Assembly: GCA_017417315.1 (NCBI GenBank)
Contig: JAFPZK010000068.1
Span: 5,104 to 69,103, forward strand
DNA: 64,000 nucleotides
Direction of reading: 5' to 3'
Origin: Bacteroidales bacterium
GTDB taxonomy: Bacteria; Bacteroidota; Bacteroidia; Bacteroidales; UBA3824
The notes beneath the pieces were generated by a model. It was not told where the DNA came from and ran no database searches. It saw only the letters and a program-made list of their open reading frames with translations. Both the position numbers and the translations under genes were made by a program. Shown here in pieces: positions 1 through 64,000 of this stretch (positions within the stretch are counted from its first letter, which is position 1; each line of letters starts with the position of its first letter).

Positions 1-622
1 TTGTTACGACCGTCGTTTTGCCGCAAAGGGGCGAAAGATAAAACGTGAAGTTTTCGTTCGGCTGATAGTCAACACCGATTGCGTAAGTTAAGTAAAGAGG
101 AGACCACCAACGCGAAGTTTTGTGTTTGTCAACGTATTCTTCACCGTTGTCGTCTTTTTGTTTGGTGTATACGTAACCGTTTGCAAACTGGCTCTTGTAG
201 TCAAAAATTGCAGAATAATAGAATTTTTTGCTGAAAGCATAACCGTATTTTGAAGAAAACTGCAATTTATCGTCGGTTTTTCTGAACTCATCGGGAAGTT
301 GGTCAAAAAGTTTTACCGTACCGTACTGAGCCATAACCGCGTTTTGCCAAGAATGTTTATCTTTTGCGAAATTGGCGTTGAAGTTTGCCAATGCGTTGAA
401 ACCTAATTGTCTGTCACCGCCGGCTGACCAGTTTTTCAAACCCGTGTGAGCGGCTGTCAGGGATAACATTCCCGAAAGTTTCCAGTTTGAAGCACTATCA
501 ACGGTAGCCGTTTTTTTAGAATCTTTTGCAAGACCGGCGACCTCTTTTGCTACCTCGTCGGTTTGTGCGTTAGCGGCAAAAGTCATTGCCGAGAACGCTA
601 ACATTAATACTGATTTTTTCAT
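1..622 (-). CDS. secreted / outer-membrane protein, C-terminal part runs off the window (DUF3078-like beta-barrel is only a guess)
   Basis: Absent from the ORF track because no stop lies inside the window. The reverse complement from ATG 622-620 reads MKKSVLMLAFSAMTFAANAQTDEVAKEVAGLAKD... (cleavable signal peptide) and stays open to base 1 (...YKSQFANGYVY...LTYAIGVDYQPNENFTFYLSP). Confidence 0.5.
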   Translation of the reverse strand, partial: MKKSVLMLAFSAMTFAANAQTDEVAKEVAGLAKDSKKTATVDSASNWKLSGMLSLTAAHTGLKNWSAGGDRQLGFNALANFNANFAKDKHSWQNAVMAQYGTVKLFDQLPDEFRKTDDKLQFSSKYGYAFSKKFYYSAIFDYKSQFANGYVYTKQKDDNGEEYVDKHKTSRWWSPLYLTYAIGVDYQPNENFTFYLSPLCGKTTVVT

Positions 623-636
623 CTCTTTTATTTTTA

Positions 637-1185
637 TTAAAACCTATAATAATCCTTTAACTCTTTTGAAAAGTTTTTGTGATAAATTTCCCATTTTGCT
701 TTAAACTCCTTTACGGCTTGATTATCGGGCTGTTTTTTCCAATAATTTTTCAGAGCCATAACGTTTACGGAGTCTTTATTTACAGAGTCAATGCCTTTTA
801 GAAAAGTTATGGCGTTGTCAACGCATAAAAACTTCATTGTTTCATAATCTTTTTTAAAAAGCGGATAATAATAATCCAAGATAAATTTTTGCCCTTTTAA
901 GCCGTCTTCTTCGCCGGCGGGAAAAAATTTTGCAACTTGCAGGTAATTATATGCGGTCATCATCTGTTTTGACGGCGGAATTTCTGATATTGTTACGCCT
1001 TCGGGTATTTCTTTTGAGAAAATTGTCCCTGCCTTGTAGACCAAATATTTAGGTATAAAGAAAAACAACAACGCTACTAAAACCGCAGCATAAAGGGCAT
1101 ATTTTAGAATCGAAGACTTTTTCCTTTTTATATTGTGTTTAAAATAGACCATATCAAGTTTATTTTTTCGCCGCAAAGTTAACAT
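637..1185 (-). CDS. hypothetical membrane-anchored protein
   Basis: 182-aa ORF with one N-terminal TM helix (ILKYALYAAVLVALLFFFIP). No family recognised. Confidence 0.5.
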   Translation of the reverse strand: MLTLRRKNKLDMVYFKHNIKRKKSSILKYALYAAVLVALLFFFIPKYLVYKAGTIFSKEIPEGVTISEIPPSKQMMTAYNYLQVAKFFPAGEEDGLKGQKFILDYYYPLFKKDYETMKFLCVDNAITFLKGIDSVNKDSVNVMALKNYWKKQPDNQAVKEFKAKWEIYHKNFSKELKDYYRF

Positions 1186-1313
1186 TATTAAATAAAATAT
1201 GCTATTTTTGCTTAAAAAATATACAATAACTTAACGAATGACTTTTAATGTTAAATTTTGGGAAAATGTGCAAAAAAAACGTCAAAAAATTTGGTTGCTT
1301 AAACAAATGTTTC

Positions 1314-1321
1314 TACTTTTG
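1314..1321 (+). promoter_or_regulatory. Bacteroidetes-type -7 box (TActTTTG) upstream of the tRNA
   Basis: Matches TAnnTTTG and lies about 20 nt upstream of the tRNA 5' end. Confidence 0.35.
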
Positions 1322-1341
1322 CAGCGTGAAACAAATGACAT

Positions 1342-1414
<73 letters not shown>

Positions 1415-1428
1415 CTAAAAAATCTTAA

Positions 1429-1461
1429 AAATCCTGACCTGAGCGGTCGGGATTTTTTTTT
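1429..1461 (+). terminator. rho-independent terminator after the tRNA
   Basis: Stem aaatcctgacc / ggtcgggattt (one G-T), 5-nt loop, followed by a T-run. Confidence 0.7.
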
Positions 1462-1476
1462 CAGATATTTTTGTTA

Positions 1477-1484
1477 TATATTTG
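1477..1484 (+). promoter_or_regulatory. -7 box TAtaTTTG upstream of panC
   Basis: TAnnTTTG motif 29 nt upstream of ATG 1513. Confidence 0.4.
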
Positions 1485-1512
1485 CAACGGTTTGTTATAA
1501 ATATTAAACGTT

Positions 1513-2358
1513 ATGGAAATATTTTACGAAATTACTCCGCTGAAAAAAAAATTGGCGGCTTTGAAATCACAAAGCAAAAAAATCGGTTTTGTTGCAACTA
1601 TGGGTGCGTTGCACGCCGGTCATATTTCGCTTGTAGAGACTTCTAACAGAGAAAATGACATTACCGTGGTGAGCATTTTTGTTAATCCCACGCAGTTCAA
1701 CAACAAGGAAGACCTCGAAAAATATCCGCGTAATACAGAGGCTGACATTCGTCTTTTGGAGGATAATGAGTGTGATATAGTTTTTATCCCGTCAGTAGAA
1801 GAAATGTACCCCGAAGAGGATACGAGAGTTTTTGAATTAGGCTCTGTTGCGGAGGTGATGGAAGGCAAATTCCGTCCGGGACATTTCAACGGCGTTTGTC
1901 AGATTGTAAGCAAACTTTTGGATATTATCTCTCCTGACAATGCTTATTTCGGTCAGAAAGATTATCAGCAGATTGCCGTCGTTAAGGCGATGGTTAAGAA
2001 ATATATGCCTAAATTTAAGGGTAATATCGTGCCGTGTCCGATTAAGAGGGAGGCTGACGGTCTGGCTCTTAGCAGCAGAAATTCTCACCTTAATCCCGAA
2101 CAAAGAAAATCGGCAGTGCTTATTTCCAAAACTTTATTCAAAGTTAAAGAAATGTCCGATAATGGCGCAACTCAAAAAGAAATTACCGATTTCGTGAAAA
2201 AGAATATCGCTACGGACGCTAATCTTTGTCTTGAATACGTAGAAATTGCAGATAAGGATACTTTGTTGCCCGTAGAGGGAAATTTACCCGTTAACGCGGT
2301 GGTTTGCGTTACCGTTTTTGACGGTTCTACAAGGTTGATTGATAATATTTTGCTTTAA
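1513..2358 (+). CDS. panC: pantoate--beta-alanine ligase
   Basis: 281 aa with the MGALHAGHISLV HIGH-like motif, typical PanC length, and adjacency to panD. Confidence 0.95.
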   Translation: MEIFYEITPLKKKLAALKSQSKKIGFVATMGALHAGHISLVETSNRENDITVVSIFVNPTQFNNKEDLEKYPRNTEADIRLLEDNECDIVFIPSVEEMYPEEDTRVFELGSVAEVMEGKFRPGHFNGVCQIVSKLLDIISPDNAYFGQKDYQQIAVVKAMVKKYMPKFKGNIVPCPIKREADGLALSSRNSHLNPEQRKSAVLISKTLFKVKEMSDNGATQKEITDFVKKNIATDANLCLEYVEIADKDTLLPVEGNLPVNAVVCVTVFDGSTRLIDNILL

Positions 2359-2367
2359 CAAAAGAGA

Positions 2368-2718
2368 ATGAATATAGAGGTTTTAAAATCGAAAATTCAC
2401 CGCGTAAAACTGACTGAGGCAAACCTTCAATACATCGGCAGCATAACGATTGATGCGGCGTTGATGAAGGCGGCAAACCTGATAGAAAACGAGAAGGTTC
2501 AGGTTGTTAACGTTAATAACGGCGAAAGACTTGATACATACGTTATTAAAGGCGAAGAAAATTCGGGTTGCATTTGCCTTAACGGTCCGGCGGCAAGAAA
2601 AGCAACCGTCGGAGATTTGGTAATTATTATGTCGTATGCTTCGATGGACTTTGAGGAGGCAAAAACTTTTAAGCCGAGTGTGATTTTCCCTGATAGTAAT
2701 ACGAACAGACTTTTGTAA
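2368..2718 (+). CDS. panD: aspartate 1-decarboxylase (pyruvoyl-dependent)
   Basis: 116 aa, [29 protein letters not shown], with the Gly-Ser self-cleavage site. Confidence 0.95.
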
Positions 2719-2732
2719 AAAATATATCAGAT

Positions 2733-3587
2733 ATGGCCAAACAAAAAAAAGAAAAAGATAAAGATAAATATAAAATTGTTTTTTACAATGAAACTTCTTT
2801 AAGGGAGATTAATTCATGGAGCGTTACACCTCTTAACATAGTTGCGTATGCCGGTGTGATATTCGTGATAGTGGTTTTGGTGGCAGTGTTGATATTGATT
2901 TATTCGCCTATTAACAGATTGTTGCCGAGACAGGAAAATGCAGACTTTATTCAAAAAATTGAAGAATATTCCGTGAGGGTGGATAGTGTTGAAAAGGTTT
3001 TGGAGACCCGTGTAGAGTTTTTTTCCTCTATTCGCAATATTATGACTAACAATCCGCAGGCAAACGGTAGTTATGCTGATACCGTCATATCAAATGACTC
3101 GAAGGTCAAGATAGATAAGTTTACTGAAAAGAAGCAGGATTCTCTTTTGCGCAGTATTATCGAAATTGAGACGAAAGCCACTTCCGAAATCATAAACGAA
3201 ACCGCTAAGAAAGAAAAACACAAAACGTTTTTTAATCCGATTAGGGGTATGGTTACCTCGCGTTTTGATGCCGTCAGCGGACATCTCGGTATTGATATTG
3301 CTGCAAAAGAAGGTGAACCGGTACTTGCGGCTTATCCGGGAACGGTTATACTTGCAACTTGGAGCAGCGAAACCGGCAATGTAATTCAGATTCAGCATGT
3401 TGACAATTTTATTTCGATTTATAAGCATAATTCTGCATTGTTGAAAAAAGTCGGAGATAAAGTCAGCACTGGCGAGCCGATTGCGATTGTCGGAAATTCG
3501 GGAGAATTTACCTCAGGAACGCATCTTCATTTTGAACTTTGGCACAACGGAGTAGCCGTTGACCCCGAAAAGTATATTATTGAGTGA
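2733..3587 (+). CDS. M23 family metallopeptidase, membrane anchored
   Basis: N-terminal TM helix. C-terminal LytM motifs HLGIDIAA ... GNSGEFTSGTHLHFELW. Confidence 0.85.
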   Translation: MAKQKKEKDKDKYKIVFYNETSLREINSWSVTPLNIVAYAGVIFVIVVLVAVLILIYSPINRLLPRQENADFIQKIEEYSVRVDSVEKVLETRVEFFSSIRNIMTNNPQANGSYADTVISNDSKVKIDKFTEKKQDSLLRSIIEIETKATSEIINETAKKEKHKTFFNPIRGMVTSRFDAVSGHLGIDIAAKEGEPVLAAYPGTVILATWSSETGNVIQIQHVDNFISIYKHNSALLKKVGDKVSTGEPIAIVGNSGEFTSGTHLHFELWHNGVAVDPEKYIIE

Positions 3588-3594
3588 AAAAATT

Positions 3595-4761
3595 ATGGAA
3601 GAGATTTCAAAAAGAAGAATTGCTGTTTTGGGTTCTACGGGTAGTATCGGTACTCAGACCTTAGATGTTATCAGACGAAATCCTCAAAAGTTTTGCGCGG
3701 AAATCTTAGTTGCCGGCAAAAATTGGGAACTTCTTGCTAAACAAGCAATTGAGTTTCAGCCAAACGCTGTTGTTATCGGTGATGACACTCATTTCCTTGA
3801 CCTGAAAGCCGCATTGGAGAATTATCCGATAAAAGTTTACGCCGGTAAAGAAGCCGTTAATCAAGTGGTTGAATTTGAGACCGTTGATATGGTTGTGGCT
3901 GCTATGGTCGGATATTCGGGACTTTCTTCCGTTATCAATGCCATAAGACATAAAAAAATTGTCGCACTTGCTAATAAAGAAACACTTGTGGCGGCGGGAA
4001 AAATAGTTATCGGTGAGGCTATTGAAAATGGTGTGCCGATACTTCCCGTGGACAGCGAACATTCAGCAATTTTTCAATGTATAGTAGGGGAGACCTCTAA
4101 CGAAATCGAGAAAATACTTCTTACCGCCTCGGGCGGACCTTTCAGAGGAAAAGACAGGGATTTTTTGAAGACCGTTAAGAAAGAACAGGCTTTGAAACAC
4201 CCGAACTGGAATATGGGCGCAAAAGTTACGATAGATTCGGCTTCGCTTATGAATAAGGGCTTGGAAACTATTGAGGCTATGCACTTGTTTAATGTTCCCG
4301 TTGAAAAAATAGAAGTTCTCGTTCACCCGCAGAGTATTATTCATTCGGGCGTACAGTTTGAGGACGGTTCGGTAAAAATGCAACTCGGTATGCCTGATAT
4401 GAGGCTTCCGATTCAGTTTGCATTGGGCTATCCCGAAAGATTAAAAAGCACTTTTGAAAGGGTGGATTTCTTTTCTCTTCCGCAGGGCTTAACGTTTGAA
4501 AAACCTGATTTAACGGTGTTTAGAAATCTTGCTTTGGCGGTTTATGCTGCTAAAAAAGGCGGCAACCTCGCCTGCGCAATGAATGCCGCAAACGAAGTTG
4601 CCGTAAAAAGGTTTCTTGACGATAAAATCGGATTTTTAGAAATGTCGGATTTGATTGAAAAGACTATGGAGAAAACGTCTTTTATTCAAAACCCGACATT
4701 AGAGGATATTACTTTGACTCACGAAGAAGCAACTGAGATTGCAGAGAGTTTGTGTCGGTAA
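3595..4761 (+). CDS. dxr: 1-deoxy-D-xylulose 5-phosphate reductoisomerase
   Basis: VLGSTGSIGTQTLDV NADPH motif, with LPVDSEHSAIFQC and HPNWNMG motifs. The track start at 3559 is TTG inside the M23 gene, so ATG 3595 is preferred. Confidence 0.95.
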   Translation: MEEISKRRIAVLGSTGSIGTQTLDVIRRNPQKFCAEILVAGKNWELLAKQAIEFQPNAVVIGDDTHFLDLKAALENYPIKVYAGKEAVNQVVEFETVDMVVAAMVGYSGLSSVINAIRHKKIVALANKETLVAAGKIVIGEAIENGVPILPVDSEHSAIFQCIVGETSNEIEKILLTASGGPFRGKDRDFLKTVKKEQALKHPNWNMGAKVTIDSASLMNKGLETIEAMHLFNVPVEKIEVLVHPQSIIHSGVQFEDGSVKMQLGMPDMRLPIQFALGYPERLKSTFERVDFFSLPQGLTFEKPDLTVFRNLALAVYAAKKGGNLACAMNAANEVAVKRFLDDKIGFLEMSDLIEKTMEKTSFIQNPTLEDITLTHEEATEIAESLCR

Positions 4762-6573
4762 TTATTTTATTACCAACACAAAACCTCCGCGTTTCTGCAT
4801 TTCAACTTTTTGAGGTAAAGTTTTTACTTTTTGAATTTTCCAATTTCCGTCCGTTGCGTCAGAAAATATCTGAATTTCTTTCGCTCCTTTTATAAAACTC
4901 AAATCCAAACCGGCAGTTAATGTTTCGTCTTTGCCGTTAATGCCGCTGATATACCAAATATCACCTTTTCTTCTTGCTAAAACAGCGTATTCTCCCGGAT
5001 AACCGCAAACGAATTTTGTTTCGTCCCATGCGGCGGGAAGTTGTCCGAAGAAGTTTTTAACAGCAGCAGGCTGTGCTAAAAGACTTTCAGGACGGTCGGC
5101 AATATGTTGAAGTCCCGATTCAAAAAGCACCGTCAAAGCCAATTCATGAGCCTTTGAAGTAATGTGCGGGTGCTGAGAATCCGAAAATGCACACGGCGTA
5201 TAATCCATTGGTCCGATGACGTTTCTCGTGAAAGGTAATGTAGCATTATGACATGCCGCTTTGTCGGTGAAAGTCGGGACGTTGTTGTACCATTCAGCAC
5301 CGTAAACGCCTTCTGTACTAAGAAGATGCGGATAAGTGCGTTGCCAGCCTCTCGGAATTGTTGCGCCGTGAAAGTTTACGGTTAAATGATGTTTTGCCGC
5401 ACTTTCCAAAAGTTCGATTGCGTAAGCCATGTTTTTGTTGTTGTCGCCGGAAAAAAAGTCGATTTTAACGCCCGCAACACCGATTTTTTCGCACCAAGAA
5501 AACTCTTTTTCTCTATCTTCGGGCTTATTCAGGCGAAACTTAGGACCGGGTGCGCCGTCAATCCAACCTATTGAAGAATTATACCAAATAAGCGGCTTTA
5601 TGTTATTGTCATTGGCGTATTTAACTGCGTCTTCAATTGTCTTGCCGTCTTTCATTTCGTCCCATTCTGCATCGATTAGCACGTAAGGAAGTTTTAACAA
5701 AACTGCCATGTCAACGTATTTCTTTATGATTTCGTAATCGTTGGAGCCGTGATTGTATGCCCAATAAATCCATGACACAACGCCCGGTTTTATCCATTTA
5801 GTATCGGTTATGGTTGTGGGTGCTGACAAATCCGTTATGAGTGTGCTTTCTACTATATCAGAGAGTTTGCCGATAATTGCAACGCGCCACGGCGTAAAGA
5901 AATCGCCCGAAATCTTTCTTTCGTTGTTGTCAGGACGGACTTCAAAAGTTTCTAAATCGTTATCGTTCCAAAGGCTTGAAGCACTATTATAAGCCTTGAC
6001 GTCAGCCTCCGAAATAAGAACGAAACAGTCCTTAACCGGTTCTAAAAGAGCGGGATAGCCCCAACGACAGTTGAAACCGTCTTTTGATTTGTGGATTCCT
6101 GAAAAACTCGGTACGGGTTCTTCTTTTGCGGTTGTTGATTCAGGAAAAAAGCCTTCGTAAGACTCGCACCACTGCTCAAACCAGCGTTTTGTACCTTCTT
6201 TAATTAAAAAACTCGTTTTTTCTTGCGGAATGTCCGCGCCGTCTTTCAAACCGTGATAGCGGTAACGAAAAGCCACGCCGTCGTTATAAATCCGCAAAAT
6301 AAGTTCGGTGTTTTTGTCGATGTCAGCGTGAAATTCTTTGCCGGAGTTTTCGCATTTGCTTTTTTTGCCGGCGAGCATTTCGTAACCCTCGTTAACGTTT
6401 TTGTTGAATTTAAAATTAACGTTTTGAAAATTATTGACGGTTAAGACCGTTTGATTGTTGTATTTAACCAAACTGTTCGCGACAGAGATTTTACCGTCAG
6501 GCGACGAAGGGGGTTGCGCCGTTAATTCTGCAAAAGGCAGAATGCTTAAAAGTATTAAAATCAGTAGTTTCAT
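4762..6573 (-). CDS. glycoside hydrolase family 97-like protein
   Basis: Signal peptide MKLLILILLSILPFAELTAQ (ATG 6573). Carries GH97-like blocks RIYNDGVAFRYRY, GVAGVKIDFF and NFHGATIPRGWQRTYPHLLSTEGVYGAEW. Its stop abuts the dxr stop with zero intergenic bases. Confidence 0.7.
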   Translation of the reverse strand: MKLLILILLSILPFAELTAQPPSSPDGKISVANSLVKYNNQTVLTVNNFQNVNFKFNKNVNEGYEMLAGKKSKCENSGKEFHADIDKNTELILRIYNDGVAFRYRYHGLKDGADIPQEKTSFLIKEGTKRWFEQWCESYEGFFPESTTAKEEPVPSFSGIHKSKDGFNCRWGYPALLEPVKDCFVLISEADVKAYNSASSLWNDNDLETFEVRPDNNERKISGDFFTPWRVAIIGKLSDIVESTLITDLSAPTTITDTKWIKPGVVSWIYWAYNHGSNDYEIIKKYVDMAVLLKLPYVLIDAEWDEMKDGKTIEDAVKYANDNNIKPLIWYNSSIGWIDGAPGPKFRLNKPEDREKEFSWCEKIGVAGVKIDFFSGDNNKNMAYAIELLESAAKHHLTVNFHGATIPRGWQRTYPHLLSTEGVYGAEWYNNVPTFTDKAACHNATLPFTRNVIGPMDYTPCAFSDSQHPHITSKAHELALTVLFESGLQHIADRPESLLAQPAAVKNFFGQLPAAWDETKFVCGYPGEYAVLARRKGDIWYISGINGKDETLTAGLDLSFIKGAKEIQIFSDATDGNWKIQKVKTLPQKVEMQKRGGFVLVIK

Positions 6574-6705
6574 TTTTTGTGGATTAAATGTGATGTGCAA
6601 ATGTAACGAGATTTTGTTACAAAAAGAGATATTTTTGTAACAAAATCGTAAACTTTTGTTTCACGGAATCCTTAATTTTACAACGGATTTTAAAAACCTT
6701 TGTTT

Positions 6706-7983
6706 ATGAAACATTTTTTTATATTTTTTACTTTGTTGTTGACATTGTTGTTGCCTTTGCCTTCATGTCATAAAAATTTTGTGCCGTTGAAAGAAGGCGC
6801 GTTTGAAACAGGAAAATACCGCAATGTTTTTCTTGAAGCGGGTCATTCCCAAAAAGAAATCGACGAAAAACTCGAAAGCGTTTTCAACGAAGTTTTTTTC
6901 GGTGAAAACCGTATTTATTTTGAAGTCGGCGATTCGCTCGGCTATATTTCAGATATTAAAAACCGCGATGTCAGGACGGAAGGAATGTCTTACGGAATGA
7001 TGATTGCCGTTCAGTTCGGCAAAAAGGATATTTTTGACCGTCTTTGGCGTTGGAGTAAAAAATATATGCAACATCAAGAAGGTAGCCGCAAAGGTTATTT
7101 TGCTTGGTCATGCAATACTGAGGGAGTTCATAACGCTGAGGGTGCCGCCTCCGACGGTGAACTTTATTACGTTACGGCACTGATTTTTGCGTCAAACCTT
7201 TGGGGCAATACCTCCGGCATTGACTATAAAGCCGAGGCTCAAAACATTTTGAACTGCGCCATGGAGAAAAAGGGTGAAGAAGGTGCAATGCCGCTTATCA
7301 ACAAAGAAAATTGTCTTATTACTTTTACGCCGGACAAATTCGGCAGTATGTTTACCGACCCGTCATATCATATTCCGGCTTTTTACGAGGTTTGGGCTAA
7401 ATGGGCTGATGACGGCAGAAAAGATTTTTGGCTTTCGGCTGCTGATTCTTCAAGAGTGTTTCTTCATAAAGCGGTTCATAAAAAAACCGGTCTTAATCCT
7501 GATTTCTGTAAATACGACGGAACGCTTTTTGACGACCCGCGTTGGAAAGCCGTCGGCAATTTCCGTTATGACTCTTGGCGTGTCCCGATGAATATCGCCC
7601 TTGATTATCAATGGAGTTGCGCTGACAGAGATTGGCAGAGAGATTACGGCGAAAAAATTCAGAACTTTTTTTATTCAGAGGGCATAAACTCTTACGTTGA
7701 TCAGTACAGAATTGACGGTAGCCGTCCCGATGAAGATGAAATTTTACAAGCCGGAAATTATCCGAAAGCGTTAAGACATTCGGTAGGATTGGTTTCAACG
7801 CTTGCTACTGCTTCGATAATGTGTTCACATTCAAAGAGTAAAGAATTTGTTGAGGCACTTTGGATTTTGAAACATGCTCCGCTTCTAGACGGATATTTTG
7901 ATGCTTATTACGACGGACTTTTGAGACTTTTTGCTTTTATGCACCTCAGCGGAAAATATCGTGTTATAGAACCTAAAAAATAA
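6706..7983 (+). CDS. glycoside hydrolase family 8-like (exo-oligoxylanase-type) lipoprotein
   Basis: Signal peptide/lipobox (LPSC). RTEGMSYGMMIAVQ resembles the GH8 catalytic-Glu block SEGQSYGM. ATG 6706 is preferred over TTG 6700. Confidence 0.7.
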   Translation: MKHFFIFFTLLLTLLLPLPSCHKNFVPLKEGAFETGKYRNVFLEAGHSQKEIDEKLESVFNEVFFGENRIYFEVGDSLGYISDIKNRDVRTEGMSYGMMIAVQFGKKDIFDRLWRWSKKYMQHQEGSRKGYFAWSCNTEGVHNAEGAASDGELYYVTALIFASNLWGNTSGIDYKAEAQNILNCAMEKKGEEGAMPLINKENCLITFTPDKFGSMFTDPSYHIPAFYEVWAKWADDGRKDFWLSAADSSRVFLHKAVHKKTGLNPDFCKYDGTLFDDPRWKAVGNFRYDSWRVPMNIALDYQWSCADRDWQRDYGEKIQNFFYSEGINSYVDQYRIDGSRPDEDEILQAGNYPKALRHSVGLVSTLATASIMCSHSKSKEFVEALWILKHAPLLDGYFDAYYDGLLRLFAFMHLSGKYRVIEPKK

Positions 7984-7992
7984 TATCAGTAT

Positions 7993-10575
7993 ATGAAAAG
8001 ACATTTTTTAACATTAGTAGCGGTTTTGACCTTGGGACTCGGTGCTGTCAACGCCCAAAATTATCCCTATCAAAACCCGTCGCTCAGCGCAAAGGAACGC
8101 GCAACAGACCTTTGCAGCCGCCTTACTTTGGAAGAAAAGGCGCAATTAATGCTTGACGAATCACCGGCAATCGAAAGGCTCGGAATCAAAAAATTCTTTT
8201 GGTGGAGCGAGGCTTTGCACGGTGCGGCGAATATGGGCAACGTTACCGTTTTTCCCGAACCCGTCGCAATGGCTTCAAGTTTTAACCCCGACCTTTTGTA
8301 TAAGGTTTTTGACGTGGCGAGTACGGAATTTCGCGCTCAGTACAACAAACGAATGCTCAGCGGCGGCGAAGACGAAAAATTTCACAGCCTTTCGGTTTGG
8401 ACTCCTAACGTGAATATTTTCAGAGACCCGCGTTGGGGCAGGGGACAGGAGACCTACGGCGAAGACCCGTATCTGACTTCCGTTATGGGCGTTCAGGTGG
8501 TTCGCGGTCTGCAAGGACCTGAGTCGTCAAAATACAGAAAACTTTGGGCTTGTGCTAAACATTACGCCGTACATTCAGGACCGGAATATACACGTCATAC
8601 GGCAAATTTAACTGACGTTTCAGCACGCGATTTTTGGGAAACTTATATGCCGGCATTTAAAGTGTTGGTTCAAGATGCAAAAGTCCGCGAAGTGATGTGC
8701 GCTTATCAACGTCTTGACGACGAACCCTGCTGTGGAAACACCAGACTTTTGCAAAAAATTCTCCGCGATGACTGGGGCTTTAAATATGTGGTTGTTAGCG
8801 ACTGCGGTGCAGTAACTGACTTTTGGGACACGCATAAAAGTTCTTCTGATGCTGTTCATTCAGCATATAAAGGTGTAGTTTCGGGAACAGACGTTGAGTG
8901 CGGTTATAATTACGTTTATAAATCCGTCCCCGAAGCCGTTAAACGCGGTTTGCTCACCGAAGAAGAAGTTAATAAGCACGTTATCAGACTTTTAGAAGGA
9001 CGTTTTGACCTCGGCGAAATGGACTCTTCCGACGAAGTGGAATGGTCAAAAATCCCTGCTTCAAAACTTTCTTGTCAGGAACATAAAAACCTTTCTTTGG
9101 AAATGGCGCGTCAGACGATTGTCTTGTTACAAAACAATAACAACGTTTTGCCGCTGAAAAAGAACGCAGAAAAAATCGCCGTCATCGGTCCTAACGCCGA
9201 CAATACCCCGATGATGTGGGGAAATTACAACGGTATGCCAAATTCTACGGTTAACGTTTTGGACGGAATCAAGTCGAAACAAAAGAACGTCGTTTATTAT
9301 GCCGGTTGCGACCTGACTTACGACAAAGTGCTTGACAGCCGTATTGCTACCGAGTGCAGTTTTGAAGGCAAAAAAGGTTTGAAAGGTACGTTTTGGAACA
9401 ACGTGAAATCGGAAGGCGCACCCGTTACGACCGAGTTTTATACAAATCCCGTAAACGTTACGACGGCGGGAATGCACGTTTTTGCACCGAATGTTAAAAT
9501 CGCTGATTTTTCGGCAAAATATCAGACGGTTTTCTGTCCGAAAGAGGCGGGCGAATACGTGTTGAACGTTGATGGTTGCGGACATTTTGAGGTTTATGTT
9601 AACGGTGAACAAAAGCACAGAGTTCACATTTGGCGCACAACCCCGACCCACACTGTTATCAACGCAAAAGCCGGTGAAAAATTTGAAATCGAAATCCGTT
9701 ACAGTTACGTGACAACTTGGAACTCTGACATCAAAATCAATGTTGCAAAAGAATATCCGATTGATTATCAAACCATTATTAATAAATTGAAAGGCATTAA
9801 CAAAGTGATTTTTGTGGGCGGAATTTCGCCGCAATTAGAAGGCGAGGAAATGCCTGTTAATGCTGACGGTTTCAAAGGCGGCGACCGCACAAACATCGAA
9901 TTGCCGAAAGTTCAGCGCGACTTTTTGAAAGCCTTGAAAGATGCCGGCAAGACGGTGATTTTTGTTAACTGTTCGGGTTCGGCAATCGCATTAGAGCCTG
10001 AAACTAAAACTTGCGACGCGATAGTTCAAGCGTGGTACGCAGGTCAGGAAGGCGGCACGGCTATTGCTGAGGTTTTGTTCGGAGATGTTAATCCGAGCGG
10101 AAAACTGCCCGTAACGTTCTACAAAAATTCATCGCAACTTCCTGATTTTGAAGATTATTCGATGAAAGGCAGAACATACCGTTATTTCAACGACCCGCTG
10201 TTTGCTTTCGGATACGGAATGAGTTACACAAAGTTTGAAATCGGTTCAGGTAAGGTTATAAAAAACGGTGAAAATTACATTGTTAGCGTTCCTGTAAAAA
10301 ATTCGGGAAAAGTAGCCGGAACGGAAATTGTTCAGGTTTACATTAAGGATTTGCAGGACAGCGAAGGTCCGAGAATTTCTTTACGCGGTTTCAAGCGTGT
10401 AGATTTGAAACCCGGCGAGGAGAAAACGGTGGAAATAACTTTAACCCCCAAAGAGTTTGAGTTTTTTGACCCGCACATTTACGAAATGCGAATCAAACCC
10501 GGCGATTACGAAATTTACTACGGTAACTCGTCAAGGGATAAAGATTTGAAAAAGACAATGGTTACGATAAAATAA
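7993..10575 (+). CDS. glycoside hydrolase family 3 beta-glucosidase/beta-xylosidase with inserted PA14-like domain
   Basis: 860 aa with a signal peptide. GH3 blocks FFWWSEALHG, NIFRDPRWGRGQETYGEDP, KHYAVHSGPE and VVSDCGAV. A C-terminal Fn3-like region is present. Confidence 0.9.
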   Translation: MKRHFLTLVAVLTLGLGAVNAQNYPYQNPSLSAKERATDLCSRLTLEEKAQLMLDESPAIERLGIKKFFWWSEALHGAANMGNVTVFPEPVAMASSFNPDLLYKVFDVASTEFRAQYNKRMLSGGEDEKFHSLSVWTPNVNIFRDPRWGRGQETYGEDPYLTSVMGVQVVRGLQGPESSKYRKLWACAKHYAVHSGPEYTRHTANLTDVSARDFWETYMPAFKVLVQDAKVREVMCAYQRLDDEPCCGNTRLLQKILRDDWGFKYVVVSDCGAVTDFWDTHKSSSDAVHSAYKGVVSGTDVECGYNYVYKSVPEAVKRGLLTEEEVNKHVIRLLEGRFDLGEMDSSDEVEWSKIPASKLSCQEHKNLSLEMARQTIVLLQNNNNVLPLKKNAEKIAVIGPNADNTPMMWGNYNGMPNSTVNVLDGIKSKQKNVVYYAGCDLTYDKVLDSRIATECSFEGKKGLKGTFWNNVKSEGAPVTTEFYTNPVNVTTAGMHVFAPNVKIADFSAKYQTVFCPKEAGEYVLNVDGCGHFEVYVNGEQKHRVHIWRTTPTHTVINAKAGEKFEIEIRYSYVTTWNSDIKINVAKEYPIDYQTIINKLKGINKVIFVGGISPQLEGEEMPVNADGFKGGDRTNIELPKVQRDFLKALKDAGKTVIFVNCSGSAIALEPETKTCDAIVQAWYAGQEGGTAIAEVLFGDVNPSGKLPVTFYKNSSQLPDFEDYSMKGRTYRYFNDPLFAFGYGMSYTKFEIGSGKVIKNGENYIVSVPVKNSGKVAGTEIVQVYIKDLQDSEGPRISLRGFKRVDLKPGEEKTVEITLTPKEFEFFDPHIYEMRIKPGDYEIYYGNSSRDKDLKKTMVTIK

Positions 10576-10605
10576 TTGACAGTTGACAATTGACAATTGA
10601 CAGTT

Positions 10606-10648
10606 AAACCGCCGTTTGAATATTTTTTTTCAAAACGGCGGTTTTTTT
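10606..10648 (+). terminator. rho-independent terminator after the GH3 gene
   Basis: Stem aaaccgccgttttga / caaaacggcggttt followed by a T-run. Confidence 0.7.
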
Positions 10649-10649
10649 A

Positions 10650-10657
10650 TATATTTG
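10650..10657 (+). promoter_or_regulatory. -7 box TAtaTTTG
   Basis: Lies 37 nt upstream of ATG 10694. Confidence 0.4.
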
Positions 10658-10693
10658 TAAGCGAAAAATCGTAAAATTAAATTATAAACTTTC

Positions 10694-12384
10694 ATGAAAA
10701 AGACAATTTTTATTCCTGTTATCGCCGCATTGACGATTTACGCTTGCGGCGGCGGACAGCAAAATCAAACTGCAAAAAACACTGACACAACGGTTACCGT
10801 TAATACAGACGTTGCCGCTGATACAGACGTTGCACAAAACGTCCCTACGGATTCCGTTCCCGACCGCTGAAAAAATTCGTCAAAACACTGCCGCAAAATC
10901 CTGATAAACAGGTGTATAATCAGTCAGAGGTTAACGATGAGGATTACAGCGGTAATTTTTGTTTCGGTTATCCGCTAAAAAGCGGCGGCTATCTTACTCT
11001 GTTTCAACATACTAAAATGAACGATTACGGCGGTAGTCAGACGTTAAAAGTCTATACTTTCAAGGACGGCAAATTTTACAACGCCGACAACTATTTGCCG
11101 ATTCCCGATGTTAAATTTTTATTTCTGAGCGATAAAACAAAGGGACACGAACAAGATGTGAAAGAAATTACGGCTATTTTCAACAAACGCCAACGCGATT
11201 TTATTGTTTATGCTTTTAACGACAAAAAACCTGAACTTCGCGCCAAACTTTCAGTAGAGTTCAGTGAGGCTGAACATAAAGACAGTTATAGAGAAGTAAT
11301 TGATTACAGAGGTCTTATGCAATGTTATCAATGGGACGGCGAAAAATTTGTTTTCGTTGATAAATTTGCCGAATTTATGAAAAACCTTCCCAAAAATCCC
11401 GACAAACCTAAATATCAGGAAAATGATTTTTATGGCGTTCCGGGAGATTTTACGAGCATTACCGAAGATTATTATGCTTTTCCGCTCAAAGACGGCGGTT
11501 ATATGGGAATGTTTAGTTTTTGCGGAGAATGTGAGGCTTCGATGTGGTGGGGCGACTATACGTATATTTTCAAAGACGGCACTTTAACGAAGAAAGACGG
11601 CATACTTCCCGTGCCTGATGCCGCACTTCTTCTCGACGAAGAAAAATGCAAACAGAATCCGTCAAAGGCAGCCGACATTACCAAACAATATAACGCAGAC
11701 CCGAAAGCGTATCTTCTTTACTCTATTACGGAAAGCGGCAATTTAGGAATAAGTATGACAGGCAGCGGTTGCGAACAATGGGGCGAAGACGATTTGGATT
11801 ACATGAAAAATGCCGACTATAAATGGGACGGCGAAAAATTCGTCAGCCTTGCCGTCAATGCCAATGTTGCCGCCGAAGTTGCCGCAAAAATAGACATCGA
11901 CCGCAAAGAATGGAATAAGGGTCAGAGTAACAACAATTTGATGTACACGTTTTCAAACGAATTTCGTGAAGAGCCTGCCACTGTTACCGTTTATTGTTTT
12001 CCTTTCAAAGACGGCGGACATTTTGTCGTAAAAATGTTGAGTGATGTAGGAGATTGGACATGCGACGAATACACTTACAAAGGCGGCGTTTTAAACGATA
12101 CGCAAAATGTTTTGCCGGTTTGTGCCTCGGTTGCCGATATGCTCAACCCTGACGAACTGAAAGGACACGAAAAAGATTTACAAGAACTTGAAAAATTTTA
12201 TAAAGAGAATCCGAGAAATTTTATTTGTTATTGGTTTGACGTTCAAGAACAGTCGGTTTCGTTGGAGTTTCGACCATTTGGCGGACTTGATTGGGACGAA
12301 GAAAAGATAGAAACATTTTTTCAAATGAACCGCAATCCCAGCATCAAATACAAATGGAATGGCGAAAAATTCGTAAAGGAATAA
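10694..12384 (+). pseudogene. lipoprotein with three ~160-aa WNGEKFV-type repeats; signal-peptide part out of frame with the body
   Basis: 10694-10870 encodes MKKTIFIPVIAALTIYACGGGQQ... (lipobox) and stops at TGA 10868-10870. The 490-aa body (track 10912-12384) has no signal peptide, and its frame is open upstream to 10822 (…LKKFVKTLPQNPDK matches the inter-repeat linker EKFVFVDKFAEFMKNLPKNPDK). A single 1-nt shift between 10822 and 10868 would fuse them. This could be a true frameshift or a sequencing error. Confidence 0.55.
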
Positions 12385-12531
12385 TTTTCGTTTCAGCAAA
12401 ATTCATTAACGAAAATTGCTGAAACAAGGTTTAAAAAGTGCGTTTCAGCAGTTTTCGAACATCATAAAAACACTTTGTCATATACAAAATAATGCTTATA
12501 TTTCGGGCGACAAATAAATCACTTACCAATT

Positions 12532-13162
12532 ATGAAAAAACAATTTTTTATTCTTTCCCTTTCGGCATTGACGTTGTTTTCGTGCGGGGGAAATCAGCAG
12601 AGAGAAACTACAAAAAACACGGAAAACACCAAAGCCGATTCCGTAAAAACCGTTGAAATTCCGGCAGAAAAGCCTGTCGAAAAACCCAAACCGCCTGAGC
12701 CTTATTCAGTTGACAATTTCAGCGGCAAATTCGTCGAAACGCCGGAGCGTCGGTATTTTGTTTTCCGTTCAAAAGCGGCGGACATCTTGTTGTAAGTTCA
12801 AGTTTTTTCAGCGGACCGGGCTGTGCTGCCGACTATTACTACGAACGTATATGTTGAAAAACAACGTTTTAGACACGATAAATGCGGGCTTTTTACCCGT
12901 TCCGAAATTGGAAGATTTGCTGAATCCAAACGAAAAGGCAAATTATAAAGAGCAGATTTCCGAGTTCAAAGCGATGTACGACAAAGACCCGATGAATTAT
13001 CTGCACTATAATTTTGACGTTCCTACCTCGTTGAAAGTTTCGCTTTATCCATGGGATTGTGAAGATGCTTATTGCGAAATGGACAAAGTAATGCTCAGTC
13101 TTGACAACGGCGACAAAGTTCCCGAATACACTTGGAACGGCGAAAAATTTGTCAGGAAATAA
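12532..13162 (+). pseudogene. single-repeat paralogue of the WNGEKFV lipoprotein, disrupted by two frameshifts
   Basis: 12532-12795 (lipobox LFSCGG) and 12653-13162 (ends EYTWNGEKFVRK) are in different frames. Reading through with shifts near 12765 and 12846 gives YFVF(P)FKSGGHLVV...DYYYE.YMLKNNVLD, collinear with VYCFPFKDGGHFVV...DEYTYKGGVLND of the upstream gene. Confidence 0.55.
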
Positions 13163-13288
13163 TGTTAGAAGATCAGTAGAAAGATAACGTGTTAAAAAAA
13201 ACGAGATTTTTTAACATGAGAAAGATAACGTGTTAAAAAAAACGGATTTTTTTAACACGTTATTTCTATTTGTTGCCATAATCAAGAA
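13162..13288. repeat. direct-repeat copy A (3' stub of a 15221-type gene + palindromic bidirectional terminator, internally duplicated + Fic 3' end)
   Basis: atgttagaagatcagtagaaagataacgtgttaaaaaaa...tttttttaacacgttatttctatttgttgccataatcaag matches 15602-15686. Hairpins aacgtgttaaaaaa/ttttttaaca(c/t)g lie at 13186-13218 and 13227-13261. Confidence 0.7.
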
Positions 13289-14366
13289 ATAAATCTCTGA
13301 GTTTTGTATTGATATAATAATTATCCTTTCCGAATTTTTCCCGATTAAGCAATCCTAATTCAACGATTTTATCCAAATATTTCGCCGCAGTTTGTCGCGA
13401 AACTTGCATATTAGTAACCACGTGGTCAATTTTAGTGTAAGGGTGATAAAACATACCGTTTAATAATTCGTGATTGTATTTGCTACCAAATTCAGGACGA
13501 AGTATGTTTTTAAACTCGTTCATAAGCGCACCAATACTATTGACAAGCGAAATAGTGTCTTCTGCCGTAATCTCTATGCCTTTGAGTATAAACAAAATCC
13601 ATGCTTCCCATTGAGGAAGATTATCTGTATTTTTAGTTCTAATGTCTTGTAAAAGACGATAATATTCTCCTTTGTTTCTTGTGATATAACGACTTAAATA
13701 TAAAATCGGAATATCTAATAATCCGGAAATCACAAGGTATAAAATATTGATAATACGCCCTGTACGACCATTGCCGTCGTAAAAAGGATGAATGCTTTCA
13801 AACTGATGATGGATTATTGCCATTTTGATAAGCGGGTCTAAATTGCATATTGAATCATCGTTGATAAACATTTCGAGATTTTTCATATACTTCAAAACGT
13901 CAACACCGTCTTGTGGCGGAGTGTATATTACTTTGCCGTCGTTCTGACGTTTGAGTTGTGTGCCGGGTGTAGTTCTGAATCCTGCCGAATTATGCTCCAA
14001 TGCCTCTTGAATCATCTTTATATGATTGAGTGTCAATATATTTTTTGTCCTTACAGCATTGAATCCTTTGTTGATAGCCTCACGATAAAATAAAACTTCT
14101 TTGGCTGCTGCATTGATATTTTGATTCGCAAATCCTAACCCCGCAGTGTATAAATCATCTTGGGTTGTAACGATATTTTCTATTGCCGAACTATCTTTTG
14201 CTTCTTGTAGAGTAAGAGTGCTGATAAGTATTTTCTCGTTAGGTATAGTACGTGCAACACCTTTCAACTCAGCAAGTTTACGGTTAGATTTGTTCACTTG
14301 TTTAAGTATGTCTTTTGTTTCCAAATCGTAAGGCAAAGGCAATTCGGGGATAATATAGTTACTCAT
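13266..14366 (-). CDS. Fic family protein (AMPylase-type)
   Basis: 366 aa with the canonical Fic motif HPFYDGNGRTGR and a C-terminal wHTH-like tail. Confidence 0.9.
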   Translation of the reverse strand: MSNYIIPELPLPYDLETKDILKQVNKSNRKLAELKGVARTIPNEKILISTLTLQEAKDSSAIENIVTTQDDLYTAGLGFANQNINAAAKEVLFYREAINKGFNAVRTKNILTLNHIKMIQEALEHNSAGFRTTPGTQLKRQNDGKVIYTPPQDGVDVLKYMKNLEMFINDDSICNLDPLIKMAIIHHQFESIHPFYDGNGRTGRIINILYLVISGLLDIPILYLSRYITRNKGEYYRLLQDIRTKNTDNLPQWEAWILFILKGIEITAEDTISLVNSIGALMNEFKNILRPEFGSKYNHELLNGMFYHPYTKIDHVVTNMQVSRQTAAKYLDKIVELGLLNREKFGKDNYYINTKLRDLFLDYGNK

Positions 14367-14706
14367 AATTCGAATATTATTTATGCTGCAAAATTAATAA
14401 AAAAACAAGTTGAACGACTTCTTTGGAATATTTTTTTCTGCAATTATTGTTTTCCAATCACATCTCTCACTCTTTCAATATCCACAGCAAAAAGTTCTTT
14501 ACTCTAAAATCTCCCACAACATGTTTTAGAAGAATATGGAATTTCAGCAACAAAATGGGATGAAGATACAGAAAAATACAAAAAAGATACAAAAGATTTT
14601 TTATTATTAGTGTCCGAAAACCGACGATTTTCGAAAAAAAAATTGAGGAAGTCATACGGCTTCCTCTTTTTTTTGATAATTTAGCTGTGCCAACAAAAAA
14701 AATATC

Positions 14707-14921
14707 ATGAACAAAAGTACAAATTATTTCGGACTGCCGGTATTCCAACAGGCAATAAATTTTATAAAAAAATCGGATGTTATTTAAATAGCCTCCGACA
14801 GCCAATCTGACACTACATCGATATGTACAAACTAATCTACAATCCAGAAAAAGAATGGAATGCCGTCAACAAAAAACTTTTCGACCAACAGCTCGAAATC
14901 GTGTTCCCGCAATCACCTTGA
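14707..14921 (+). mobile_element. possible remnant of an IS4-like (DUF4372-type) transposase gene: N-terminal 26 codons plus C-terminal ~32 codons
   Basis: MNKSTNYFGLPVFQQAINFIKKSDVI* (14707-14787) resembles, from memory, the MNK.T.F.GQP.F.Q N-termini of Bacteroides IS4-family transposases. MYKLIYNPEKEWNAVNKK...* (14823-14921) resembles their C-terminal tail. No intact transposase or IRs were identified. Confidence 0.3.
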
Positions 14922-15056
14922 TAAAAATTATAGTTTAAAAGCCTCTACAATACCATTAAACAAATGGTATTACGGTCGTGGTGTTTTTTATCGGACAGCA
15001 ATAATTTTTTATAAAGAATATAATTTTGCATAAAAAAAATTACCTTTGACATTATC

Positions 15057-15150
15057 CTTTATCCCTAAGTGGTTTTAAAAACGAGTTAGGGATAAAGAAT
15101 CCACCCTATACTTTATCCCTAAGTGGTAAAAAAAATGACTTAGGGATAAG
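15057..15150. repeat. tandem pair of hairpins with identical stems (ctttatccctaa(g) / (c)ttagggataa(a)g)
   Basis: Hairpins lie at 15057-15097 and 15111-15150 with 12-13-bp stems and ~17-nt A/T-rich loops, 54 bp apart. They end ~70 bp upstream of ATG 15221. Confidence 0.7.
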
Positions 15151-15193
15151 TTTTAACACTTTGGCAGATGATTTGTTTTGGTAAATGTTGAAT

Positions 15194-15201
15194 TACCTTT
15201 G
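15194..15201 (+). promoter_or_regulatory. -7 box TAccTTTG
   Basis: Lies 20 nt upstream of ATG 15221. Confidence 0.35.
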
Positions 15202-15220
15202 AATAAAAACTCGTAAAATC

Positions 15221-15619
15221 ATGAAAAAATTATCAATCTTTTTAGTGCTTTTCTTGGCGGTGTTTAGTGTTGCCGCTCAGGAAAAATATTCCGGTAAAAT
15301 CGGAGAGTTTAATGTTATCGCTTTTATAGATATGCGAGCCGCAGAAGATGCTCAGCAAGGCGATTCAGTTGGTTATTATTTCTACAACGACCGCCCGAAA
15401 ACCAAGTTTACGCTCAAACTGAAATCTTACGAAGAAGTTATTACCGAAAATTTTGAATCGTTCCGTACCTCGTATCACATAATTTTAAACGAATACACGC
15501 CAAAAGGCTTTAATTCAGGTACTTTTGATGGTTGGACAGGTGCTTTGAGTAGTGGTTACAACGGAACGTTCACCAATAGTCAGGGCAAAGAATACAATTT
15601 TATGTTAGAAGAGCAGTAG
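15221..15619 (+). CDS. small secreted protein, unknown function
   Basis: 132 aa with signal peptide MKKLSIFLVLFLAVFSVAAQ. Confidence 0.6.
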   Translation: MKKLSIFLVLFLAVFSVAAQEKYSGKIGEFNVIAFIDMRAAEDAQQGDSVGYYFYNDRPKTKFTLKLKSYEEVITENFESFRTSYHIILNEYTPKGFNSGTFDGWTGALSSGYNGTFTNSQGKEYNFMLEEQ

Positions 15620-15686
15620 AAAGATAACGTGTTAAAAAATCCGTTTTTTTAACACGTTGTTTCTATTTATTGCCATAATCGAGGAA
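15602..15686. repeat. direct-repeat copy B (gene end + palindromic terminator 15626-15658 + 24-bp stub of a Fic 3' end)
   Basis: The minus strand of 15663-15686 reads FLDYGNK*, identical to the C-terminus of the Fic gene at 13266. The whole block matches 13162-13288. Confidence 0.7.
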
Positions 15687-15841
15687 TTTTTTTGCAAAGT
15701 TTCGGGCTAAATCGCTTTTTTTTTGATAGATTTAGCCCGAAAGTCTGCAATAACGCGGTGCTATGGCAACCGAAATTACAGTGATATTATTGTGCGAAAT
15801 AAAGTAAAAAAATAGTTTGTTTTAATACGGTATGGATTATT

Positions 15842-16327
15842 TTAAAATTCCATTTTCACCTCAAATTTCGGAAGTTCGTCGCCACTGAAATAGTCCTCGA
15901 AGATTTGAAGATAACTTGCGCGGATGTCTTTGGCAAGATATTGCTCGTCAATGTTTTCCACTTTTGCGAGTAAAGTCTTGTCGGAAACGTGTGTCAAATG
16001 CTCGCGGATTACCTTGAAAAACTTTATCTCGCTGTATTGGATGATGTTGTCGGCACGAATAGTTTTTACAGCGACATCGGCGATTTTTATCTCCTCGTCT
16101 TCCGTCAATTCGGTATCTGCAAGTTCCGAAATGTACTGTTGGAGGAAACGTTTGCCCTTTTGATTGATTTCCTGAACAAGACGAGCAAACTCCGAATTGA
16201 TGTCTATTTCGCCAAAAAGATTGTCCTTAGCCATCTCTTTCAAGAGTTCGACTTCTTCGTCCGCGATGTCACCGTCGCACGACATACAAGCGAAGGCTGT
16301 TTTTAATAATAATTCGTTGATTTCCAT
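15842..16327 (-). CDS. TerB-like (tellurite-resistance TerB / DjlA N-domain-like) protein
   Basis: 161 aa, all-helical and acidic. The pattern AFACMSCDGDIADEEVELLKEMA ... IKIADVAVKTIRADNIIQYSEIKFF is typical of TerB repeats. Last gene of the Hsp70 operon. Confidence 0.65.
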   Translation of the reverse strand: MEINELLLKTAFACMSCDGDIADEEVELLKEMAKDNLFGEIDINSEFARLVQEINQKGKRFLQQYISELADTELTEDEEIKIADVAVKTIRADNIIQYSEIKFFKVIREHLTHVSDKTLLAKVENIDEQYLAKDIRASYLQIFEDYFSGDELPKFEVKMEF

Positions 16328-16340
16328 TGTATTAGTGTTT

Positions 16341-18629
16341 TTAATTGTTAATGCTATTTGTTAGTTTGTATTCTATAAATTCTCGTTCTGCAACCATATT
16401 GGGAACATTTTGAGAAAAAACAAAGCCAATCTTATTTAAAAGTTTTTCGCTTTGGATATTGCCTTTTTCAACAACTGCCGCCAATTCGTCGATGCCGAAT
16501 CTGAAAAACAACAAGTCGATGACTTTTGATAATGCAAAAGTCATAATGCCCTTATTTTCAAATGGTTCAAAGAGAAAGTATGAAATATCCCATTCGATGA
16601 AATTATGTTTCATCAGGTTTAATTTGGGCGTGTTTACCCAAATTGCACCTGCAAATTCGTTTTTGTAACGAATTGTGTATGCAAAACCTAACTTTTTATT
16701 CAAAATAAACGACTGCGATTTCAGGAGTTTCGCCCCTGATTCCACGCCTCCAAGATATTGTCGGATGCGTCCAACGCTGACATATTTATCGGCTTGCTCA
16801 ATGAAACTATCAGCCCAATCCGCGTTATCTTTTATTAGCAAAAGTTTATAATCTCCGCATAGAATGTCGCCAAGCGAAAAACTATCTGAGTTAGTTGAAT
16901 TGCTGTTTTCAACACCCATAAACTTGTCGCGGATTTCCTCGTGGCGTTTGATTTGCTCTACCGAAAGGCTTGGTTTGGTTTCAGAAATCGCTTCTTCCAA
17001 CAGAGCCATAGATATTTTGTCCATTCCACGACGGAAGGCAAGCCGCGCCGCCGTATCTATCACCAAACTAAGGTCGGCAGAAATATAATTTTCAGTTAGC
17101 CCTGCAAGTCGGTCGTAATCAATGCCAAAGTCGTATTTTCTTTTTGAAATACTGATTTTGAAAATTTCTTTGCGAGTTTCAAAATCGGGCTGCGGAATAT
17201 AATATTTCAATTCCAAACGTCCTGCCCTAAGAGCCGCTTCGTCGATGTCCATCGGTTTGTTGGTTGCGCCAATAACAAGTACGTTGTCTTTGCCGCAGTT
17301 GTTGAGTTGCATAAGAAACTCATTTACAGCCCCTGCCGTGGTTACGTTGTTGTGGTCGCTTCGGTCGCGGATTATGGAATCCACCTCGTCGAGAAACAAT
17401 ATCGTGGGGGCATTTTTGCGAGCCTCGTTGAAAATGTCGGCAATCTTGCCCTTGCCGCCGTCGATGTATGGCGACGCAACGTCAGACCCCTTTACATACT
17501 GATAGTTGAACCCTGTTTCCTCGGCAAATTTTTCTGCAAAAAACGTTTTGCCGCATCCGGGAGGCCCGTAAAAGAGCAATCCGTTGGGCAACGACAAACC
17601 TAACGATTTGGCTTGTTCGGGATTATTGAGCAACGATATAACATCCGATTGCAACTGTTCTTTCAATTCTTTCATGCCCGCCACGTCGGCAAATCCACCG
17701 CGTTTGCGTTTTGGACGTTCCTCTGTAACAGTCTCTTTTTTAACGTTTTGGGTAATTGGCGCAGATACGGCAATTTCGCCGTCTAAGGCTTTTATAAAAT
17801 CCTCTGCCGTTTGAAAACGGTCTGAAATTTCGTTGCTCAACGCTTTTGAAATGATGTTCAAAAGGTTTTCGTCCAGCTCGAATTTTTCTATGTCGGGATA
17901 TTTAAGCGTTTTTGACCTTGATGCAGATAATTTTTCGTCAATTTGGTCGCTATCCATTCCCGAAACGTCGAAAAACCACGGCAACGAGCCAAATAAAAGG
18001 TTGTAAATCAGCACTCCAACAGAATAAAGGTCTGACTGTATGCAACAAACACCGTTGAATCTTTCGGGAGCAAGATAAAAAGGGTTAACTTCCTTTAAAT
18101 CAGGCTTTGCAGGCTTTTGATTCAAGAATCTTGCGTTACCAAAGTCAATGAGTTTTAGTTTTTGTAAATCGCCCGAAAGGTTCAACAATATGTTTTGAAC
18201 CGTGATTTCATTATGGATTATCGGAATATTCAGATTATGAACGTATTGCAATGCCGAAAGTATTGCTTTTGCAATTTCTTTGGTTTCAAACACGCTTAAA
18301 TCGCCATCGCGCAAAATTCGTTTGTCTAATGTTTCGCTGCTTACAAATTCGGTTACAAAATATGCCAAATTTTGACCGCTTGAAATAATTTTGCCGTTGT
18401 TTTCAAATCTGCAAAGATTTCTGTGTTTCAGTTGTTTGGCAACTTCTATTTCGATAATGTTTCCGTTTTCGTCTATCTGATTTTTGTTGAGTTTTGAGTA
18501 GTAAATCAGTTTCAGAAACCGCAGTTTTCCCTCGCTATTCCGCACGCGGTATGTTTCCGCATAAGAGCCTTCCTTATGCGGAAATACCACCGTGTAAGAG
18601 TCGATATTTTGTCCTTTTTGAAAGAGCAT
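16341..18629 (-). CDS. triple fusion: Ser/Thr-kinase-like domain + classical AAA+ ATPase + GNAT acetyltransferase-like domain
   Basis: Kinase (aa ~1-290): LRFLKLI (beta3 Lys), catalytic loop IIHNEITVQNILL (HRD replaced by HNE), DFG (LIDFGNA) and APE (YLAPERF). AAA+ (aa ~320-565): GPPGCGKT, ILFLDEVDS, ALRAGRLE. C-terminus (aa ~600-762): GNAT-like NKGIMTFALSKVIDLLFFRFGIDELAAVVEKGNIQSEKLLNKIGF. Confidence 0.85.
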   Translation of the reverse strand: MLFQKGQNIDSYTVVFPHKEGSYAETYRVRNSEGKLRFLKLIYYSKLNKNQIDENGNIIEIEVAKQLKHRNLCRFENNGKIISSGQNLAYFVTEFVSSETLDKRILRDGDLSVFETKEIAKAILSALQYVHNLNIPIIHNEITVQNILLNLSGDLQKLKLIDFGNARFLNQKPAKPDLKEVNPFYLAPERFNGVCCIQSDLYSVGVLIYNLLFGSLPWFFDVSGMDSDQIDEKLSASRSKTLKYPDIEKFELDENLLNIISKALSNEISDRFQTAEDFIKALDGEIAVSAPITQNVKKETVTEERPKRKRGGFADVAGMKELKEQLQSDVISLLNNPEQAKSLGLSLPNGLLFYGPPGCGKTFFAEKFAEETGFNYQYVKGSDVASPYIDGGKGKIADIFNEARKNAPTILFLDEVDSIIRDRSDHNNVTTAGAVNEFLMQLNNCGKDNVLVIGATNKPMDIDEAALRAGRLELKYYIPQPDFETRKEIFKISISKRKYDFGIDYDRLAGLTENYISADLSLVIDTAARLAFRRGMDKISMALLEEAISETKPSLSVEQIKRHEEIRDKFMGVENSNSTNSDSFSLGDILCGDYKLLLIKDNADWADSFIEQADKYVSVGRIRQYLGGVESGAKLLKSQSFILNKKLGFAYTIRYKNEFAGAIWVNTPKLNLMKHNFIEWDISYFLFEPFENKGIMTFALSKVIDLLFFRFGIDELAAVVEKGNIQSEKLLNKIGFVFSQNVPNMVAEREFIEYKLTNSINN

Positions 18630-18652
18630 ATTGTTTTTAATTATACAATTTA

Positions 18653-21157
18653 TTACCTCAATAATCCTTGTGGCAATCCGCCTGCGTCAGGATTTGACAT
18701 TTGTTCGATAATTTGTCGCATTATAGGTTTAAGTTTCTCTACTGATGGGTTGGTTTCGGCAATTTCTGCTGCTTGATTAACGAGTTGGCGTGCACGGGTG
18801 CGGTTTTTCCAATCGATGGAATCGAAGTTGTTGTAGAAATGTTCTGTGAATGCCATCAAGTGGTGGATTTCGGTCAAATGGAAGAATAAACCTTTGATTT
18901 TCTTCAACAACTCCCGACCAAGTTCAATATCTTTTGAGCGAATTATTTTGTCAGTCTGTGTGCGGAGTGCGTTGACAGCCTGATGTGTCTTATCATCGCC
19001 GAGGTCTGAATCCGCTTTTTCAAGACGTTCAAACTCCTCACGAATTTCGTTTTCAAGACGTTCCCATTCTGTGCCGGCATCTTCGTCTTCTATCTTGCGG
19101 AGAACCTCTTTCAAGTGCTGCAAGACAGCCTTTTTCTCTTGTGAGTTTTTGTGGTCTTCTTTTACAGCGTCAAGTTCTCGTTGCAGTTTTGATGTATCAA
19201 TTGACGAATCAGACAAACGGTCGATGTCCCTTTGCGCTGTCTTTATCATCTTGGGAATTTGTTTTTCCGCCTCTACATTGCTCTGTTTCTTGCTTGTGTC
19301 AAGTTGCTTGGTTACTGTGAAATCTTCTGACGGAAAATAGATTTCCAATGTCATTTGCTCCGATGAATCCACTTTGATTGTTATATCTACGGGACTATTT
19401 TCGGGAATGAGAGATTCAATTTCGTCGCCGGTAACAATTACATCGGCAACATATTCGTATAAGTCGGCAGAACGTCCGCTTTCAGGTTCGTCTTCACACT
19501 GATAAACAGGCACTTTGAGAATGTCGCTTTCCATTCCCGGACGAAGTTGTTGCGTGGTTTTCAGTCCGTTGATTACACCCACTGCGGGAACAGGTTTGTT
19601 TTTCTCCAAACCTTTGGCTTCACGAAAAACCGCTTTTTGCTTGTTGTCGCTCCAAACTGCGATGCCGATGTTGTAGGGCAATGGTGCGGCACCAACTTTT
19701 GAGCCTTGAATGATTGTGATTTCGGACGGGAAACACGGAAGTTGGTCGCCTTTGGAGTTATAGACGTTGATTGTGAATGCGTTTGTCTTGCCTTCCAAAA
19801 GGTTGGCTTCTATTACGTTGCCCATCTCGTTGATTTCCGTTTTACCACTCGACCAAGCGTTGTCGCTGCGCACAAACTCCACCGTTACTTTCTCGGGACA
19901 AGTTGCGCCTGATGCTTTGCGGTCGAGTTTCACGCTTACCCATTCCGACTGCTCAACAGATGTAGATTCATAGCCAACTTCGAGTTTGATAGTGCCAACT
20001 TCAATGTCCTCTGCTTTTACGTCGTTGTCGAGGGTTGAGGCGTAGAGTGCCGCACCTGTGGCAACCGCCGTCATCGGGTCTATGCTTGTGTCAACGTTGG
20101 GCGTTACCTGCTCGCGCAACATTTGACGGATTAGCGGCGAATGTGTTGGACCTCCGACAAGAATCAATTTGTTCAAGTCGTTGCTTGTGAGGTTGTTTTT
20201 CTTCAAAAGGTCTTTGCAGATGTCAACCGCCTTTTGGAAAATCGGGCGCATTGCGTCGAAAACTTGGGCTTGCGTAACGCTGAGGTCAAGTTCGATTTCC
20301 TCGCCTTCGTCGTCTTCGCCAAGGTCGCCGAGGTTTGAGAGAATGTCCTCTTTGTCCTTGAACGACAGTTGGTTCTTGACATCTTCGGCGTATGTTTTCA
20401 TTGCATCGCGAAGAACTGCGCTTTTCTCCTTGTCGGACAGAATGTCGTCGATGGAATAGTTGTCTTTGAGATATGGAATGATGATTTTTTCAACTATTGC
20501 AGCATCAAGGTCTTTGCCACCGAGGTAGTTGTCGCCCGCAGTGTCAAATACCTGCATAATGCCGTCCTCAACCCTCAGCAATGCTGCATCAAACGTACCA
20601 CCGCCAAAGTCGAAAACCATCCAAATTCCGTTTTTCTGCTCACTTGTGAGTCCGTAAGCAAATGATGCTGCAATAGGCTCTTGCAGAAGTTCGCAACGGT
20701 CGAAACCTGCCATTTTTGCGGCTTCGATGGTTGCTGTTTTCTGATTGACAGTGAATTTTGCAGGCACAGTGATTACTACCGAACGGAACGTTTCGTCAGT
20801 AACAAACGATTTCAAAGTCTTCAATACTTCTGCTGAAAGTTCTTCCGAAGAGAAATCTTTGTTGATATTTGCGCAATGGTATTTTGTGTCAGTCGCCATT
20901 GTGCGTTTGAACTCGATGTAGGTGTTGGAATCTTCTTTTTTCCAACTTTTTGTTGCACGACGTTTGTCGGATTTCATTGTGTTGTATGCTCCATCGCCAA
21001 CTTTTATGCTGCCTTTTTTGTTAATAGAAACACAAGAAGGCAGAGTGTCTTTTAGGGTATCGGATTTGATAACAACCGGTTCACCCTTTTCCATTCGGCA
21101 AATAGACGAGTTGGTTGTGCCAAGGTCGATGCCGTAGTCTATTTTGATTCTTGCCAT
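18653..21157 (-). CDS. atypical long Hsp70-family ATPase
   Basis: 834 aa with IDLGTTNSSI, VFDFGGGTFDAALL and ILVGGPTHSPLIRQML. An SBD-beta-like segment starts near APLPYNIGIAVW, preceded by a ~115-aa extra segment. The C-terminus is a long helical tail. Confidence 0.9.
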   Translation of the reverse strand: MARIKIDYGIDLGTTNSSICRMEKGEPVVIKSDTLKDTLPSCVSINKKGSIKVGDGAYNTMKSDKRRATKSWKKEDSNTYIEFKRTMATDTKYHCANINKDFSSEELSAEVLKTLKSFVTDETFRSVVITVPAKFTVNQKTATIEAAKMAGFDRCELLQEPIAASFAYGLTSEQKNGIWMVFDFGGGTFDAALLRVEDGIMQVFDTAGDNYLGGKDLDAAIVEKIIIPYLKDNYSIDDILSDKEKSAVLRDAMKTYAEDVKNQLSFKDKEDILSNLGDLGEDDEGEEIELDLSVTQAQVFDAMRPIFQKAVDICKDLLKKNNLTSNDLNKLILVGGPTHSPLIRQMLREQVTPNVDTSIDPMTAVATGAALYASTLDNDVKAEDIEVGTIKLEVGYESTSVEQSEWVSVKLDRKASGATCPEKVTVEFVRSDNAWSSGKTEINEMGNVIEANLLEGKTNAFTINVYNSKGDQLPCFPSEITIIQGSKVGAAPLPYNIGIAVWSDNKQKAVFREAKGLEKNKPVPAVGVINGLKTTQQLRPGMESDILKVPVYQCEDEPESGRSADLYEYVADVIVTGDEIESLIPENSPVDITIKVDSSEQMTLEIYFPSEDFTVTKQLDTSKKQSNVEAEKQIPKMIKTAQRDIDRLSDSSIDTSKLQRELDAVKEDHKNSQEKKAVLQHLKEVLRKIEDEDAGTEWERLENEIREEFERLEKADSDLGDDKTHQAVNALRTQTDKIIRSKDIELGRELLKKIKGLFFHLTEIHHLMAFTEHFYNNFDSIDWKNRTRARQLVNQAAEIAETNPSVEKLKPIMRQIIEQMSNPDAGGLPQGLLR

Positions 21158-21168
21158 ATATAATAGGT

Positions 21169-22086
21169 TTAAATGTTTTGACTTACTGTAATTTGTGCTG
21201 ATTGAATCATTTTGCCGTTATAATTAATCTGCGGCTTTGTGATTCCTGTTATCTTTTGTTCACCGTCGGCGAGTGATTCGTCCGAAACGAAGTTCGCAGT
21301 TACTTTCATTCCCTCGTTGTATGGCTTATTCAGCATATCCACAATTTCGTATCCATTTGCCATAAAATTGGCTCTGATGCGCTCAACGGCTTTTGAGAGT
21401 TGTTTATAACCCTTTACCGACGAATCCATTTTTGAAAGGTTGGTTTCGATGCGGATGATTTCGTCAGCAACTTTCAATGCCAGCGAATGGTCGGGTTCGC
21501 TTGATTTGCTTTCGGTAACAATTGGTTGGCTTGTCATCTGTTTTTCAAGCAATTCGATTAATTTATTGTCGAGTTTTACCGATTCTTCCTGCATTGATTT
21601 CTGGACGTTTTCGAGGCTCTTTTGAGCCGATTTGATTTTGTCGATGTCAGAATCTTTGCTGCCAATTTTGTTTTTCAGAACCAAATAGACAACCACGAGA
21701 AGTATCACCGCCACAATGATGCCGATGATGGCAATTAGTTTGTTGGCGGAGATTGATTGGTTCAACGACTCTGCCGTTTGGCTGATTTTGGAATCTGTTT
21801 CACCAATTTTTGTTGTGATGGTGGATTCCAAAGCCGATGATTTCTCATTGAGAGAAGTTTCCAATTCGGTAGCCTTTATGCCCAACTGCTGCTCCAACGC
21901 TTCAATTTTTGCGTTTTGGATAGCGATAGTCTGGTTCTGCTGATTTTGGATTTTCTGCAAATCGTTTACACGGTTGCTTAAATTCGCAAAGTCTGTTTCG
22001 AGATTCTTTATTCTTATAGAATCCGATGTCTGTGCCGAAACCGAAAGCGACAGACAAGCGAGAATGATTAGTAGAATGTTTTTCAT
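21169..22086 (-). CDS. membrane-spanning GrpE-like protein (putative nucleotide-exchange factor)
   Basis: Signal peptide MKNILLIILACLSLSVSAQ, a ~100-aa Q/N/E-rich coiled coil, and TM helix LIAIIGIIVAVILLVVVYLVL. The C-terminal NGYEIVDMLNKPYNEGMKVTANFVSDESLADGEQKITGITKPQINYNGKMIQSAQITV aligns by eye with the E. coli GrpE beta-domain ([51 protein letters not shown]). Confidence 0.55.
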   Translation of the reverse strand: MKNILLIILACLSLSVSAQTSDSIRIKNLETDFANLSNRVNDLQKIQNQQNQTIAIQNAKIEALEQQLGIKATELETSLNEKSSALESTITTKIGETDSKISQTAESLNQSISANKLIAIIGIIVAVILLVVVYLVLKNKIGSKDSDIDKIKSAQKSLENVQKSMQEESVKLDNKLIELLEKQMTSQPIVTESKSSEPDHSLALKVADEIIRIETNLSKMDSSVKGYKQLSKAVERIRANFMANGYEIVDMLNKPYNEGMKVTANFVSDESLADGEQKITGITKPQINYNGKMIQSAQITVSQNI

Positions 22087-22089
22087 ATT

Positions 22090-23874
22090 TTATGAGTTCA
22101 TTTTTTTTATTATCCAATTGATGATGTGCATAGAGATATAGTTCAAAGGAAATAACCACATACCGATACCACCAACCAAAAATATACTTCCCTCTTTATT
22201 TGCCACCGAAATTATTGCCCATATAATTTCCACAATAATTATAGCCGCAACATAATGATCTTCTTCATCATAAGAACGTGAAGATGAACTGCTTGAAGAA
22301 GACGAACTACCTGAATAATAGTTGCTTGATGATGAGTAACTACTACTCAAACTGCTTGTTGCCGTTGACGGTTTCGGTGTAGAAACCGCTGCCGCTGTTC
22401 TAATTCTCGGTATTGTTGTTGTTCTTGTAGAAGAAGAAGTTGTTGATGTTGTAGTACGAGTTATCGGCTTGTACGTGGAAATATTCAAATCCTCACACAT
22501 TGATTTCAAGGCACTTCTATTCTCATTATAATGCGATTTGAAATCAGATTCAATATCATAATCGTCCATAGATAATGTGACATTCCACGCCGCACGCAAT
22601 GTAGTTTTGAGTTTTTCAACAATACGATTGCGGTCGTAAGAACTGAAACATGACTCTATTTCATCGTGTGCATTTTCTTGTGCCTCGTTGACGTCGCCCA
22701 CAACCATTCGCATTGCAACCGACACCACAATTGTGGACAGTTTAAGATAGTGGTCGTTGGTGCTGCCAAGTTTTGTTTTGATTGCCTGAATGTGAGGTTT
22801 GCAATTATTAAGTAGCGAATCTGCGGTTGAAATTGACGGCGATTTTTTGATAATCTTCTCAATTTCTGCCATTACTGCTTTATGTTCTTTGCGCACTTCT
22901 TTCGGTGGTAATTCAGCAATAATCTTTTCCAAGACTTTGAGAGTGTCCTTGCACCTGTCTTTCGCCATTTCACCCATAACGATTTTCGATGCTTCCTTTT
23001 GCAATGTCATCGCATTCTCCGCTGCAACATCGTGGTCGGAATTGTTATAGTAGTTTATTGCGCATTGAAGAATCTGCAAGCCAAGTTTGTCGGCGACGGA
23101 TTCAAGTTGCATATCGCCCGACGGGAGTAATTTTTTGAGTTCGGCAAAATCTTTTTTTGTTGAATTTTGCAATTTAATTCCTGCGCTGAGATTTGCGTTT
23201 GCATCGTCGCTATCCACATCTTTCGCCACTTTTATCGCCGCATTGATTCTGTCAATCAACGGTTTTACAGTCTTGCTACCAAGATAATCTTTCCAATCGT
23301 CCGAGAAAACAATGTCGTAAATTCTTTTCGGCTCGTATTCGGCGCATAGTGTGTCAATAAACGAATGAATCAAATCGTCTTTGTCCAAATTGAGAGTGCC
23401 GGTTGTGTCGGCAGCTTTCAAGAAATCGTCGCTGAATTGGTCGTACAAATCCTCAGCTGTATTGACGGCCTGGTCGAAATTGTTCGTGATGAAATTGGTA
23501 ACAACCTTGTTTTGGAGCGATGAAACACAGTTTTTCTTGTCCCATATCTCAATGGCTTGTTGCCAATTACCGGCATAGAGATGGTTGAAAGCGACATCGT
23601 CGAGCGGTGTCATCTTCAAAAACCAAAACTGAGCGTACTTCAATTGCTCTTTTGCGATTGTCAGATGTGCGGTTGCCTGACTAAATGTATCTACCGTCCT
23701 ATTGACGTGCGGCATAAGAGCCTTCAAGTCCAACGGATATTCTACCGCCCTGCCCACTTTCAAAAAGGCGTTTGCCTTGCCTTGGTTGGCGACAATCTCC
23801 TTTTTTGACGAGTTTGCAAAAACGCCGAGAATCCTGAACGGGTTGTCTAAAACTATTTTCGGGATACTGTTCAT
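22090..23874 (-). CDS. J-domain-like protein lacking HPD, with Ser/Thr-rich linker and C-terminal TM hairpin
   Basis: The N-terminus NPFRILGVFANSSKKEIVANQGKANAFLKVG resembles J-domain helices I/II (YEILGV..A...EIKKAYRKLA), but no HPD follows. A ~400-aa helical region follows, then a low-complexity S/T stretch (aa ~472-540) and two hydrophobic helices at the C-terminus. Confidence 0.5.
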   Translation of the reverse strand: MNSIPKIVLDNPFRILGVFANSSKKEIVANQGKANAFLKVGRAVEYPLDLKALMPHVNRTVDTFSQATAHLTIAKEQLKYAQFWFLKMTPLDDVAFNHLYAGNWQQAIEIWDKKNCVSSLQNKVVTNFITNNFDQAVNTAEDLYDQFSDDFLKAADTTGTLNLDKDDLIHSFIDTLCAEYEPKRIYDIVFSDDWKDYLGSKTVKPLIDRINAAIKVAKDVDSDDANANLSAGIKLQNSTKKDFAELKKLLPSGDMQLESVADKLGLQILQCAINYYNNSDHDVAAENAMTLQKEASKIVMGEMAKDRCKDTLKVLEKIIAELPPKEVRKEHKAVMAEIEKIIKKSPSISTADSLLNNCKPHIQAIKTKLGSTNDHYLKLSTIVVSVAMRMVVGDVNEAQENAHDEIESCFSSYDRNRIVEKLKTTLRAAWNVTLSMDDYDIESDFKSHYNENRSALKSMCEDLNISTYKPITRTTTSTTSSSTRTTTIPRIRTAAAVSTPKPSTATSSLSSSYSSSSNYYSGSSSSSSSSSSRSYDEEDHYVAAIIIVEIIWAIISVANKEGSIFLVGGIGMWLFPLNYISMHIINWIIKKMNS

Positions 23875-24134
23875 TGCTTTTGTACTTTTCCTCTTAGTGT
23901 CATAACCTCAAAAAGGTTACACACTTTTACCAAAAAAATTTTGTGTAAAGGTAGTTCGCGTAAATATTTTATACAAAAAATTGCGTATCAAGTTTTTACA
24001 CAAAATGTATCAAAATTTCTGACAAAACGTATAACAATTTTGGACACTATTATCATTTATTATCAAACTCTGTCCAAATCCCGAAACAGAAAAGTTAATT
24101 ATATTTTACTTTTTAGCTATACAAAATAAAAAAC

Positions 24135-24417
24135 GTGGGATTGTACTGTTCACTCGTCCCACTCTCAGAGGCCTTGGCCTGCCCATCCCGTCAGAACGAG
24201 CAACACCGAAGCCCACGCAATACGTATATACAACAAACCCTTCTCAGAGTTTGAGATAATACATAACCCGCAGGCATTACCGTGTTGCTTTGTTATTTGA
24301 CGGGATTGAAACGGCCAAGTTTCTGAGAGTCAAAATGACAAAGCGTAAAGTAACGCCTCTTAATTTGTACAAATCGCTGCCACCCTTCCGCCCGTGTGGG
24401 CTTCGGAAGCAACACGG
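24135..24417 (+). other. candidate structured RNA, or MITE-like / invertible inverted-repeat element
   Basis: A rod of three stacked helices is present: 24161-24179/24313-24330, 24185-24193/24298-24306 and 24195-24206/24282-24294. This gives about 38 bp including 3 G-T pairs that only work on the + strand. In addition, 24206-24218 is complementary to 24394-24406, and 24280-24290 is complementary to 24407-24417. Confidence 0.35.
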
Positions 24418-24486
24418 CAAATATAATAAAGATTTCTTAACGATAAACACTGAAAGCAAAAAAAATTTTTCTTCATCCTCATAAAT

Positions 24487-24630
24487 AAAGTTTCCAATAT
24501 TGTTTTTTTTACAAAAATAAAGTTTCCAATATTGTTTTTGCCATAAAAATAAAGTTTCAAATATTGTTTTTTAGTAAAAAAAAAAGTTTCTAATATTGAA
24601 AAAAACAATAAAAAAAAGTTTGGAATATTG
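24487..24630 (+). repeat. five direct repeats AAAGTTTCCAATATTG (core palindrome CAATATTG) at exactly 32-bp spacing
   Basis: Copies start at 24487, 24519, 24551, 24583 and 24615, with A/T-rich spacers. The array ends 11 bp before the -7 box of the 24674 gene. Confidence 0.85.
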
Positions 24631-24640
24631 ATTTTTTCAC

Positions 24641-24648
24641 TAACTTTG
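24641..24648 (+). promoter_or_regulatory. -7 box TAacTTTG
   Basis: Lies 26 nt upstream of ATG 24674. Confidence 0.4.
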
Positions 24649-24673
24649 CAGCGTCAACCAATACACAAACGCT

Positions 24674-25882
24674 ATGGAAAACGCAACAATAGAAACCTTG
24701 TACGAAATATCAGAGAGACTTGTAAAGGCGACGAAGACCGACTTTATAAGATATTTGTACAACGAAATAAACTGGAACAACAATCTCATCGGCATCAAAG
24801 GTGCGAGAGGCGTAGGAAAAACGACGCTGATGTTGCAATACATCAAGCAAAACTTCAAAAACGACCTCTCGAAGGCTCTCTATGTGTCGCTCGACAACCT
24901 TTGGTTTGCCAATCATACTTTGTCGCAAGTGGTTGATTATCACTACAAAAACGGCGGCACTCACATTTTTATTGACGAAATACACAAGTACCCCAATTGG
25001 CAGACGCTCCTGAAAAACATCGTGGACGAATACCCCGGATTCAACGTCGTTTATACAGGCTCGTCGATGTTGAAGATAGACTACCACAAGGGCGACTTGT
25101 CGAGAAGGCAGATTGTCTATACGCTCAAAGGTCTGTCGTTCAGGGAGTTCCTTGAATACGAAACGCAACAGAAATTCCCCGCGCTGACCCTTGAACAACT
25201 GTTGCAGACACATTCGGAGGTGGCGTTGCAACTGACTGAAAAACTGAAAATTCTGCCGCTTTTCGACAAATACCTGAAATGCGGGTATTATCCGTTTTAC
25301 AAAAAAGACACGGCGGGATTCGGTATGAGGTTGCAAGGCACAATCCTGAGCATTCTCAACGAGGATATGCCATACGTGGAGGACATCAGTCAGGCGACCA
25401 AAATGAAAATTATGAGGATGCTGATGATTATCGCCGAAAACGTGCCGCAGACGCCCAAAATGTCGGACCTCTACGCCGCACTCGAAACAAGCAGGGAACA
25501 GGGGCTCAAAATGTTGTCGCTTTTGGAAAGTGCCGACCTGCTGACCACGTTGTCGGCTGTCACCAAAAACTTCAAGTATATGTCGAAGCCCGACAAGATT
25601 TACCTCAACAACCCCAACTTGATGTACGCGCTCACGCCAAACGCCAACAGGGGCACGCTGCGTGAGACGTTTTTCCTCAACCAAATGTCTTACGTCGGCG
25701 AGGTCAACTATCCCAAGCAAGGCGACTTCCTCGTCAATCAAAAGTACCTCTTTGAGGTGGGCGGCCACAAGAAGACTTTCGACCAAATCAAGGACATACC
25801 CGAAAGTTTCCTCGCCGTCGATGACATCGAGACGGGAAGACGGAATCGGATACCGCTGTATATGTTTGGGATGATGTATTGA
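24674..25882 (+). CDS. ATPase of the AAA_14 + DUF4143 type
   Basis: 402 aa with P-loop GIKGARGVGKTT and Walker B IFIDEIH. The C-terminal half is of the DUF4143 kind, common in Bacteroidales. Confidence 0.8.
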   Translation: MENATIETLYEISERLVKATKTDFIRYLYNEINWNNNLIGIKGARGVGKTTLMLQYIKQNFKNDLSKALYVSLDNLWFANHTLSQVVDYHYKNGGTHIFIDEIHKYPNWQTLLKNIVDEYPGFNVVYTGSSMLKIDYHKGDLSRRQIVYTLKGLSFREFLEYETQQKFPALTLEQLLQTHSEVALQLTEKLKILPLFDKYLKCGYYPFYKKDTAGFGMRLQGTILSILNEDMPYVEDISQATKMKIMRMLMIIAENVPQTPKMSDLYAALETSREQGLKMLSLLESADLLTTLSAVTKNFKYMSKPDKIYLNNPNLMYALTPNANRGTLRETFFLNQMSYVGEVNYPKQGDFLVNQKYLFEVGGHKKTFDQIKDIPESFLAVDDIETGRRNRIPLYMFGMMY

Positions 25883-25979
25883 GAAGCATACGAAGTCGGA
25901 GAGATTAATCACTCCGACTTCCTTTCTTTATGGTGCAAACATTTTCAATCAAAAGATTATATTTTTCAGGAATTTTTTT

Positions 25980-25987
25980 TACCTTTG
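25980..25987 (+). promoter_or_regulatory. -7 box TAccTTTG
   Basis: Lies 27 nt upstream of ATG 26014. Confidence 0.4.
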
Positions 25988-26013
25988 CCATCACAACAAA
26001 AAATTCACCCGCT

Positions 26014-27627
26014 ATGGAAACTCGCAGATACCCTGTTGACAAACAGACTTTTAGGAAAATAATAGAAGGCAACTTCGTCTATGTCGATAAGACAGACTTG
26101 GTCTATAAAATGACCCACGACTACGACTATGTATTCCTGTCAAGGCCTCGGCGTTTTGGCAAGTCGTTGCTGTGCAGCACGTTGAAGGAGTATTTCGACG
26201 GCAACAAAGATTTGTTCAAGGGGCTAAAAATTGATGCGTTGGAGAATGAATGGGTGAAGTATCCCGTGATTCATCTTGATTTCAGTTCGTGCAAAACCAC
26301 CGACTTGAAAGCCATAAAATTGTACCTTTCAAAAATGTTGGCTGACTACGAACATAAATATTCCCTGATTTCTGACAAGGAATACGAACAAGAACGAAAG
26401 GGCGCAAAAGAGACGGCAGATATTTCAAATGTCCGCTTGGGCAATATCGTTGAGGCGGCGTTCCAACAGACAGGACAGGAAGTGGTAGTCATTATCGACG
26501 AATATGACGCGATGATGCTCAACGCGATACACGACGACAATTTGCAAAACAAAATTCGCGAGCAACAGAACAACTTCTTTTCACCATTAAAAAAACTTGG
26601 CAGTTTTATCCGTTTTGTATTCATCACAGGCATCACAAAGTTTTCGCAGATGTCGATATTCTCGACGTTGAACAACTTGCAGGACATTTCATTGATGCCT
26701 GAATTTGAAACTATTTGCGGCATTTCGCACGACGAATTGTTGACTGTATTAAAGCCTGACATTCAGAACTTTGCCGACAAAAACGGTTATACATTTGAAC
26801 AGACTGTTGAGTATTTGAAGTTTAAATACGACGGCTACAATTTTTCGCCCGAAATGCGCAGTGTCTTCAATCCTTTTTCTGTAATCAAAGCAATGAACGA
26901 CAAGCAATTGAACGACTATTGGTTTAATTCGGGTACGCCGTCGTCATTGCTGAAACTTATCAGCAAGTTCAATATCCAAATGGAGGATTTTGAAGGCGTG
27001 GAATGTAGTTCGTCGCGTTTCAACCAACCTGTGGAAAAAGTCACCGACCTTGTGCCGTTTTTGTTTCAGGCGGGCTATTTGACAATAAAGGATTACAGGG
27101 CAGTAAATTACGGCATAGTCCCAACTTATATTTATACTTTGGGTTATCCTAACGACGAGGTGAGGGCGGCGTTGGCGGATTCGTTGTTCAAAAGTTTTTA
27201 CAAGGTGAACGACACTATGCCCCTGCGCAACGCCTATTTGGATTTTTATGTCAACGACGACATCGACAAGTTCATCAAGGCTTTGCAAAAGTTTTTCCGC
27301 AGGTTCCCGTTTTCGCTCAACAATATGAACGAAAAACATTATCATTCAATTCTTTATACTGTTCTGACCTCGTTCAGCGCGGACATTTCAGCCAATCAGG
27401 AGACTGCCCTCGGCAAGTCGGATTTGATTCTAAGGATGCCCAAGACGATTTACGTAATCGAACTCAAATACGACCGCAGCACTGATTCCGCCATTGACCA
27501 AATCGACGACCGCGACTATGTGTCCGCCGTTCTCGACACCAACAAGCGCATCATAAAACTCGTCATCAAATTCTCGTCAAAAGACAGGAATATCGAGAGT
27601 TACGAGGCGGTGGAAGAAAAGATATAA
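26014..27627 (+). CDS. AAA-ATPase_like (PF09820-type) + PD-(D/E)XK (PDDEXK_9-type) protein
   Basis: Carries FRKIIEGNFVYVDKTDLVYKM...FLSRPRRFGKSLL and a C-terminal GKSDLILR...VIELKYD nuclease-like motif. ATG 26014 (METRRYPV) is preferred over the longer track ORF. Confidence 0.8.
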   Translation: METRRYPVDKQTFRKIIEGNFVYVDKTDLVYKMTHDYDYVFLSRPRRFGKSLLCSTLKEYFDGNKDLFKGLKIDALENEWVKYPVIHLDFSSCKTTDLKAIKLYLSKMLADYEHKYSLISDKEYEQERKGAKETADISNVRLGNIVEAAFQQTGQEVVVIIDEYDAMMLNAIHDDNLQNKIREQQNNFFSPLKKLGSFIRFVFITGITKFSQMSIFSTLNNLQDISLMPEFETICGISHDELLTVLKPDIQNFADKNGYTFEQTVEYLKFKYDGYNFSPEMRSVFNPFSVIKAMNDKQLNDYWFNSGTPSSLLKLISKFNIQMEDFEGVECSSSRFNQPVEKVTDLVPFLFQAGYLTIKDYRAVNYGIVPTYIYTLGYPNDEVRAALADSLFKSFYKVNDTMPLRNAYLDFYVNDDIDKFIKALQKFFRRFPFSLNNMNEKHYHSILYTVLTSFSADISANQETALGKSDLILRMPKTIYVIELKYDRSTDSAIDQIDDRDYVSAVLDTNKRIIKLVIKFSSKDRNIESYEAVEEKI

Positions 27628-27654
27628 TATTTTCCAAAGACCTAAAAAAGCCTT

Positions 27655-27700
27655 ATTTTCAGCGGAAACTTTAAAAAATAATCGAATTTCCGCTGAAAAT
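27655..27700 (+). terminator. hairpin (14-bp stem attttcagcggaaa/tttccgctgaaaat, 18-nt loop), possible terminator
   Basis: Perfect inverted repeat 28 nt after the stop at 27627. The T-run is weak. Confidence 0.4.
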
Positions 27701-27714
27701 AGCGATATTTTTAT

Positions 27715-27722
27715 TATATTTG
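27715..27722 (+). promoter_or_regulatory. -7 box TAtaTTTG
   Basis: Lies 26 nt upstream of ATG 27748. Confidence 0.4.
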
Positions 27723-27747
27723 CAGCGGAAATCAACAAAATGTAATT

Positions 27748-29172
27748 ATGATAATAGGTCGTGAAAAAGAACAAAAAGAACTCCTCAACCTTCTTGAAAA
27801 AGAGGAATCGCAGTTTTGTGCTGTCTATGGCAGACGTCGCGTTGGCAAAACATACCTCATACGAGAAACGTTCAACTATCAATTCTGTTTTCAACACACA
27901 GGTATAGCCAACGGAACACTCCGCCAACAATTGACTTCGTTCCGCAACTCACTTTTGGCTTGCGGTATGAAGTGCGCCATACCCAAAAATTGGATTGAAG
28001 CCTTCGAATTGTTGAAGCAACATATCAACAACGCTCCTTCCGGTAAAAAAGTCATTTTTATTGACGAACTTCCGTGGATGGACACACCGAAAGGAAATTT
28101 GATTGGAGCATTGGAAAATTTTTGGAATGGTTGGGCGACTGCCCGCCGCGAAAAAGACATCGTGTTGATAGTATGCGGCAGCGTAACTTCTTGGATTAGC
28201 AAAAAAATCCTGAAAGACAAAGGCGGACTTCGCGGAAGAATTACGGGAAAGATTAAAATCGTACCATTCACACTTCGCGAATGTGAACTATTTTCAAAAT
28301 CCGCCAATCTTGCATTAAGCAGAAAAGACGTTTTGGAACTTTATATGATTCTCGGCGGCATTCCCTACTATTGGAGTTTTTTGAAAAAAGGACTGAGCGC
28401 AGCGCAAAACGTTGACCAATTGTTCTTTGCAGAGACTTCACCACTACGCGACGAGTTTGATGCCCTATATTCAGTTCTGTTTAAGCGTCCCGAAAACTAC
28501 TTAAAAGTAATAGAATCTCTTAGCGACGGCAAGAAGTCGGGCATCACAAGGGAACAATTGATTGCGGAATCTAAACTATCGGACGGCGGTACTTTCACCA
28601 CAATATTAGAAGAATTGGAAGAGTGCGGTTTTATCCGTCGGTACGCATCTGCCGACACTTCACAAAACAACGCCTTGTACCAATTGATTGACAACTTCAC
28701 CTTGTTTTATTATCTCTGTATTCAAAAAAATGCTTTCAGCGACGAGCATTATTGGACAAACACATACACATCGTCATCGCACAACGTATGGAAGGGGCTT
28801 GCCTTTGAACGTGTATGTCTGCAACACATTCCGCAAATTAAAAACGCTCTCGGTATTTCCGGTGTACAGACCAACGTTTGTTCGTGGTTTGCTCGCGGCA
28901 CAGATAAACGCAAAGGGGCTCAGATAGACCTTGTGATGCAACGCGCCGACGGCTTTACCGACATATTCGAGATGAAACACTCTACACAGCCCTTTGCCAT
29001 CGGCTCTGACTATGCCAACAATCTGCAAAACAAACTCATCGCATACCAGCAACTGTCGAAAGACAAGCGCACGCTCCACCTTGTTTTGATAACGACCAAC
29101 GGTGTGGTTCACAACAACAATTTCAACATAATTCAACGCGAAATAACAATTGACGATTTGTTTGCAGTATAA
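27748..29172 (+). CDS. ATPase of the archaeal-ATPase (PF01637-like) + DUF234 type
   Basis: GREKEQKELLNLL...CAVYGRRRVGKTYLI P-loop and Walker B IFIDELPWM, 474 aa. Confidence 0.75.
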   Translation: MIIGREKEQKELLNLLEKEESQFCAVYGRRRVGKTYLIRETFNYQFCFQHTGIANGTLRQQLTSFRNSLLACGMKCAIPKNWIEAFELLKQHINNAPSGKKVIFIDELPWMDTPKGNLIGALENFWNGWATARREKDIVLIVCGSVTSWISKKILKDKGGLRGRITGKIKIVPFTLRECELFSKSANLALSRKDVLELYMILGGIPYYWSFLKKGLSAAQNVDQLFFAETSPLRDEFDALYSVLFKRPENYLKVIESLSDGKKSGITREQLIAESKLSDGGTFTTILEELEECGFIRRYASADTSQNNALYQLIDNFTLFYYLCIQKNAFSDEHYWTNTYTSSSHNVWKGLAFERVCLQHIPQIKNALGISGVQTNVCSWFARGTDKRKGAQIDLVMQRADGFTDIFEMKHSTQPFAIGSDYANNLQNKLIAYQQLSKDKRTLHLVLITTNGVVHNNNFNIIQREITIDDLFAV

Positions 29173-29184
29173 ATAACTTGGATA

Positions 29185-29289
29185 TTCGCCGTCCTCGACA
29201 CCAATAAGCACATCGTAAAACTCGCCATCAAATTCTCGTCAAAGGACAGAAACATCGAGAGTTACGAGGTGGTGGAGGAGAAGTTGTAA
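29185..29289 (+). pseudogene. 3'-terminal stub of a second PF09820/PDDEXK_9-type gene
   Basis: Reads FAVLDTNKHIVKLAIKFSSKDRNIESYEVVEEKL*, versus SAVLDTNKRIIKLVIKFSSKDRNIESYEAVEEKI* at 27526-27627. Identity is about 87% over 102 nt by hand count. Confidence 0.75.
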
Positions 29290-29303
29290 TTACTAAATTT
29301 CTA

Positions 29304-29353
29304 CAAAGTTTCGGGCTAAATCGTGTTTTTAGCCCGAAACTTTGCATTTTTTT
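29304..29353 (+). terminator. rho-independent terminator
   Basis: Stem caaagtttcgggctaaa / ttagcccgaaactttg followed by cattttttt. The same stem sequence recurs at 15697-15760. Confidence 0.65.
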
Positions 29354-29425
29354 GGAATGATTATGTCGATTACGTTTTCGGGAAAGGTAATGATAATTGT
29401 TTAATCGACAACAATTGCAAATCAA

Positions 29426-30448
29426 TCATTCAAGCAATTTATCAAGTTGAGCCTGCAATTCCTCTCGTTTCGGTAAGTACAACTGATAACGTGCTGCAAA
29501 TAGTTGGTTTGTAATGCCTTGCAATGCGTATTCCATAAGAAGTTCGTCCTTTTTCGCACCCAAAACAATACCAATAGGCGGATTGTCGTCAGGAAAACAG
29601 ACCTCGGTTTTGAAATAGTTGAGGTAAAGGTTCATTTGACCGATGTCGCCGTGTTTGATTTCGGCACGTTTCAAGTCTATCAAAATGTAACATTTTAATA
29701 TACAGTGATAAAACACCAAATCTACCTTGAAACGTCGGCTTCCAATTGGTATCATATACTGCCGTCCTACAAAAGCGAAACCACGTCCGAGTTCCAACAA
29801 AAATGTCTCCATATTGGCTTTTAAAGCGGCTTCAAGTTCGCCCTCCTTGTATCTCTTTTTTGGGGGCAAGCCTGTAAATTCCAAGACGTATGGGTCGTGA
29901 ATGATGTCCTGAGCCGTCATAATTTGATGACCTTCGTTTGCCAAAGCGAGAACACCTTCCTTGTCGGCACTTAGTGCAAGTCGCTGAAACAAAGAACTTT
30001 TGATTTGTCGTTTCAAATCACGGACTTTCCATCCTTCTTTTATCGCTTCTTTGTAATAGAATTGAAATTCCAAAGGGTCGTCGCATTTCAACAACTCAAA
30101 ATAATGACTCCACGTCAATTTGTGAGACAGTGTCTCACATTTTGGAAACGCCAAGTAAAGTTTGCGCATATACGTAAGGTTTGAACGGCTGAATCCCTTT
30201 CCTTGCCTGATTGTCAGATCCTTAGACAATTTCACAAGAAGTTGTGCGCCGTATTGCGCTCTTGCTGCACCGCCTTGTTCAAACTCAACGATATAACGTC
30301 CCGTCTCCCAATTTGCCATCAATAGTTCTGTATTGACACTCAATGCAGCGTTTTCTTTTGCACGTGTCCACAATTCCGAAATATTGTCAAGCAATTGAGC
30401 GTATTCGGTGCCGGTTTCCAATGGTAGTATATTGATTTCTGATGTCAT
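29426..30448 (-). CDS. YhcG/DUF1016-type PD-(D/E)XK nuclease domain protein
   Basis: 340 aa. The N-terminal helical block NWETGRYIVEFEQGG...YGAQLLVKLSKDL...GFSRSNLTYMRKLYLAFP is typical of DUF1016. The C-terminal motif is D-x(n)-DLK. Confidence 0.8.
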   Translation of the reverse strand: MTSEINILPLETGTEYAQLLDNISELWTRAKENAALSVNTELLMANWETGRYIVEFEQGGAARAQYGAQLLVKLSKDLTIRQGKGFSRSNLTYMRKLYLAFPKCETLSHKLTWSHYFELLKCDDPLEFQFYYKEAIKEGWKVRDLKRQIKSSLFQRLALSADKEGVLALANEGHQIMTAQDIIHDPYVLEFTGLPPKKRYKEGELEAALKANMETFLLELGRGFAFVGRQYMIPIGSRRFKVDLVFYHCILKCYILIDLKRAEIKHGDIGQMNLYLNYFKTEVCFPDDNPPIGIVLGAKKDELLMEYALQGITNQLFAARYQLYLPKREELQAQLDKLLE

Positions 30449-30517
30449 AATGTTTTAATATTTTATTTCGCATAATGTCTATGCTTCTTTTTATTATGCC
30501 TCTACCCGCATATTTAT

Positions 30518-32086
30518 TCATTCATGAGTTTTTCTACTTTGTTTTATAAATTCAAGGTATTCATTTCTCACCGCCAAAACTAATGCTGCGTGTGTTCGAT
30601 TATATGTTAATATGCAAGCATAAATATTTTCATTCTCTTGGTAGTCCAAGTCTTGTTTATCCGTCGCATTATAGTCCTCACGAAAGGGTTGTAAACAATA
30701 AGTTAATATATCAGGATGACCTGAGTGTTTTAAATTAAAATTTGCTTTGAGATAACCAATAATACTCATAGTACTTTTGCTCCAATCGGTTTCGTCCATA
30801 TTTACAAATAGCGAATAATTATCAGGCAATGGTATTCCATACTGATGATAAAACAAGCCTTTGAAATTTTTTTTATGAAAATCTTCAATTGGCTGTTGGC
30901 TAAATTCAACACCTGAGATATTGCCAAACGTATCATACCAAACTCTACTAAAACCACTAGCGTTAATTATTGATTTCACGGACTTGTCTGTTATTATTGA
31001 ATTTTCATTACTCGTTACAGAGTTTGGAATTGTAATTCGTTGCAACGCTTCACAGTACTCAAAAGCCTGTTTTTCAATACTCATTACTGAATTGGGAATA
31101 GTAATTTCTTGTAAAGATCTATTAGTTAGGAAGACATCAAATGCCCAATCGCAAATCACTTTTGTCCCATTCTTTACAATATAAATTGTTAAATCTTTAT
31201 TACACTTCAATAATCTTTTCCCATCCCTACTATACACCACACCAAATTCATCTTCCACTCCATTCGCAATATCCTCTTCCGTTACCTCCGTTGACAAATC
31301 CTCCTCCATTTCTCCAAACGAAAAGCACCTAATATGCGCCGTCCAAGGTTTGTCGGGATTCAATTCGTATTTTTGGCATACCTTGTAAATTTGGTCTGTG
31401 GGGGCGGGGTCAAAAAAGAAATCTACAAACTGATCCAGCCAACAACCTTCTACCAGCGGTTCTACACACGCAAACTGATTGTATCCTTTTAGGTTGTCGC
31501 TTATTACTTGATAAAAATTGCCTATATCAAAAAGATTATTTTCAAATACATTCAACAAGATATGAAGAGTGGGTGTATCTTCTCCACAAATGATGTCGTC
31601 GTTTGATAAGTCCTCAATTTCTTTATTGACGGTAACAATCTCTGCATCAGGCAAAAACGTTGAAGTATGCAATGCAGCACGTTTCAGACAGATTTCTGAC
31701 GGCTCTATCAGGGTTACTTTTTTTATTTTTTGAGCAATTCCCTTTTGAGAAAGGAAATCTGCATAACACATAGTTCCAATTGCTTGACCACAACCGTAAT
31801 CAATTATGTTGATTTCTGGTTGGTCAAAAAATATTGTTGGAATATGACTAAATGCTACATTGAGTTTTGCTTGGTGCATTTTGCCAAAAGAATACAGATA
31901 CACCAACATTTTCGGCTCTGAATCTATCTTACCAACACCGCGTTCAAGTTGCGAATAAATATCGTCAACAAGTTCTTTCGGCAGGTCGTCGATGAACCGT
32001 TTCGCAAAATCCCTTACCTTGTCAAACGTCGGATTGTCAAGGTATTTGAGTTTGTATGAATATGTTGTTGTCTGTTCGATTAGCAT
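30518..32086 (-). CDS. multidomain protein: Rossmann SAM-methyltransferase-like N-domain + BspA-type leucine-rich repeats + unknown C-domain
   Basis: Motif-I-like INIIDYGCGQAIGTM followed by VTLIEPSE. The LRR_5-like pair is ITIPNSVMSIEKQAFEYCEALQRITIPNSVTS. There is no signal peptide. Confidence 0.45.
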   Translation of the reverse strand: MLIEQTTTYSYKLKYLDNPTFDKVRDFAKRFIDDLPKELVDDIYSQLERGVGKIDSEPKMLVYLYSFGKMHQAKLNVAFSHIPTIFFDQPEINIIDYGCGQAIGTMCYADFLSQKGIAQKIKKVTLIEPSEICLKRAALHTSTFLPDAEIVTVNKEIEDLSNDDIICGEDTPTLHILLNVFENNLFDIGNFYQVISDNLKGYNQFACVEPLVEGCWLDQFVDFFFDPAPTDQIYKVCQKYELNPDKPWTAHIRCFSFGEMEEDLSTEVTEEDIANGVEDEFGVVYSRDGKRLLKCNKDLTIYIVKNGTKVICDWAFDVFLTNRSLQEITIPNSVMSIEKQAFEYCEALQRITIPNSVTSNENSIITDKSVKSIINASGFSRVWYDTFGNISGVEFSQQPIEDFHKKNFKGLFYHQYGIPLPDNYSLFVNMDETDWSKSTMSIIGYLKANFNLKHSGHPDILTYCLQPFREDYNATDKQDLDYQENENIYACILTYNRTHAALVLAVRNEYLEFIKQSRKTHE

Positions 32087-32303
32087 AATAGATTTTTAAG
32101 CCACATTTCAAATGCAAAGTTAAAAATCTTTTTTACAAAAGATAGATTTTTTCCCGAAAAATATTTTACCTCTGCCCTCGGGCAAAAAACACCGTTTAAA
32201 ACTGCGGTAAGTGGCAAAAAATGTCGTTCGCCGCAAAATAAAAGGGGTAATTTGAATCGCATAATTATCCAACTTTAAAGTATTGATTTTCGCAAAATAT
32301 TTC

Positions 32304-32311
32304 TATATTTG
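32304..32311 (+). promoter_or_regulatory. -7 box TAtaTTTG
   Basis: Lies 23 nt upstream of ATG 32334. Confidence 0.4.
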
Positions 32312-32333
32312 CCGATTATAAAAAACTATCGTT

Positions 32334-33779
32334 ATGGCAGTATCAAAAAAAATCATAGACTTAACTACCCTCGCATTGAAAGACCGCGTTCTAACACTCA
32401 AAGAACGTCAGGTTATCGTCAATGCAGCCTTGAACGAGGGTACATCGGAAAAGGAAGTTAATATGTTCTTAGACAATATGTTAACCCAACGCCTGAAAAG
32501 TTTCACCAAAGAAGAACTTTGCTCTTGCCCTACGTGTGGACACGGTGTGCCGCTCATCGCTGACGAATGTCCGTATTGCGGAACTCTGCTCGAACACCAA
32601 GAACCTGACCGTCAAAGCCCGCCGAAATACAAAATCACAAACCAAGAAGCCGCCGAAATTGAAAGCGAAAACATTCGCACCGCCGAAGAAAAAAAACATT
32701 CTTGCCCCAAATGCGGCGCACCGTATCCCCTTATCAGTAATATTTGCGGATATTGCGGATATGTTTTGCACGAGGTCTCAGAATCGGATTTAAACATTAA
32801 AAACTTGATAGCCAACATTCAAGCAAGCATTGCAAGATTAAAGTCAGCACCGAAACCGACCTTCTTAGACGTGGTAAAGTTTCGTCTACAAGTTGTTTTG
32901 ATTTTGACGGCGGCGTTGTTGTTGGTGCTGGCGTTTACACATTCGTCTTTGACGTTAGCGGGTTGGTCGGGAATGTTGTTGATAGCGGCAATAGTCGCGC
33001 TGTTTATCACCAAAAAGGAAGATTCGCCCGTTACAAAAGCCGACAACGCTTATTACGACGCACTTTACACGCACGAAATGTTTACGCGAACCGTCAACAG
33101 CATTTACGGCGAAAATGCCGAGGCTCGTCAACTCCTTGAAAATTACGCCAAAACAATCAGCGAGATTAAACAAACCAAAGATTCAAACCGAAAAAAACTT
33201 GTCGTTACTTTTATCGCACTGATTTTAGCCGGTGTAATCTCGCCGTTTGTAGGTTTTAGTCCCGAAAAAAAATACAAGGACAACCGCGCAGAATATGCCG
33301 AAATTTATAAAATGTCAGAATGGCACAAAACCGTTTCGCCTGACAAAAATTCGCCTATTGACGATATTTTTTCGCCTTACTTCAAGTGCGAAGGCAGAGG
33401 CGTTGTCAGCATTGACGTTGAAAACGATTTAGGCGACCCAAATAGTTTTTATCTCCTTACTGACGAGCGGAATTACCGCCTGAGAATCAGCGGAATAAGA
33501 CTTGTTTCAACGGGAAAACAACTCACGAAAGCCGACACTTCACGCATTGCGCTCCGCCTGAAAGACAAGGACGGCAAAATTTTGGAAACGGGACTCAAAA
33601 CCATCGCGTTAGAACCGGTGGATTACGACGAAAAATGCGACGATAATTTATTTTCTGTTTTGGAGCGCGGTGAGGGTAGTTATTACGCTGATTTCGTGTC
33701 GAAAGAATATTGTCAAGACATTATGGGGCTTCATGAAATTGCCGCTCAGATTGAAAGTTTTATGATTGTTAACGAATAA
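32334..33779 (+). CDS. membrane protein with two cytoplasmic zinc ribbons
   Basis: CPTCGHGVPLIADECPYCG and CPKCGAPYPLISNICGYCG, then three predicted TM helices and a ~160-aa C-terminal domain. Confidence 0.5.
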   Translation: MAVSKKIIDLTTLALKDRVLTLKERQVIVNAALNEGTSEKEVNMFLDNMLTQRLKSFTKEELCSCPTCGHGVPLIADECPYCGTLLEHQEPDRQSPPKYKITNQEAAEIESENIRTAEEKKHSCPKCGAPYPLISNICGYCGYVLHEVSESDLNIKNLIANIQASIARLKSAPKPTFLDVVKFRLQVVLILTAALLLVLAFTHSSLTLAGWSGMLLIAAIVALFITKKEDSPVTKADNAYYDALYTHEMFTRTVNSIYGENAEARQLLENYAKTISEIKQTKDSNRKKLVVTFIALILAGVISPFVGFSPEKKYKDNRAEYAEIYKMSEWHKTVSPDKNSPIDDIFSPYFKCEGRGVVSIDVENDLGDPNSFYLLTDERNYRLRISGIRLVSTGKQLTKADTSRIALRLKDKDGKILETGLKTIALEPVDYDEKCDDNLFSVLERGEGSYYADFVSKEYCQDIMGLHEIAAQIESFMIVNE

Positions 33780-33791
33780 TTTTTTCTTGCT

Positions 33792-34733
33792 ATGAACTCT
33801 AATAAAACATATTTTCAGCAAATCAGCCTTCAAATGGAGAATTTGCTCAAAAACTACAAAAATCAATATCCGCGAAATTTAGGCGCGTTGGTAAGAAACG
33901 GTTTTCCGCTGATGATGTTGGTAGTTGCAGCGATAGTTTTGCCAATCACAACAGCCTTTTATACAGCCACTTCGGGTGATTTTATGCTGTTTATCGCGAT
34001 GATTTTTATAATTCCCGTGCTGTTTGTTTTCAGCATTGTGTTGATGGGTGTCAACAAAAAGGAAAAAGTTATTGACAAAGACCTGACGAATAAAATTTCG
34101 GCGGTGAAAAACAGCGTTGAGCCATACAAAGATTACTCCGACATTGCAAAATATCTCGACGGTTACAACAATCAACTCGCTGAAACTGAGAAACAAAAGA
34201 AGCAATTCAAGGCGAAATACCGCACGATATTTTTGGTATTTTTGCTTTTGGTGACGTTGTATTCTGTTGAAAGATTTTGGTGGATAAAGCATTTTGATTC
34301 GTGTACCAATCATTCATTTTCCGGCACGACAGAAATTCTCGGTCTTGAAAAAGACGTTCCTTTTTTAACGTTATCACCTTTAAAGACAGATATTTGCAGC
34401 GGTTATAAAGTTACGACGGACCAAGCGGAGATTTTCTTTCAAGACGATTGGTTAGTGTTAAGAGAAATGGACATTTCAGGTGCGAAAGAGGGAGATGTTT
34501 TTCGATTGATAATTTGCGACAAAGCGGGCAATCCTACGCCGATTTGTGTAAAATTTGTGTTCAAAGTCTCTGAAAATAAGGCAGTAAACTCCAATCATAT
34601 ATGCAGCAAATTAGTCGGCGGAGACACCGATGACAAATCTTACATCACCAACGATTTTAAAATCCTCGAACTTGCCCGCTATCTCATAGCGAACAAAGAC
34701 GATTTGAGATTTTTGGTGGAGAAGATAAGGTAA
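33792..34733 (+). CDS. membrane protein, unknown function
   Basis: 313 aa with the same 2 TM - helical linker - 1 TM - C-domain layout as the upstream gene. The gap between the two genes is 12 bp. Confidence 0.45.
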   Translation: MNSNKTYFQQISLQMENLLKNYKNQYPRNLGALVRNGFPLMMLVVAAIVLPITTAFYTATSGDFMLFIAMIFIIPVLFVFSIVLMGVNKKEKVIDKDLTNKISAVKNSVEPYKDYSDIAKYLDGYNNQLAETEKQKKQFKAKYRTIFLVFLLLVTLYSVERFWWIKHFDSCTNHSFSGTTEILGLEKDVPFLTLSPLKTDICSGYKVTTDQAEIFFQDDWLVLREMDISGAKEGDVFRLIICDKAGNPTPICVKFVFKVSENKAVNSNHICSKLVGGDTDDKSYITNDFKILELARYLIANKDDLRFLVEKIR

Positions 34734-34757
34734 AAAAGTTTGTAAATTTGTCCCATT

Positions 34758-35456
34758 ATGGCGCAGTGGCAAAAGATTAAAATACAAAGAGAAAACGACG
34801 AAATCGTTGATGCACAAGCCCCGCTAATAATTTCGGCGAGCCGCAGCACCGACATTCTAAACGACTATGTTGCAGAAGTTTTGGAGGAAAGAGTACCACC
34901 GCTTGACGACCGTATTCTTACATTCAAAAATTTGGTGGATTCACTTGGCAAAGGACGTGTTGTTTGGCGTTTTGACCCTCTGATTTTGACTGATAAAATC
35001 ACCGTTGACGATTTGTTGCGCAAGGTCGAAAACATCGGCTACCAATTGTTTGGCTATACCGAAAAACTTGTTTTTAGTTTTGCCGACATTGCGCTCTATA
35101 AAAAGGTAAAATCCAACCTTGAAAAAAATAATATCAATTATTCGGAATGGACAGAAAATCAGATGATTGATTTTGCCAAAAGGCTCTCCGAACTCAACAA
35201 AAAATTGAATTTTCAACTTGCCACCTGTGGCGAAAAAATTGACATTTCGCAATTTGGCATCCAACACAATAAATGCGTTGACGACGATTTGATGATAAGG
35301 TTTGCGAAAAACGACATAGTTTTGATGGATTATCTTGGTGTTGAGATAGTTAACTCGCTATTCGACGGTGAAAAAATCATCAAGAAAAAAGACAACTACG
35401 ACAAGTATTTTTTTCTGCAATCGAAAAATAAATTCTATATTTGCACCGTATCTTAG
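34758..35456 (+). pseudogene. degraded DUF1848-like gene
   Basis: Keeps LIISASRSTDI, RVVWRFDPLIL and NKCVDDDLM blocks as I remember them for DUF1848. It lacks ~100 aa after STDI and the C-terminal Cys cluster. The tail overlaps the next gene's upstream region. Confidence 0.5.
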
Positions 35457-35472
35457 ACAATTTTTGAAAATT

Positions 35473-36660
35473 ATGACATTTGACGATATACGCAAACAAA
35501 ACCTTTTGGTTTACGAATACATAAGAGGTTCGCATTGTCACGGAATCAACACTCCTCAAAGCGATGTAGACCATGGCGGTGTTTTTCTTGCACCCGTTTC
35601 ACAAATCCTCGGAATCGGACTTGATTACGTTCAACAAATCGAAAGCCCGAAATGCGATGACGTTTGGTACGAGATGTCAAGATTTTTTCAGTTGCTTTTA
35701 AAATCTAACCCGACGGTTTTGGAAGCCTTGTTTGTGCCAGACCGTTGCGTTCTCTACGAAAGCGACATCATGAAAGAAATCAAGAAACACCGCGATATTT
35801 TTATCACAAAAGAATGTTTCAATCCTTTTGGAGGCTATGCCGTATCGCAAATCAAAAAGGCTCGCGGTCTTAACAAAAAGATTGTCAATCCCGTTAACGA
35901 AAAACTTTCGCCGATAGATTTTTGTTATACTTTTTACAAACAAGGCAGCGGCGAAATCAAGAAATATCTTTCATCAAGAGGTTTGAAACAAGAATATTGC
36001 GGACTTGTGTCAATCAACAATATGCACAACGTTTACGGCTGTTATTACGATTTCGGACAACAATTTACAGATGAAGGAATCACTTTTGAAAACTTAAACA
36101 CTTTTCCAGAATTGTCGTCCTTTATCCATACGATTGCTGATGGCGGTTTAGAAAAATGGTTTGAAGAAAATTCAGCGGTAAAAAATTATCGCGGCATTAT
36201 GGACAAAAATACGACAGATACGATTTGTATGTCATCGGTTTCAAAAGGGGAAAATCCGCTATTTTATCTTTATTACAATGCTGAGGGTTATACTTCACAC
36301 TGCATAAAATACAAAGAATACACCGATTGGGTAAAAAAGCGCAATCCCGTGAGATACGAAAGCAATCTTGACAAAAATTATGATTCAAAGAACATTTGTG
36401 AATGTTTTCGACTTGTAAGTATGTGTACTGAAATTGCACGAGGAGAAGGTTTCAAATGCGACCGTTCGGGCATCGACAGAGAATTTTTGCTTGACATTCG
36501 TGCGCATAAGTTTGAATATGACGAAATAATGAAATTGTTGGAAATCAAAAAGTTAGAAATGGATTCTGCAATTGCTGCTTCAACAATTCCCGACAAAGTT
36601 GATGCTGATTTTGTAAACTCGCTACTGCTAAAAATCAGGTGGCAACAAATAAAGGGATAA
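35473..36660 (+). CDS. predicted nucleotidyltransferase (Pol-beta superfamily, PF10127/RlaP-like)
   Basis: MTFDDIRKQNLLVYEYIRGSHCHGINTPQSDVDHGGVF matches the GS-x(n)-D-x-D NTase motif. ATG 35473 is preferred over the longer track ORF. Confidence 0.5.
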   Translation: MTFDDIRKQNLLVYEYIRGSHCHGINTPQSDVDHGGVFLAPVSQILGIGLDYVQQIESPKCDDVWYEMSRFFQLLLKSNPTVLEALFVPDRCVLYESDIMKEIKKHRDIFITKECFNPFGGYAVSQIKKARGLNKKIVNPVNEKLSPIDFCYTFYKQGSGEIKKYLSSRGLKQEYCGLVSINNMHNVYGCYYDFGQQFTDEGITFENLNTFPELSSFIHTIADGGLEKWFEENSAVKNYRGIMDKNTTDTICMSSVSKGENPLFYLYYNAEGYTSHCIKYKEYTDWVKKRNPVRYESNLDKNYDSKNICECFRLVSMCTEIARGEGFKCDRSGIDREFLLDIRAHKFEYDEIMKLLEIKKLEMDSAIAASTIPDKVDADFVNSLLLKIRWQQIKG

Positions 36661-36744
36661 CAATATCGAGATTTTCGTTCCTTAACAGATGAAATCATCC
36701 TCCGATTTCTTACAGTTTTTCTTGTTTTTATCCGCCGATATTGA

Positions 36745-36752
36745 TATATTTG
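36745..36752 (+). promoter_or_regulatory. -7 box TAtaTTTG
   Basis: Lies 26 nt upstream of ATG 36778. Confidence 0.4.
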
Positions 36753-36777
36753 CAGCGTCAAATCAATTTAACTCATT

Positions 36778-38196
36778 ATGAAAAACACATTATTAATTCC
36801 CGCCACAGCCATTATGTTGGTTTTATCGGCTTGTGGGGGCAAAAATTCCAACAATCACAACCAACAATCCACAACACCTCAAGAAGAAGAAACTTCGCAG
36901 AAACCTGCCGAACAAAAGCCGGACAACTCTGTGGTAATCAACCTTGTGCAGACTGGAAGTGATAAATATTCATGCCCCGACATCAAGTCGATTCATGTAT
37001 TTAATGCCGACAGTTTGATTATAAGTCAAAACGGCAAAAACTTCTCCTACACAATCAACAAGGACAAGAGTTGCGAAAAAATCGATTCACAACGCTACAA
37101 ATGGCATTTTGACATATCGCGCAAAGAACCGTCTGCACCCGATTACGTCAACATTACGATACCCCGCTATATGGACGACATATACGGCGCACAAAACGAA
37201 AAAGACAAGAATTTTAACGACGAGTGCAGGATAAATGATTCGAGGGATTTTTGTCTTAGGTTCGACATCTCCAACACTGTGGAATTAACGAGGAATATTT
37301 TCGCCGACCATCCTGCCCCCAAGCCGTTTCCTGAACTTCAATTCAATGTAAGAATGTACGGACCGGCGTATGGCGCAGATACAGCCGCAATTCCTGAATT
37401 TTTTAAAAACGCCGAGACTATCACCGTCAAAGACAACATTGTAACTGTCTCCGGCAAAGGTTCGGCAACAGATTTGGACATCATTCCCCTTGCTTGCGTT
37501 GAGGAGTGCGGTCCTGAAACTTGTTATTCTTGGTACATCATGGCGAAGAAAGACGGTGTTGCTTACACGTTTTGGATTAATGCCGGAACGCCTGAAAAAG
37601 TTCCAAACCCTGCAAACAGATGGCTTAGCATCTGCGTTAGAGATTTGGCAAACTATGGAGAAACAAAAACCAAGGATTGGAACAATCTAAAACGCAAGAT
37701 TTGTTGCACCTATCCGTCAGAGGAGGAATACGCCGCTCTCTTGGAGTACGAAATATTTGACGGTGAAGAAGAATATTGTGAAGGCGATGAAGAAGTGCCT
37801 ACTCCTCCAACGCCGCCCAATGTGGAAACAATCAAGAGTTTCTTGGCAGAGAAAGATTCTAACTTTACCAACGGCAAATTTGAGGGAATGTATGAAAACG
37901 TCATCGAATTTATTTCCGAACCCGACAAAAACGGCAACGTGGCTATTTCAAAGGTAGGATGGTATCCCGCAGAACCCTCCGGCAAAAAGTGGAAAATCTA
38001 TACCATAGGCGTTACAGCCAATGCGAGCGACCAATTCAAGGCATATATGTACACTGCCAACGGAATCACCGATGCCGAAGTGGAAAAACCGCTCACCCGA
38101 TACTCCAAGATTAAGCAAGTGGAGATGTACGGAGATTGTATGTTTGTCAGCACTGACCGATTTGCATGGAACGGCAAAAATATGGTAAAAAACTGA
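36778..38196 (+). CDS. lipoprotein, unknown function (C-terminus RFAWNGKNMVKN)
   Basis: Lipobox MLVLSACGG, 472 aa. The C-terminal motif is related to the WNGEKFV family. Confidence 0.6.
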   Translation: MKNTLLIPATAIMLVLSACGGKNSNNHNQQSTTPQEEETSQKPAEQKPDNSVVINLVQTGSDKYSCPDIKSIHVFNADSLIISQNGKNFSYTINKDKSCEKIDSQRYKWHFDISRKEPSAPDYVNITIPRYMDDIYGAQNEKDKNFNDECRINDSRDFCLRFDISNTVELTRNIFADHPAPKPFPELQFNVRMYGPAYGADTAAIPEFFKNAETITVKDNIVTVSGKGSATDLDIIPLACVEECGPETCYSWYIMAKKDGVAYTFWINAGTPEKVPNPANRWLSICVRDLANYGETKTKDWNNLKRKICCTYPSEEEYAALLEYEIFDGEEEYCEGDEEVPTPPTPPNVETIKSFLAEKDSNFTNGKFEGMYENVIEFISEPDKNGNVAISKVGWYPAEPSGKKWKIYTIGVTANASDQFKAYMYTANGITDAEVEKPLTRYSKIKQVEMYGDCMFVSTDRFAWNGKNMVKN

Positions 38197-38304
38197 CAGG
38201 ATAATTTTTTGGGGTCTTGTTCCATAATTGAGATTTGGCTAAATATGATACTACATTCAGCCAAATCTCAAATTATACCCGCTTTATCCTGCACTCGTGC
38301 TTGC

Positions 38305-38330
38305 TTTGTCAAAAAAATAGTTTATCTTTG
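38305..38330 (+). promoter_or_regulatory. full Bacteroidetes promoter (-33 TTTG, -7 TAtcTTTG)
   Basis: tttgtcaaaaaaatagtttatctttg. The 29-nt stretch 38305-38333 is identical to 42420-42448. Lies 33 nt upstream of ATG 38363. Confidence 0.55.
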
Positions 38331-38362
38331 TGCATACAAAAAAACATTAAACCTCACTCATT

Positions 38363-38815
38363 ATGTTACCACCCGACACCCCCGCGCCGTCGTTTTCGCT
38401 CCCCGACCAAGACGGCAACATCCGCAGCTTCGAAGAGTTTCGCGGCAAAAAAGTTGTGCTTTATTTTTATCCCAAGGACAACACTTCGGGCTGCACCAAA
38501 CAGGCTTGCGCTTTTTCGGAACTCTTTCCGCATTTCCGTGAAAAGGGCGCGGAAATCATCGGCATCAGCAAAGACAGCGTTGCCTCGCACAAAAAATTTC
38601 AAGAGAAATTCAACCTCACTTTCACCCTCCTCGCCGACACCGAAAAGACTGTTATTCAGGCGTATGACGTTTGGAAAGAGAAGACCCTCTACGGCAAAAA
38701 ATCTTTCGGCGTAGTGCGCACAACTTATCTGATTGACGAAAACGGAATCATTACCAAGGCTTTCTCAAACGTCAAAGCGGCTGAAAATCCGGGACAGATG
38801 TTGGAGGAGATTTAA
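38363..38815 (+). CDS. bcp: thioredoxin-dependent thiol peroxidase (Bcp-type peroxiredoxin)
   Basis: 150 aa with the FYPKDNTSGCTKQACAF peroxidatic Cys motif. Confidence 0.9.
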   Translation: MLPPDTPAPSFSLPDQDGNIRSFEEFRGKKVVLYFYPKDNTSGCTKQACAFSELFPHFREKGAEIIGISKDSVASHKKFQEKFNLTFTLLADTEKTVIQAYDVWKEKTLYGKKSFGVVRTTYLIDENGIITKAFSNVKAAENPGQMLEEI

Positions 38816-38961
38816 TGTAATTATATCCGAATATTCTAAACCGCTACTTTAAATTATCACGATTTTTAAGAAAGTAAATTGCTGATTATTAGATATATAA
38901 CACTTTTTGATACAATCAACGAGAAAAATTAGCTATTTTTTGACATCTTGCAAAAATCCGT

Positions 38962-38969
38962 TATATTTG
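38962..38969 (+). promoter_or_regulatory. -7 box TAtaTTTG
   Basis: Lies 30 nt upstream of ATG 38999. Confidence 0.4.
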
Positions 38970-38998
38970 CCGAAACAAACAATTAAACGACTACTAAG

Positions 38999-39706
38999 AT
39001 GGCACAAGTTGTTAACCCCATATACGACACTGTATTCAAGTACTTGATGCAGGACGAAAAAGTTGCGAAAGTGTTGATAGGCAACATCTTGAAGACCAAG
39101 GTGGTGTCCATTCAGATGAACAACAACGAATATTCGGCGTTGCTGCCCGACGGCAAGAAGATTTTCAAGTTGGATTTTTCAGCCACAATCTTGGACCGCA
39201 GCGGCAGGCATCAACTTGTGCATATCGAGGTTCAGAAGGCGTTGGAGGAGGGCGAGATAATGCGTTTCCGCTCCTACCTCGGTGCCATCTATATGGACGA
39301 GACCAAAAAATATCAGGAGACTGTCAAGAATCCCAAAACCAAAATCGAGACCGTTGTGGAGCAACCTTTGCCAATCCATTCGATTTACATTTTGGGACAC
39401 GAACTTGGCGACATCATCCAAGTCCCCGATAACAGCGATTACATCAACGGTCTCACGCACACGGTGATATTTGTGATTGCGCCACTCATCAAGAAGAATG
39501 TCAAGACGCACCTCGACAGGTTGCTTACGATTTTCAGCGACACTGCGCCCAACAGCAAATTCATTGAGTTGGACGAATATTACGACAATTCCGAAGACTA
39601 CCGCACCATTATGCGCGTCCTCCAAAAGGCATCTTCCGACAAGCAACTGCGCGGCAACCTCGACTTGGAGCAATACGCTTGGGTTCTTGGACAATTATCT
39701 TTTTAA
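38999..39706 (+). CDS. Rpn/PDDEXK_2-like putative recombination-promoting nuclease ('PD-(D/E)XK transposase')
   Basis: N-terminal NPIYDTVFKYLMQDEKVAKVLIGNIL, then KLDFSATILDRSGRHQLVHIEVQKA (D...E-x-Q core). Confidence 0.6.
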   Translation: MAQVVNPIYDTVFKYLMQDEKVAKVLIGNILKTKVVSIQMNNNEYSALLPDGKKIFKLDFSATILDRSGRHQLVHIEVQKALEEGEIMRFRSYLGAIYMDETKKYQETVKNPKTKIETVVEQPLPIHSIYILGHELGDIIQVPDNSDYINGLTHTVIFVIAPLIKKNVKTHLDRLLTIFSDTAPNSKFIELDEYYDNSEDYRTIMRVLQKASSDKQLRGNLDLEQYAWVLGQLSF

Positions 39707-39960
39707 ACGGATTGTCTTTCAACTCCTCGGGCGACACAAAATCGCGTCCCGACAGGCCTCCGCCCAAAATGCTGTAAGCCGTTTCGCCATAGCCAATTAC
39801 AGCAATGTCGTAATAATGGCGCACTTCGTCGGTTTTGATACAGCGAAGCACAAGTTCGTTGATCTGACGGTTGATAATCAGCGAAACTGCCTCTGCCATA
39901 GTCATTTCCTCGCCAAAAAGCGACGTTTTGCGGTTCATACTTAAACAAGGAAGAACTCAT
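39703..39960 (-). pseudogene. 5' fragment of an unidentified gene (vWA-like beta1-alpha1-beta2 pattern is a weak guess)
   Basis: Two overlapping minus-strand ORFs are present. One reads ...SLFGEEMTMAEAVSLIINRQINELVLRCIKTDEVRHYYDIAVIGYGETAYSIL and loses sense where it meets the 3' end of the 38999 gene. Confidence 0.2.
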
Positions 39961-39968
39961 AATCTTTT

Positions 39969-40856
39969 TTATTGCTTCTTCAAAATTCCGTCCGCAATTC
40001 CCTTTTTGATAATATTTTCGATAAATTCATTCTCTGTCAGATAATCATTAATTGATGCACCGCCAAGCATCAAATTTACTCCCTCAATGGATGTACTATA
40101 TATTTTGTCTGACACAAGATTCCAATTTTTACTCGGCATCCATATCATTTTGAATGTACAAAAATCAACGGGTAGTTCTGTGTTTTTTTCAGTTAAAAGA
40201 GAACAATCAGTTGCCGATTTCAGATATTCAATCGCGATGTCTTGCACAACAAACACAATTTTTCTGCCCCAACTCTCAAGAATCTTACCTTTTTTGTAAG
40301 CTTGTTGCATCATCGTTTTTGAAAACTCGTTAGCCCAATTAATGCCGTAATTGTAACTTGTTGATTCGAAGTATCCCGATGTCTTGATTTCTTTTACCGC
40401 AGGATATGGAGAGCCGGTTGTACCTGCGGCTTGAAGTTCAACGCACAGAAAATCTTTCACATTATCTTTTTTATCAACTTCAACAGCCACATAGTCAATG
40501 CTTCCACCTACACCAATATTGACTTCGGGTATCCATTTAACATTTTGCCAACCACTTAGGTAGATTTGTCGAATAGATTCAAACATCGAATCCTCTTTGA
40601 ATCGCTGTGGACATATAATGACGGGGCGTACTTGTTTTGTGCATAATGTTGCTCCAATGCTGCAAATACCAACCTTTACAGACGGCTCGCTTTTCCGAGG
40701 TTTCACGCAAGTGTTTTTAATGTATTTGCAATATTGCTGTTTCAATGCGAGTTTGAATGCGCTACTATCGATATGCTCGTCACAATCGTAACCGAATAAC
40801 TCTGTAGGTCTTTTGGTAAGTTCTTTCATTTTGCAATTAGAATAATGTGTTATCAA
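39969..40856 (-). CDS. type II restriction endonuclease (NotI-like architecture suspected)
   Basis: Overlaps the methylase gene by 20 bp. The N-terminus is Cys-rich (C..C.K...GIC...CP.R) and is followed by CVELQAAGTTGSPY, reminiscent of NotI VLEIQTMDFHGSY as I recall it. Confidence 0.5.
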   Translation of the reverse strand: MITHYSNCKMKELTKRPTELFGYDCDEHIDSSAFKLALKQQYCKYIKNTCVKPRKSEPSVKVGICSIGATLCTKQVRPVIICPQRFKEDSMFESIRQIYLSGWQNVKWIPEVNIGVGGSIDYVAVEVDKKDNVKDFLCVELQAAGTTGSPYPAVKEIKTSGYFESTSYNYGINWANEFSKTMMQQAYKKGKILESWGRKIVFVVQDIAIEYLKSATDCSLLTEKNTELPVDFCTFKMIWMPSKNWNLVSDKIYSTSIEGVNLMLGGASINDYLTENEFIENIIKKGIADGILKKQ

Positions 40857-41871
40857 TTTGTTTGATTCTGTTTTCGGCTATCGAATTGTACTCATTGCTC
40901 AAATCTATCCCTATGCCCTTGCGTCCCAATTTTAGCGCGGCGGACACAGTACTCCCTGTGCCACTGAATGGGTCGAGAACGACGCCGCCGCCGGGACAAG
41001 TGGCGAGTATTGGTATCCGCAACAATTCTTCGGGGAACACGGCGCAATGACTGTCTTTGCGCCACGTGTCTTCCGGAACGATGTTCCAAATATCACCCGG
41101 CAAAAATCCTGATGCACCCATCTTCATTATGTAGAATCCTTTTTCTTTCAATTCTTTTGCTCGTCCGCTGATTTGGACATCGTCACTGTGCCAAGCACGC
41201 TGAACACCCCTGATTGTCATTCTAAAATCGTTGACTTCTCCCGATTGTATTTTCAGCAAAATATCGTCTAATGCCTTCAACGCGTTGTTTTTTTCCGTTT
41301 CATTCAATTCCTCGCTGTCAATAATCATTTGACGGTATTTTTTCCCGCTGACACCTGTTGCAGATACCATTTTGCCATTAACTTTTTTGGGTTTTAGGTT
41401 TGGCTTTAGTTTGATTTCGTCAGCGTTATAATAATATTTCTTGGATTTTACAAAATGAAAAAAATGTTCATACATATCCCTAAGTCTGTCTTTGCAGCTC
41501 TGAGTGCCTTTCATTTGATTCCAAATGACATCGTTGCGTAGAATCCAACCATCGTCCATCAACGAAATGGCAACTCTCCACGGCATCCCCATCAAAGCCT
41601 TGTCGTTGTATTTGTCGCCAAGATTGAGCCAAAGCGAGCCGTTGTCTGTCAAGACACGCTTTGCCTCCGAAAATACAGATGTAAGATTCTTGACGTATTC
41701 AATATAAGAATCTTCATTACCGATTTCGTTAGCATCCTCGTTGTTGTCATATTTTCGCATCGCCCAGTAAGGTGGTGAGGTAATGATACAATTGACAGAT
41801 TGATTGTCCATCTTTTTTAACTCAGATAGACAATCGCCGCAAATCAATTTATATTTTTCTGTTTCAAGCAT
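40837..41871 (-). CDS. beta-class N4-cytosine/N6-adenine DNA methyltransferase
   Basis: Motif IV IITSPPYW is near the N-terminus and motif I VVLDPFSGTGST near the C-terminus. SPPY favours m4C. Confidence 0.9.
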   Translation of the reverse strand: MLETEKYKLICGDCLSELKKMDNQSVNCIITSPPYWAMRKYDNNEDANEIGNEDSYIEYVKNLTSVFSEAKRVLTDNGSLWLNLGDKYNDKALMGMPWRVAISLMDDGWILRNDVIWNQMKGTQSCKDRLRDMYEHFFHFVKSKKYYYNADEIKLKPNLKPKKVNGKMVSATGVSGKKYRQMIIDSEELNETEKNNALKALDDILLKIQSGEVNDFRMTIRGVQRAWHSDDVQISGRAKELKEKGFYIMKMGASGFLPGDIWNIVPEDTWRKDSHCAVFPEELLRIPILATCPGGGVVLDPFSGTGSTVSAALKLGRKGIGIDLSNEYNSIAENRIKQIDNTLF

Positions 41872-41954
41872 TTTGTTATTGTTAACATTAAACGATGCAA
41901 AAATAAAAAAAAATCTTTATTATCACAACTATTTTCCCAAAATCATCTTTTTTG

Positions 41955-42398
41955 TTATGTGTCAATTAGTATTGTATTGACATTATACTTATCCAACGTT
42001 TCACCCTCCACCCAATTCATCAAAAGCACAGGAAACTCATTGTCGTCGGTGTTGTTATCCACAAAAAGTTCTTTGTCAAGGTATTGAATTTTAGTGAGAT
42101 ACTCCGATGAAACGTCTTGAAGTTCGTTGGCAATTAGGCGGTAACTCTCGTCCCTGCCCTCTTGGTCGCGGGTGAAGCATTTAAGGGCGTAAAACTTGCC
42201 GTCGTTTTGGTCAACCATCTTGAACACCACGGCAAAATTCCCGCTACTCATCACGGGATTGCCGTCCGCTCCCACAACAGGTCGGAGCGTAGTAAGCGTG
42301 GCGAAGTAATCTTCGGGTGATTGCTCCGCCAACTTGATAGCCTCGGTATATTGTCCAACAGAAGGATATATCATAGTTTGGTGTTTTTTGCTACGCAC
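41955..42398 (-). pseudogene. N-lobe-only fragment of a protein-kinase-like gene
   Basis: GNFAVVFKM...KFYALKCF (beta3 Lys) and the LLMNWVEGETL hinge are present, but the ORF stops ~10 aa later with no catalytic or DFG loops. Only 83 bp separate it from the R-M cassette. Confidence 0.5.
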
Positions 42399-42419
42399 AA
42401 AAGTACGAAAAAAGGTGGA

Positions 42420-42445
42420 TTTGTCAAAAAAATAGTTTATCTTTG
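42420..42445 (+). promoter_or_regulatory. full Bacteroidetes promoter (-33 TTTG, -7 TAtcTTTG)
   Basis: Identical 29-mer to 38305-38333. Lies 25 nt upstream of ATG 42470. Confidence 0.55.
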
Positions 42446-42469
42446 TGCGAAATTGATAGAGTTGCCATT

Positions 42470-44068
42470 ATGGAAAAGTATTTCAACACAGCGGGTCCCA
42501 ACCAACCCGACTCGCAATATACGCTTAATCCGCTGAAACGCATTGATTTAGCGGAAATAGAATTGTTGTTTGAACAAAAAAAGTACTTTGTGCTCCACGC
42601 ACCGAGGCAGACGGGCAAAACGTCTATGCTGTTGGCATTGAGGGATTATCTCAATGCGGGCGGCAAGTATTTCTGCGTGTATGCCAATATTGAGGGCGGA
42701 CAGGCGGACAGAAACGACGTTGAAAGCGTTATTTCCAATACTTGTGAGAGCATTGCCCGAAGAATAGACAATCTGTTAGGCGGATCAGAATACTACAAAT
42801 TATATGCAGAACAATTTGAAAAATCCAACAAAAGTAACCGTCTTACAGCATTTTTGAGTTTCTTATCCCAAAAATTCGACAAACCTTTAATCTTGTTTCT
42901 TGATGAGGTTGACGCTTTGGTAGGAGATTCGTTGGTGTCTGTGTTGAGGCAACTGAGGGCAGGTTATGACCAAAGACCCAAGATGTTTCCTCAATCGGTG
43001 ATTCTTTGCGGCGTAAGAGATGTAAGGGATTACAGGATAACACTTTCGAATCAGGAAATCATTACAGGTGGCTCGGCTTTCAACATCAAGGCTAAGTCGC
43101 TAAGGATGGGAAATTTCACAAAAGAAGAAATCCACGAACTTTACTTGCAGCACACAGAAGAAACGGGTCAGGTTTTTGACGAGGATTGTTTTCCAATGAT
43201 TTGGAATGCAACCGAAGGGCAGCCGTGGCTTGTCAACGCGCTTGCTTACGAGGTAACATACGAAATGAAAGAAAACCGTGACCGCACCGTAAAAATCATT
43301 CCCGAAATGATTTACAAGGCGCAGGAACGAATTATCTACCGTCGCGACACTCACATAGACGCACTTATCGACAAACTCAAAGAGCCACGTGTAAGGCGTA
43401 TAATTCAGCCGCTTCTCGCCACCAACGAGGATGCCGACGAGAGCATTTTCCCAACCGACGACTTGCAGTATTGCGTTGATTTGGGACTAATTGCACCCAA
43501 TAAACCCGTCAGAATCGCCAACGACATTTACCGCGAGGTGATTCCTCGCGAACTAACTTATACGACCCAATATTTCATCGTTCAAGAGCCTGCGTGGTAT
43601 CTCAACCCTGACAATTCGCTCAATATGGAAAAGTTGTTGCTTGATTTTCAACAGTTTTTCCGTCAGAACGCTGATTCGTGGATTGGCAAGTTCGACTATG
43701 CAGAGGCGGGTCCGCAGTTGCTTTTGCAGGCGTTTTTGCAGAGGATTGTCAACGGCGGCGGATATATAGACCGCGAATACGGTTTGGGACGAGGCAGGAC
43801 GGATTTGCTTATCCGCAAACCGCTCACCGACACTTACGGAGGTCCATATCAGCGTGTTGTCTTAGAATTGAAAATCCTGCGCAATTCGATGAAAAAGACC
43901 ATCACCGACGGCCTCAAACAGACTTTTGAATATATGGATAAAGCGGGCGATGTCAGCGAAGGACACTTCATCGTTTTCGACCGTTCGTCCAAAAAGCCTT
44001 GGAGCAAAAAGATTTTCCACCGTCAAGGCGAATATCAGGGAACAAAGATTATGATTTGGGGAATGTGA
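42470..44068 (+). CDS. AAA-like (PF14516-type) ATPase with C-terminal PD-(D/E)XK-like module
   Basis: MEKYFNTAGPNQPDSQYTLNPLKR...VLHAPRQTGKTS, Walker B LFLDEVD, and C-terminal GRGRTDLLI...VLELKI. Confidence 0.7.
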   Translation: MEKYFNTAGPNQPDSQYTLNPLKRIDLAEIELLFEQKKYFVLHAPRQTGKTSMLLALRDYLNAGGKYFCVYANIEGGQADRNDVESVISNTCESIARRIDNLLGGSEYYKLYAEQFEKSNKSNRLTAFLSFLSQKFDKPLILFLDEVDALVGDSLVSVLRQLRAGYDQRPKMFPQSVILCGVRDVRDYRITLSNQEIITGGSAFNIKAKSLRMGNFTKEEIHELYLQHTEETGQVFDEDCFPMIWNATEGQPWLVNALAYEVTYEMKENRDRTVKIIPEMIYKAQERIIYRRDTHIDALIDKLKEPRVRRIIQPLLATNEDADESIFPTDDLQYCVDLGLIAPNKPVRIANDIYREVIPRELTYTTQYFIVQEPAWYLNPDNSLNMEKLLLDFQQFFRQNADSWIGKFDYAEAGPQLLLQAFLQRIVNGGGYIDREYGLGRGRTDLLIRKPLTDTYGGPYQRVVLELKILRNSMKKTITDGLKQTFEYMDKAGDVSEGHFIVFDRSSKKPWSKKIFHRQGEYQGTKIMIWGM

Positions 44069-45635
44069 GAGATTCAATCCTACACTCGTGCGTCTTGCTT
44101 TCCTTGTCGTAATTGATTCCTACGAGAAGGACATCACCTGTATATTCAAGCACTTTGCCGGTGTAACGCTTTTCGTGGATTTGGCGGATGGCGGAATCGG
44201 CGTCTTTGTCGAATTTTAATTCCAAAATCATTGCGGGCTTGTCGATGTGGCGGCGCGGAATCAAAACAAGGTCGGCAAAACCTTTCCCCGTGGCAAGTTC
44301 GCGGTGGATTATATAGTCGTTTTTGGCGGCAATGAATGCAATGAAAAGCACACACGCCAATGAATTTTCATTGTTGTAAGAGAGAATGGAAGTGTTGTCG
44401 TCGTGGGCTTTGTCAACGGCTCGGGCAACGGCGGCTTCGTCACTGTCGATAACTGCATCCAACAGATTTTCAGAGTTTTGGATAACATCTACAATGTTGG
44501 ACCAATCGGTATTTTCCACGGCGTTGCGCATCTCCTCCCAAACCTCAAAATTGGGTATTCCGCAAGTTCTGTCTTCGAAATAATAGCACAAATATCCCAA
44601 GTGAATCAGCACAGTTAGGGCGTCGTCCTTGCTGCGGATTATTGACATATCGTTTTGAAACTTAGTGGTATTGACCTTCACGCGACCGCCCGAAAGCATT
44701 TTCAAAATGTCGTCTTTCAAGCCCTCAAAATTCATTTGGATGTATGTAGAAACAGAGTCGTATGCGCCGGTTTTGCCCCAATTGTTGCCGCAACGCCGTT
44801 TCCTGATGGCAGTCATCACGCTGTTGGGGTTAAACATCGACTTTTCTTCACCGATGATATAACCGTCATACCATTTTTCCAACTCGTCAAAATCAAAATT
44901 ATGTTTTTTGGCAAGTCCTGACACCTCGTCTTTTGTAAATCCGAAATAAGCCGCAAATTCACCCGGATCAATCATTGAATACTCTATAAAATTGTTCAAT
45001 GCCGATTCGGTCTTGTATTTTTTGATGGGCAGGATTCCCGTCATATAAACGCCTGCAAACACGTCGGCAGCGTTGACGCTCTTGAACATCCTTCTGAGCC
45101 AAGTTACATACCTGTCCATCGCCTCACTTCCTGGCTTAAATTCGCGGCAGATAGCGTCCCACTCGTCGATTATCAGCACAAACCTGTCGCCCGTGGCATC
45201 GTGAACACGGACAAGGCAGTTCATAAGGTCGTCGGTGTCAGACACTGTTACGTCGGGATTCATTGAAAGAAGTTCTTTTTTTACCTCGCTGTCGATATGT
45301 CCGATGATGTTCGGCTCGTCCTTGAACCTCGGCGTAAAATTGCTCATATCAATGAAAATCACCGAATATTTGTTGAGGTGAGCCTCAAATGTCGGGTCGC
45401 CAGCAATTTCCAAATCCTCAAACAAAGCCCGCGAATCGCAAGATTTGTCGTAATACGCGCTGAGCATAGCCGCAGCCATAGATTTTCCGAACCTGCGGCA
45501 GCGACTTACGCAAGTGAATTTATATATTGTGTCAAGCGTTCTGTTAACAACGCCAATCAGTCCCGACTTATCCACGTACTCGCTGTTGCGTGCCGTGCGG
45601 AAAGCGTTGTTGCCTATGTTGATGTAGAGTCCCAT
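44049..45635 (-). CDS. AAA-ATPase_like (PF09820-type) + PDDEXK_9-type protein, second copy
   Basis: MGLYINIGNNAFRTARNSEYVDKSGLI...RCRRFGKSM and C-terminal GKGFADLVLI...ILELKFD. ATG 45635 is preferred. Its 3' end overlaps the convergent 42470 gene by 20 bp. Confidence 0.8.
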   Translation of the reverse strand: MGLYINIGNNAFRTARNSEYVDKSGLIGVVNRTLDTIYKFTCVSRCRRFGKSMAAAMLSAYYDKSCDSRALFEDLEIAGDPTFEAHLNKYSVIFIDMSNFTPRFKDEPNIIGHIDSEVKKELLSMNPDVTVSDTDDLMNCLVRVHDATGDRFVLIIDEWDAICREFKPGSEAMDRYVTWLRRMFKSVNAADVFAGVYMTGILPIKKYKTESALNNFIEYSMIDPGEFAAYFGFTKDEVSGLAKKHNFDFDELEKWYDGYIIGEEKSMFNPNSVMTAIRKRRCGNNWGKTGAYDSVSTYIQMNFEGLKDDILKMLSGGRVKVNTTKFQNDMSIIRSKDDALTVLIHLGYLCYYFEDRTCGIPNFEVWEEMRNAVENTDWSNIVDVIQNSENLLDAVIDSDEAAVARAVDKAHDDNTSILSYNNENSLACVLFIAFIAAKNDYIIHRELATGKGFADLVLIPRRHIDKPAMILELKFDKDADSAIRQIHEKRYTGKVLEYTGDVLLVGINYDKESKTHECRIESLTFPKS

Positions 45636-45701
45636 AATAATGCCTTGTTTTCTTGACGGCAAATATAATAAAAAATGCGTGCTTAATAAAATATTTTTTT
45701 C

Positions 45702-45709
45702 TATATTTG
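45702..45709 (+). promoter_or_regulatory. -7 box TAtaTTTG
   Basis: Lies 32 nt upstream of ATG 45741. Confidence 0.4.
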
Positions 45710-45740
45710 CACCGTACTTAAACCCAAAATCAGTATTACT

Positions 45741-46706
45741 ATGAAAAGACAATTATTAATTCTTTCGGTTTCTGCACTTACGTGTTTTTCGTGCGGAATA
45801 TCTACGGCTGAGTCTCAAATTTTTAAACCCTCGGGCAAGACAGCCGCCGAACTTTGCACCGAAAAAATCACTCTCTCGGCAGAAGGCGATTTCAACAAAG
45901 ACGGCGTTAAAGACTTGGTAATCAGTACTGAATTTAACGGTAGCGCATTCTATTTCGGAAACTCTGACGGAAGTTACAAACTTTTTCGCGATTACGATTT
46001 GTCGATGCCTGACAACGCTAAAATCACCGTTAACGACAAAGGCGTTTTGAGGATTCAAAAGGATTACGACAAAGGTTTCGACGTGTTTTTGTTCCGCTAT
46101 CAGAATGGCGGCTTCGCTCTTATCGGCGGCAAAAAAGACCGTCATAAAACCGAACATTACGATTATTCTTACAATTTTTCAACCGGCAAAATGATTAAAA
46201 CCGAAGGCGAGGGCGCAAACAAAACCTCCGTCACCGAAAATATGCCCAAACAGCCGCCTTTGAAATTCGGTTGGATTCCTCTGAAATGGGATATGGTTGA
46301 TTATTTGTTTGAAACATTTGAAGACGGCGAGGGGTTAAATATAGAAGATATGCTTGCATTCGGAATTTTCCGCAGAATGCAGGACGCCGAAATGATGCAT
46401 TGGTCGTTGTGCGATTACGAAGGCTATTACGGCAAGGCATTGCAAGACGGAGAAAACGGCGAAGGTTGGTCGGCATACGGCAGTTATGAAGCACCGGGCA
46501 GTTACAACAATTATACATACATCGAAATCAAAAAACAAAAAGCCGCTACGTACAAAATTTACATCAAGGAAACTTCGCAAGACCGCTCATACGAATCGCA
46601 AATCAACGAAGATGCTTCTAACCTTGACGACCTTGATATTCCCGACGAAGAAACCTCTGAGAATCGGTACATTTTTGACGACGGAACCTTTATCGAACAA
46701 AAATAA
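45741..46706 (+). CDS. lipoprotein with FG-GAP/VCBS-like Ca-binding motif
   Basis: Lipobox CFSCG, GDFNKDGVKDLVIS, 321 aa. Confidence 0.6.
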   Translation: MKRQLLILSVSALTCFSCGISTAESQIFKPSGKTAAELCTEKITLSAEGDFNKDGVKDLVISTEFNGSAFYFGNSDGSYKLFRDYDLSMPDNAKITVNDKGVLRIQKDYDKGFDVFLFRYQNGGFALIGGKKDRHKTEHYDYSYNFSTGKMIKTEGEGANKTSVTENMPKQPPLKFGWIPLKWDMVDYLFETFEDGEGLNIEDMLAFGIFRRMQDAEMMHWSLCDYEGYYGKALQDGENGEGWSAYGSYEAPGSYNNYTYIEIKKQKAATYKIYIKETSQDRSYESQINEDASNLDDLDIPDEETSENRYIFDDGTFIEQK

Positions 46707-46720
46707 AAAACGTATTAATT

Positions 46721-47401
46721 ATGAAAAAGACGATAATTTTGCTTTTGATGATAATGACGACTGCGATATTATCAAATGCACAGAATAAATTTGTAACAAA
46801 AAAATTTAAAACTGAGGGACGAGAAAATCTTTACCTTGGAAAAGCGGATACTGTTGTCGCTGAGGGTGATATTAATAAAGACGGTAACAAAGATGTCGTT
46901 ATCGCAGAACAGAATGGCGGCGAATTGGCTGTTTATTTCGGTTCGGCAGATGGTTACAAACTTTACAATATTTATCCTACAAACGGAGAAAAATGTGAAT
47001 ACGAACATCGTAAATCGCAGGAATTTTATGTAAATGTTTCAATAACGGCAAAAGGTGTTTTGAGAATCGCTACAAGTGAAATGATTTTCGGACAAACTTG
47101 TGAAGATCCCGATACTTACGATTGTGCATATTCGGACAACATATCTTTGGTTTATATGTTGCGTTATCAAGATAACGACCTTTATCTTATCGGGGGCAAC
47201 AAATCTATTTATCGTGAGGGCGACGGAAGTTTGGTCGTAAGTGGAGGAGGTTCGTACAACACGCTGACAAACAAGAAAATACCTATTGATATTGACGGTA
47301 GTACACTTCTTAGAGATCAAATTACGGACATACCCAAAAAGCCGCTCAAATCGTTATCTGAAATTACTATCGGATTATACGATTTCGAGGACTATGATTA
47401 A
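46721..47401 (+). CDS. secreted paralogue with FG-GAP-like motif
   Basis: Signal peptide. GDINKDGNKDVVIAE and VLRIA blocks are shared with the upstream gene. Confidence 0.6.
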   Translation: MKKTIILLLMIMTTAILSNAQNKFVTKKFKTEGRENLYLGKADTVVAEGDINKDGNKDVVIAEQNGGELAVYFGSADGYKLYNIYPTNGEKCEYEHRKSQEFYVNVSITAKGVLRIATSEMIFGQTCEDPDTYDCAYSDNISLVYMLRYQDNDLYLIGGNKSIYREGDGSLVVSGGGSYNTLTNKKIPIDIDGSTLLRDQITDIPKKPLKSLSEITIGLYDFEDYD

Positions 47402-47449
47402 ATGTTCACAAACACAAATTTTGTTAATTAAACCAATAATATTTTGACA

Positions 47450-48118
47450 ATGAAGACAATTAAATTCAACCTTTTGTTGGCTTTTTTGCTGACAATCAGT
47501 ATTAGTGTTTCGGCTCAAAATCCGTATGCCGAAATCGAAAAAGACGGCGCAGAATATGCCACGACGGTAACTTTTGCCGGTCAAAAACCTATAATCAACG
47601 ATTTTATCAGTCATCTGTTTCCTACAAGCGACGAGATTGACGAAATGAACAGCGAACTTGATGTAACATTAGGGCAAGTATGGGCTCGTTACAAAAAAAA
47701 TACGCTAAAACCAACCGAAAAAGTTACGGCAGATTCCAAAAACGGCTTCGCTTGTTTTGAAATCAACGATCCTGACGAAGGTTTCGGCAAAGAACAACTT
47801 ATTGTTGATGTTTGCTATTGGAACTCGTCAGACACAAAACACAAAGTTGTTGCCGAGTCCGTAAAAGTTTTTCGCGACGGCAAAGTTATCGAAACTGAAT
47901 TGACGGGTTTGTCGCTTTACGTTTACAACAACGCCACTCACAAATTAACTTACGCCAACAGATATGATATGGGCGTTGACATCACTACCGACGGAGAAGC
48001 CGTTACATACGATTTGCCGCGCGTAGGCAAAGACATCAAGGCTTTTATTCACCTTCCGAGCGGCAAAAAAGAAGTTCTCGTAAAATGGAACGGCTCTAAA
48101 TTTGAAGTTCAAAAATAA
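47450..48118 (+). CDS. secreted protein, C-terminus VKWNGSKFEVQK
   Basis: Signal peptide MKTIKFNLLLAFLLTISISVSAQ. ATG 47450 is preferred over TTG 47444. Confidence 0.6.
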   Translation: MKTIKFNLLLAFLLTISISVSAQNPYAEIEKDGAEYATTVTFAGQKPIINDFISHLFPTSDEIDEMNSELDVTLGQVWARYKKNTLKPTEKVTADSKNGFACFEINDPDEGFGKEQLIVDVCYWNSSDTKHKVVAESVKVFRDGKVIETELTGLSLYVYNNATHKLTYANRYDMGVDITTDGEAVTYDLPRVGKDIKAFIHLPSGKKEVLVKWNGSKFEVQK

Positions 48119-48131
48119 AAAGCATTTTTTT

Positions 48132-48182
48132 AACTACGAAAAACACGAAAAAATTTTAGCGTTTTTCGTGTTTTTCGTAGTT
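48132..48182. terminator. bidirectional terminator, perfect 21-bp stem
   Basis: aactacgaaaaacacgaaaaa / tttttcgtgtttttcgtagtt between convergent genes. Confidence 0.75.
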
Positions 48183-48186
48183 TGAT

Positions 48187-49098
48187 TTAATTGGTTTTAA
48201 AATAAAGCGAATCAAAGGCAGACATTCCAATCCAATCAACATTTTTTACGACAGTATGTTTCCCGTTATAAAAAATGCCTAAGGTTGATGTTCCGTTTTT
48301 GTTTTTGATACTTGTCAAACAAACATCACTGCACGGAATAGGATATAACATATCGTATTGACATTTTAAAAGCACTTCGCCGTCAGCAGAAAGTAAACCC
48401 TCTTTGTCGGAGTCAGTAATAATGCTCCAATTGTTATGACATATAACAGAAACGTCATACTGAGGTTCAATAACCATTTTGCCGCTTTTGTCTATAAAGC
48501 CGCATTTGTCGCCTACTTTAACAAGTGATAATTTGCGGTTCTCAAAAGGCATAACCATATCATATTTCGGTTCGATAACCATTTTGCCTGTTTTGTCAAT
48601 AAAGCCGTATTTGCCGTCTAATTTCACACATGCCAAACCATTTTTAAAACCACAAGAAAAGGGATATTTTGCCTCTATAACAATTTTGCCGGTTTTGTCA
48701 ATAAAGCCGTAAAGATAATCATCATTATCATCATAATTTATGTTATCTTTAAGCCAATCGTCTGACTTTTGTGTTTCAGGTTTTGTGTCAACGGAAAACC
48801 TTGCAAAACCGTTATCATCAAAAATTTTGTCGAAGCCTTCAATACTATAAAACTGCGGTTCAACGACGATTTTGCCGGTTTTGTCAATCAAACCTATTTT
48901 GCCGTTTTGACGGATACGGGCAAAACCGTCTTCCGAAAAACACTCGGCATTTTCAAACTGCGGATTTATAACCCATTTGCCGTTAACATCGACGTAGCCG
49001 GTTTTTCCGTCTTTTCCGGCAGGGATTAAAATGTTTTGAGCAACCGATACATTTACCGTTGCTAACAACAATGCGAGGATAAAGAGTTTTAATTTCAT
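48187..49098 (-). CDS. secreted WG-repeat (KWG-type) protein
   Basis: Signal peptide, and repeated G(K)(Y/C/I)GFIDKTGK.VIEP.Y units. Confidence 0.75.
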   Translation of the reverse strand: MKLKLFILALLLATVNVSVAQNILIPAGKDGKTGYVDVNGKWVINPQFENAECFSEDGFARIRQNGKIGLIDKTGKIVVEPQFYSIEGFDKIFDDNGFARFSVDTKPETQKSDDWLKDNINYDDNDDYLYGFIDKTGKIVIEAKYPFSCGFKNGLACVKLDGKYGFIDKTGKMVIEPKYDMVMPFENRKLSLVKVGDKCGFIDKSGKMVIEPQYDVSVICHNNWSIITDSDKEGLLSADGEVLLKCQYDMLYPIPCSDVCLTSIKNKNGTSTLGIFYNGKHTVVKNVDWIGMSAFDSLYFKTN

Positions 49099-49181
49099 GA
49101 TTTTTTAATTATTTTCTGCCAAAATTAGCAATTTTTATTCAATTTCGGCAAAAAATAATTTTATACGCTGAAAATTATTTC

Positions 49182-50129
49182 TTAATTTTTGTTATCTTTT
49201 TTGCAGAAAATAACAATTCCTATTAAGGCGCAAAGTACTATAATTGCAGCCAAAACCATAAAAACCGTTCCGATAATTGATATGGTTTTGCCGATTAACG
49301 CTTCCTGTGTGGCGGTAGTAATTCTTTCACCGCCGACGATTACTATATTTTTCCCTTCAAAAACGTTGAAATCCGCTTTTCCGTCGCCCAAACGCACGGC
49401 AAATGTTGCCTCATCGTCTTTGGTCATATAGGTAAAATTGTACCGCGTATCGAATTTAATTCCGTCTTCTCCGAACCGTTTTTTCAATTCTTCGGCATTG
49501 TCCCCGAATTGCGTGAAAATATCTTTAACCGCCTTTTCTGGGTCGGAAATATTAACATTACGGTTGGGATAATACCGCGAATCTATTGAAAGATTGTCCT
49601 TTTTTTCGGGATTGATTTCGTCTTCAAAAATGCGCTTCGACCTTTTTAAAACCGAAAACAAAAAAGTTAAAGAATCTGGTATTGAAACCTTAATGCCGTT
49701 GTTTAAATGTAGTGGTGCAATTATTTGACAATAAGGTTTTTCTTTCCATATTGAATAATACGGATTTTCGCCGGCTTTTACAACGTTTTTGCGGTAATAA
49801 GTCAGCGTTTCTTCCACGACGTCGATGCAGAGATAATCTCCGGCAAGAAAATTAAAAACGGTATCTTTTATTGTCGGCGAGGTTTTAAAACGATAGTTTT
49901 TTACAAGGTAATTTTTGGGTTCACCGCTAATTGCGGCGGAGATTTCGTCTTCGGTTTCTATTACGGGCAAGGTTTCAAGCCTGTCTTGAAGAAAGGTTTC
50001 TTCTTTGGAATAATCTTCTGAAATATTATTCATGTAACGTCCGAGCATAAAAAGACCTACCCCTGTCAAAAGTGCTAAAATTGCTGCTGTTAATCCGCAG
50101 CCTTTGTTGTTTTTCTTGTTTTCTTCCAT
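49182..50129 (-). CDS. bitopic/two-TM membrane protein, paralogue of 51124-52026
   Basis: N- and C-terminal TM helices. Shared blocks: AISGEPKNYLVKNYRFK...TIKDTVFNFLAGDYLCIDV and ATFAVRLGDGKADFNVF. Confidence 0.55.
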   Translation of the reverse strand: MEENKKNNKGCGLTAAILALLTGVGLFMLGRYMNNISEDYSKEETFLQDRLETLPVIETEDEISAAISGEPKNYLVKNYRFKTSPTIKDTVFNFLAGDYLCIDVVEETLTYYRKNVVKAGENPYYSIWKEKPYCQIIAPLHLNNGIKVSIPDSLTFLFSVLKRSKRIFEDEINPEKKDNLSIDSRYYPNRNVNISDPEKAVKDIFTQFGDNAEELKKRFGEDGIKFDTRYNFTYMTKDDEATFAVRLGDGKADFNVFEGKNIVIVGGERITTATQEALIGKTISIIGTVFMVLAAIIVLCALIGIVIFCKKDNKN

Positions 50130-50180
50130 AATCCCAAAAAAATATTACACACCGCAAATATATAACTTTTTTTGCTAATA

Positions 50181-50939
50181 TCACAACAACTCCGTCATAT
50201 ACAAAGGTAGATAAACAATACCATTATCTTCCTTTAAATCGGACGAATGTAATATGTAAGCAGTTGAAAGATATTGCCTATACTTGTTTGTTATTTTCGA
50301 TAGCGATGTGGTGGTGTAACGGTTTGTTGATTTTACTTCAACCGGCGAAATATTGTGACGGCTTGTTATCATAGGTTTTTGAATCAAAAAGTCGATTTCC
50401 ATTCTGTTTTCAGCATTTTTTTCGTCGTACTTACTGAAAAAAAACAATTTATGTCCGGCGGCAGTAAGCATTTGAGCCACAATATTTTCCACAAACATTC
50501 CCTCATTTATTTCTATCTTTTGAAACATCAGTTTTTGATAAATACTTTCGTCTACGATATTTTTGTTGTTGAAGGCATGACTAATTAGCAATCCCGTATC
50601 GTTCATATAACATTTCAAAGTTGTTCGATCTTCGTTGAGACGTAACCCGACACTCGGTTCCGTAGAGTTGAAACAACAGTTGATAATTTTTGCATCAGCG
50701 AGCCAAAGAAACGCATCTTCATAATCACGCATACGAGCCTCGGCTTTCAACGCAGAAAGTCTAAATTTTTTCTCATGCTTTTGAAGTTGTCCGGGTAGTT
50801 CATCAAAAATAGACGTTACTCTCATTTCTAATCCTTCCGCATATTTGCGTATATCATTGCGATAAAGGTTTAATATTTGTCTTTTAATAAAATCCGTTTT
50901 ATCAAAACAGCCGATGTACCGTTGCTTTGATTTTTCCAT
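50181..50939 (-). pseudogene. P-loop-less C-terminal two-thirds of an AAA_14/DUF4143-type ATPase gene
   Basis: 252 aa with DUF4143-like blocks (FLWLADAKII, EIDFLIQ, PVEVKS) but no Walker A region. It may still be expressed from ATG 50939. Confidence 0.6.
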
Positions 50940-50980
50940 TTTAGTAACTCGTTGTATATCTTTCTTTTAAGCATGATTAA

Positions 50981-51065
50981 TACACGTTTCTTAGATTTAT
51001 TTTTATGTAATCATACACCTTTCTGAGGTTTGTTTTGTTGCAAAAATACACATTTCTGAGGTTTA
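50981..51065. repeat. three direct repeats ATACACnTTTCTnAG(A/G)TTT at 33-bp spacing
   Basis: Copies lie at 50981, 51014 and 51047, immediately upstream (minus-strand sense) of the truncated DUF4143 ORF. Confidence 0.8.
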
Positions 51066-51123
51066 GCATAAATATTTTAATATTTTTTATAAAAGCAGCC
51101 TTTGTTTTTTTGACAACAACCAT

Positions 51124-52026
51124 CTAATCCTTATTCAATATTTGCGGGGCGAATATTATCACGCACAATGCCATTAAACCTCCGATTATAAAACCTATAA
51201 TAACACCAAAATTGTAATTGGATTCGTAATCGGAGCATTGCGAAATATTGTCGCAATCAACGAGCATAAAATTGCCGCAATCGTCAAAAACATTGAAATC
51301 TGCTTTACCGTCGCCGAGAATCACCGCAAACGTTGCTTTGTCGTATTTCTGCATAAACGAAAACGTAAAACGTGGACTCAAATTTTTATTAGGTCTGTTT
51401 TGTCGTACATGTTTTTCTTCCGCCATTTCTTCTGCCATTTCGATAAGTTCTTCGAAATCATTTCCGATACTGTCAAAAATCATATTTCTGTCGGGATAAT
51501 AATACATCTTCTGCAGAACATGACCGAGTTTCTCTGAATTAACATTCTCCGGCATGAGATTTTGCCAATATTTTTTTGACGAAAACATAAAGTCAAGGGA
51601 ATCAACGTTACGGATTTCAACGGTATCGTTAAAAGCAAACTTACCTTTAACGGTGCATAACGGCTTGTCGTCCCATTTTTTTATTCGATTTTTACCGTAA
51701 CCGCTTACCGTAAAGTTTTGCTGATGAATATCAATCGCCATATAATCGCCTTTAAGAAGGTCGAAAACCGTGTCCTTGACGGTGGTGCCGTAATCGAATT
51801 TATAGTTTCTGATAAGGTAAGGGCGCGGCTCACCGCTGATAGCCGAAAGAATCTCACTGTCAGAGGAGATTACCGTTAACGAATCGGCTCTTTGCTGCCA
51901 AATTTCCTGCGGCGTGGGTTCGTTCATCATTTTCATAAACCACCATACCAACAAAAATACAGGTATAAATGCCACCGCAAGAATCAGTCGCGGCAATACT
52001 TGTTCTTTGAAATCTATATCCATCAT
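51124..52026 (-). CDS. two-TM membrane protein, paralogue of 49182-50129
   Basis: Carries SAISGEPRPYLIRNYKFD...TVKDTVFDLLKGDYMAIDI and ATFAVILGDGKADFNVF. Lies 25 bp downstream of the vWA gene. Confidence 0.55.
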   Translation of the reverse strand: MMDIDFKEQVLPRLILAVAFIPVFLLVWWFMKMMNEPTPQEIWQQRADSLTVISSDSEILSAISGEPRPYLIRNYKFDYGTTVKDTVFDLLKGDYMAIDIHQQNFTVSGYGKNRIKKWDDKPLCTVKGKFAFNDTVEIRNVDSLDFMFSSKKYWQNLMPENVNSEKLGHVLQKMYYYPDRNMIFDSIGNDFEELIEMAEEMAEEKHVRQNRPNKNLSPRFTFSFMQKYDKATFAVILGDGKADFNVFDDCGNFMLVDCDNISQCSDYESNYNFGVIIGFIIGGLMALCVIIFAPQILNKD

Positions 52027-52051
52027 GCAAATTATTTAAAATAAAACATAC

Positions 52052-53188
52052 TTATTCTATCACACAACATCTTCCGTATTTTTTTAACGTTTCAGAGTTT
52101 GCTTTTGCGGTGTTTTTGTCAGGAAAAACCCATAAAACTTTCGGTTTTCGTCCCGTGATTTGCGGCTCGCCGGCGTAACCATCGGTAAAAAAAATTATGC
52201 CGTCATAATGTGATTTGCTGCTTCGGAAAAAGTCGAAAACCGGCTGAAAATCCGTTCCGCCGCGCCCCGTGATTTTTATTTCACTCTTTGCTTTTTTTAG
52301 CGGAACAATATCTTTTAATTCTGTATCAAACTGCACTGTATCAATACTTTCGATGCCGTATTTAAAGAAACGGTTTATCACCGAATAAAACCTTTGTAAC
52401 ATCGGTGTTGAAATCGAACCGCTGACATCAACCGCCACTAAAAGATTTGTCCGCATTTTGTAAACGCTGCCGAGATTCTGAAAATCCGTCCGGCGGTTCG
52501 GGCGCATTCTTGTTAGGTTTCTGCGGCTGCTAATCACGCTCGCCCTGAAACCTGAAAGCACTTTTCGATAATCAATTTGCGGCTTTAATGTCGCTTTGAT
52601 AATCTCCACCAAATTTCCCGGCAACGAACCCCAACTCGTTGTGTTTTCGATGATTTCGTTAATGCGGCTGCACTCAAATTCGTTTTCTTCCCAAAGTTCG
52701 CTCTGAGAAGATTGCGCTGCGTTTTGAGAATTTTGTTCGTCAGAATCAGAATCATCACTGCCGCCTTGCGAATTGTCAGAATTATCCGTTAATTTGGCGC
52801 AATACCATTCAAAATACTCTGTTTTCGGAAAATTAAAATCCTCCGCTTTGTCAAGAGTTAGCGTCTTAAAGTTGTAATCATTTGTCAAAACAATATTGCT
52901 TGCAACGGTTCTGACAAAAGCGGGACAATCGGGCTGACGTTGATAAGGGTGCTTTAACATTATACGGATAATTTCGGTGCGGAAACTCTCGTCTAACGCT
53001 TTGTCGTCCAATGGTTTAATAAATTCGGGATTGTATTCAATCCTGCCTTGACCGCAACGCACGGCAACGGGCATTTTCGGATTTTCCGTCAATTCGTGTC
53101 CGCACAAAACGCCGTGCAAAGCCGGTTCGGTAAGAAACCAACTGTCGTAAATCTTTTTGCTAATCCGCTCAGAAACAATGCTTTCCAT
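52052..53188 (-). CDS. vWA-domain protein of the DUF2201 type (degenerate N-terminal metallopeptidase-like domain)
   Basis: MIDAS LLVAVDVSGSIS. The N-domain has RIEYNPEF and TEIIRIMLKH in place of an HExxH. ATG 53188 lies 1 nt after the MoxR stop. Confidence 0.75.
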   Translation of the reverse strand: MESIVSERISKKIYDSWFLTEPALHGVLCGHELTENPKMPVAVRCGQGRIEYNPEFIKPLDDKALDESFRTEIIRIMLKHPYQRQPDCPAFVRTVASNIVLTNDYNFKTLTLDKAEDFNFPKTEYFEWYCAKLTDNSDNSQGGSDDSDSDEQNSQNAAQSSQSELWEENEFECSRINEIIENTTSWGSLPGNLVEIIKATLKPQIDYRKVLSGFRASVISSRRNLTRMRPNRRTDFQNLGSVYKMRTNLLVAVDVSGSISTPMLQRFYSVINRFFKYGIESIDTVQFDTELKDIVPLKKAKSEIKITGRGGTDFQPVFDFFRSSKSHYDGIIFFTDGYAGEPQITGRKPKVLWVFPDKNTAKANSETLKKYGRCCVIE

Positions 53189-53189
53189 T

Positions 53190-54263
53190 TTACAACTTGC
53201 CGACAAAATCAATTAATTTCTGATAAACGTCAATCACGTTTGACACCATAAACGCCACTGCTTTCGGGTACATTCCTTGCGTGAAAACAGAAACGAAATG
53301 CGCCAAAGCCTCTTTGTTTTTACCCGATTCCAAAAGCGCAACATATTTTTTGAGGTTTTCTGCTGCGGTAACTTTTTCAGTTTCAGAGATTTCAGCGGTT
53401 TCAAGAAAACGGTAAATGCCGTCGTTCAAAGCCGAAAACTGATGTACTTTGTACTTAGAAATTTTTGCTTTTACCTTGTCAAAATCTAAAAGCACTTCTT
53501 TTCCGCCGATAATTTTTGCTGCCGAGACCGAGGCATAAAATTTTTGCGCCGCCTGAACGCCCACAACTCCGGCGATAATTTTTTGGTCAATTTCTTGTAA
53601 CTCTTTGAGTGGCAAAACGATGTCGCTGACTTTTTTCCAAGCGCGACGGTCGGGAAATTTTTCGAGACCGCTGTCAATTTGCGGACGGTCGGCGGCAGTG
53701 CCGTCAAGCCATTCGGGATTAGAGGCGATGAAATCCGTTACGCGCGAGTCAAGTTTCTGCTTTTCAGCCCATAACAGCCATTCTTTGTAAGTCGGACGGA
53801 AACCGTAAACGTTGAATCTCGACACCAAAGCGGGGTCAAGGTCGGTGAGTTGATATTCTTCGCCGTCGTTAACTGCTGAAATTAAGCGGCTGCCTTCGGG
53901 AAGGTTTCGTCCGGCGAGTTTGCGGTTGAGAGCCAAGTCCATAATGGTTTGTAACACTTCGGGACGAGCGCGGTTGAGTTCGTCAAGAAATAGTACAACG
54001 GGCTGATTGTCAGCGGGAAACCAATACGGGGGAAGAAAATCAGTTCTACCGGATTCTGCATTTTTTATTGGCAATCCGATTAAATCGCCCGGGTCGCTCA
54101 TCTGTCCGAGAAACAGTGCGACAACTTTAAAACCTTTGTCTGTATAATATTTTGTCAAAATTTCCGACTTACCGATTCCGTGTTTGCCGACTAACATAAT
54201 GTTCTGATTAGCAGGTGTTTTGTCAAGAATTTCAATAAGTTCGGTGGTGTTGATGTTAATCAT
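53190..54263 (-). CDS. MoxR/AAA_5-type ATPase
   Basis: P-loop MLVGKHGIGKSE, Walker B VLFLDELNRARPEV and the sensor region SRF. Confidence 0.85.
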   Translation of the reverse strand: MININTTELIEILDKTPANQNIMLVGKHGIGKSEILTKYYTDKGFKVVALFLGQMSDPGDLIGLPIKNAESGRTDFLPPYWFPADNQPVVLFLDELNRARPEVLQTIMDLALNRKLAGRNLPEGSRLISAVNDGEEYQLTDLDPALVSRFNVYGFRPTYKEWLLWAEKQKLDSRVTDFIASNPEWLDGTAADRPQIDSGLEKFPDRRAWKKVSDIVLPLKELQEIDQKIIAGVVGVQAAQKFYASVSAAKIIGGKEVLLDFDKVKAKISKYKVHQFSALNDGIYRFLETAEISETEKVTAAENLKKYVALLESGKNKEALAHFVSVFTQGMYPKAVAFMVSNVIDVYQKLIDFVGKL

Positions 54264-54268
54264 GATTT

Positions 54269-55066
54269 TTACTCTTTAAGTTTATTTTGCCATTTTGAGT
54301 TGTCGTCTTTTTTAATATTTTCGACATAGAATCTGCCGTTTTCGTCAGCAAACTCCTTAATTGCTTTAATTCCGGCTATTACTTTGTCTATTTTGTCCGT
54401 AAAAGTTTTGTGCGGAAGATAAAACGTCGTCTTCTGACTTTTGCTGATTTTGACGGTAATTTTGTCGTTGGCTTTCATTGGCGTTATGAAAAATTCAAAA
54501 CCCTCGTCCCTAAGTTTTTGAAGCACAATGCTGTCGATTGCTGTGCGCTGAATTTTCGTCATCATTCTCTCTTTTGAAAGTTCCATAGCATAACGTTGCA
54601 ATTCGGCATACCAAGCCGGATAATTATCTTCAAGAAAATTGAAAAAAGTAATCATAGATTGCCGTTTCTGCCACAAAAGAGTACCGCATGTTACGTAGGC
54701 TTCGGCGACGGGGCGGACACAGCGGACTTCATGATAGTTATAATAATTGAACTCGAATTTTAATCCGCATTTCAATGTCAGTTCCAAATGACAATCATTT
54801 ACCGCTTTGACACAAACATCCGGCATTTCTGCTTCCAAATAATCTTTGATTAGAGAAATGCGGTTAATAGTTTTGTTTTTTGAATGTCTTGCGAACTCCG
54901 AATATTTACTTGCTGCGGTTTGAACAACTTTATCCAAGATCCGTTCAATAAAACTTTCCGCCGAAAAAGTCGGTATTTCAAAGAAGGTTTCTCTATAATA
55001 ACTCAAAGCCCAATCAATATCAGAACTTTCTATATTTTGGAAAATTGGTTTTTCAATTTTTGACAT
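54269..55066 (-). CDS. hypothetical protein, paralogue of 55321-56118
   Basis: 265 aa. The C-terminal half aligns (KITVKISKSQKTTFYLPHKTFTDKIDKVIAGIKAIK vs KIFFKISEKEKAMFYLSHKNFDTAIDKIIAAAKQLK). Lies 5 bp upstream of the MoxR gene. Confidence 0.5.
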   Translation of the reverse strand: MSKIEKPIFQNIESSDIDWALSYYRETFFEIPTFSAESFIERILDKVVQTAASKYSEFARHSKNKTINRISLIKDYLEAEMPDVCVKAVNDCHLELTLKCGLKFEFNYYNYHEVRCVRPVAEAYVTCGTLLWQKRQSMITFFNFLEDNYPAWYAELQRYAMELSKERMMTKIQRTAIDSIVLQKLRDEGFEFFITPMKANDKITVKISKSQKTTFYLPHKTFTDKIDKVIAGIKAIKEFADENGRFYVENIKKDDNSKWQNKLKE

Positions 55067-55203
55067 AATAGATAATGTTTAAACTGTGATTTTTTCCCTT
55101 TACAAAGGAAATACTTTCTTTATTTATTACCAAAATTAATTTTAGACATTTTTTAAAAAGCAAAAACTTCGTAAGTGCTTGATTTTTCAGACTAATTAAA
55201 AAT

Positions 55204-55300
55204 TATAACTCACCAAAACTCGTTTTTTTCTTGACTTTTGGTGAGTTATAAAAATTTTCAACTCACCAAAAGTCATTTTTTTTAGAAGTTTTGGTGAGTT
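55204..55300. repeat. tandem pair of hairpins with identical stems (aactcaccaaaa / ttttggtgagtt)
   Basis: Hairpins lie at 55204-55250 (15-bp stem) and 55260-55300 (12-bp stem), each with a 17-nt T-rich loop, 56 bp apart. They sit in the 254-bp gap between the two 265-aa paralogues. Confidence 0.7.
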
Positions 55301-55320
55301 ATACGGGGTAAATATTGTAA

Positions 55321-56118
55321 TTATAATTGTCCGTTTTGAAAATAATCATAGTCCGAAATTTTCTTGATTTCAATATGCAAATCCGCTTCCGCAATTAAAC
55401 TTTTAAGTTGTTTGGCGGCGGCAATGATTTTGTCAATAGCCGTATCGAAATTCTTGTGCGAAAGATAAAACATCGCCTTCTCTTTCTCCGAAATCTTAAA
55501 GAAAATTTTGTCGCGGAGTTTGCCCTGCTCCAACTTGTATGGAATCCCGCAAACGTCAAGTTTTTGTGTAGCAAACGATTTTACGGCAGTGGCTTTAAGT
55601 TCTTGAATTTTCTGCTTTTTATGATAATCGCGAATACATTCCTGCGCTAACGGTTGCCAAGAAGAAATATTAGCGCGGACAAAATCAATGATTTCGATAA
55701 CTTTATCACGGTCAGCATAATCCACGTAAATATCGTAAATTGCTCTTGATGTGAACTCAACGTCCAAACAACTTTGATATTCCTGCCAACGGAACAAAAT
55801 TTTTGCACCCATACCGAGGTTTACCCAAATACTTTTATTAGAATATTCATTTTTTGCGGCAAAAAAAACATCGTCCCCGTAACGTTTTTTCAAAATTTTA
55901 AAAAATTCTTGTTCGCGGTTAGGCTGATAATTTTTTTCGCTGTACGGACGGCGGAATTGTTCTACAAAATCGTGAACAACAGATTCATAGCACGTAATTT
56001 CAGCGTCCGTATCGTTAGGTTTGTCGCCGTCATAACAATACGAAATATACGAGGCAACGTTCATTCGTGCCTGATTTGCTATCCTTTTTGTTATTCTTTC
56101 AGGAAGTTCGATGTCCAT
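55321..56118 (-). CDS. hypothetical protein, paralogue of 54269-55066
   Basis: 265 aa, see above. Lies 5 bp downstream of 56124-57047. Confidence 0.5.
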   Translation of the reverse strand: MDIELPERITKRIANQARMNVASYISYCYDGDKPNDTDAEITCYESVVHDFVEQFRRPYSEKNYQPNREQEFFKILKKRYGDDVFFAAKNEYSNKSIWVNLGMGAKILFRWQEYQSCLDVEFTSRAIYDIYVDYADRDKVIEIIDFVRANISSWQPLAQECIRDYHKKQKIQELKATAVKSFATQKLDVCGIPYKLEQGKLRDKIFFKISEKEKAMFYLSHKNFDTAIDKIIAAAKQLKSLIAEADLHIEIKKISDYDYFQNGQL

Positions 56119-56123
56119 AATAA

Positions 56124-57047
56124 TTAGTCCTGTTTAACAAACTTTTCACCGTCCAAAACAAAAGTTTCTGTTATATTAGCCTTTTCGTCGGTGCGAACTA
56201 TGCTCTTGTCTGAAAAAGAATACTCCCAATAATCTTTTTTACCGGCAGTAGGTTGCGGCAGAATATTTTTTGCCTCCGTGAGTTTGCCGTTTTCAAAGTA
56301 CCAAAACTTGGTACCAAGGTCGTATAATGCTACCAAATATTTGTCTTTCAACTTGTAAATGCGATAGTTGACACAGTCAATGTACTTACAATCAACTACA
56401 ATACTAAAACCGTTTTTGTCCCATTCGGGAGTATTTTTTTTGTAATCGCAATCACCAAAAGCATAGTCGTGGAAATTTACGCATGCAAAGATTTTTTTAG
56501 CATCCTCCGACAGTACTTTTGAAGTATTAACGATATAGTTGAGAGTACTTTCCGGTACGAATTTTTTGCCGTTCCAATAATACCAATCTTCCTTGGATTC
56601 TTTTGTTGAGGGATTGTAGTCGATATATAACACTCCTTCGTCTCTGAAATAGGGATACGAGGTGTGTATATCATTTTTATCTTCAATGGGAATACTTTCT
56701 TTCGTAGGTGTGAGTTTTCCGTTTTCGTAATAGCTGATTAAGTCTTTTGCGGTTTCATTCACTACATAGAATTTTCCGTCAAAGGTTTTGTAAACGTGAT
56801 AAGAAACTTTCATGCCGTCGTTTTTTCCGCCTACTACTTTTGCGACAAAGCCGTTTTTATCCCAATATACGAAGTCGAATTTGTCTCCGTAAGTAACGGG
56901 ATTGTTAAAGAGTTTATAAATTGTTTTTGCCTCATTAGACATATACTTTGAAGTGTCAACGGCGTTGTCTAACATTTTAGAACTTTGCGCCGAAACTGTG
57001 CCGCAGATAATCATCAATGCGGCGAGGATAAAGAATTTTAGTTTCAT
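56124..57047 (-). CDS. secreted two-repeat protein of the WNGxKFV family
   Basis: Signal peptide MKLKFFILAALMIICGTVSAQ. Internal WYYWNGKKFVPE and terminal FVLDGEKFVKQD. Confidence 0.6.
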   Translation of the reverse strand: MKLKFFILAALMIICGTVSAQSSKMLDNAVDTSKYMSNEAKTIYKLFNNPVTYGDKFDFVYWDKNGFVAKVVGGKNDGMKVSYHVYKTFDGKFYVVNETAKDLISYYENGKLTPTKESIPIEDKNDIHTSYPYFRDEGVLYIDYNPSTKESKEDWYYWNGKKFVPESTLNYIVNTSKVLSEDAKKIFACVNFHDYAFGDCDYKKNTPEWDKNGFSIVVDCKYIDCVNYRIYKLKDKYLVALYDLGTKFWYFENGKLTEAKNILPQPTAGKKDYWEYSFSDKSIVRTDEKANITETFVLDGEKFVKQD

Positions 57048-57181
57048 GATATTATTAAAAGTAAAACATTCCGATTAAATTATATCGCAAATGTAATAAA
57101 AAAAACACGTTTTACCGTCAAAAAGAAAAAAATATTTTTTGCGGTAAAACGTGAAATTTTATAATAATGAATTAAAGTATC

Positions 57182-57661
57182 TTATTTGAATTTTATTGAC
57201 TGCAAAACTGCGCCTACATATTTTTCGTATGTAGCGGCTTCGTCTTTCGGATATTCAATAGAACCCATAAGACCGATTTTGTCTTCTTTCATAACGCAGT
57301 AGTTCCATTTTACTTGGTCTCCGGCAGCGCATTTAATAACATACGATTTGCCTTTAACAATCGGTGTTTCAGGAACTTCGCCTGCTGCTTTGACTGCAAC
57401 AGCCATATTTTCTGCCAATTCTTTGAGTTGGTCAAGCGTAGCACCGGAGGTGTTGTAAGTACCGCTCATTACTACCAAGCCGCTGTCGTCAGCAACATAA
57501 AAATCAGAACCCATAGTGTCATCTGCCGTGAGGCTTGAAGGATAACCTACCGTGAATTTTTCATGTTCAAAAGTCTTATCAAGTTTAGCACTCGGATCTA
57601 CTGCTACAACAGGCTCGTTGTTGCAAGTTGCGTTTGATGTTTTTTCTGTGCTTGTACACAT
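57182..57661 (-). CDS. hypothetical protein (possibly N-terminally truncated lipoprotein)
   Basis: 159 aa. It starts MCTSTEKTS with no signal peptide, which looks like the mature end of a lipoprotein. Confidence 0.4.
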   Translation of the reverse strand: MCTSTEKTSNATCNNEPVVAVDPSAKLDKTFEHEKFTVGYPSSLTADDTMGSDFYVADDSGLVVMSGTYNTSGATLDQLKELAENMAVAVKAAGEVPETPIVKGKSYVIKCAAGDQVKWNYCVMKEDKIGLMGSIEYPKDEAATYEKYVGAVLQSIKFK

Positions 57662-57762
57662 TTTTGTTTTGCAAATCTAACACTTTGTTTAAATAAAGGC
57701 AAAAATATTTTTTTTCAAAAGTAAAAAACTATATTTGCGCTGTTAATTTGTTAAAAAATCAA

Positions 57763-57770
57763 TACTTTTG
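57763..57770 (+). promoter_or_regulatory. -7 box TActTTTG (a second candidate TAtaTTTG lies at 57730-57737)
   Basis: Lies 22 nt upstream of ATG 57792. Confidence 0.35.
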
Positions 57771-57791
57771 CAACAAAAGATTACGATATTT

Positions 57792-58427
57792 ATGAACAAT
57801 AAAGAAGAAATACATAATCATTGCCGCAATTATTTGCCGCACATTGAAAATAAGCGTTATCAAATGATAACATTTAGGCTTTACGATTCCGTACCAAGAG
57901 AAGTTATCGAACGATGGAAACGTGAAGTTGATGATGGAGTGCGGGCTTCCAGCCCGCCTAATTTCCCTAATTTCCTAAATCCGCCTACTCAGCGGGCTGG
58001 AAGCCCACATTCCAAACTTGTTTTGATAGATAAATATGAGGATTCAGGAGCGGGGCAATGTTTTATGCGTGATGACCGCGAGGCACAAATCGTTAAAGAT
58101 ACGCTTTTTTATTATGACGGGGACAAATACAATATAATTGCATGGTGCATTATGCCAAATCATGTGCATATTTTAATTATGCTGTTAAAAGCAGTGTCTT
58201 TGTCTGAAATTATACATAGTTGGAAATCGTATTCTGCAAAACAAATTAATAAACTTCTTAACCGTAAAGGTCAGGTTTGGATGATGGAATATTTTGACCG
58301 TTTCATTCGCGATAGCGACCATTATGAAAAAGTAGTCAACTATATACACAACAATCCCGTTAAAGCCGGACTTGTAACATCACCCTCTGAATATCGTTGG
58401 TGTAGTGCATTTGAGAAACGGCATTGA
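57792..58427 (+). CDS. REP-associated tyrosine transposase (RAYT, IS200/Y1 superfamily)
   Basis: YLPHIENKRYQMITFRLYDS, HUH motif MPNHVHILI, and the catalytic-Tyr helix YIHNNPVKAGLV. ATG 57792 is preferred over TTG 57768. Confidence 0.85.
   Translation: MNNKEEIHNHCRNYLPHIENKRYQMITFRLYDSVPREVIERWKREVDDGVRASSPPNFPNFLNPPTQRAGSPHSKLVLIDKYEDSGAGQCFMRDDREAQIVKDTLFYYDGDKYNIIAWCIMPNHVHILIMLLKAVSLSEIIHSWKSYSAKQINKLLNRKGQVWMMEYFDRFIRDSDHYEKVVNYIHNNPVKAGLVTSPSEYRWCSAFEKRH
57936..58013. repeat. inverted REP doublet inside the RAYT ORF
   Basis: ggagtgcgggcttccagcccgcc (57936-57958) and its inverted partner gcgggctggaagcccacattcc (57992-58013). The doublet is 78 bp, exactly 26 codons in phase with the ORF. 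Confidence 0.85.
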
Positions 58428-58429
58428 TA

Positions 58430-58540
58430 GGAGCGCGGGCTTCCAGCCCGCTAAACATATATTAGAAAAGTTTAGCATGGAGTGCGGGCTTCCAGCCCGC
58501 CTAAAAAGTCGCTAAAAAGCAGGCTGGAAGCCTGCACTCC
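58430..58540. repeat. REP cluster downstream of RAYT (two direct copies, one inverted)
   Basis: ggagcgcgggcttccagcccgc (58430-58451), ggagtgcgggcttccagcccgcc (58479-58501) and inverted gcaggctggaagcctgcactcc (58519-58540). Each unit is itself a hairpin, gcgggct-tcc-agcccgc. Confidence 0.85.
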
Positions 58541-58585
58541 ACTATTACATTTATCACACATTATGATAATAAAAAAACACTTATT

Positions 58586-59026
58586 ATGGCAGACAATTAT
58601 TTAGAAAAAAGATACAACGAGGTTTTCGGACAGAAGAAAACCGTGAAAAAAATCGGACAAACGCTTGACAGTCTTTTTGAGAAAACCGTTAAAACTCCAA
58701 CGGTTAACAACGATTTGCCCGTTTCGGAAGACGTGCTGAACAAAATCATCGCCGTTAACACCAAAATCGCCTTTGTGGAAGGCGGACAAAAACTTTTTTT
58801 CAAACCTGTAAGCGGTTCAGAGGCGTTTATAATTATCAGCGAGGAAAAAAAAGATTTTGGCATAACCTTCGTAAATTTGGGAATTTTGCTGCAATCCATG
58901 CTGCTGAAAACCGTTGAAATAGGATTTCACGGAAAAGTAATTTCCAATTTTGACAAGGAAACTTTTAAGCGCGAATACCAGTTAAACGGCGTTCCCGTTG
59001 CTGTTTTGAAAGTCTTTCGTCATTGA
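58586..59026 (+). CDS. hypothetical protein (short nitroreductase-like fold is a guess)
   Basis: 146 aa. The MADNYLEKRY N-terminus is, from memory, shared by several Bacteroides oxidoreductases. Confidence 0.35.
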   Translation: MADNYLEKRYNEVFGQKKTVKKIGQTLDSLFEKTVKTPTVNNDLPVSEDVLNKIIAVNTKIAFVEGGQKLFFKPVSGSEAFIIISEEKKDFGITFVNLGILLQSMLLKTVEIGFHGKVISNFDKETFKREYQLNGVPVAVLKVFRH

Positions 59027-59896
59027 AAAATTAATCAACAAAACGGCTGACAAAATCAGCAAAATTCCGCCGAGAAGTTTTAGCGAAAACGCTTCACCAA
59101 AAACGCAAACACCTATTATAACGGCTGTTACTGGTTCTAACGCGCCGGTAACTGCTGCCGGTGTTGAGCCGGCAAGTTTTATCGAAACGTTCATAAAAAC
59201 CAGCGACAAAACCGTCGGGAAAAAGCCTAAAAACGCAGCCCAAAATACGGCTGTCATATTCGGTAACATTTGCAAAGAATTGCCCTCGCCGAAAAACGAG
59301 TAAACGACAAACAACGGTGTTGCAAAAAGCGTTATGAAAAAAGTTAATTTAACATTACTTATTTTTACTTTCAGTCTGTTGACAGCCACGATGTAAATTG
59401 CATAAGACAGCGATGACAAAACCACTAAAATTACGCCTGTCATACTGACGTTTCCGTCCCCTTTTGACAGCAAAACAATACCGCCTGAGGACAACACGAG
59501 TGCAATAACGGTTATTAACGAGACTTTCTCGTGAAAAAACAACGCCATTATCGCTGAAACCATTACGGGATAACAGAACAAAATCGTAGAAGCAACTCCA
59601 GCGTCCATGTAGTTGAAACTTGCATAAAGTGTCAGGGACGAAATTCCGAAAAATACGCCTAACAGAGCTGCAATACCGAGTTCACGTTTTGAGATTTTAA
59701 AGTTTTCGCCTTTTACTACGAGTGCGACGGCAAGCATTAAAGCCGCCGTGAAATATCTGTAAAAAACCGTTGAAACGGTGTTTAAGCCTTCTTGATAAAG
59801 AAAAAGTACGCCTAACGGGTTTGTTCCGTAACAAACCGCCGCTATTATTCCGAAAATTATTCCCTTTGTCTTGGTTGACATTTTTTTAATACTCAA
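58982..59896 (-). CDS. EamA/DMT-family transporter
   Basis: About 10 TM helices in two EamA-like halves. The start may be the internal Met at 59881. Confidence 0.8.
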   Translation of the reverse strand: MSIKKMSTKTKGIIFGIIAAVCYGTNPLGVLFLYQEGLNTVSTVFYRYFTAALMLAVALVVKGENFKISKRELGIAALLGVFFGISSLTLYASFNYMDAGVASTILFCYPVMVSAIMALFFHEKVSLITVIALVLSSGGIVLLSKGDGNVSMTGVILVVLSSLSYAIYIVAVNRLKVKISNVKLTFFITLFATPLFVVYSFFGEGNSLQMLPNMTAVFWAAFLGFFPTVLSLVFMNVSIKLAGSTPAAVTGALEPVTAVIIGVCVFGEAFSLKLLGGILLILSAVLLINFSMTKDFQNSNGNAV

Positions 59897-60593
59897 TTCT
59901 AAAATAATCCATTACCACTTTAAAATTATCTTGTGCTGAAAGACAAGTGTCTGTTAAATTGTCGTTGAAATCTTCGGTAATTATAAACGGTACAATTCCG
60001 CTTTGAAGACATTGCCAAAGAATCAACAGCCGCCCGATACGTCCGTTTCCGTCTTGAAAAGGGTGTATACGTTCAAAGCGGACATGAAAATCCAAAATAT
60101 TATCAAAAGTTATTGTTTGGGTTTTATAATAACTTTTTAATAAACTTTTAACTTCTTGCTGAACGTCTTCGGGCTGAGTAGTTTCTTGTCCGCCGACTTC
60201 GTTAGCCAATTTTTTGTATTCACCGACGGCAAACCACGATTTTTGACTGTCGGAAGTGTTGGTTTTCAGAACCAAATGAAGTTGTTTAATGTGATTTTCC
60301 GTAATGTTTTCAGTTGCATGGTCAATGACGTAATCAATACAGCGGAAGTGATTTACGGTTTCTAAAATATCATCAATGCGTGTACTTTCGGTTGTAGCAC
60401 CGAGAGTGTTGGTCTCAAAAATAAAGCGTGTCTGTTCTTTGGACAGACGGCTGCCTTCAATGTGATTTGAATTATAAGTCAAATCGATTTGTATGCGGTG
60501 ATAAATTCCGCCTTTTAGCCTTGACGACTTTTCTTGGCGCAAGCGTTGCAACAACGGCGAAATTTTTATTTCATTTTCCTTTAAAGTGTTCAT
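59886..60593 (-). CDS. Fic family protein (short form)
   Basis: HPFQDGNGRIGR Fic motif, 235 aa. Confidence 0.85.
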   Translation of the reverse strand: MNTLKENEIKISPLLQRLRQEKSSRLKGGIYHRIQIDLTYNSNHIEGSRLSKEQTRFIFETNTLGATTESTRIDDILETVNHFRCIDYVIDHATENITENHIKQLHLVLKTNTSDSQKSWFAVGEYKKLANEVGGQETTQPEDVQQEVKSLLKSYYKTQTITFDNILDFHVRFERIHPFQDGNGRIGRLLILWQCLQSGIVPFIITEDFNDNLTDTCLSAQDNFKVVMDYFRIEY

Positions 60594-60597
60594 AAAA

Positions 60598-61995
60598 TTA
60601 ATCCTTTAATACTTGCCAACGACCTAATTTGCGAGTCCCTATACGATTTAACAACCCGATACTTTGTAAGTATTGTATATCCCGTTTAATGGTGCGCTCA
60701 TTAACGTCTATTTTTTGGGACATTTCTGCGATTGTTATATCAGCATTTTGCTTAATTAAATTCAATATAACATTCTGTCTTTCAATAAGTTCTTTTGGGA
60801 CATCTTTTGTGACATTTTCTAGGACATTTTTTTGTGTCCCATTAGATTCCTTATCATCGATTTGCCAATTATAAGGGACAATCATACGGATAAAATTGCC
60901 GCCGAACTCAAAGTTTTCCCGTCCGTATTTCCGCATTATACGTGTCATACCAGAACCGAGTGCCTCAACCATTTCAACATCACGAAACACACGCATAAGT
61001 TCACGGTTGCGGGGCAAACTCACCCCATTAAAAAAATCATCTTTGGTTAGTCCCAAAGGTATAGTGCCGATAGATGTGATTTCTAACCGGTCTGAAAACA
61101 ATTCAATTTTTGACGGTGCACCGTAAAAATAGTCGTTATGTACAACTGCGTTAATAACGGCTTCTCTTACAGCGATTTTATCCCATTGCGGAGTGTCAAT
61201 ACGTTTTTTGGAAGTAATTACCGACGAAACTTTGTTTTCAACGTCAAGTTTGTCAAGTACTTTTTGCGTTGCCGTTATTAAACAACAATATCCGTACTCA
61301 TTATTTGAAATAAGGTCGTAACGGTCTGTCCCAGAATATTTTGCAAGTTTCATGGAGTTACTGTTCTCGTCTGCGAGGAGATAGGCTACGTAATTATATT
61401 TTCCGTCGTCAGTAAGCAAATCAAGCGAGCGCAAAAAGTTATCATTTAGTTGAAAACCTTTTTCTGAGTAATATATTTTTAATTGGACAAACGTCAAATC
61501 TTGACGCGGAGAAACTACGTTTTTTAGCGAATTATGAACTTTCCTTGCGTAAAGACCGTCAATTTGCTCTGTTGTCATCGGCTCTGCCGCTGTTCCGACA
61601 CGTATAAAACAGCCTTTTTCCGAAAGTCCGAACCGCGTTTTGTAGTAAGGCTTTTCGCTACCGGATGCCACAAAAATTTTTATAACATCCTTATTGTCAA
61701 TATGTTCAACTAACACATCAAACAATCCCATAGGCGAGGGCGAAATACCTGTTCTTATACGGTCTTTAATTTTCAGCATATCGCCGTCAATATCTTTTAC
61801 GCCGACGGGTGTTCCGTTGTCGTCAATACCGATGTATATAATGCCGCCCTCGCGGTAGTTGAGGAATGCCACAACTTCGCGTTCCAAATCAAGTTCGCGG
61901 GTTAATTCGCGTTTAAATTCTATGCGGTTAGTTTCTTGCATAACATTTATTAAAATTTCCGCTCCAAAATTACCACTTTTTGCCGATACAATCAA
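60598..61995 (-). CDS. AlbA_2 (Schlafen-like) + HATPase_c_4-like + wHTH putative DNA-binding protein
   Basis: RIEFKRELTRELDLEREVVAFLNYREGGIIYIGIDDNG (AlbA_2 signature) and a C-terminal HTH (ERTIKRDIQYLQSIGLL). Lies 4 bp upstream of the short Fic gene. Confidence 0.75.
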   Translation of the reverse strand: MIVSAKSGNFGAEILINVMQETNRIEFKRELTRELDLEREVVAFLNYREGGIIYIGIDDNGTPVGVKDIDGDMLKIKDRIRTGISPSPMGLFDVLVEHIDNKDVIKIFVASGSEKPYYKTRFGLSEKGCFIRVGTAAEPMTTEQIDGLYARKVHNSLKNVVSPRQDLTFVQLKIYYSEKGFQLNDNFLRSLDLLTDDGKYNYVAYLLADENSNSMKLAKYSGTDRYDLISNNEYGYCCLITATQKVLDKLDVENKVSSVITSKKRIDTPQWDKIAVREAVINAVVHNDYFYGAPSKIELFSDRLEITSIGTIPLGLTKDDFFNGVSLPRNRELMRVFRDVEMVEALGSGMTRIMRKYGRENFEFGGNFIRMIVPYNWQIDDKESNGTQKNVLENVTKDVPKELIERQNVILNLIKQNADITIAEMSQKIDVNERTIKRDIQYLQSIGLLNRIGTRKLGRWQVLKD

Positions 61996-62035
61996 ACATC
62001 AGCATAAAATATTTGCAGAATTAAATAATTACCAC

Positions 62036-62043
62036 TATCTTTG
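62036..62043 (+). promoter_or_regulatory. -7 box TAtcTTTG
   Basis: Lies 18 nt upstream of ATG 62061. Confidence 0.4.
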
Positions 62044-62060
62044 CAAAAAATTTGTGTATT

Positions 62061-63233
62061 ATGGAAGAAGAGTTACGATACGGAAAACGCGGTGTTTCGG
62101 CATCGAAAACCGACGTTCACAACGCTATTAAAAACCTTGATAAAGGTATTTTCCCGAATGCTTTTTGCAAAATCGTCCCCGATATTTTAACCGGCGACGA
62201 CGATTACTGCGTTATCATGCACGCTGACGGCGCAGGCACTAAATCCTCTCTCGCATACGCCTACTGGAAAGAAACCGGCGATATGAGCGTTTGGGACGGA
62301 ATCGCACAAGATTCACTTATTATGAATGTTGACGACTTGATTTGTGTCGGCGCAACCGACAATATTCTTGTTTCGTCAACTATCGGCAGAAACGCTAATC
62401 TTATTCCGGGAAGCGTTATCGCAAGACTTATCAACTCTTCCGAAGAAATCATGCAGAATCTCCGCGATTACGGTATCGAAATCTATTCTACCGGCGGTGA
62501 AACCGCTGATACCGGCGATTTGACCCGTACAATTATCGTAGATTCTACCGTCGTTGCAAGAATGAAACGCAGCGAGGTTATCGAATGTAATATCAAAGAA
62601 GGCGACGTTATAGTAGGATTATCGTCTTTCGGTAAAGCATTGTACGAGAGCGGTTATAACGGCGGTATGGGAAGTAACGGTTTAACTTCCGCACGTCATG
62701 ATGTCTTCAACAAAACCGTCGCAAAAAAATATCCTGAAACTTACGACCATGCTATTGACGAGGGTCTCGTTTATTCAGGAAAGTATAATTTAACCGACCA
62801 AGTAGAAGGATTGAACGGAATTACTGCCGGAAAGTTAGTGCTTTCACCGACAAGGACTTACGCACCGATAATTAAACAAGTACTTCAAAAGTACAGAAAA
62901 AATATTTCCGCTATGATTCATTGTTCGGGCGGAGCGCAAACCAAAGTGTTAAATTTTATTGATAAAGTAAATGTTATAAAGGATAATATGTTTGATGTCC
63001 CGCCGCTGTTTAAGATGATTCAGCAGCAGAGCAAAACGCCGTGGCGGGAAATGTACAAAGTTTTCAATATGGGACACCGTTTTGAGGTTTATACCGATTT
63101 TCAGACCGCTAACGAGGTCATCAAAATTGCTGAAAACTTTTCAGTAGAAGCAAAAATTATCGGACACGTTGAAAAGTCCGAAACAAAACAAGTAACCGTG
63201 AAATCACAGTTCGGTGAATTTATTTACAATTAA
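62061..63233 (+). CDS. purM: AIR synthase-related protein (Bacteroidetes long-form phosphoribosylformylglycinamidine cyclo-ligase)
   Basis: [43 protein letters not shown]...[14 protein letters not shown]. Confidence 0.8.
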
Positions 63234-63235
63234 TT

Positions 63236-64000
63236 ATGGCAGAAAATCTTATTTTAGAAAAACTTGAAGGCGTAAAACAAAGGTTTGAAGAGGTTGCTTC
63301 ACAGGTTAATTCTCCTGATGCGATGCAGGATATGAAGCGTTATGTGGCTTTGAATAAAGAATTTAAAGACCTCGAACCTTTGATTCAGGCATACACGGAA
63401 TATAAAAACATATTGGGCAATATTGAGGACGCGCGTGAAATTCTCAAAAACGAGCAGGACGAAGAAATGCGCGAAATGGCAAAAGAAGAGTATGAAACCC
63501 TCACCGCGAGTTTGCCCGAAAGAGAGGAGCAGATAAAGATTATGCTTCTTCCGAAAGACCCCGAAGACGACAAAAATGCGATTATAGAGATTCGCGGCGG
63601 TACGGGCGGTGACGAAGCGGCTATTTTTGCCGGCGACCTCTACCGTATGTACACCAAATATTGCGAAAAACGCCGTTGGAAAATCGAAGTTACACGCTTT
63701 ACCGAAGGCACGATGGGCGGTTATAAAGAAATCGTTTTTACCGTTTCGAGTGCTAACGAGGGCGTTTACGGAATTATGAAGTATGAATCGGGCGTTCACC
63801 GCGTTCAGCGTGTGCCGCAAACTGAAACTCAGGGCAGAATCCACACTTCGGCGGCCTCGGTTGTAGTTTTGCCGGAGGCAGGAGAATTTGACGTGGATTT
63901 GAAGGAATCAGACATCAGAAAAGATACGTATTGTTCTTCGGGTCCGGGCGGTCAGAGCGTCAACACGACATATTCGGCTATACGTTTGACACATATTCCG
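63236..64000 (+). CDS. prfA: peptide chain release factor 1, 3' end outside the window
   Basis: [20 protein letters not shown]..., [17 protein letters not shown], and the GGQ motif [11 protein letters not shown] at ~63940-63970. The frame is open to the window end. Confidence 0.95.

What the first reader, a model, noticed from the sequence alone, without database searches (positions are those of the whole stretch)
15842..23874. Five-gene operon for a membrane-tethered, non-canonical Hsp70 machine coupled to a kinase-AAA+-GNAT protein and TerB
All five genes are on the minus strand, with gaps of only 3, 11, 23 and 13 bp. In order, they encode:
- a J-like protein without HPD, carrying an S/T-rich linker and a C-terminal TM hairpin;
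- a GrpE-like protein with a signal peptide, a long coiled coil and one TM helix;
- an 834-aa Hsp70;
- a 762-aa kinase-like/AAA+/GNAT fusion;
- a TerB-like protein.
TerB plus J is the domain pair fused in E. coli DjlA. The locus therefore reads like a disassembled, expanded DjlA-Hsp70 circuit in which both co-chaperones are membrane-anchored and an enzymatic triple fusion is attached. It sits in a mosaic island next to Fic, R-M and ATPase-nuclease genes, so a conflict/defence or envelope-stress sensing role is plausible. I do not recognise this composition as any characterised system.
Basis: partly seen in the sequence, partly recalled or inferred. Interest (0 to 1): 0.9.

Follow-up and report, generated by a model that had tools for sequence, protein, structure and literature searches.

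The report
Membrane-anchored accessory Hsp70 chaperone cassette
A mobile gene cassette, widespread in gut, rumen and marine Bacteroidota, encodes a second, non-housekeeping Hsp70 with its own membrane-anchored exchange factor and adaptor, usually with an AAA+ unfoldase and a TerB protein; I found no description of it, and its role (probably stress handling or phage defence at the membrane) is untested.

Summary
The five minus-strand genes and their 3/11/23/13-bp gaps are real. Hsp70 (intact ATPase motifs, far below the DnaK equivalog cut-off), kinase-like/AAA+/GNAT and TerB-like are supported. The 305-aa protein is GrpE-like by predicted structure only: the top 12 PDB matches are all GrpE. The J-like call is unproven: no HPD in any relative, almost no Pfam DnaJ hits, weak profile-profile signal. 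Its main body is a TPR-like helical solenoid.

In 42 related loci, adaptor, GrpE-like and Hsp70 co-occur in 23/23 assessable cases and all five genes in 17/23. GNAT occurs only in this clade. The kinase loop is HNE, not HRD, and degenerate in some relatives. Both putative co-chaperones are membrane-anchored across the family, and variable membrane-protein genes are often inserted.

The cassette crosses phyla, sits beside BREX on a Haliscomenobacter plasmid, matches no PADLOC system, and I found no paper describing it.

Best reading: a membrane-tethered Hsp70 and Cdc48-like AAA+ remodelling machine with TerB, probably for membrane-level conflict or stress. The function is inferred.

Separately, the operon is preceded by a roughly 300-nt covarying structured RNA leader, absent from Rfam, that also precedes many unrelated Bacteroidales operons.

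The parts
22090..23874 (-). 594-aa membrane-anchored adaptor. It has an N-terminal J-like motif module (about residues 1-85, NPFRILGV..., no HPD, invariant D49). It then has an all-helical TPR-like solenoid (about 90-465), an S/T-rich linker (about 470-535) and a C-terminal hydrophobic anchor (540-558 and following).
   Evidence: ORF. AlphaFold2 model: pLDDT 91.8, all helices. Foldseek finds only weak TPR-like matches. J-domain tests are weak. TM segments. The family has 1,935 representatives at 50% identity. It is the fastest-diverging subunit, and 2-4 tandem paralogues occur in some loci.
21169..22086 (-). 305-aa GrpE-like putative nucleotide-exchange factor. It has a signal-peptide-like N-terminus, an extracytoplasmic coiled coil (about 20-115), a TM helix (118-136), a long cytoplasmic helix and a C-terminal two-helix + beta domain (about 200-305).
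   Evidence: ORF. AlphaFold2 model. The top 12 Foldseek PDB hits are GrpE/GrpEL1 (E 3.8e-5 to 2.3e-2), and the next hit has E 0.5. There is no sequence-level GrpE hit. The TM helix is conserved, and short 171-aa forms keep the TM plus the GrpE-like part.
18653..21157 (-). 834-aa non-housekeeping Hsp70. It has an NBD (9-387) with intact ATPase motifs, an inserted beta-rich segment of about 110 aa (about 390-505), a divergent SBD-beta-like region (about 505-600) and a long helical C-terminal region.
   Evidence: Pfam HSP70 6e-69, covering the NBD only. DnaK, HscA and other equivalog scores are far below their cut-offs. The family profile matches DnaK NBD at 1.6e-68 and gives a second weak match of positions 519-731 to DnaK 386-583 (i-E 0.037). 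Invariant motifs GIDLGTTNS, K84-R85, E160 and DFGGGTFD are seen.
16341..18629 (-). 762-aa fusion. It has a protein-kinase-like domain (20-274, catalytic loop HNE instead of HRD, DFG present). It then has a classical AAA+ ATPase with lid (about 310-565, Cdc48/p97 D2-like) and a RimJ-like GNAT (about 640-740).
   Evidence: Pfam hits. PADLOC similarity to mad6/PD-T4-6 kinases and IetA ATPase. Motif alignment. Closest PDB match is Cdc48/p97/VAT at 2e-82. The GNAT is closest to 1nsl/3igr RimJ. The GNAT is present only in the window and L001.
15842..16327 (-). 161-aa TerB-like protein with the duplicated (A/C)DG-x5-E motif (D18 G19 E25 / D93 E100 invariant).
   Evidence: Alignment A3. Pfam TerB is hit by 19/21 members, best E 7e-6. 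The top PDB profile hits are the TerB-fold entries 2h5n, 2ou3 and 2jxu (weak). Orthologues are named TerB by NCBI and JGI. The window protein alone does not reach Pfam TerB.
15626..15658 (-). Terminator-like 14-pair hairpin downstream of the last gene. It is the probable 3' end of the transcription unit.
   Evidence: It is the only minus-strand terminator-like site between 15300 and 24200.
24113..24411 (-). Conserved structured RNA leader of about 300 nt. It forms a rod-like fold with an alternative 3' terminator-like hairpin and a U-run. It lies upstream of the first gene on the operon strand.
   Evidence: Fold z-score is -7.66 on the minus strand and -4.81 on the plus strand. It is conserved upstream of the J-like gene in 9 further cassette loci. 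Covariation is strong. It is not in Rfam 15. It is not specific to this cassette.
24418..24425 (-). TATATTTG, a match to the Bacteroidetes -7 promoter motif TAnnTTTG, just upstream of the leader.
   Evidence: Read from the sequence. The same motif sits at the equivalent position upstream of the leader in other loci. The motif identity rests on my own knowledge of Bacteroides promoters.

Best explanation
This is an accessory, horizontally mobile Hsp70 system that works at the inner face of the cytoplasmic membrane.

What is shown:
- The Hsp70 paralogue keeps all ATPase residues.
- It is always encoded with a membrane-anchored protein whose cytoplasmic C-terminal part is predicted to have the GrpE fold.
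- It is always encoded with a membrane-anchored, fast-evolving TPR-like protein.
- In most loci there are also a Cdc48-like AAA+ ATPase carrying an atypical kinase-like N-domain and a TerB protein.

Inferred mechanism:
1. The 594-aa adaptor binds a client near the membrane through its helical solenoid. It docks on the Hsp70 through its N-terminal J-like module. The invariant Asp49 in an F/Y-P-x-D loop may stand in for HPD.
2. The Hsp70 clamps the client after ATP hydrolysis.
3. The membrane-spanning GrpE-like dimer resets the Hsp70 by ADP release. Its extracytoplasmic coiled coil may couple the cycle to the state of the envelope.
4. The client is passed to the AAA+ hexamer, which unfolds or extracts it, as DnaK passes clients to ClpB. 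The kinase-like domain acts as the substrate/adaptor or regulatory N-domain. In this clade a RimJ-like GNAT adds an acetylation step.
5. TerB acts as an amphitropic membrane or metal sensor that gates or localises the AAA+ part.

Most likely biological role: surveillance or repair at the membrane during conflict (phage, colicin-like or other envelope attack), rather than general proteostasis.

My confidence differs by level. About 0.75 that the five proteins form one membrane-tethered Hsp70/NEF/AAA+ functional unit. About 0.4 that its role is defence or conflict.
For: Gene order and tight spacing. Synteny across 42 loci.

Spread: the cassette occurs in several Bacteroidota classes and on contigs binned to Psychrobacter, Flexilinea and Lachnospiraceae. 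It also occurs on plasmid pHALHY02.

Components:
- Hsp70 NBD with intact motifs, not DnaK.
- GrpE fold.
- Membrane anchors conserved.
- AAA+ motifs invariant and Cdc48-like.
- TerB.

Conflict-type signals:
- The adaptor diverges fastest. For example in L031 it is 24% identical, against 48% for the Hsp70.
- The adaptor is tandemly duplicated 2-4 times in some loci.
- Its family has 1,935 clusters at 50% identity.
- Variable inserted genes between Hsp70 and kinase are nearly all membrane proteins.
- A clade-specific GNAT is added.
- Neighbours include BREX brxL/pglZ and an McrBC-like gene on pHALHY02. Other loci carry GmrSD x3, DUF1848 x3, integrases x3, PDC-S02, HEC-06, SspE and RT.
- The window island has Fic, nucleases, DUF1848 and a NotI-like endonuclease.
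- The kinase resembles defence kinases mad6/PD-T4-6 and the AAA resembles IetA.
- TerB proteins are parts of the defence systems Shango, Bunzi and Dionysus, where they are proposed to act in membrane surveillance (10.1101/2025.09.30.679545).
Against: - The J-domain relationship is not established. There is no HPD anywhere. Pfam DnaJ was not among the 25 most-hit families for 74 diverse members (at most one member). hhalign probability is 7% with the diverse alignment. The way the Hsp70 ATPase is triggered is therefore unknown.
- GrpE likeness rests on one predicted model. pLDDT is 72-81 in that domain and TM-scores are only 0.21-0.45. There is no sequence-level support.
- The SBD match is weak.
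- No protein of the core hits any PADLOC model, and nothing was found in phage genomes.
- The subclade L008-L013 has only adaptor(s)+GrpE-like+Hsp70 and sits next to housekeeping genes (AIR synthase-like, release factor). This fits a proteostasis role as well.
- Defence neighbours are present in a minority of the 33 loci examined.
- The kinase lacks the HRD Arg and Asp in this protein, and in several relatives also DFG.
- No experiment of any kind bears on function.
Confidence: 0.5

Rival explanations
1. The cassette is a specialised proteostasis or biogenesis system, not a defence system. A membrane-tethered Hsp70 ratchet helps insert, extract, translocate or quality-control particular membrane or secreted proteins. 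This would resemble the mitochondrial PAM motor or Sec63/BiP. The AAA+ protein would act as the extraction motor.
For: Both co-chaperone-like proteins are membrane-anchored. The inserted variable genes are membrane proteins or lipoproteins that could be clients. The three-gene subclade lies among housekeeping genes. The AAA+ is Cdc48-like. There is no PADLOC match. The cassette shares its promoter-leader with operons for surface LRR proteins, lipoproteins and glycosyltransferases.
Against: Distribution is patchy and crosses phyla, and the cassette is carried on a plasmid. The adaptor diversifies fast and has tandem paralogues. Defence and mobile neighbours occur in several loci. TerB and defence-type kinase/AAA similarities exist. 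No secretion or insertion machinery is encoded in the cassette.
Confidence: 0.3
2. The cassette is a signalling device of the DjlA-DnaK type. The membrane-anchored co-chaperones and TerB would sense envelope state. The Hsp70 would then switch a regulator on or off, with the kinase-like domain as the output.
For: TerB-DnaJ is the DjlA architecture. The GrpE-like protein has an extracytoplasmic coiled coil that could sense the envelope. A kinase-like domain is present.
Against: The kinase catalytic loop is non-canonical and is lost in several relatives, while the AAA+ motifs are invariant. No transcription factor or response regulator is conserved in the cassette. A J domain is not demonstrated. 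TerB is missing in 8 of 27 assessable loci.
Confidence: 0.1
3. The five genes are merely neighbours in a mosaic island and do not work together.
For: The region is a mosaic of accessory genes. GNAT and TerB are not universal.
Against: The same order and tight spacing recur in 42 loci down to about 40% Hsp70 identity and across phyla. The core three genes are present in 23/23 loci and all five in 17/23. There is no internal terminator-like site.
Confidence: 0.03

Closest known systems
DnaK-DnaJ-GrpE chaperone triad with the ClpB AAA+ disaggregase
   Same: An Hsp70 with an intact ATPase site, a GrpE-fold partner and an adaptor encoded together, plus an AAA+ unfoldase that could receive clients.
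   Different: - The Hsp70 is far below the DnaK/HscA equivalog cut-offs. It has an insert of about 110 aa after the NBD and a long C-terminal helical region.
- The exchange factor and the adaptor are membrane-anchored.
- The adaptor has no HPD and no demonstrable J domain.
- The AAA+ is a single classical Cdc48-like domain with a kinase-like N-domain, not ClpB.
Mitochondrial presequence translocase motor (mtHsp70 with membrane-bound Pam18/Pam16 and the GrpE homologue Mge1); own knowledge
   Same: An Hsp70 is held at a membrane by membrane-bound J and J-like (HPD-less) partners and reset by a GrpE-type factor. This is the nearest analogue for how a membrane-tethered Hsp70 ratchet works.
   Different: No translocase channel gene is in the cassette. 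Here the GrpE-like protein itself spans the membrane. There is no homology beyond the Hsp70 and GrpE folds. The system is bacterial and mobile, with AAA+ and TerB partners.
E. coli DjlA (TM + TerB-like + J domain) acting with DnaK
   Same: It combines a membrane anchor, a TerB domain and an Hsp70 co-chaperone function. TerB-DnaJ is the DjlA architecture.
   Different: Here TerB is a separate soluble 161-aa protein encoded after the AAA+ gene. The putative J-like protein lacks HPD. A dedicated Hsp70 and GrpE-like protein are encoded. The similarity is by analogy only.
E. coli HscC with the membrane-anchored J proteins DjlB/DjlC (HPE variants)
   Same: A specialised third Hsp70 works with its own C-terminally membrane-anchored co-chaperones that carry a variant of the HPD motif (PMC13580251; PMC10410713).
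   Different: HscC is short (own knowledge: about 556 aa) and has no dedicated GrpE, AAA+ or TerB partner. DjlB/C are recognisable J domains, while the 594-aa protein is not. Relatedness to HscC was not tested.
TerB-containing anti-phage systems (Shango SngA, Bunzi BnzA, Dionysus DinB)
   Same: A small TerB protein is encoded with ATPases and/or membrane proteins in mobile defence contexts. TerB is proposed to watch the membrane.
   Different: None of these contains an Hsp70, a GrpE-like protein or a kinase-AAA protein. The window's TerB-like protein hits no PADLOC model.
Defence kinases and ATPases: MADS mad6, PD-T4-6, IetA of IetAS
   Same: The kinase-like domain hits mad6 (9e-37) and PD-T4-6 models. 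The AAA+ domain hits IetA (2e-30).
   Different: The similarity is at domain level only. The partner genes of those systems are absent. The scores are far below the NCBIfam equivalog cut-offs (MAD6 107 vs 460; IteA 93 vs 510).

Membership tests
Hsp70 family | Actin-like nucleotide-binding domain with the catalytic residues | tested here: met
   Pfam HSP70 6e-69 over residues 9-387. GIDLGTTNS, K84-R85, E160 and DFGGGTFD are invariant in 24 relatives.
Hsp70 family | Substrate-binding beta-sandwich and helical lid after the NBD | tested here: inconclusive
   The family profile gives only a weak second match (positions 519-731 to DnaK 386-583, i-E 0.037). No structure was predicted for this protein.
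Housekeeping DnaK (TIGR02350 equivalog) | Score above the curated equivalog cut-off | tested here: not met
   250 bits against a cut-off of 822. HscA scores 230 against 708.
GrpE nucleotide-exchange factors | Long helix, two-helix bundle contribution and C-terminal beta domain (GrpE fold) | tested here: met
   The AlphaFold2 model has helices 145-185, 201-219 and 227-243 followed by six strands. The Foldseek top 12 PDB hits are all GrpE/GrpEL1, with E 3.8e-5 to 2.3e-2 and probability 0.94-1.0. This is a prediction, not a solved structure.
GrpE nucleotide-exchange factors | Sequence signature (Pfam GrpE or profile match to solved GrpE) | tested here: not met
   There is no GrpE hit in Pfam or NCBIfam. 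The family profile against PDB finds only coiled-coil proteins.
GrpE nucleotide-exchange factors | Acceleration of nucleotide exchange on the partner Hsp70 | not testable with these tools
   This needs biochemistry.
J-domain proteins | HPD tripeptide between helices II and III | tested here: not met
   HPD is absent in the window protein, in 24 locus relatives and in 146 representatives at 50% identity. An invariant Asp in an F/Y-P-x-D loop occupies the aligned place.
J-domain proteins | Recognisable J-domain sequence or fold | tested here: inconclusive
   Pfam DnaJ is hit by 3/25 members (best E 0.012), and DnaJ was not among the 25 most-hit families for 74 others (at most one member). In the profile search against PDB the top two hits are J domains, but at E about 0.2 and over helices I-II only. 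hhalign gives 55% (P 1e-4) with 25 sequences and 7% (P 0.005) with 74. Controls give P 0.35 and 0.65. The model shows a compatible helix order with a 21-residue loop. The N-domain could not be searched on its own by fold.
TerB domain (PF05099) | Pfam TerB match and the duplicated acidic metal-binding-type motif | tested here: met
   The window protein alone gives no hit. 19/21 orthologues hit TerB, best E 7e-6. D18 G19 E25 / D93 E100 are invariant. Orthologues are named TerB by NCBI and JGI.
Eukaryote-like Ser/Thr protein kinases | Catalytic HRD aspartate, DFG and VAIK lysine | tested here: not met
   Pfam Pkinase 9e-32. The catalytic loop is H-N-E here. At the Asp position the relatives have E, D, G, A, S or N. 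DFG is present here but lost in at least 6 relatives. The lysine is kept. Activity is uncertain.
Classical AAA+ ATPases (Cdc48/FtsH/PAN clade) | Walker A, Walker B, sensor 1, arginine fingers and lid | tested here: met
   Pfam AAA 9.5e-34 and AAA_lid_3. GPPGCGKT, DE, ATN and LRxGR are conserved in 28 relatives. The best PDB matches are Cdc48/p97 D2 at 2e-82.
GNAT acetyltransferases | Pfam Acetyltransf_3 / RimJ-like core | tested here: met
   Acetyltransf_3 7.6e-11 over residues 644-737. The nearest PDB entries are 1nsl and RimJ 3igr. It is present only in the window and L001 clade.
Any catalogued anti-phage system (PADLOC-DB v2) | Matches of the component proteins to one system's models | tested here: not met
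   Only domain-level hits of the kinase and AAA parts were found. There was nothing for the adaptor or TerB-like proteins, and only marginal coiled-coil-type hits for the GrpE-like protein and the Hsp70 (DruC E 6e-4). DefenseFinder was not available.
DjlA | One polypeptide with N-terminal TM, TerB-like domain and C-terminal HPD J domain | tested here: not met
   The domains lie on separate proteins, there is no HPD, and the TM is at the C-terminus of the adaptor.

The most novel reading that the evidence does not exclude
The cassette is a new class of bacterial immune or stress system in which a dedicated Hsp70 cycle is the sensor and motor. Fast-evolving, membrane-anchored TPR adaptors would capture invader or damaged proteins at the membrane. 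A trans-membrane GrpE-like factor would tie the cycle to envelope state. A Cdc48-like AAA+ with TerB would execute unfolding or extraction or trigger an effector (GNAT here, assorted membrane proteins elsewhere). Expression would come from a shared, previously uncatalogued terminator/antiterminator RNA leader that controls many accessory operons in Bacteroidales.
Probability: 0.3. Interest if true: 0.85.

Novelty: new variant of a known kind. Interest (0 to 1): 0.7.

Why it matters
Hsp70 paralogues of unknown role are common in bacteria, and a 2026 review treats them as an open question (PMC13580251).

This cassette gives a concrete, testable case. It has a dedicated Hsp70 with its own exchange factor. 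Both accessory proteins are tethered to the membrane. It is coupled to a Cdc48-like unfoldase and to TerB, a domain that keeps turning up in phage defence without a known mechanism.

It is abundant in human-gut Bacteroidales. The Parabacteroides/Bacteroides orthologue clusters were seen on up to 1,000 contigs, which is the counting limit.

If it is a defence or envelope-repair system, it would link chaperone cycles to bacterial immunity. It would also give a bacterial counterpart to membrane-tethered Hsp70 motors of organelles.

The RNA leader found on the way may be a general control element of accessory operons in a major gut phylum.

Tried and rejected
- Single-sequence Pfam, NCBIfam and PADLOC scans gave nothing for the three accessory proteins. 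Single-sequence PDB searches gave nothing for the TerB-like and J-like proteins.
- The whole-model Foldseek search of the 594-aa protein was swamped by TPR-like repeats. It could not test the 85-residue N-domain.
- The profile of the GrpE-like family against PDB sequences returned only coiled-coil proteins.
- A larger, more diverse alignment weakened the J-domain signal rather than strengthening it.
- I first called the kinase a pseudokinase. I softened this because 20 of 28 relatives keep D or E at the catalytic position together with DFG.
- I first took the upstream RNA to be part of the cassette. A metagenome scan showed that only 6 of 109 copies precede this cassette. It is therefore a shared leader.
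- Retron, integron attC, inverton and MITE readings of the RNA were considered and set aside. No RT or integrase is linked to it. There are essentially single copies per contig. The promoter lies outside the inverted arms. The distance to the next ORF is constant at about 45-90 nt. Pairing is strand-specific through G-U pairs.
- Nine literature searches found no description of the cassette. I could not retrieve the 2012 Ter-systems paper.

Full report
OBSERVATION. The ORF list shows five minus-strand ORFs at exactly the stated coordinates: 594, 305, 834, 762 and 161 aa. They are separated by 3, 11, 23 and 13 bp. A consensus scan finds no minus-strand terminator-like site inside the block. It finds one 14-pair hairpin at 15658-15626, about 185 bp after the last stop codon.

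WHAT EACH PROTEIN IS: HSP70. Pfam matches only the nucleotide-binding domain (residues 9-387, 6e-69). NCBIfam scores for DnaK (250 vs 822) and HscA (230 vs 708) are far below the curated cut-offs. It is therefore not the housekeeping dnaK. In an alignment of 24 relatives the ATPase motifs are invariant. The family profile matches solved DnaK NBDs at 1.6e-68. It gives a second, weak match of positions 519-731 to DnaK 386-583, which is the substrate-binding domain and lid (i-E 0.037). This leaves an extra segment of about 110 residues after the NBD and a long helical tail.

WHAT EACH PROTEIN IS: 762-AA FUSION. Pkinase (9e-32), AAA (9.5e-34) with lid, and Acetyltransf_3 (7.6e-11) are all present.
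- The AAA+ part is closest to Cdc48/p97/VAT D2 (2e-82). Its Walker A/B, sensor and arginine residues are conserved in 28 relatives.
- The kinase catalytic loop is H-N-E instead of H-R-D. Relatives have E, D, G, A, S or N at the Asp position, and at least six have also lost DFG.
- The GNAT, nearest to RimJ, occurs only in the window and its 93%-identical relative L001. All other relatives stop at about residue 590.

WHAT EACH PROTEIN IS: 161-AA PROTEIN. It has no significant hit on its own. However, 19 of 21 orthologues hit Pfam TerB (best E 7e-6). The duplicated D-G-x5-E / D-x6-E motif is invariant. The top three profile hits in PDB are TerB-fold proteins. NCBI and JGI name orthologues TerB. 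The TerB call is supported.

WHAT EACH PROTEIN IS: 305-AA PROTEIN. There is no sequence-level hit to GrpE. An AlphaFold2 model built on 56 relatives has mean pLDDT 79, and 72-81 in the C-terminal domain. It shows one very long helix, two shorter helices and a six-stranded beta domain. In Foldseek against PDB the first 12 hits are all GrpE or GrpEL1, several in complex with their Hsp70. Their E-values run from 3.8e-5 to 2.3e-2, and the next hit has E 0.5. TM-scores are low (0.21-0.45) because of the long helices.

Before that part lie a signal-peptide-like N-terminus, a coiled coil and a strong TM helix (118-136). The coiled coil should therefore be outside the membrane and the GrpE-like part inside. 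In relatives the TM helix is kept. A short 171-aa form has only about 17 residues before the TM helix.

WHAT EACH PROTEIN IS: 594-AA PROTEIN. The model is confident (pLDDT 91.8) and all-helical. The whole-model search finds only weak TPR-like matches.

The N-terminal motif NP(Y/F)R(I/L)LGV...KE(I/V) resembles J-domain helices I-II. The helix order in the model (H24-39, 21-residue loop, H61-72, H74-81) is compatible with a J domain. The tests, however, are weak:
- Profile against PDB: the top two hits are J domains, at E about 0.2.
- Pfam DnaJ is hit by 3 of 25 members, but DnaJ was not among the 25 most-hit families for 74 more diverse members, so at most one of them hit it.
Controls give P 0.35 and 0.65.
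- No HPD occurs in any of 25 + 146 relatives. An invariant Asp in an F/Y-P-x-D loop aligns with it.

I treat the J-like call as plausible but unproven. The S/T-rich linker is evident in the sequence. A C-terminal hydrophobic anchor is found here and in most relatives.

SYNTENY AND SPREAD. A genome scan with the Hsp70 returned 44 loci, of which 42 belong to the family.
- The GrpE-like gene is adjacent in 37/37 loci with enough sequence.
- The adaptor is adjacent in 32/32.
- The kinase-AAA gene is adjacent in 24/28.
- The TerB-like gene is adjacent in 19/27.
- All five are present in 17/23 loci, and the first three in 23/23.

Hosts are Prevotella and other Bacteroidales, Parabacteroides, Muribaculum, Flavobacteriales, Saprospirales and Cytophagales. 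Some contigs are binned to Psychrobacter, Flexilinea, Lachnospiraceae and Clostridia. The Parabacteroides/Bacteroides orthologue clusters were seen on up to 1,000 contigs, the counting limit.

The same five genes sit on plasmid pHALHY02 of Haliscomenobacter hydrossis. There they are annotated as CFI-box-CTERM protein, septum formation initiator, Hsp70 family protein, AAA family ATPase and TerB family protein. They lie directly beside BREX brxL and pglZ and an McrBC-like gene. No phage record carries the Hsp70 C-terminal half.

FEATURES THAT BEAR ON FUNCTION.
- The adaptor diverges fastest (24-50% identity where the Hsp70 is 47-80%). It is present in 2-4 tandem copies in several loci. Its family has 1,935 clusters at 50% identity, with lengths from 278 to 1012 aa among the 150 listed.
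- Between the Hsp70 and kinase genes, many loci carry one or two extra genes from at least six unrelated families. Nearly all have TM segments, a tail anchor or a lipoprotein signal.
- One locus (L036) has three extra membrane proteins with recognisable but HPD-less DnaJ domains after the TerB gene.
- A subclade (L008-L013) has only adaptors, a short GrpE-like protein and the Hsp70, next to AIR-synthase-like and release-factor genes.
- Flanking genes in 33 loci include DUF1848 x3, GmrSD x3, integrases x3, PDC-S02, HEC-06, SspE and a reverse transcriptase. Many ordinary genes are also present.
- In the window the neighbours are Fic, AAA_14, AAA-ATPase_like+PDDEXK_9, YhcG nuclease, DUF1848, an RlaP-like nucleotidyltransferase and a NotI-like endonuclease. 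Glycoside hydrolases and dxr lie to the left.
- The five loci without TerB despite having the kinase-AAA gene (L005, L014, L015, L016, L038) all have a degenerate kinase loop.

MECHANISM. What is shown: co-inheritance of an ATPase-competent Hsp70 paralogue with a membrane-spanning protein of predicted GrpE fold and a membrane-anchored helical-repeat protein. In most cases a Cdc48-like AAA+ and TerB are added.

What I infer: the adaptor brings clients at the membrane to the Hsp70. The GrpE-like protein resets it, possibly under control of its outer coiled coil. The AAA+ hexamer then unfolds or extracts the client, as ClpB does downstream of DnaK. TerB, known as an amphitropic stress and defence domain, gates or localises this step. 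The GNAT of this clade and the variable membrane proteins of others look like exchangeable effectors or clients.

The pattern includes mobility, diversifying adaptors, exchangeable parts and some defence neighbours. This makes a conflict or membrane-surveillance role the most likely one (about 0.4). Specialised membrane proteostasis is the main rival (about 0.3).

COMPARISON WITH KNOWN SYSTEMS. The cassette works like a DnaK/J/GrpE+ClpB set. By its tethering it also works like the mitochondrial PAM motor (own knowledge).

It is not a member of the DnaK, HscA or DjlA families by the tests above. It matches no PADLOC system. Shango, Bunzi and Dionysus share only the TerB component. CoCoNuT-associated and EACC1-fused Hsp70s are different proteins in different contexts.

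Nine literature searches found no description of this cassette. No paper in the library holds both 'TerB domain' and 'Hsp70'. A 2026 review states that bacterial DnaK-derived paralogues are largely uncharacterised.

I rate it a new variant of a known kind of machine, with unknown biology.

SIDE FINDING: AN UNCATALOGUED RNA LEADER. Upstream of the first gene, on the operon strand, lies a Bacteroidetes -7 promoter motif (TATATTTG, 24425-24418). It is followed by a structured segment of about 300 nt (24411-24113) that ends in a U-run.
- It folds far better than shuffles on the minus strand (z -7.66, against -4.81 on the plus strand).
- It is conserved in the same place in nine other cassette loci.
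- It has no Rfam 15 match here or in eight other loci.
109 of these contain the whole element, but only six precede this cassette.
- In the rest an ORF starts about 45-90 nt after the element. Its product falls into 55 blastp clusters among 85.
- The downstream genes include BspA-type LRR proteins, radical-SAM enzymes, NusG-like proteins, a GmrSD-like gene and a kinase. Most have no Pfam hit.

On 79 sequences a rod-like fold of 66 pairs is 87% paired, against 33-46% when slid. It has 605 double-change cells against 93-170, and 0 of 500 shuffles reach it. An alternative 3' hairpin (GUGGGA/UCCCAC + U-run) shares bases with the rod and also covaries: 90% paired against 32-70% when slid, and 45 double-change cells against 1-5.

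Two exclusive, covarying folds suggest a terminator/antiterminator switch that controls many accessory operons. Because the leader is shared with many unrelated operons, it says little about what the cassette does.

LIMITS. No structure was predicted for the Hsp70 or for the J-like N-domain alone. TM calls come from a simple hydropathy window. Taxonomic labels of metagenome bins may be wrong. Neighbour analysis covered 33 loci without a background control.

Noticed in passing
window 24113-24425 (minus strand); also L003, L004, L007, L014, L019, L020, L022, L033, L041 just upstream of the first cassette gene; 109 metagenome loci among L045-L164: A promoter motif plus a structured RNA leader of about 300 nt, absent from Rfam 15. 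It has strong covariation for a rod-like fold and for a mutually exclusive terminator-like 3' hairpin. It precedes very diverse accessory operons in Bacteroidales-type contigs (55 first-gene clusters among 85). Only 6 of 109 metagenome copies precede the Hsp70 cassette.
   Followed up: yes
window 24464-24623: Four to five tandem copies of a 32-bp A/T-rich unit (AAAGTTTCCAATATTGTTTTT...). They lie between the leader's promoter and the divergent AAA_14 gene and may be binding sites for a regulator.
   Followed up: no
L036 8540-12949: Three tandem genes right after the TerB gene encode membrane proteins with recognisable but HPD-less DnaJ domains (ELDP/ELNP in place of YHPD). The C-terminal domain of one resembles, by eye, the roughly 220-aa lipoprotein family inserted between Hsp70 and kinase in other loci; no alignment was run.
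   Followed up: partly
L008-L013: A subclade of the cassette has 2-4 tandem adaptor paralogues (about 373 aa), a short 171-aa GrpE-like protein and the Hsp70. It has no kinase-AAA or TerB gene. Downstream are AIR-synthase-like and peptide-release-factor genes.
   Followed up: partly
L001, L002, L019, L021, L022, L027-L030, L034, L037, L039, L040 (between the Hsp70 and kinase genes): Variable inserted genes from several unrelated families. They include a DUF3137-like protein with a TM hairpin, tail-anchored 180-206-aa proteins (one with CpXC zinc ribbons), lipoproteins of about 220 aa and a KilA-N protein. L001, 93% identical to the window, has a 311-aa insert that the window lacks.
   Followed up: partly
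L005, L014, L015, L016, L038 versus the other loci: Loci whose kinase-like domain has lost both the catalytic acidic residue and DFG tend to lack the TerB gene (5 of 8). Loci with HN(D/E)+DFG and enough downstream sequence all have it.
   Followed up: partly
L165 (NC_015512.1, Haliscomenobacter hydrossis plasmid pHALHY02) 5193-19323: The five-gene cassette lies back to back with BREX genes brxL and pglZ and a 5-methylcytosine restriction component. The adaptor is annotated there as a CFI-box-CTERM domain protein.
   Followed up: partly
window 24674-40856: A run of accessory genes to the right of the cassette. It includes AAA_14, AAA-ATPase_like+PDDEXK_9, ATPase_2, YhcG/DUF1016 nuclease, a BspA-type LRR protein, a double zinc-ribbon protein, a DUF1848 fragment, an RlaP-like nucleotidyltransferase and a NotI-like endonuclease.
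   Followed up: no
L014 8533-9975; L025 12776-15280; L028 3141-5183: Some loci carry a second Hsp70-like gene inside the cassette (480, 834 and 680 aa).
   Followed up: no

Follow-up and report, generated by a model that had tools for sequence, protein, structure and literature searches.

An X-MoxR-vWA gene cassette and an abutting envelope-protein module in a rumen Bacteroidales genome

Described MoxR-vWA systems and gene layout of the window

MoxR-vWA pairs have been described as a chaperone and its co-chaperone that are joined by a third variable component (Kaur, Burroughs, Iyer & Aravind 2020, PMC7159879); the classical function of such pairs is enzyme maturation (PMC11432383). Further pairs have been documented in jumbo phages, the vWA protein of which carries an N-terminal metallopeptidase (Iyer et al. 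2021, PMC7824862), and in the Acidianus two-tailed virus, whose p618 (MoxR) and p892 (vWA) target tail proteins of coiled-coil type (cited in PMC7824862).

The window, i.e. the whole analysed stretch of 64,000 nucleotides, originates from a rumen Bacteroidales genome. An earlier note had described a MoxR-vWA pair that forms one cluster with 265-aa proteins and two-TM membrane proteins, each present twice; all open reading frames named there are present on the minus strand where it had placed them, and its domain calls and gene junctions were likewise reproduced, the latter from the coordinates. The features are as follows:

45741..47401, plus strand: two secreted proteins (321 and 226 aa), F/H module
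48187..49098, minus strand: secreted WG-repeat protein (WG_beta_rep), F/H module
49182..50129, minus strand: two-TM envelope protein H, paralogue of F, F/H module
50181..50939, minus strand: DUF4143 / PDC-S01-type ATPase, C-terminal fragment, between F and H
51124..52026, minus strand: two-TM envelope protein F, outside the MoxR system, in the module of F, H, WG-repeat and secreted proteins
52052..53188, minus strand: vWA co-chaperone, DUF2201_N and DUF2201
53190..54263, minus strand: MoxR-type AAA+ ATPase, 357 aa, AAA_5, Walker A and B intact
54269..55066, minus strand: X-family paralogue 2 ("C", MoxR-proximal), 265 aa, in the conserved cassette
55207..55300, minus strand: hairpin pair in the 254-bp spacer between B and C
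55321..56118, minus strand: X-family paralogue 1 ("B", MoxR-distal), 265 aa, in the conserved cassette
56124..57047, minus strand: secreted protein, 307 aa, 5 bp upstream of B

The C and MoxR genes are separated by 5 bp. MoxR and vWA are 1 nt apart if the latter starts at ATG 53188, the start that matches the homologue N-termini, or overlap by 23 nt if the alternative TTG 53212 is used; between the vWA end (52052) and the start of F (52026) on the same strand lie 25 bp.

Components and conservation of the X-MoxR-vWA cassette

The MoxR protein was assigned to Pfam AAA_5 (37.2 bits, cut-off 22) and phrog_1297 (E 2.9e-50), with a Walker A motif GKHGIGKS at residue 26 and a Walker B motif LFLDELNRA at residue 91. 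The vWA protein matched DUF2201 (56.7 bits, cut-off 26.4), DUF2201_N (34.8 bits, cut-off 23.2) and phrog_1314 (E 6.8e-42). Its MIDAS, correctly reported as intact by the earlier note, is a complete DxSxS...T...D arrangement (DVSGS at 262, GGTDF at 318, FTDGY at 342), and the likewise reported degeneration of HExxH is evident from TEIIR at residue 79 of the zincin-like N-terminal domain. Both zinc-binding histidines are gone and the motif is still strongly conserved: all 66 distinct vWA members of the clade combine the MIDAS DxSxS with xExxRxxLKHPYxR in place of HExxH.

The two 265-aa proteins B and C (hereafter X) are 29% identical across their C-terminal 170 aa (E 6e-17); judged from these alignments, their paralogy, like that of the two-TM proteins F and H, is well above chance, so that the claimed duplication of both partner families holds. 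X paralogues have only a basic C-terminal domain of ~110 aa in common. According to the AF2 model of C (pLDDT 73.9; moderate confidence, based on an alignment of 8 sequences), a variable acidic N-terminal half is followed by a predicted helix of ~56 residues and the conserved basic C-domain of predicted alpha-beta-beta-beta-alpha topology; the charge asymmetry is reflected in pI values of 5.2-5.6 for the N-half and 8.8-9.5 for the C-domain. X had no match in Pfam, NCBIfam, PHROGs, PADLOC, PDB sequences or Foldseek, and the C model none to a PDB or BFVD fold at E<1e-3, in agreement with the claim that the partner proteins belong to no recognised family. On sequence grounds, X is a new protein family absent from the databases searched. 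No domain recognisable as catalytic, pore-forming or sensory was present in it and no fold match reached significance, so X cannot be assigned a function as effector or as sensor.

The neighbourhood of the cassette was surveyed in two sets. In the close-relative set (non-redundant loci with upstream sequence and a MoxR at least 80% identical to that of the window), one to three X genes were located directly upstream of a 357-aa AAA_5 MoxR and a DUF2201 vWA gene at 8 of 8 loci. In the wider set (36 well-flanked, non-redundant loci; MoxR 55-92% identical), X was adjacent to the MoxR-vWA pair at 26 loci, with no recognisable X found at the other 10, and a vWA gene followed MoxR at 33. The gene order was the same in independent contigs with unrelated flanks, and even a distant locus (L034; identity to the window 64% for MoxR, 46% for vWA) kept the order X-X-MoxR-vWA. 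The X genes are therefore, as far as gene order tells, tightly coupled to the MoxR-vWA pair.

X copy number varied from one to three per locus and type combinations differed between loci: B and C in the window; a 256-aa type and C in L002, L006, L018 and L026; B and a 281-aa type in L020 and L022; B, the 256-aa type and C in L024; and one copy in L017, L021 and L023. Orthologues of B (50-66% identical) occurred upstream of MoxR in L007 and L020-L024, and those of C (62-64%) directly upstream of it in L002, L006, L018, L024 and L026; further C-type copies were solitary and 7 kb away from MoxR (L001) or separated from it by an insertion (L027). Some distant X-like proteins were encoded on short contigs on which no MoxR or vWA gene was seen. 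Identity to the window decreased from MoxR (85-91%) over vWA (66-77%) to X (50-66%), i.e. X diverges fastest and MoxR slowest; across 17 rumen Bacteroidales loci, MoxR identity ranged from 85 to 94%.

Proposed function and alternative readings

We consider it an even chance that 52052-56118 constitutes a self-contained three-component cassette of two X proteins, MoxR and DUF2201 vWA, acting as a chaperone, co-chaperone and client/adaptor system. By analogy to other MoxR-vWA pairs, the vWA protein would be the adaptor that delivers a client to the MoxR ring, its dead peptidase-like domain and MIDAS serving as putative binding sites for peptides and acidic residues. The X proteins would be the cognate clients or specificity adaptors (a client role is based on gene order alone) and might be toggled between assembly or activity states by ATP hydrolysis; their conserved C-domain could represent the common docking or output module, and the interchangeable N-halves would confer specificity. 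If true, the cassette would be a further variant of the MoxR-vWA "ternary" theme, with a third component from a new family. A conflict-related role, the sensing or restraining of an invader, is possible and the likeliest biological role; it is the weakest step of this explanation.

With the ternary conflict systems (third components VMAP, iSTAND, FtsH, beta-propeller; PMC7159879), the cassette has in common that MoxR, vWA and a variable third component are encoded in one operon and that the dyad is conserved but its third partner diversifies. Unlike in those systems, X has no VMAP, iSTAND, FtsH or beta-propeller domain, MoxR remains under the bpMoxR threshold (15.5 versus 27 bits), and the vWA protein, which carries an inactive zincin-like N-domain, belongs to the DUF2201 group and not to the CoxE-derived one. 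Further differences are that the cassette has no attached domain known as an effector and that it occurs in unicellular Bacteroidales of gut and rumen. The more specific version of the preferred explanation, in which X proteins would be sensors or effectors of an anti-phage or anti-mobile-element defence with an activation threshold controlled by MoxR-vWA, draws on the precedent of such pairs in conflict systems (PMC7159879; PMC13622651) and is, in our opinion, unlikely but worth serious consideration. It is consistent with the shuffling of X copy number and types, with the fast divergence of X relative to the conserved ATPase, and with accessory and defence-type genes inserted into several cassettes or next to them: restriction-modification genes (Dam methylase and DpnII directly after MoxR in L001, HsdM in L002), an AAA_15/21 ATPase (L024), and a PIN toxin-antitoxin gene and DUF3990 (L027). 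The window region itself contains other accessory genes (the DUF4143/PDC-S01 fragment, AAA-ATPase_like and PDDEXK_9, Fic, SLFN/AlbA_2, Y1_Tnp). A sister clade possesses an extra classical AAA ATPase that recalls the FtsH-type ternary systems and scores as PADLOC IetA (E 1e-32); however, this match and those to TRIP13 probably reflect generic AAA-domain similarity. The defence reading is further weakened since the PADLOC search proposed by the earlier note yielded no model for X, MoxR or vWA of the window, no known effector domain was found in the cassette, and most flanks were housekeeping genes (DcuA, SHMT, Hsp70, NrdD, fumarase), with defence-type flanks in the minority. In one lineage, the cassette is stably flanked by a fumarase gene on one side and a GDYXXLXY gene on the other, a setting that is weaker than the classic defence-island signature.

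The top family matches of MoxR and vWA are PHROGs, and the phage pair phrog_1297/phrog_1314 (PMC7824862) comprises the same two families in the same gene order, with DUF2201_N and DUF2201; in Aeromonas phage 2L372X this order is accompanied by a ~290-aa unknown gene upstream. The cassette could thus be a domesticated or remnant phage chaperone pair (a virion-assembly role was proposed for the jumbo phage MoxR and peptidase-vWA proteins; Iyer et al. 2021), possibly still serving a phage-like particle or prophage. We regard this as improbable: identity to sequenced phages is only 25-31%, X is missing from the phages, the cassette is chromosomal with no structural, lysis or integrase genes flanking it at any surveyed locus, and the phage vWA protein retains an intact HExxH (HELSH), whereas every bacterial clade member shows xExxR. 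The Acidianus p618/p892 pair was proposed to remodel helix-rich, filament-forming clients, which resembles the predicted ~56-residue helix of X; this pair is archaeal and viral, and the likeness is no more than an analogy.

CoxD/CoxE, NorQ/NorD, CbbQ/CbbO and RavA/ViaA likewise combine an AAA_5-type ATPase with a neighbouring MIDAS-bearing vWA adaptor, presumably with the same mechanism as here (the adaptor binds the client via its MIDAS and the ring remodels the client). A cofactor-insertion or maturation chaperone of CoxD/E, NorQ/D or CbbQ/O type for a specific metabolic enzyme would accord with the classical role of these pairs (PMC11432383), yet it is very improbable for the cassette, as no enzyme gene was conserved beside it across the surveyed loci with their varying flanks, and X, a family specific to the window-type system, displays no cofactor-binding or enzymatic signature. 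The solved structures of the classical pairs gave no significant sequence match to the window proteins; the midasin AAA domains alone, as the closest solved sequences, matched MoxR (E 4e-10).

The F/H envelope-protein module and the cassette borders

F and H are 33% identical over their full length (E 5e-49). In the AF2 model of F (pLDDT 71.8), one TM helix precedes a beta-rich ectodomain and another forms the C-terminus; the model has no PDB fold match and, like X, the two-TM proteins matched no known family. Homologues of F grouped into 16 sequence clusters and lay on contigs without MoxR or vWA, on which the module follows the order WG-F-H-45741-like-46721-like: H orthologues (74% identical) came directly after F orthologues in L010-L012, WG-repeat homologues (58-64%) directly upstream of F orthologues in L010 and L011, homologues of the 45741 protein (77-79%) directly after F/H orthologues in L010, L011 and L013-L015, and a homologue of the 46721 protein (38%) as the next gene in L010 and L011. 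In the window, the gene pair 45741..47401 is inverted relative to L010, and the F-H pair, directly adjacent in L010-L012, is interrupted by 50181-50939. The latter matched DUF4143 as its sole Pfam domain (E 1.3e-21) and PADLOC PDC-S01 (E 1.6e-50) at profile positions 212-432 of 452; it is therefore a C-terminal fragment, which bears out the truncation already noticed.

The expectation that both partners recur beside MoxR-vWA elsewhere was borne out for X but failed for F/H, with homologues of either at 0 of 97 MoxR loci; the single 7.9-kb "cluster" hence resolves into two independent modules that abut in the window, and the F/H module, by its own gene neighbourhoods, is a separate cluster. A five-to-seven-gene system in which MoxR-vWA, X and the two-TM proteins would, for instance, assemble or gate a membrane complex is suggested by the short distance between vWA and F and by the duplication of both families, but it is largely ruled out by this survey and the most improbable reading, given the conserved cluster of F/H with WG-repeat and 45741/46721-like genes and the change of genes downstream of vWA at nearly every locus.

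Regarding the secreted proteins said to flank the cluster, a WG-repeat protein (48187-49098; WG_beta_rep, E 8.5e-50) and WNGKKF proteins are indeed present, but the one at 56124-57047 is not conserved with the cassette, as no homologue was found at any fetched locus. Its N-terminus resembles a signal peptide. The protein contains a WNGKKF motif, matched no family in Pfam, NCBIfam, PHROG or PADLOC, and has only the short WNGKKF-region motif (E 0.1) in common with the 47444-48118 protein.

The spacer between B and C measures 254 bp in the window versus 11-22 bp at orthologous loci. It harbours four exact copies of AACTCACCAAAA, of which no further copy occurs within the window, arranged as two inverted pairs that form near-perfect hairpins (RNA fold -48.6 kcal/mol, z -10.5). 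The element had no Rfam match and was missing from 117 other loci; the hairpin pair is probably an insertion, a terminator-like or mobile palindromic element.

Gene inventory and the MoxR-vWA core

The nine minus-strand open reading frames listed in the earlier note were all recovered at identical coordinates; they are given here with the letters used in the text.

Genes of the MoxR region in the window (coordinates, strand, product)
56124-57047, minus strand: A, secreted protein, 307 aa
55321-56118, minus strand: B, protein of family X, 265 aa
54269-55066, minus strand: C, protein of family X, 265 aa
53190-54263, minus strand: D, MoxR ATPase, 357 aa
52052-53212 or 52052-53188, minus strand: E, vWA protein, 386 or 378 aa
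51124-52026, minus strand: F, two-TM protein, 300 aa
50181-50939, minus strand: G, DUF4143 fragment, 252 aa
49182-50129, minus strand: H, two-TM protein, 315 aa
48187-49098, minus strand: I, WG-repeat protein, 303 aa

Pfam assigned AAA_5 to D, DUF2201_N and DUF2201 to E, DUF4143 to G and WG_beta_rep to I. The gene junctions agree with the earlier description: based on the ORF coordinates, C and D are separated by 5 bp and E and F by 25 bp, while the D-E junction amounts to 1 nt with the ATG at 53188 as start codon of E or to a 23-nt overlap with the TTG at 53212. The homologous vWA proteins start at the position equivalent to the ATG, which places the vWA gene directly 3' of the MoxR gene, 1 nt past the stop codon. 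Both proposed paralogies were borne out, B and C sharing 29% identity across the C-terminal 170 aa (E 6e-17) and F and H 33% over their full length (E 5e-49). The DUF4143 ORF is indeed truncated: G covers only positions 212-432 of the 452-position PADLOC profile PDC-S01 and is therefore a C-terminal fragment.

The window MoxR scored 37.2 bits with AAA_5 over residues 21-150 (Pfam gathering cut-off 22); its Walker A (GKHGIGKS at residue 26) and Walker B (LFLDELNRA at residue 91) motifs were invariant across six orthologues, and the solved sequences nearest to it were the AAA domains of midasin. The vWA protein belongs to the DUF2201 type (PF09967 + PF13203): DUF2201 scored 56.7 bits (gathering threshold 26.4) and DUF2201_N 34.8 bits (threshold 23.2), the latter with only profile positions 162-255 of 271 aligned. 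As had been noticed previously, its MIDAS is intact (DVSGS at 262, GGTDF at 318, FTDGY at 342) and its HExxH motif is degenerate (TEIIR in the window protein). All 66 distinct bacterial members of the clade of the cassette vWA protein (the cassette being the X genes together with MoxR and vWA, in the window 52052-56118) have kept DxSxS, and all 66 carry xExxRxxLKHPYxR in place of HExxH, which was intact only in a phage homologue. Since the peptidase motif is replaced by another conserved one, the vWA N-domain is conserved yet, as read from its motifs, not a canonical zinc peptidase.

Between N-domain and vWA domain, approximately at residues 140-175, the window protein contains an acidic Ser/Asp/Asn-rich low-complexity linker (DNSDNSQGGSDDSDSDEQNSQ...). 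The same linker is present at variable length in the orthologous vWA proteins and appears to explain most of their length range of 362-461 aa.

Family X as partner of the MoxR-vWA pair

Family X is rare: among 5.8 billion proteins searched, six clusters were retrieved with C as query and eight with a profile of the two paralogues, all of them from Bacteroidales metagenomes and MAGs. The contigs L002, L006 and L007/L008, whose flanks are unrelated, share the gene order X (245-264 aa), X (262-268 aa), AAA_5 (357 aa) and DUF2201 (374-426 aa); contig L009 shows the order X-AAA_5-DUF2201. In GTDB genomes, scanned with N-terminal patterns that recovered close relatives only, a further 12 loci were identified; their MoxR shares 85-94% identity with the query alignment, each belongs to a ruminant Bacteroidales MAG, and each has one to three X genes upstream, either directly or with an intervening insertion. 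From the 337 relatives found in a metagenome scan, 80 loci with a MoxR 55-92% identical to that of the window were retained. With a threshold of 97% identity between MoxR proteins, the 97 MoxR loci fell into 56 clusters, 36 of which were well flanked (upstream sequence of at least 1 kb, downstream sequence of at least 2.4 kb). In this well-flanked set the vWA gene directly followed MoxR in 33 of 36 loci, a recognisable X gene was adjacent in 26 and an extra classical AAA ATPase was located upstream in 13. Where MoxR was at least 80% identical to that of the window, X was found upstream in eight of eight clusters (five clusters with a single copy, two with two and one with three), and even the distant X member P0044 in locus L034 occurs in the order X-X-MoxR-vWA, with a MoxR 64% and a vWA protein 46% identical to those of the window. 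As the earlier note had suspected of the 265-aa proteins, the MoxR-vWA pair has genuine partners in the X proteins, and the family is confined, as far as sampled, to gut and rumen Bacteroidales.

Searched exhaustively with a profile, 1.84 billion representative proteins yielded 91 X clusters at E<=1e-3, the alignment being limited to the C-terminal ~100 residues in the distant ones. That the 265-aa proteins match no recognised family also held: Pfam, NCBIfam, PHROGs and PADLOC were all blank, the distant members had no Pfam match except for a WGR fusion in protein P0084, and the 82 members compared with PHROG gave three isolated marginal matches only (one member each, E >= 5e-4). The 82-sequence profile revealed no significant match among PDB sequences (the best, E 0.064, being a coiled-coil artefact), and X had no tblastn match in 50,697 phage records.

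According to the AF2 model of C (pLDDT 73.9, pTM 0.60), N-terminal helices are followed by a five-stranded sheet (residues 85-129), a helix of ~56 residues (132-187), three strands (192-218) and a further helix (222-243), the C-domain having an alpha-beta-beta-beta-alpha topology. Foldseek found no match to the X model in PDB and BFVD at E<1e-3; weak local likenesses to alpha-beta-beta-beta-alpha proteins (SRP14), PUR repeats and small phage proteins were set aside as too weak. The two halves of X differ in charge, with an acidic N-half (pI 5.2-5.6) and a basic C-domain (pI 8.8-9.5). At least five X types are variously combined upstream of near-identical MoxR genes, and the identity between orthologues decreases from MoxR (85-91%) via the vWA protein (66-77%) to X (50-66%).

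Fused forms of X were also observed. P0084 (602 aa; locus L033, 985-2793) consists of an N-terminal WGR domain and an X-type C-domain, and several proteins of 350-416 aa (P0107, P0110; L076 8676-9740) are tandem X-X fusions or carry the X N-domain, some of them positioned just downstream of the vWA gene.

Relation to known systems and proposed role

Kaur et al. (2020, PMC7159879) defined four ternary conflict systems that combine MoxR-vWA with a third component other than X. Their third part is a VMAP, an inactive STAND NTPase, an FtsH or a beta-propeller fused to vWA, none of which was detected in X with Pfam and PADLOC, and the bpMoxR model gave the window MoxR 15.5 bits, which is below its cut-off of 27. 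The effector domains linked to those systems (caspase, TIR, nuclease etc.) were found neither in the cassette nor recurrently in its flanks. In PADLOC-DB v2, B, C, MoxR, the vWA protein, F and H had no match at E<=0.1, and the DUF4143 fragment alone was recognised (PDC-S01). The cassette is a variant of the MoxR-vWA ternary theme: its core dyad is of a known kind, and its third component is an uncharacterised family.

As judged from the sequences, the ATPase and the MIDAS are intact, the zincin-like domain is conserved but predicted to be non-catalytic, the genes are tightly coupled, and the X partner is conserved and diversifying. By analogy with the workings of other MoxR-vWA pairs, X would be brought to the MoxR ring by the vWA protein, an adaptor that uses its MIDAS and the surface of its dead peptidase domain, and would change its state of assembly or activity upon ATP hydrolysis; docking or output might be a shared function of the conserved X C-domain, and specificity might come from the variable N-half. 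Among the biological settings, one related to conflict is the most probable, on indirect support. The full proposal, that X-MoxR-vWA is an as yet uncatalogued system for defence or conflict in gut and rumen Bacteroidales, in which interchangeable X proteins (variable acidic N-half, conserved basic C-domain) form a combinatorial sensor/effector repertoire gated by the MoxR ring and by a vWA adaptor whose peptidase domain was turned into a non-catalytic binding module, is tentative and, taken as a whole, rather unlikely.

One rival reading is that of a phage-derived assembly module. MoxR and the vWA protein matched phrog_1297 and phrog_1314 at nearly full length (E 2.9e-50 and 6.8e-42, respectively), and an Aeromonas phage encodes an uncharacterised protein (~290 aa), an ATPase and a vWA protein in that order. 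A virion-assembly role was proposed for jumbo-phage MoxR-vWA pairs with an N-terminal metallopeptidase (Iyer et al. 2021, PMC7824862). However, no phage genes were present in the flanks of any cassette locus, the phage MoxR/peptidase-vWA pair was only 25-31% identical to the window proteins (50,697 phage records), the wide X HMM did not match the ~290-aa product of the gene preceding the phage MoxR, and in the phage vWA protein the peptidase motif, lost in 66/66 bacterial clade members, is intact (HELSH). Plasmids harbored only distant MoxR relatives (<=31% identity) with differing third genes, e.g. an Arcobacter plasmid with the order AAA, 330-aa uncharacterised gene and VWA. A further rival is a cofactor-insertion chaperone, but no enzyme gene is conserved as neighbour of the cassette. 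A larger system including the two-TM proteins F and H is largely refuted by their neighbourhoods.

To our knowledge, MoxR-vWA pairs are widespread and clients are known for only a handful of them. The cassette offers a clean and compact case of three or four genes, movable between genomic contexts, whose likely client or adaptor is an uncharacterised family of variable copy number and type, combined with a motor that remains ~90% identical. X represents a fifth kind of third component in the MoxR-vWA ternary theme, and the cassette vWA proteins appear to document a clade-wide conversion of a peptidase into a binding module. Defined experiments are possible with the cassette, i.e. on binding of X to the MIDAS site or to the dead-peptidase adaptor and on the effect of ATP hydrolysis on X. 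If the system is defensive, it would be a new one in Bacteroidales, a group that is, as far as we know, under-represented in defence catalogues.

The F/H module, flanking genes and cassette variants

The F homologues formed 16 clusters, on contigs without MoxR or vWA. On the contigs L010 (7-5817) and L011 the order is WG-repeat protein (424 aa), F (301 aa), H (314 aa), homologues of the secreted proteins encoded from 45741 (319 aa) and 46721 (219 aa) and a YARHG protein, with H 74% and the 45741-like protein 79% identical to their window counterparts; in L013-L015, F is followed by the 45741-like gene (L013 at 6160-8952). Since F/H homologues were present in 0/97 MoxR loci and have a conserved neighbourhood of their own in other rumen contigs, the stretch 45741-52026 is a separate envelope/secreted-protein module, and this genome is the only one in which it adjoins the MoxR cassette. 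The earlier interpretation therefore stands for the 265-aa partners and falls for the two-TM proteins, and the F/H duplicates should not be annotated as MoxR partners. Compared with L010, the window module has the genes at 45741-47444 inverted and the WG gene after H, and it is split by the DUF4143 fragment. Apart from the WG-repeat protein I (Pfam WG_beta_rep), the proteins of the module lack a family assignment; Foldseek gave no PDB match for the F model.

At the other end of the cassette, the gene for the secreted protein A precedes B by 5 bp; no homologue of A was present across the fetched loci. The B-C intergenic region (55067-55320) contains four exact AACTCACCAAAA copies that give rise to two tandem hairpins of ~45 nt at 55207-55300 (RNA fold -48.6 kcal/mol, z -10.5). 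Because the spacer measures 254 bp here versus 11-22 bp in orthologous loci, the hairpin pair resembles an inserted palindromic element or a terminator; a known RNA was ruled out by Rfam (no match), as was a repeat common to other loci (absent from the remaining fetched loci). At 57768-58427, 2.4 kb from the hairpins, lies a Y1_Tnp (IS200-like) gene. The cassette region is flanked by typical accessory genes at 42443-45752, 57768-58427 and 59886-61995 (two AAA-ATPase_like, one with PDDEXK_9; the IS200-like Y1 transposase; Fic; SLFN/AlbA_2-HATPase_c_4-HTH), which suggest a variable genomic region.

Across the 56 clusters, the flanks contained mostly housekeeping genes and, in a minority, restriction-modification, GmrSD, PIN or similar genes. 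In one lineage the cassette is fixed between fumarase and GDYXXLXY genes while the X copy number varies. A sister clade possesses the extra classical AAA (PF00004) ATPase upstream (~560-630 aa, with a ~350-aa N-domain lacking assignment; L062 4241-5986, L113 4148-5974, L109 2700-4499 and about 10 more); in a subset of it (L062, L068, L091, L113) a short X of ~190 aa is found downstream of vWA and no full-length X upstream. PADLOC scored this ATPase as IetA-like (E 1e-32), probably due to generic AAA similarity; an IetAS-like system, considered from the IetA/TRIP13 matches, was rejected on the basis of this generic AAA-domain similarity and the missing subtilase partner.

Further genes are included in the cassettes of L025 (AlgX and MBOAT) and L027 (a PIN toxin-antitoxin gene and DUF3990). 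In L001 (17480-20330), a Dam-type methyltransferase and a DpnII endonuclease directly follow MoxR at the expected vWA site and no vWA gene was seen, while the syntenic MAG locus L017 (7001-9257) has the X-MoxR-vWA cassette intact: L001 represents a restriction-modification insertion or replacement within the cassette. The same contig carries two solitary X copies, at 2882 and 10001. Pkinase-PP2C-FHA-like signalling genes accompany MoxR-vWA in published Esr and ternary systems; such a trio is encoded in L006 (955-5383) on the opposite strand ~4 kb upstream of the cassette, with a fumarase gene in between, and its position there may be a coincidence.

Follow-up and report, generated by a model that had tools for sequence, protein, structure and literature searches.

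REP-derived sequence in frame in a Bacteroidales RAYT gene, at a predicted surface loop of the protein

Introduction

What becomes of a RAYT gene when the REP hairpins that accompany it are also found within its own open reading frame? The question is raised by a gene of the 64-kb stretch of gut Bacteroidales DNA analysed here (the window), where REP units occur both just past the stop codon and inside the coding sequence. The initial annotation had proposed that a REP doublet was inserted in frame in the gene, that such self-targeting was unusual and that it offered a natural test of whether the enzyme remains active. In the following, the identity of the gene, the origin of the in-frame segment, its location in the protein and its distribution among relatives are considered in turn, before the ways in which REP units could be gained and lost are discussed.

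The RAYT gene and its product

The product of 57792-58427 contains NHVH at residues 123-126 (within NHVHILI) and YIHNNP at residues 184-189 (within YIHNNPVKAGL). It scores 99.6 bits with the NCBIfam model NF047646 (REP_Tyr_transpos, cut-off 80), falls below the cut-off of the IS200 model and matches Pfam Y1_Tnp with E = 2.9e-13. A PDB profile search gives E. coli TnpAREP as the sole sequence relative (4er8_A, E = 7e-7). Foldseek, run with the AlphaFold model of the protein (pLDDT 74.9), also has 4er8_A as its best match (E = 1.4e-8), followed by the IS200/IS608/ISDra2 transposases. In an alignment of 50 homologue sequences, invariance extends from the HUH and Tyr residues to more than 50 other positions. 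The HUH-Tyr distance, 60 residues here, does not vary in length among 120 homologues. The protein also has WM as its W motif, and a C-terminal motif of the W-S-S-A type. Thus, with a score above the NF047646 cut-off, the 4ER8 match and both catalytic motifs in place, the assignment as a RAYT is borne out. It is accompanied by cognate REPs, described below.

Eighteen contigs, obtained from several gut-metagenome samples with several assemblers, encode an identical 211-residue protein in the same gene context. An assembly artefact was considered and is ruled out on that ground. The chromosomal context of the RAYT gene differs between lineages. Among the RNA-seq runs searched for the gene of the window, none gave a match.

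REP hairpins at the locus

Five copies of the 23-nt REP TGGAGTGCGGGCTTCCAGCCCGC are found at the locus, two inside the ORF and three downstream of the stop codon (Table 1). The unit is a G+C-rich hairpin with a 7-bp stem, a 3-nt loop and the conserved 5′ tag TGGAGT, the tag being here GGAG plus one nucleotide rather than GTAG. Eight REP matches were found against none expected from 100 dinucleotide shuffles, both strands of the near-palindromic core being counted, and, besides the five REPs, hardly any other G+C-rich perfect hairpin exists in the window, whose G+C content is 40%.

Table 1. Features of the RAYT locus (coordinates of the window)
Feature	Coordinates	Strand	Evidence
RAYT / TnpAREP gene, 211 aa including the in-frame REP doublet	57792..58427	+	ORF list; NF047646, Y1_Tnp and 4er8_A matches; dN/dS
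Intragenic REP, forward arm: TGGAGT tag and hairpin GCGGGCT-TCC-AGCCCGC, read G-V-R-A-S-S-P	57935..57957	+	sequence scans
Spacer of the intragenic doublet, with a 9-nt tandem duplication (CTAATTTCC twice) at 57958-57975	57958..57991	+	sequence; relatives' contigs
Intragenic REP, inverted arm, two substitutions versus the consensus, read Q-R-A-G-S-P-H-S	57992..58014	-	sequence scans
HUH motif codons, H124-V125-H126	58161..58169	+	translation; invariant in alignments A1 and A3
Catalytic Tyr codon, Y184 of YIHNNP	58341..58343	+	translation; invariant in A1 and A3; aligns with the Y motif of 4ER8
First 3′ extragenic REP, beginning 2 nt past the stop	58430..58452	+	sequence scans
Second 3′ extragenic REP; 28 nt identical to the intragenic forward copy (ATGGAGTGCGGGCTTCCAGCCCGCCTAA)	58478..58500	+	sequence
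Third 3′ extragenic REP, inverted; compensated stem variant (GCAGGC...GCCTGC); pairs with the second 3′ REP in a REPIN-like long hairpin	58519..58541	-	sequence; fold

The stop codon, TGA, occupies 58425-58427. Two direct copies and one inverted copy had been described just past it, which the scans confirm: all three lie within 115 nt of the stop. The region 58425-58545 folds with an energy of -35 kcal/mol (z = -7.4), the pair at 58478-58541 forming a long hairpin. For the intragenic doublet (57935-58014), a single long hairpin is likewise obtained, with an energy of -24.1 kcal/mol (z = -6.5).

Measured between its outer REP ends, the internal doublet covers 78 nt (57936-58013), read GVRASSPPNFPNFLNPPTQRAGSPHS as residues 48-73, this length being that of the REP span and not a proven insertion boundary. 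The initial annotation had given the doublet as an exact 78-bp insertion. Its in-frame, REP-derived character holds for the whole span, which includes the 9-nt duplication of the spacer. Nine nucleotides at 57968 are absent from the relatives' contigs of runs X5 and X7. Logan contigs of relatives display this 9-nt spacer indel, and no allele without the doublet was seen among them.

Upstream of the gene start, no REP was found in the window or at the related loci scanned. In this respect the locus is unlike classical REPtrons, and the feature counts against the reading preferred below. It might then be imagined that the true start lies after the REPs, so that the doublet and the 3′ cluster would flank a shorter ORF in the manner of a classical REPtron, the doublet being its 5′ flanking pair. 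However, the first methionine past the insert is residue 92, and the product would be devoid of strand β1 (residues 23-30). The N-terminal 47 residues, with 14 invariant positions, are conserved and in frame with the remainder of the protein across more than 100 length variants, and also in other phyla. A downstream start is therefore ruled out for all practical purposes.

Origin of the in-frame segment

Comparison of related loci bears directly on the origin of the internal segment. The loci L125/L126, L130 and L128/L129 (sister lineage) are syntenic and their RAYT genes are near identical, with a dS of 0.046 between L125 and L128. These genes differ essentially only in how much REP sequence they have at this very codon: 0, 63 or 156 nt. 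As read from the alignment of the L125-L130 loci, no microhomology is visible at the junction of the indel. The number of REPs 3′ of the stop codon varies too among these loci.

Across the window and the loci compared, the intragenic REP is, lineage by lineage, of the same type as the extragenic ones. The TTCC-loop type is found in the window and in L131, L132 and L134, and the TTCGCAGGTCTCCGCGCCTGCG type in L139. The GCAGGCGGCTCGCCTGC type is found in L128 and L133, together with a shared asymmetric inverted arm, GCGGACGAGCCGTCCGC, which in L128 is present inside the gene as well. Repeat periods are 45 or 30 nt within the gene; outside it they are commonly 49 nt, but also 45 and 52 nt.

The REP-coded peptides covary in a manner that keeps the stem. 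The combination R..P is observed 27 times and Q..L 56 times, as against 2 cases of R..L and none of Q..P. At the codon level, CGG...CCG gives R..P and CAG...CTG gives Q..L. Finally, two outgroup RAYTs accompanied by the same REP, from Binatia (L037) and Acidobacteriota (L045), whose proteins are 39-43% identical to that of the window, have a short native loop at the site and REPs outside the gene only.

One may ask whether the 26 residues could instead be an ancestral low-complexity linker selected as protein, the likeness to REPs being secondary and the extragenic REPs perhaps derived from the gene. In favour of it, the site is filled in most relatives and only one reading frame is in use. 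This proposal is nevertheless hardly credible in view of the insert-free alleles at near-identical loci, of the short non-REP loop of the two outgroups, of the intergenic occurrence of the same 22-mer in many phyla, far from RAYTs, and of the R/P and Q/L covariation, which makes sense only at the nucleotide level. Because the length-variant loci, the matching REP types, the covariation and the outgroup loops all agree, the internal segment is REP-derived and not an ancestral linker. The statement that 26 in-frame residues of REP origin separate conserved N-terminal blocks thus withstands locus comparison and covariation analysis.

The use of the reading frame is strict. In total, 85+34+24+22 = 165 REP-coded peptide motifs were counted in one frame per orientation, versus 0 in the others. 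On reading the 22-mer, the unused frames are stop-free too and would yield a peptide rich in Trp, Phe, Cys and Leu, whereas the frame in use yields a peptide rich in Gly, Ser, Ala, Pro and Gln.

Location of the insert in the protein

In the AlphaFold model of the protein of the window, residues 49-70, with pLDDT values below 50, separate helix 36-51 from helix 72-84. The model of the insert-free orthologue P0045 has helices at 36-45 and 48-63, and the two-residue turn between them is the exact site of the indel. Since the indel site coincides with this turn and with the low-pLDDT stretch between the flanking helices, the models place the insert at the tip of an α-hairpin, which it extends. The hairpin itself comes after strand β1 and before the next core helix, on the N-terminal side of the HUH strand. 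The REP-coded insert is accordingly predicted to form a disordered surface loop, a location that the initial annotation had suggested checking by structure prediction.

The same hairpin tip stands out in the wider family. Among the 37 insertions of at least 12 residues recorded in 150 representatives, 25 are at this tip (positions 40-57, P0045 numbering), 2 in the β3/αC loop (110-113) and 6 in the αC/β4 loop (135-140).

In-frame REP arrays among relatives

The distribution of such inserts was assessed in the 120 closest homologues (50-100% identity, 145-370 residues, the full-length ones having 187-370). At least 78 of them, and probably about 110, carry REP-coded arrays at this site. The linker between the conserved anchors ranges from 13 to 100 residues in this set (median 48). 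Length variation is confined to this site, to C-terminal tails running into the 3′ REPs and, in some lineages, to N-terminal REP arrays. Only a handful of homologues (P0045, P0087, P0100, P0113 and P0118) have no REP-like sequence at the site. Four of these, P0045, P0087, P0100 and P0118, are intact orthologues of the same clade without any REP there. The alignment with insert-free orthologues that had been called for is thus available, and since such orthologues exist, the objection that orthologues might carry an equivalent non-REP segment does not apply.

Individual loci illustrate the range of situations. In L139, the RAYT gene fits tightly between hsdM and hsdS without intergenic space, and its REPs, about nine in number, are all inside the ORF. 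L134 is a 5′-truncated pseudogene with five intragenic REPs. At L138 (the lineage of P0075, with a GSLTSSQRE-type linker), DNA repeats were looked for and none was detected. P0119 (145 residues, starting right after the insert) was considered as a frameshifted allele; this was rejected, as it is a 5′-truncated pseudogene with its REPs still in frame.

REP-coded sequence in frame is therefore the rule among the relatives of this gene rather than a rare natural experiment. The rarity and the special value as a natural test attributed to the locus by the initial annotation cannot be maintained, with arrays of this kind in at least 78 of 120 closest homologues and a precedent in the literature (Quentin et al., 2018; PMC6006769).

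Dispersal of REPs beyond the locus

The remainder of the 64-kb window (about 63 kb) has no further REP copy, even with five mismatches allowed. When each lineage's own REP was searched with four to five mismatches in the window and at L139, L128 and L133 (four loci, the window and about 56 kb of flanking DNA), no copy lay outside the RAYT ORF and the 160 nt or so that follow it on the 3′ side. Perfect GC-rich hairpins, searched for in the window and at six related loci (L131-L134, L125 and L128), gave the same picture.

On a larger scale, dispersed copies of the motif GGAGYGYRGGCTTCCAGCCYGC are found in MAGs from at least 10 phyla, mostly far from any RAYT. Scanning genome contigs with the 22-mer gave at least 118 stretches, mainly in other phyla, and scanning metagenomes with an AT-flanked 27-mer gave three contigs only. 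Single copies or doublets are found in intergenic position in Bacteroidales MAGs (L088 and L090) and in low-GC metagenome contigs (L135-L137), with no RAYT nearby.

REP density in the scanned DNA is much lower than in classical REP-rich genomes, because the scans show no REPs except in the RAYT ORF and immediately past its 3′ end. This low density is consistent with the low counts of flanking 16-mers reported for group 4 (Bertels et al., 2017). A further reading may be considered here, in which the REPs of this gut clade would for the most part be limited to the RAYT gene and the sequence at its 3′ end. The in-frame array would then be a selected, hypervariable cis element co-evolving with the enzyme, such as an autoregulatory hairpin or a linked REP "seed". 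We regard it as doubtful. If true, it would mean that a RAYT under strong purifying selection is kept without a large dispersed REPIN population, and it would challenge the view that genome-wide REPINs explain the persistence of RAYTs.

Selection and functional state

Pairwise dN/dS values between the gene of the window and its relatives range from 0.07 to 0.19 (181 ungapped codons), with dS above 1 between insert-bearing genes. The RAYT core is under purifying selection. These values bear on the idea that the insert has inactivated the enzyme and that the gene is a decaying pseudogene whose frame is still open. The insert does lie within the N-terminal part of the fold, and the relative L134, with its intragenic REPs, is a truncated pseudogene. 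Yet low dN/dS at such divergence, the invariance of the catalytic and 50 or more other positions across 50 sequences, the identical protein on 18 contigs and the location of the insert at a helix-hairpin turn predicted to be disordered all make this very unlikely. Judging from these sequence data, the enzyme is most probably still functional.

Whether the REPs inside the gene are also constrained as nucleotides is a separate matter. In a comparison of the window with L131/L132, identity amounts to 93-100% for the REP arms and to 80-83% for the core. At third codon positions, about 3 of 15 differ in the arms versus 35-38% in the core, a difference that does not look significant and to which no formal test was applied. 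With so few third-position sites, no nucleotide-level constraint is claimed for the intragenic REPs.

These data are relevant to another possibility, that the array would be a cis module selected and kept at the nucleotide level, either because its DNA or RNA hairpins would allow RAYT expression to be tuned by the RAYT itself or by host factors such as RNases, or as a linked REP "seed". Several observations are in keeping with such a module. The array is near-universal in the clade, the doublet folds as a stable long hairpin (z = -6.5), and within ORFs compensated changes preserve the pairing of the hairpins. About nine REPs are retained within the ORF of L139 in spite of the lack of intergenic room, and at every Bacteroidales locus examined REPs are restricted to the gene and its immediate 3′ side. 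Moreover, Di Nocera et al. (2013; PMC3733652) speculate that RAYT expression may be lowered by REP hairpins. Other observations go in the opposite direction: intact orthologues of the same clade have no insert (P0045, P0087, P0100 and P0118), copy number and spacers vary freely, with linkers of 13-100 residues, the inverted arm of the window is already decaying, and the excess of conservation at third codon positions is not significant. As for the covariation, it could be inherited from extragenic donor copies. On balance, a cis module appears unlikely, and a regulatory role of the hairpins is possible but unsupported.

A proposed model for the gain and loss of REP units

The explanation that we consider probable is that of a REPtron made of a single RAYT, an HUH/Tyr single-strand DNA endonuclease of the TnpAREP type, and its cognate REPs, belonging to a clade in which REP units routinely reside in the coding sequence. 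Gain and loss of units at the turn would be filtered by selection and the enzyme would probably be functional. In such a model, REP or REPIN units would enter, duplicate and leave at two places, the permissive helix-hairpin turn and the 3′ end of the ORF. Extra residues at the hairpin turn would merely lengthen a disordered surface loop, and the peptide itself may be neutral. Selection would then keep those variants whose length is a multiple of three, whose frame is the Gly/Ser/Ala/Pro/Gln-rich one and whose catalytic core is intact.

Several routes of gain and loss may be envisaged: single-strand cut-and-paste mediated by the RAYT, tandem duplication, or both. Recurrent insertion by the enzyme is favoured by the lack of microhomology at the junction, by the presence in the gene of the REP type current in each lineage and by the occurrence, in other phyla, of unrelated REP families in the same loop. 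On the other hand, the constancy of the site, of the frame and of the forward-then-inverted layout of the units favours an old founder insertion followed by array dynamics in place. Self-targeting by the enzyme would account for the data, but a single old insertion followed by expansion, contraction and homogenisation of the array fits them equally well.

Whatever the route, the present locus indicates that an enzyme derived from a transposase can have its own substrate sequence within its coding region and remain under selection. The clade comprises dozens of naturally occurring length variants of a single loop, among which are alleles without insert at near-identical loci. This natural length series makes it a convenient material for the study of local REP cut-and-paste, of the regulation of RAYT by hairpins and of the tolerance of loops in the HUH fold.

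Comparison with known systems

In-frame REP insertions in tnpAREP genes are a hallmark of subclass 2.4 as defined by Quentin, Siguier, Chandler and Fichant (2018; BMC Genomics 19:475; PMC6006769). This subclass, which corresponds to group 4 of Bertels, is found in Cyanobacteria, Bacteroidetes and other phyla and is characterized by the motifs NH[IFV]H, WQ and YIxNNP (PMC6006769). There, the insertion is located between β3, which carries the HUH motif, and αC, with a median HUH-Tyr distance of 88 residues (PMC6006769). It was viewed as a peripheral extension, variable in length and sequence and unlikely to affect activity (PMC6006769). The protein of the window resembles subclass 2.4 by its NHVH and YIHNNP motifs and by the in-frame REPs of its gene, although YIHNNP fits subclass 2.6 as well. 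It differs from it in that the insert precedes the HUH motif, at the helical-hairpin turn after β1 instead of the β3/αC loop, in its HUH-Tyr distance of 60 residues, in having WM in place of WQ and in its W-S-S-A-type C-terminal motif. Closer to subclass 2.4 in this regard, P0175 and P0197 (about 48% identity to P0045) carry REP-like inserts in the β3/αC loop. As to membership of the window protein in this subclass, the evidence from motifs is mixed.

A literature search turned up no work dealing with the Bacteroidales clade or with insertion at the β1-proximal site. Beyond the work of Quentin et al. (2018), the clade brings a different loop, the strict use of a single frame, compensatory covariation and polymorphism between near-identical loci. 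Otherwise it adds little, being a well-populated further example of a published phenomenon, in a different loop.

With E. coli TnpAREP (4ER8; Ton-Hoang 2012; Messing 2012; PMC3479197), the system shares the HUH/Tyr fold and a gene located beside cognate tagged REPs. However, in E. coli REPs are present on either side of the gene but never inside it, and hundreds of copies are dispersed in the genome (PMC3479197). Their tag is GTAG, versus GGAG(T) here, and the E. coli protein, of 165 residues, is devoid of the extra helical hairpin that hosts the insert in the present case.

The likeness to REPIN-RAYT systems (Bertels and Rainey, 2011; PMC3116915) lies in the inverted REP pair separated by a short spacer and folding as one long hairpin, and in a RAYT with housekeeping-like purifying selection. 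Here, in contrast, doublets are seen only in and beside the RAYT gene, in the window and at the loci scanned, and intragenic REPINs have not been reported for group 2/3 RAYTs.

Finally, short palindromes residing in frame in functional genes, often as dimers and adding 20-30 residues, are also known from the Rickettsia RPEs and from intragenic GTAG/CGTC REPs (Di Nocera et al., 2013; PMC3733652). These elements presumably occupy loops or linkers of the products of their host genes (PMC3733652), which are unrelated to the mobilising enzyme. In the present clade, it is the gene of the enzyme itself that hosts the repeats, at a site that is a hot spot throughout the clade.

RAYT genes carrying REPs within the reading frame

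The spacer of the intragenic doublet in the window RAYT gene carries two tandem copies of the 9-nt unit CTAATTTCC, translated as NFPNF (Table). One of these units is missing from the related contigs of sequencing runs X5 and X7, and the number of CTAATTTCC units is a further in-frame length polymorphism. The RAYT start is preceded by an A+T-rich spacer in which two sequences, TATATTTG and TACTTTTG, match the Bacteroidetes-type -7 promoter motif TAnnTTTG. These two matches suggest that the RAYT gene may have its own promoter.

Another RAYT copy, at locus L134, contains five intragenic REPs, all in frame. Unrelated sequence stands in place of its N-terminus through to the end of the conserved DSVP motif. 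This copy, called as a 145-aa ORF (P0119), is a 5′-truncated pseudogene.

A 355-aa RAYT of the same clade as the window protein, P0090, is found within a type I restriction-modification operon (L139), wedged so tightly between its neighbours that it overlaps the stop of hsdM at its start and the start of hsdS at its stop. Its REPs, about nine with a 30-nt period, all lie inside the ORF, at the N-terminus, in the loop that also houses the window doublet, and in the C-terminal tail. At L138:8372-9060, the RAYT P0075 is immediately preceded by a HigB-toxin/HTH antitoxin pair and an Endonuclease_NS gene. No DNA repeats were detectable in the variable linker (GSLTSSQREQ...) of P0075.

Table. Coordinates of the RAYT- and REP-associated features
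Feature	Location	Remark
9-nt tandem duplication, CTAATTTCC x2	window:57958-57975	spacer of intragenic doublet
TAnnTTTG matches	window:57725-57775	
RAYT copy with intragenic REPs	L134:283-1080	
hsdM	L139:8499-10004	
RAYT P0090	L139:10001-11068	
hsdS	L139:11065-12570	
Doublets with unlike arms	L128:10151-10301; L128:10734-10853; L125:6477-6551	
Intergenic hetero-doublets	L136:5963-6030; L136:9785-9850; L135:329-395	
Example loci with the 22-nt REP GGAGYGYRGGCTTCCAGCCYGC	L037:82-1130; L045:1059-1770	

REP doublets and their dispersal

In the sister lineage represented by L128 and L125, the forward REP arm and its inverted partner do not form the same hairpin: they are GCAGGCG/CGCCTGC and GCGGACG/CGTCCGC, respectively, and differ by a compensated swap at two stem positions. 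The same asymmetry is observed in intragenic and extragenic doublets. Hetero-doublets, each made of one TTCC-loop hairpin (the window type) and one GCAGGCGAGCCGCCTGC hairpin, are dispersed between genes in a low-GC contig (L136; also L135), with no RAYT within 13 kb of them. Each is surrounded by about 60 nt of conserved flank, so that what is repeated extends beyond the doublet itself.

Among the matches listed (genome contigs, L007-L124), the 22-nt REP of the window, GGAGYGYRGGCTTCCAGCCYGC, recurs at dispersed sites in MAGs from at least 10 phyla, including Binatia, Verrucomicrobiota, Acidobacteriota, Planctomycetota, Proteobacteria, Armatimonadota and Obscuribacteraceae. The RAYTs adjoining it in these listed matches share just 36-43% identity with the window RAYT. 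The REP is conserved far more strongly than its RAYT enzyme, a situation that is atypical of REPs.
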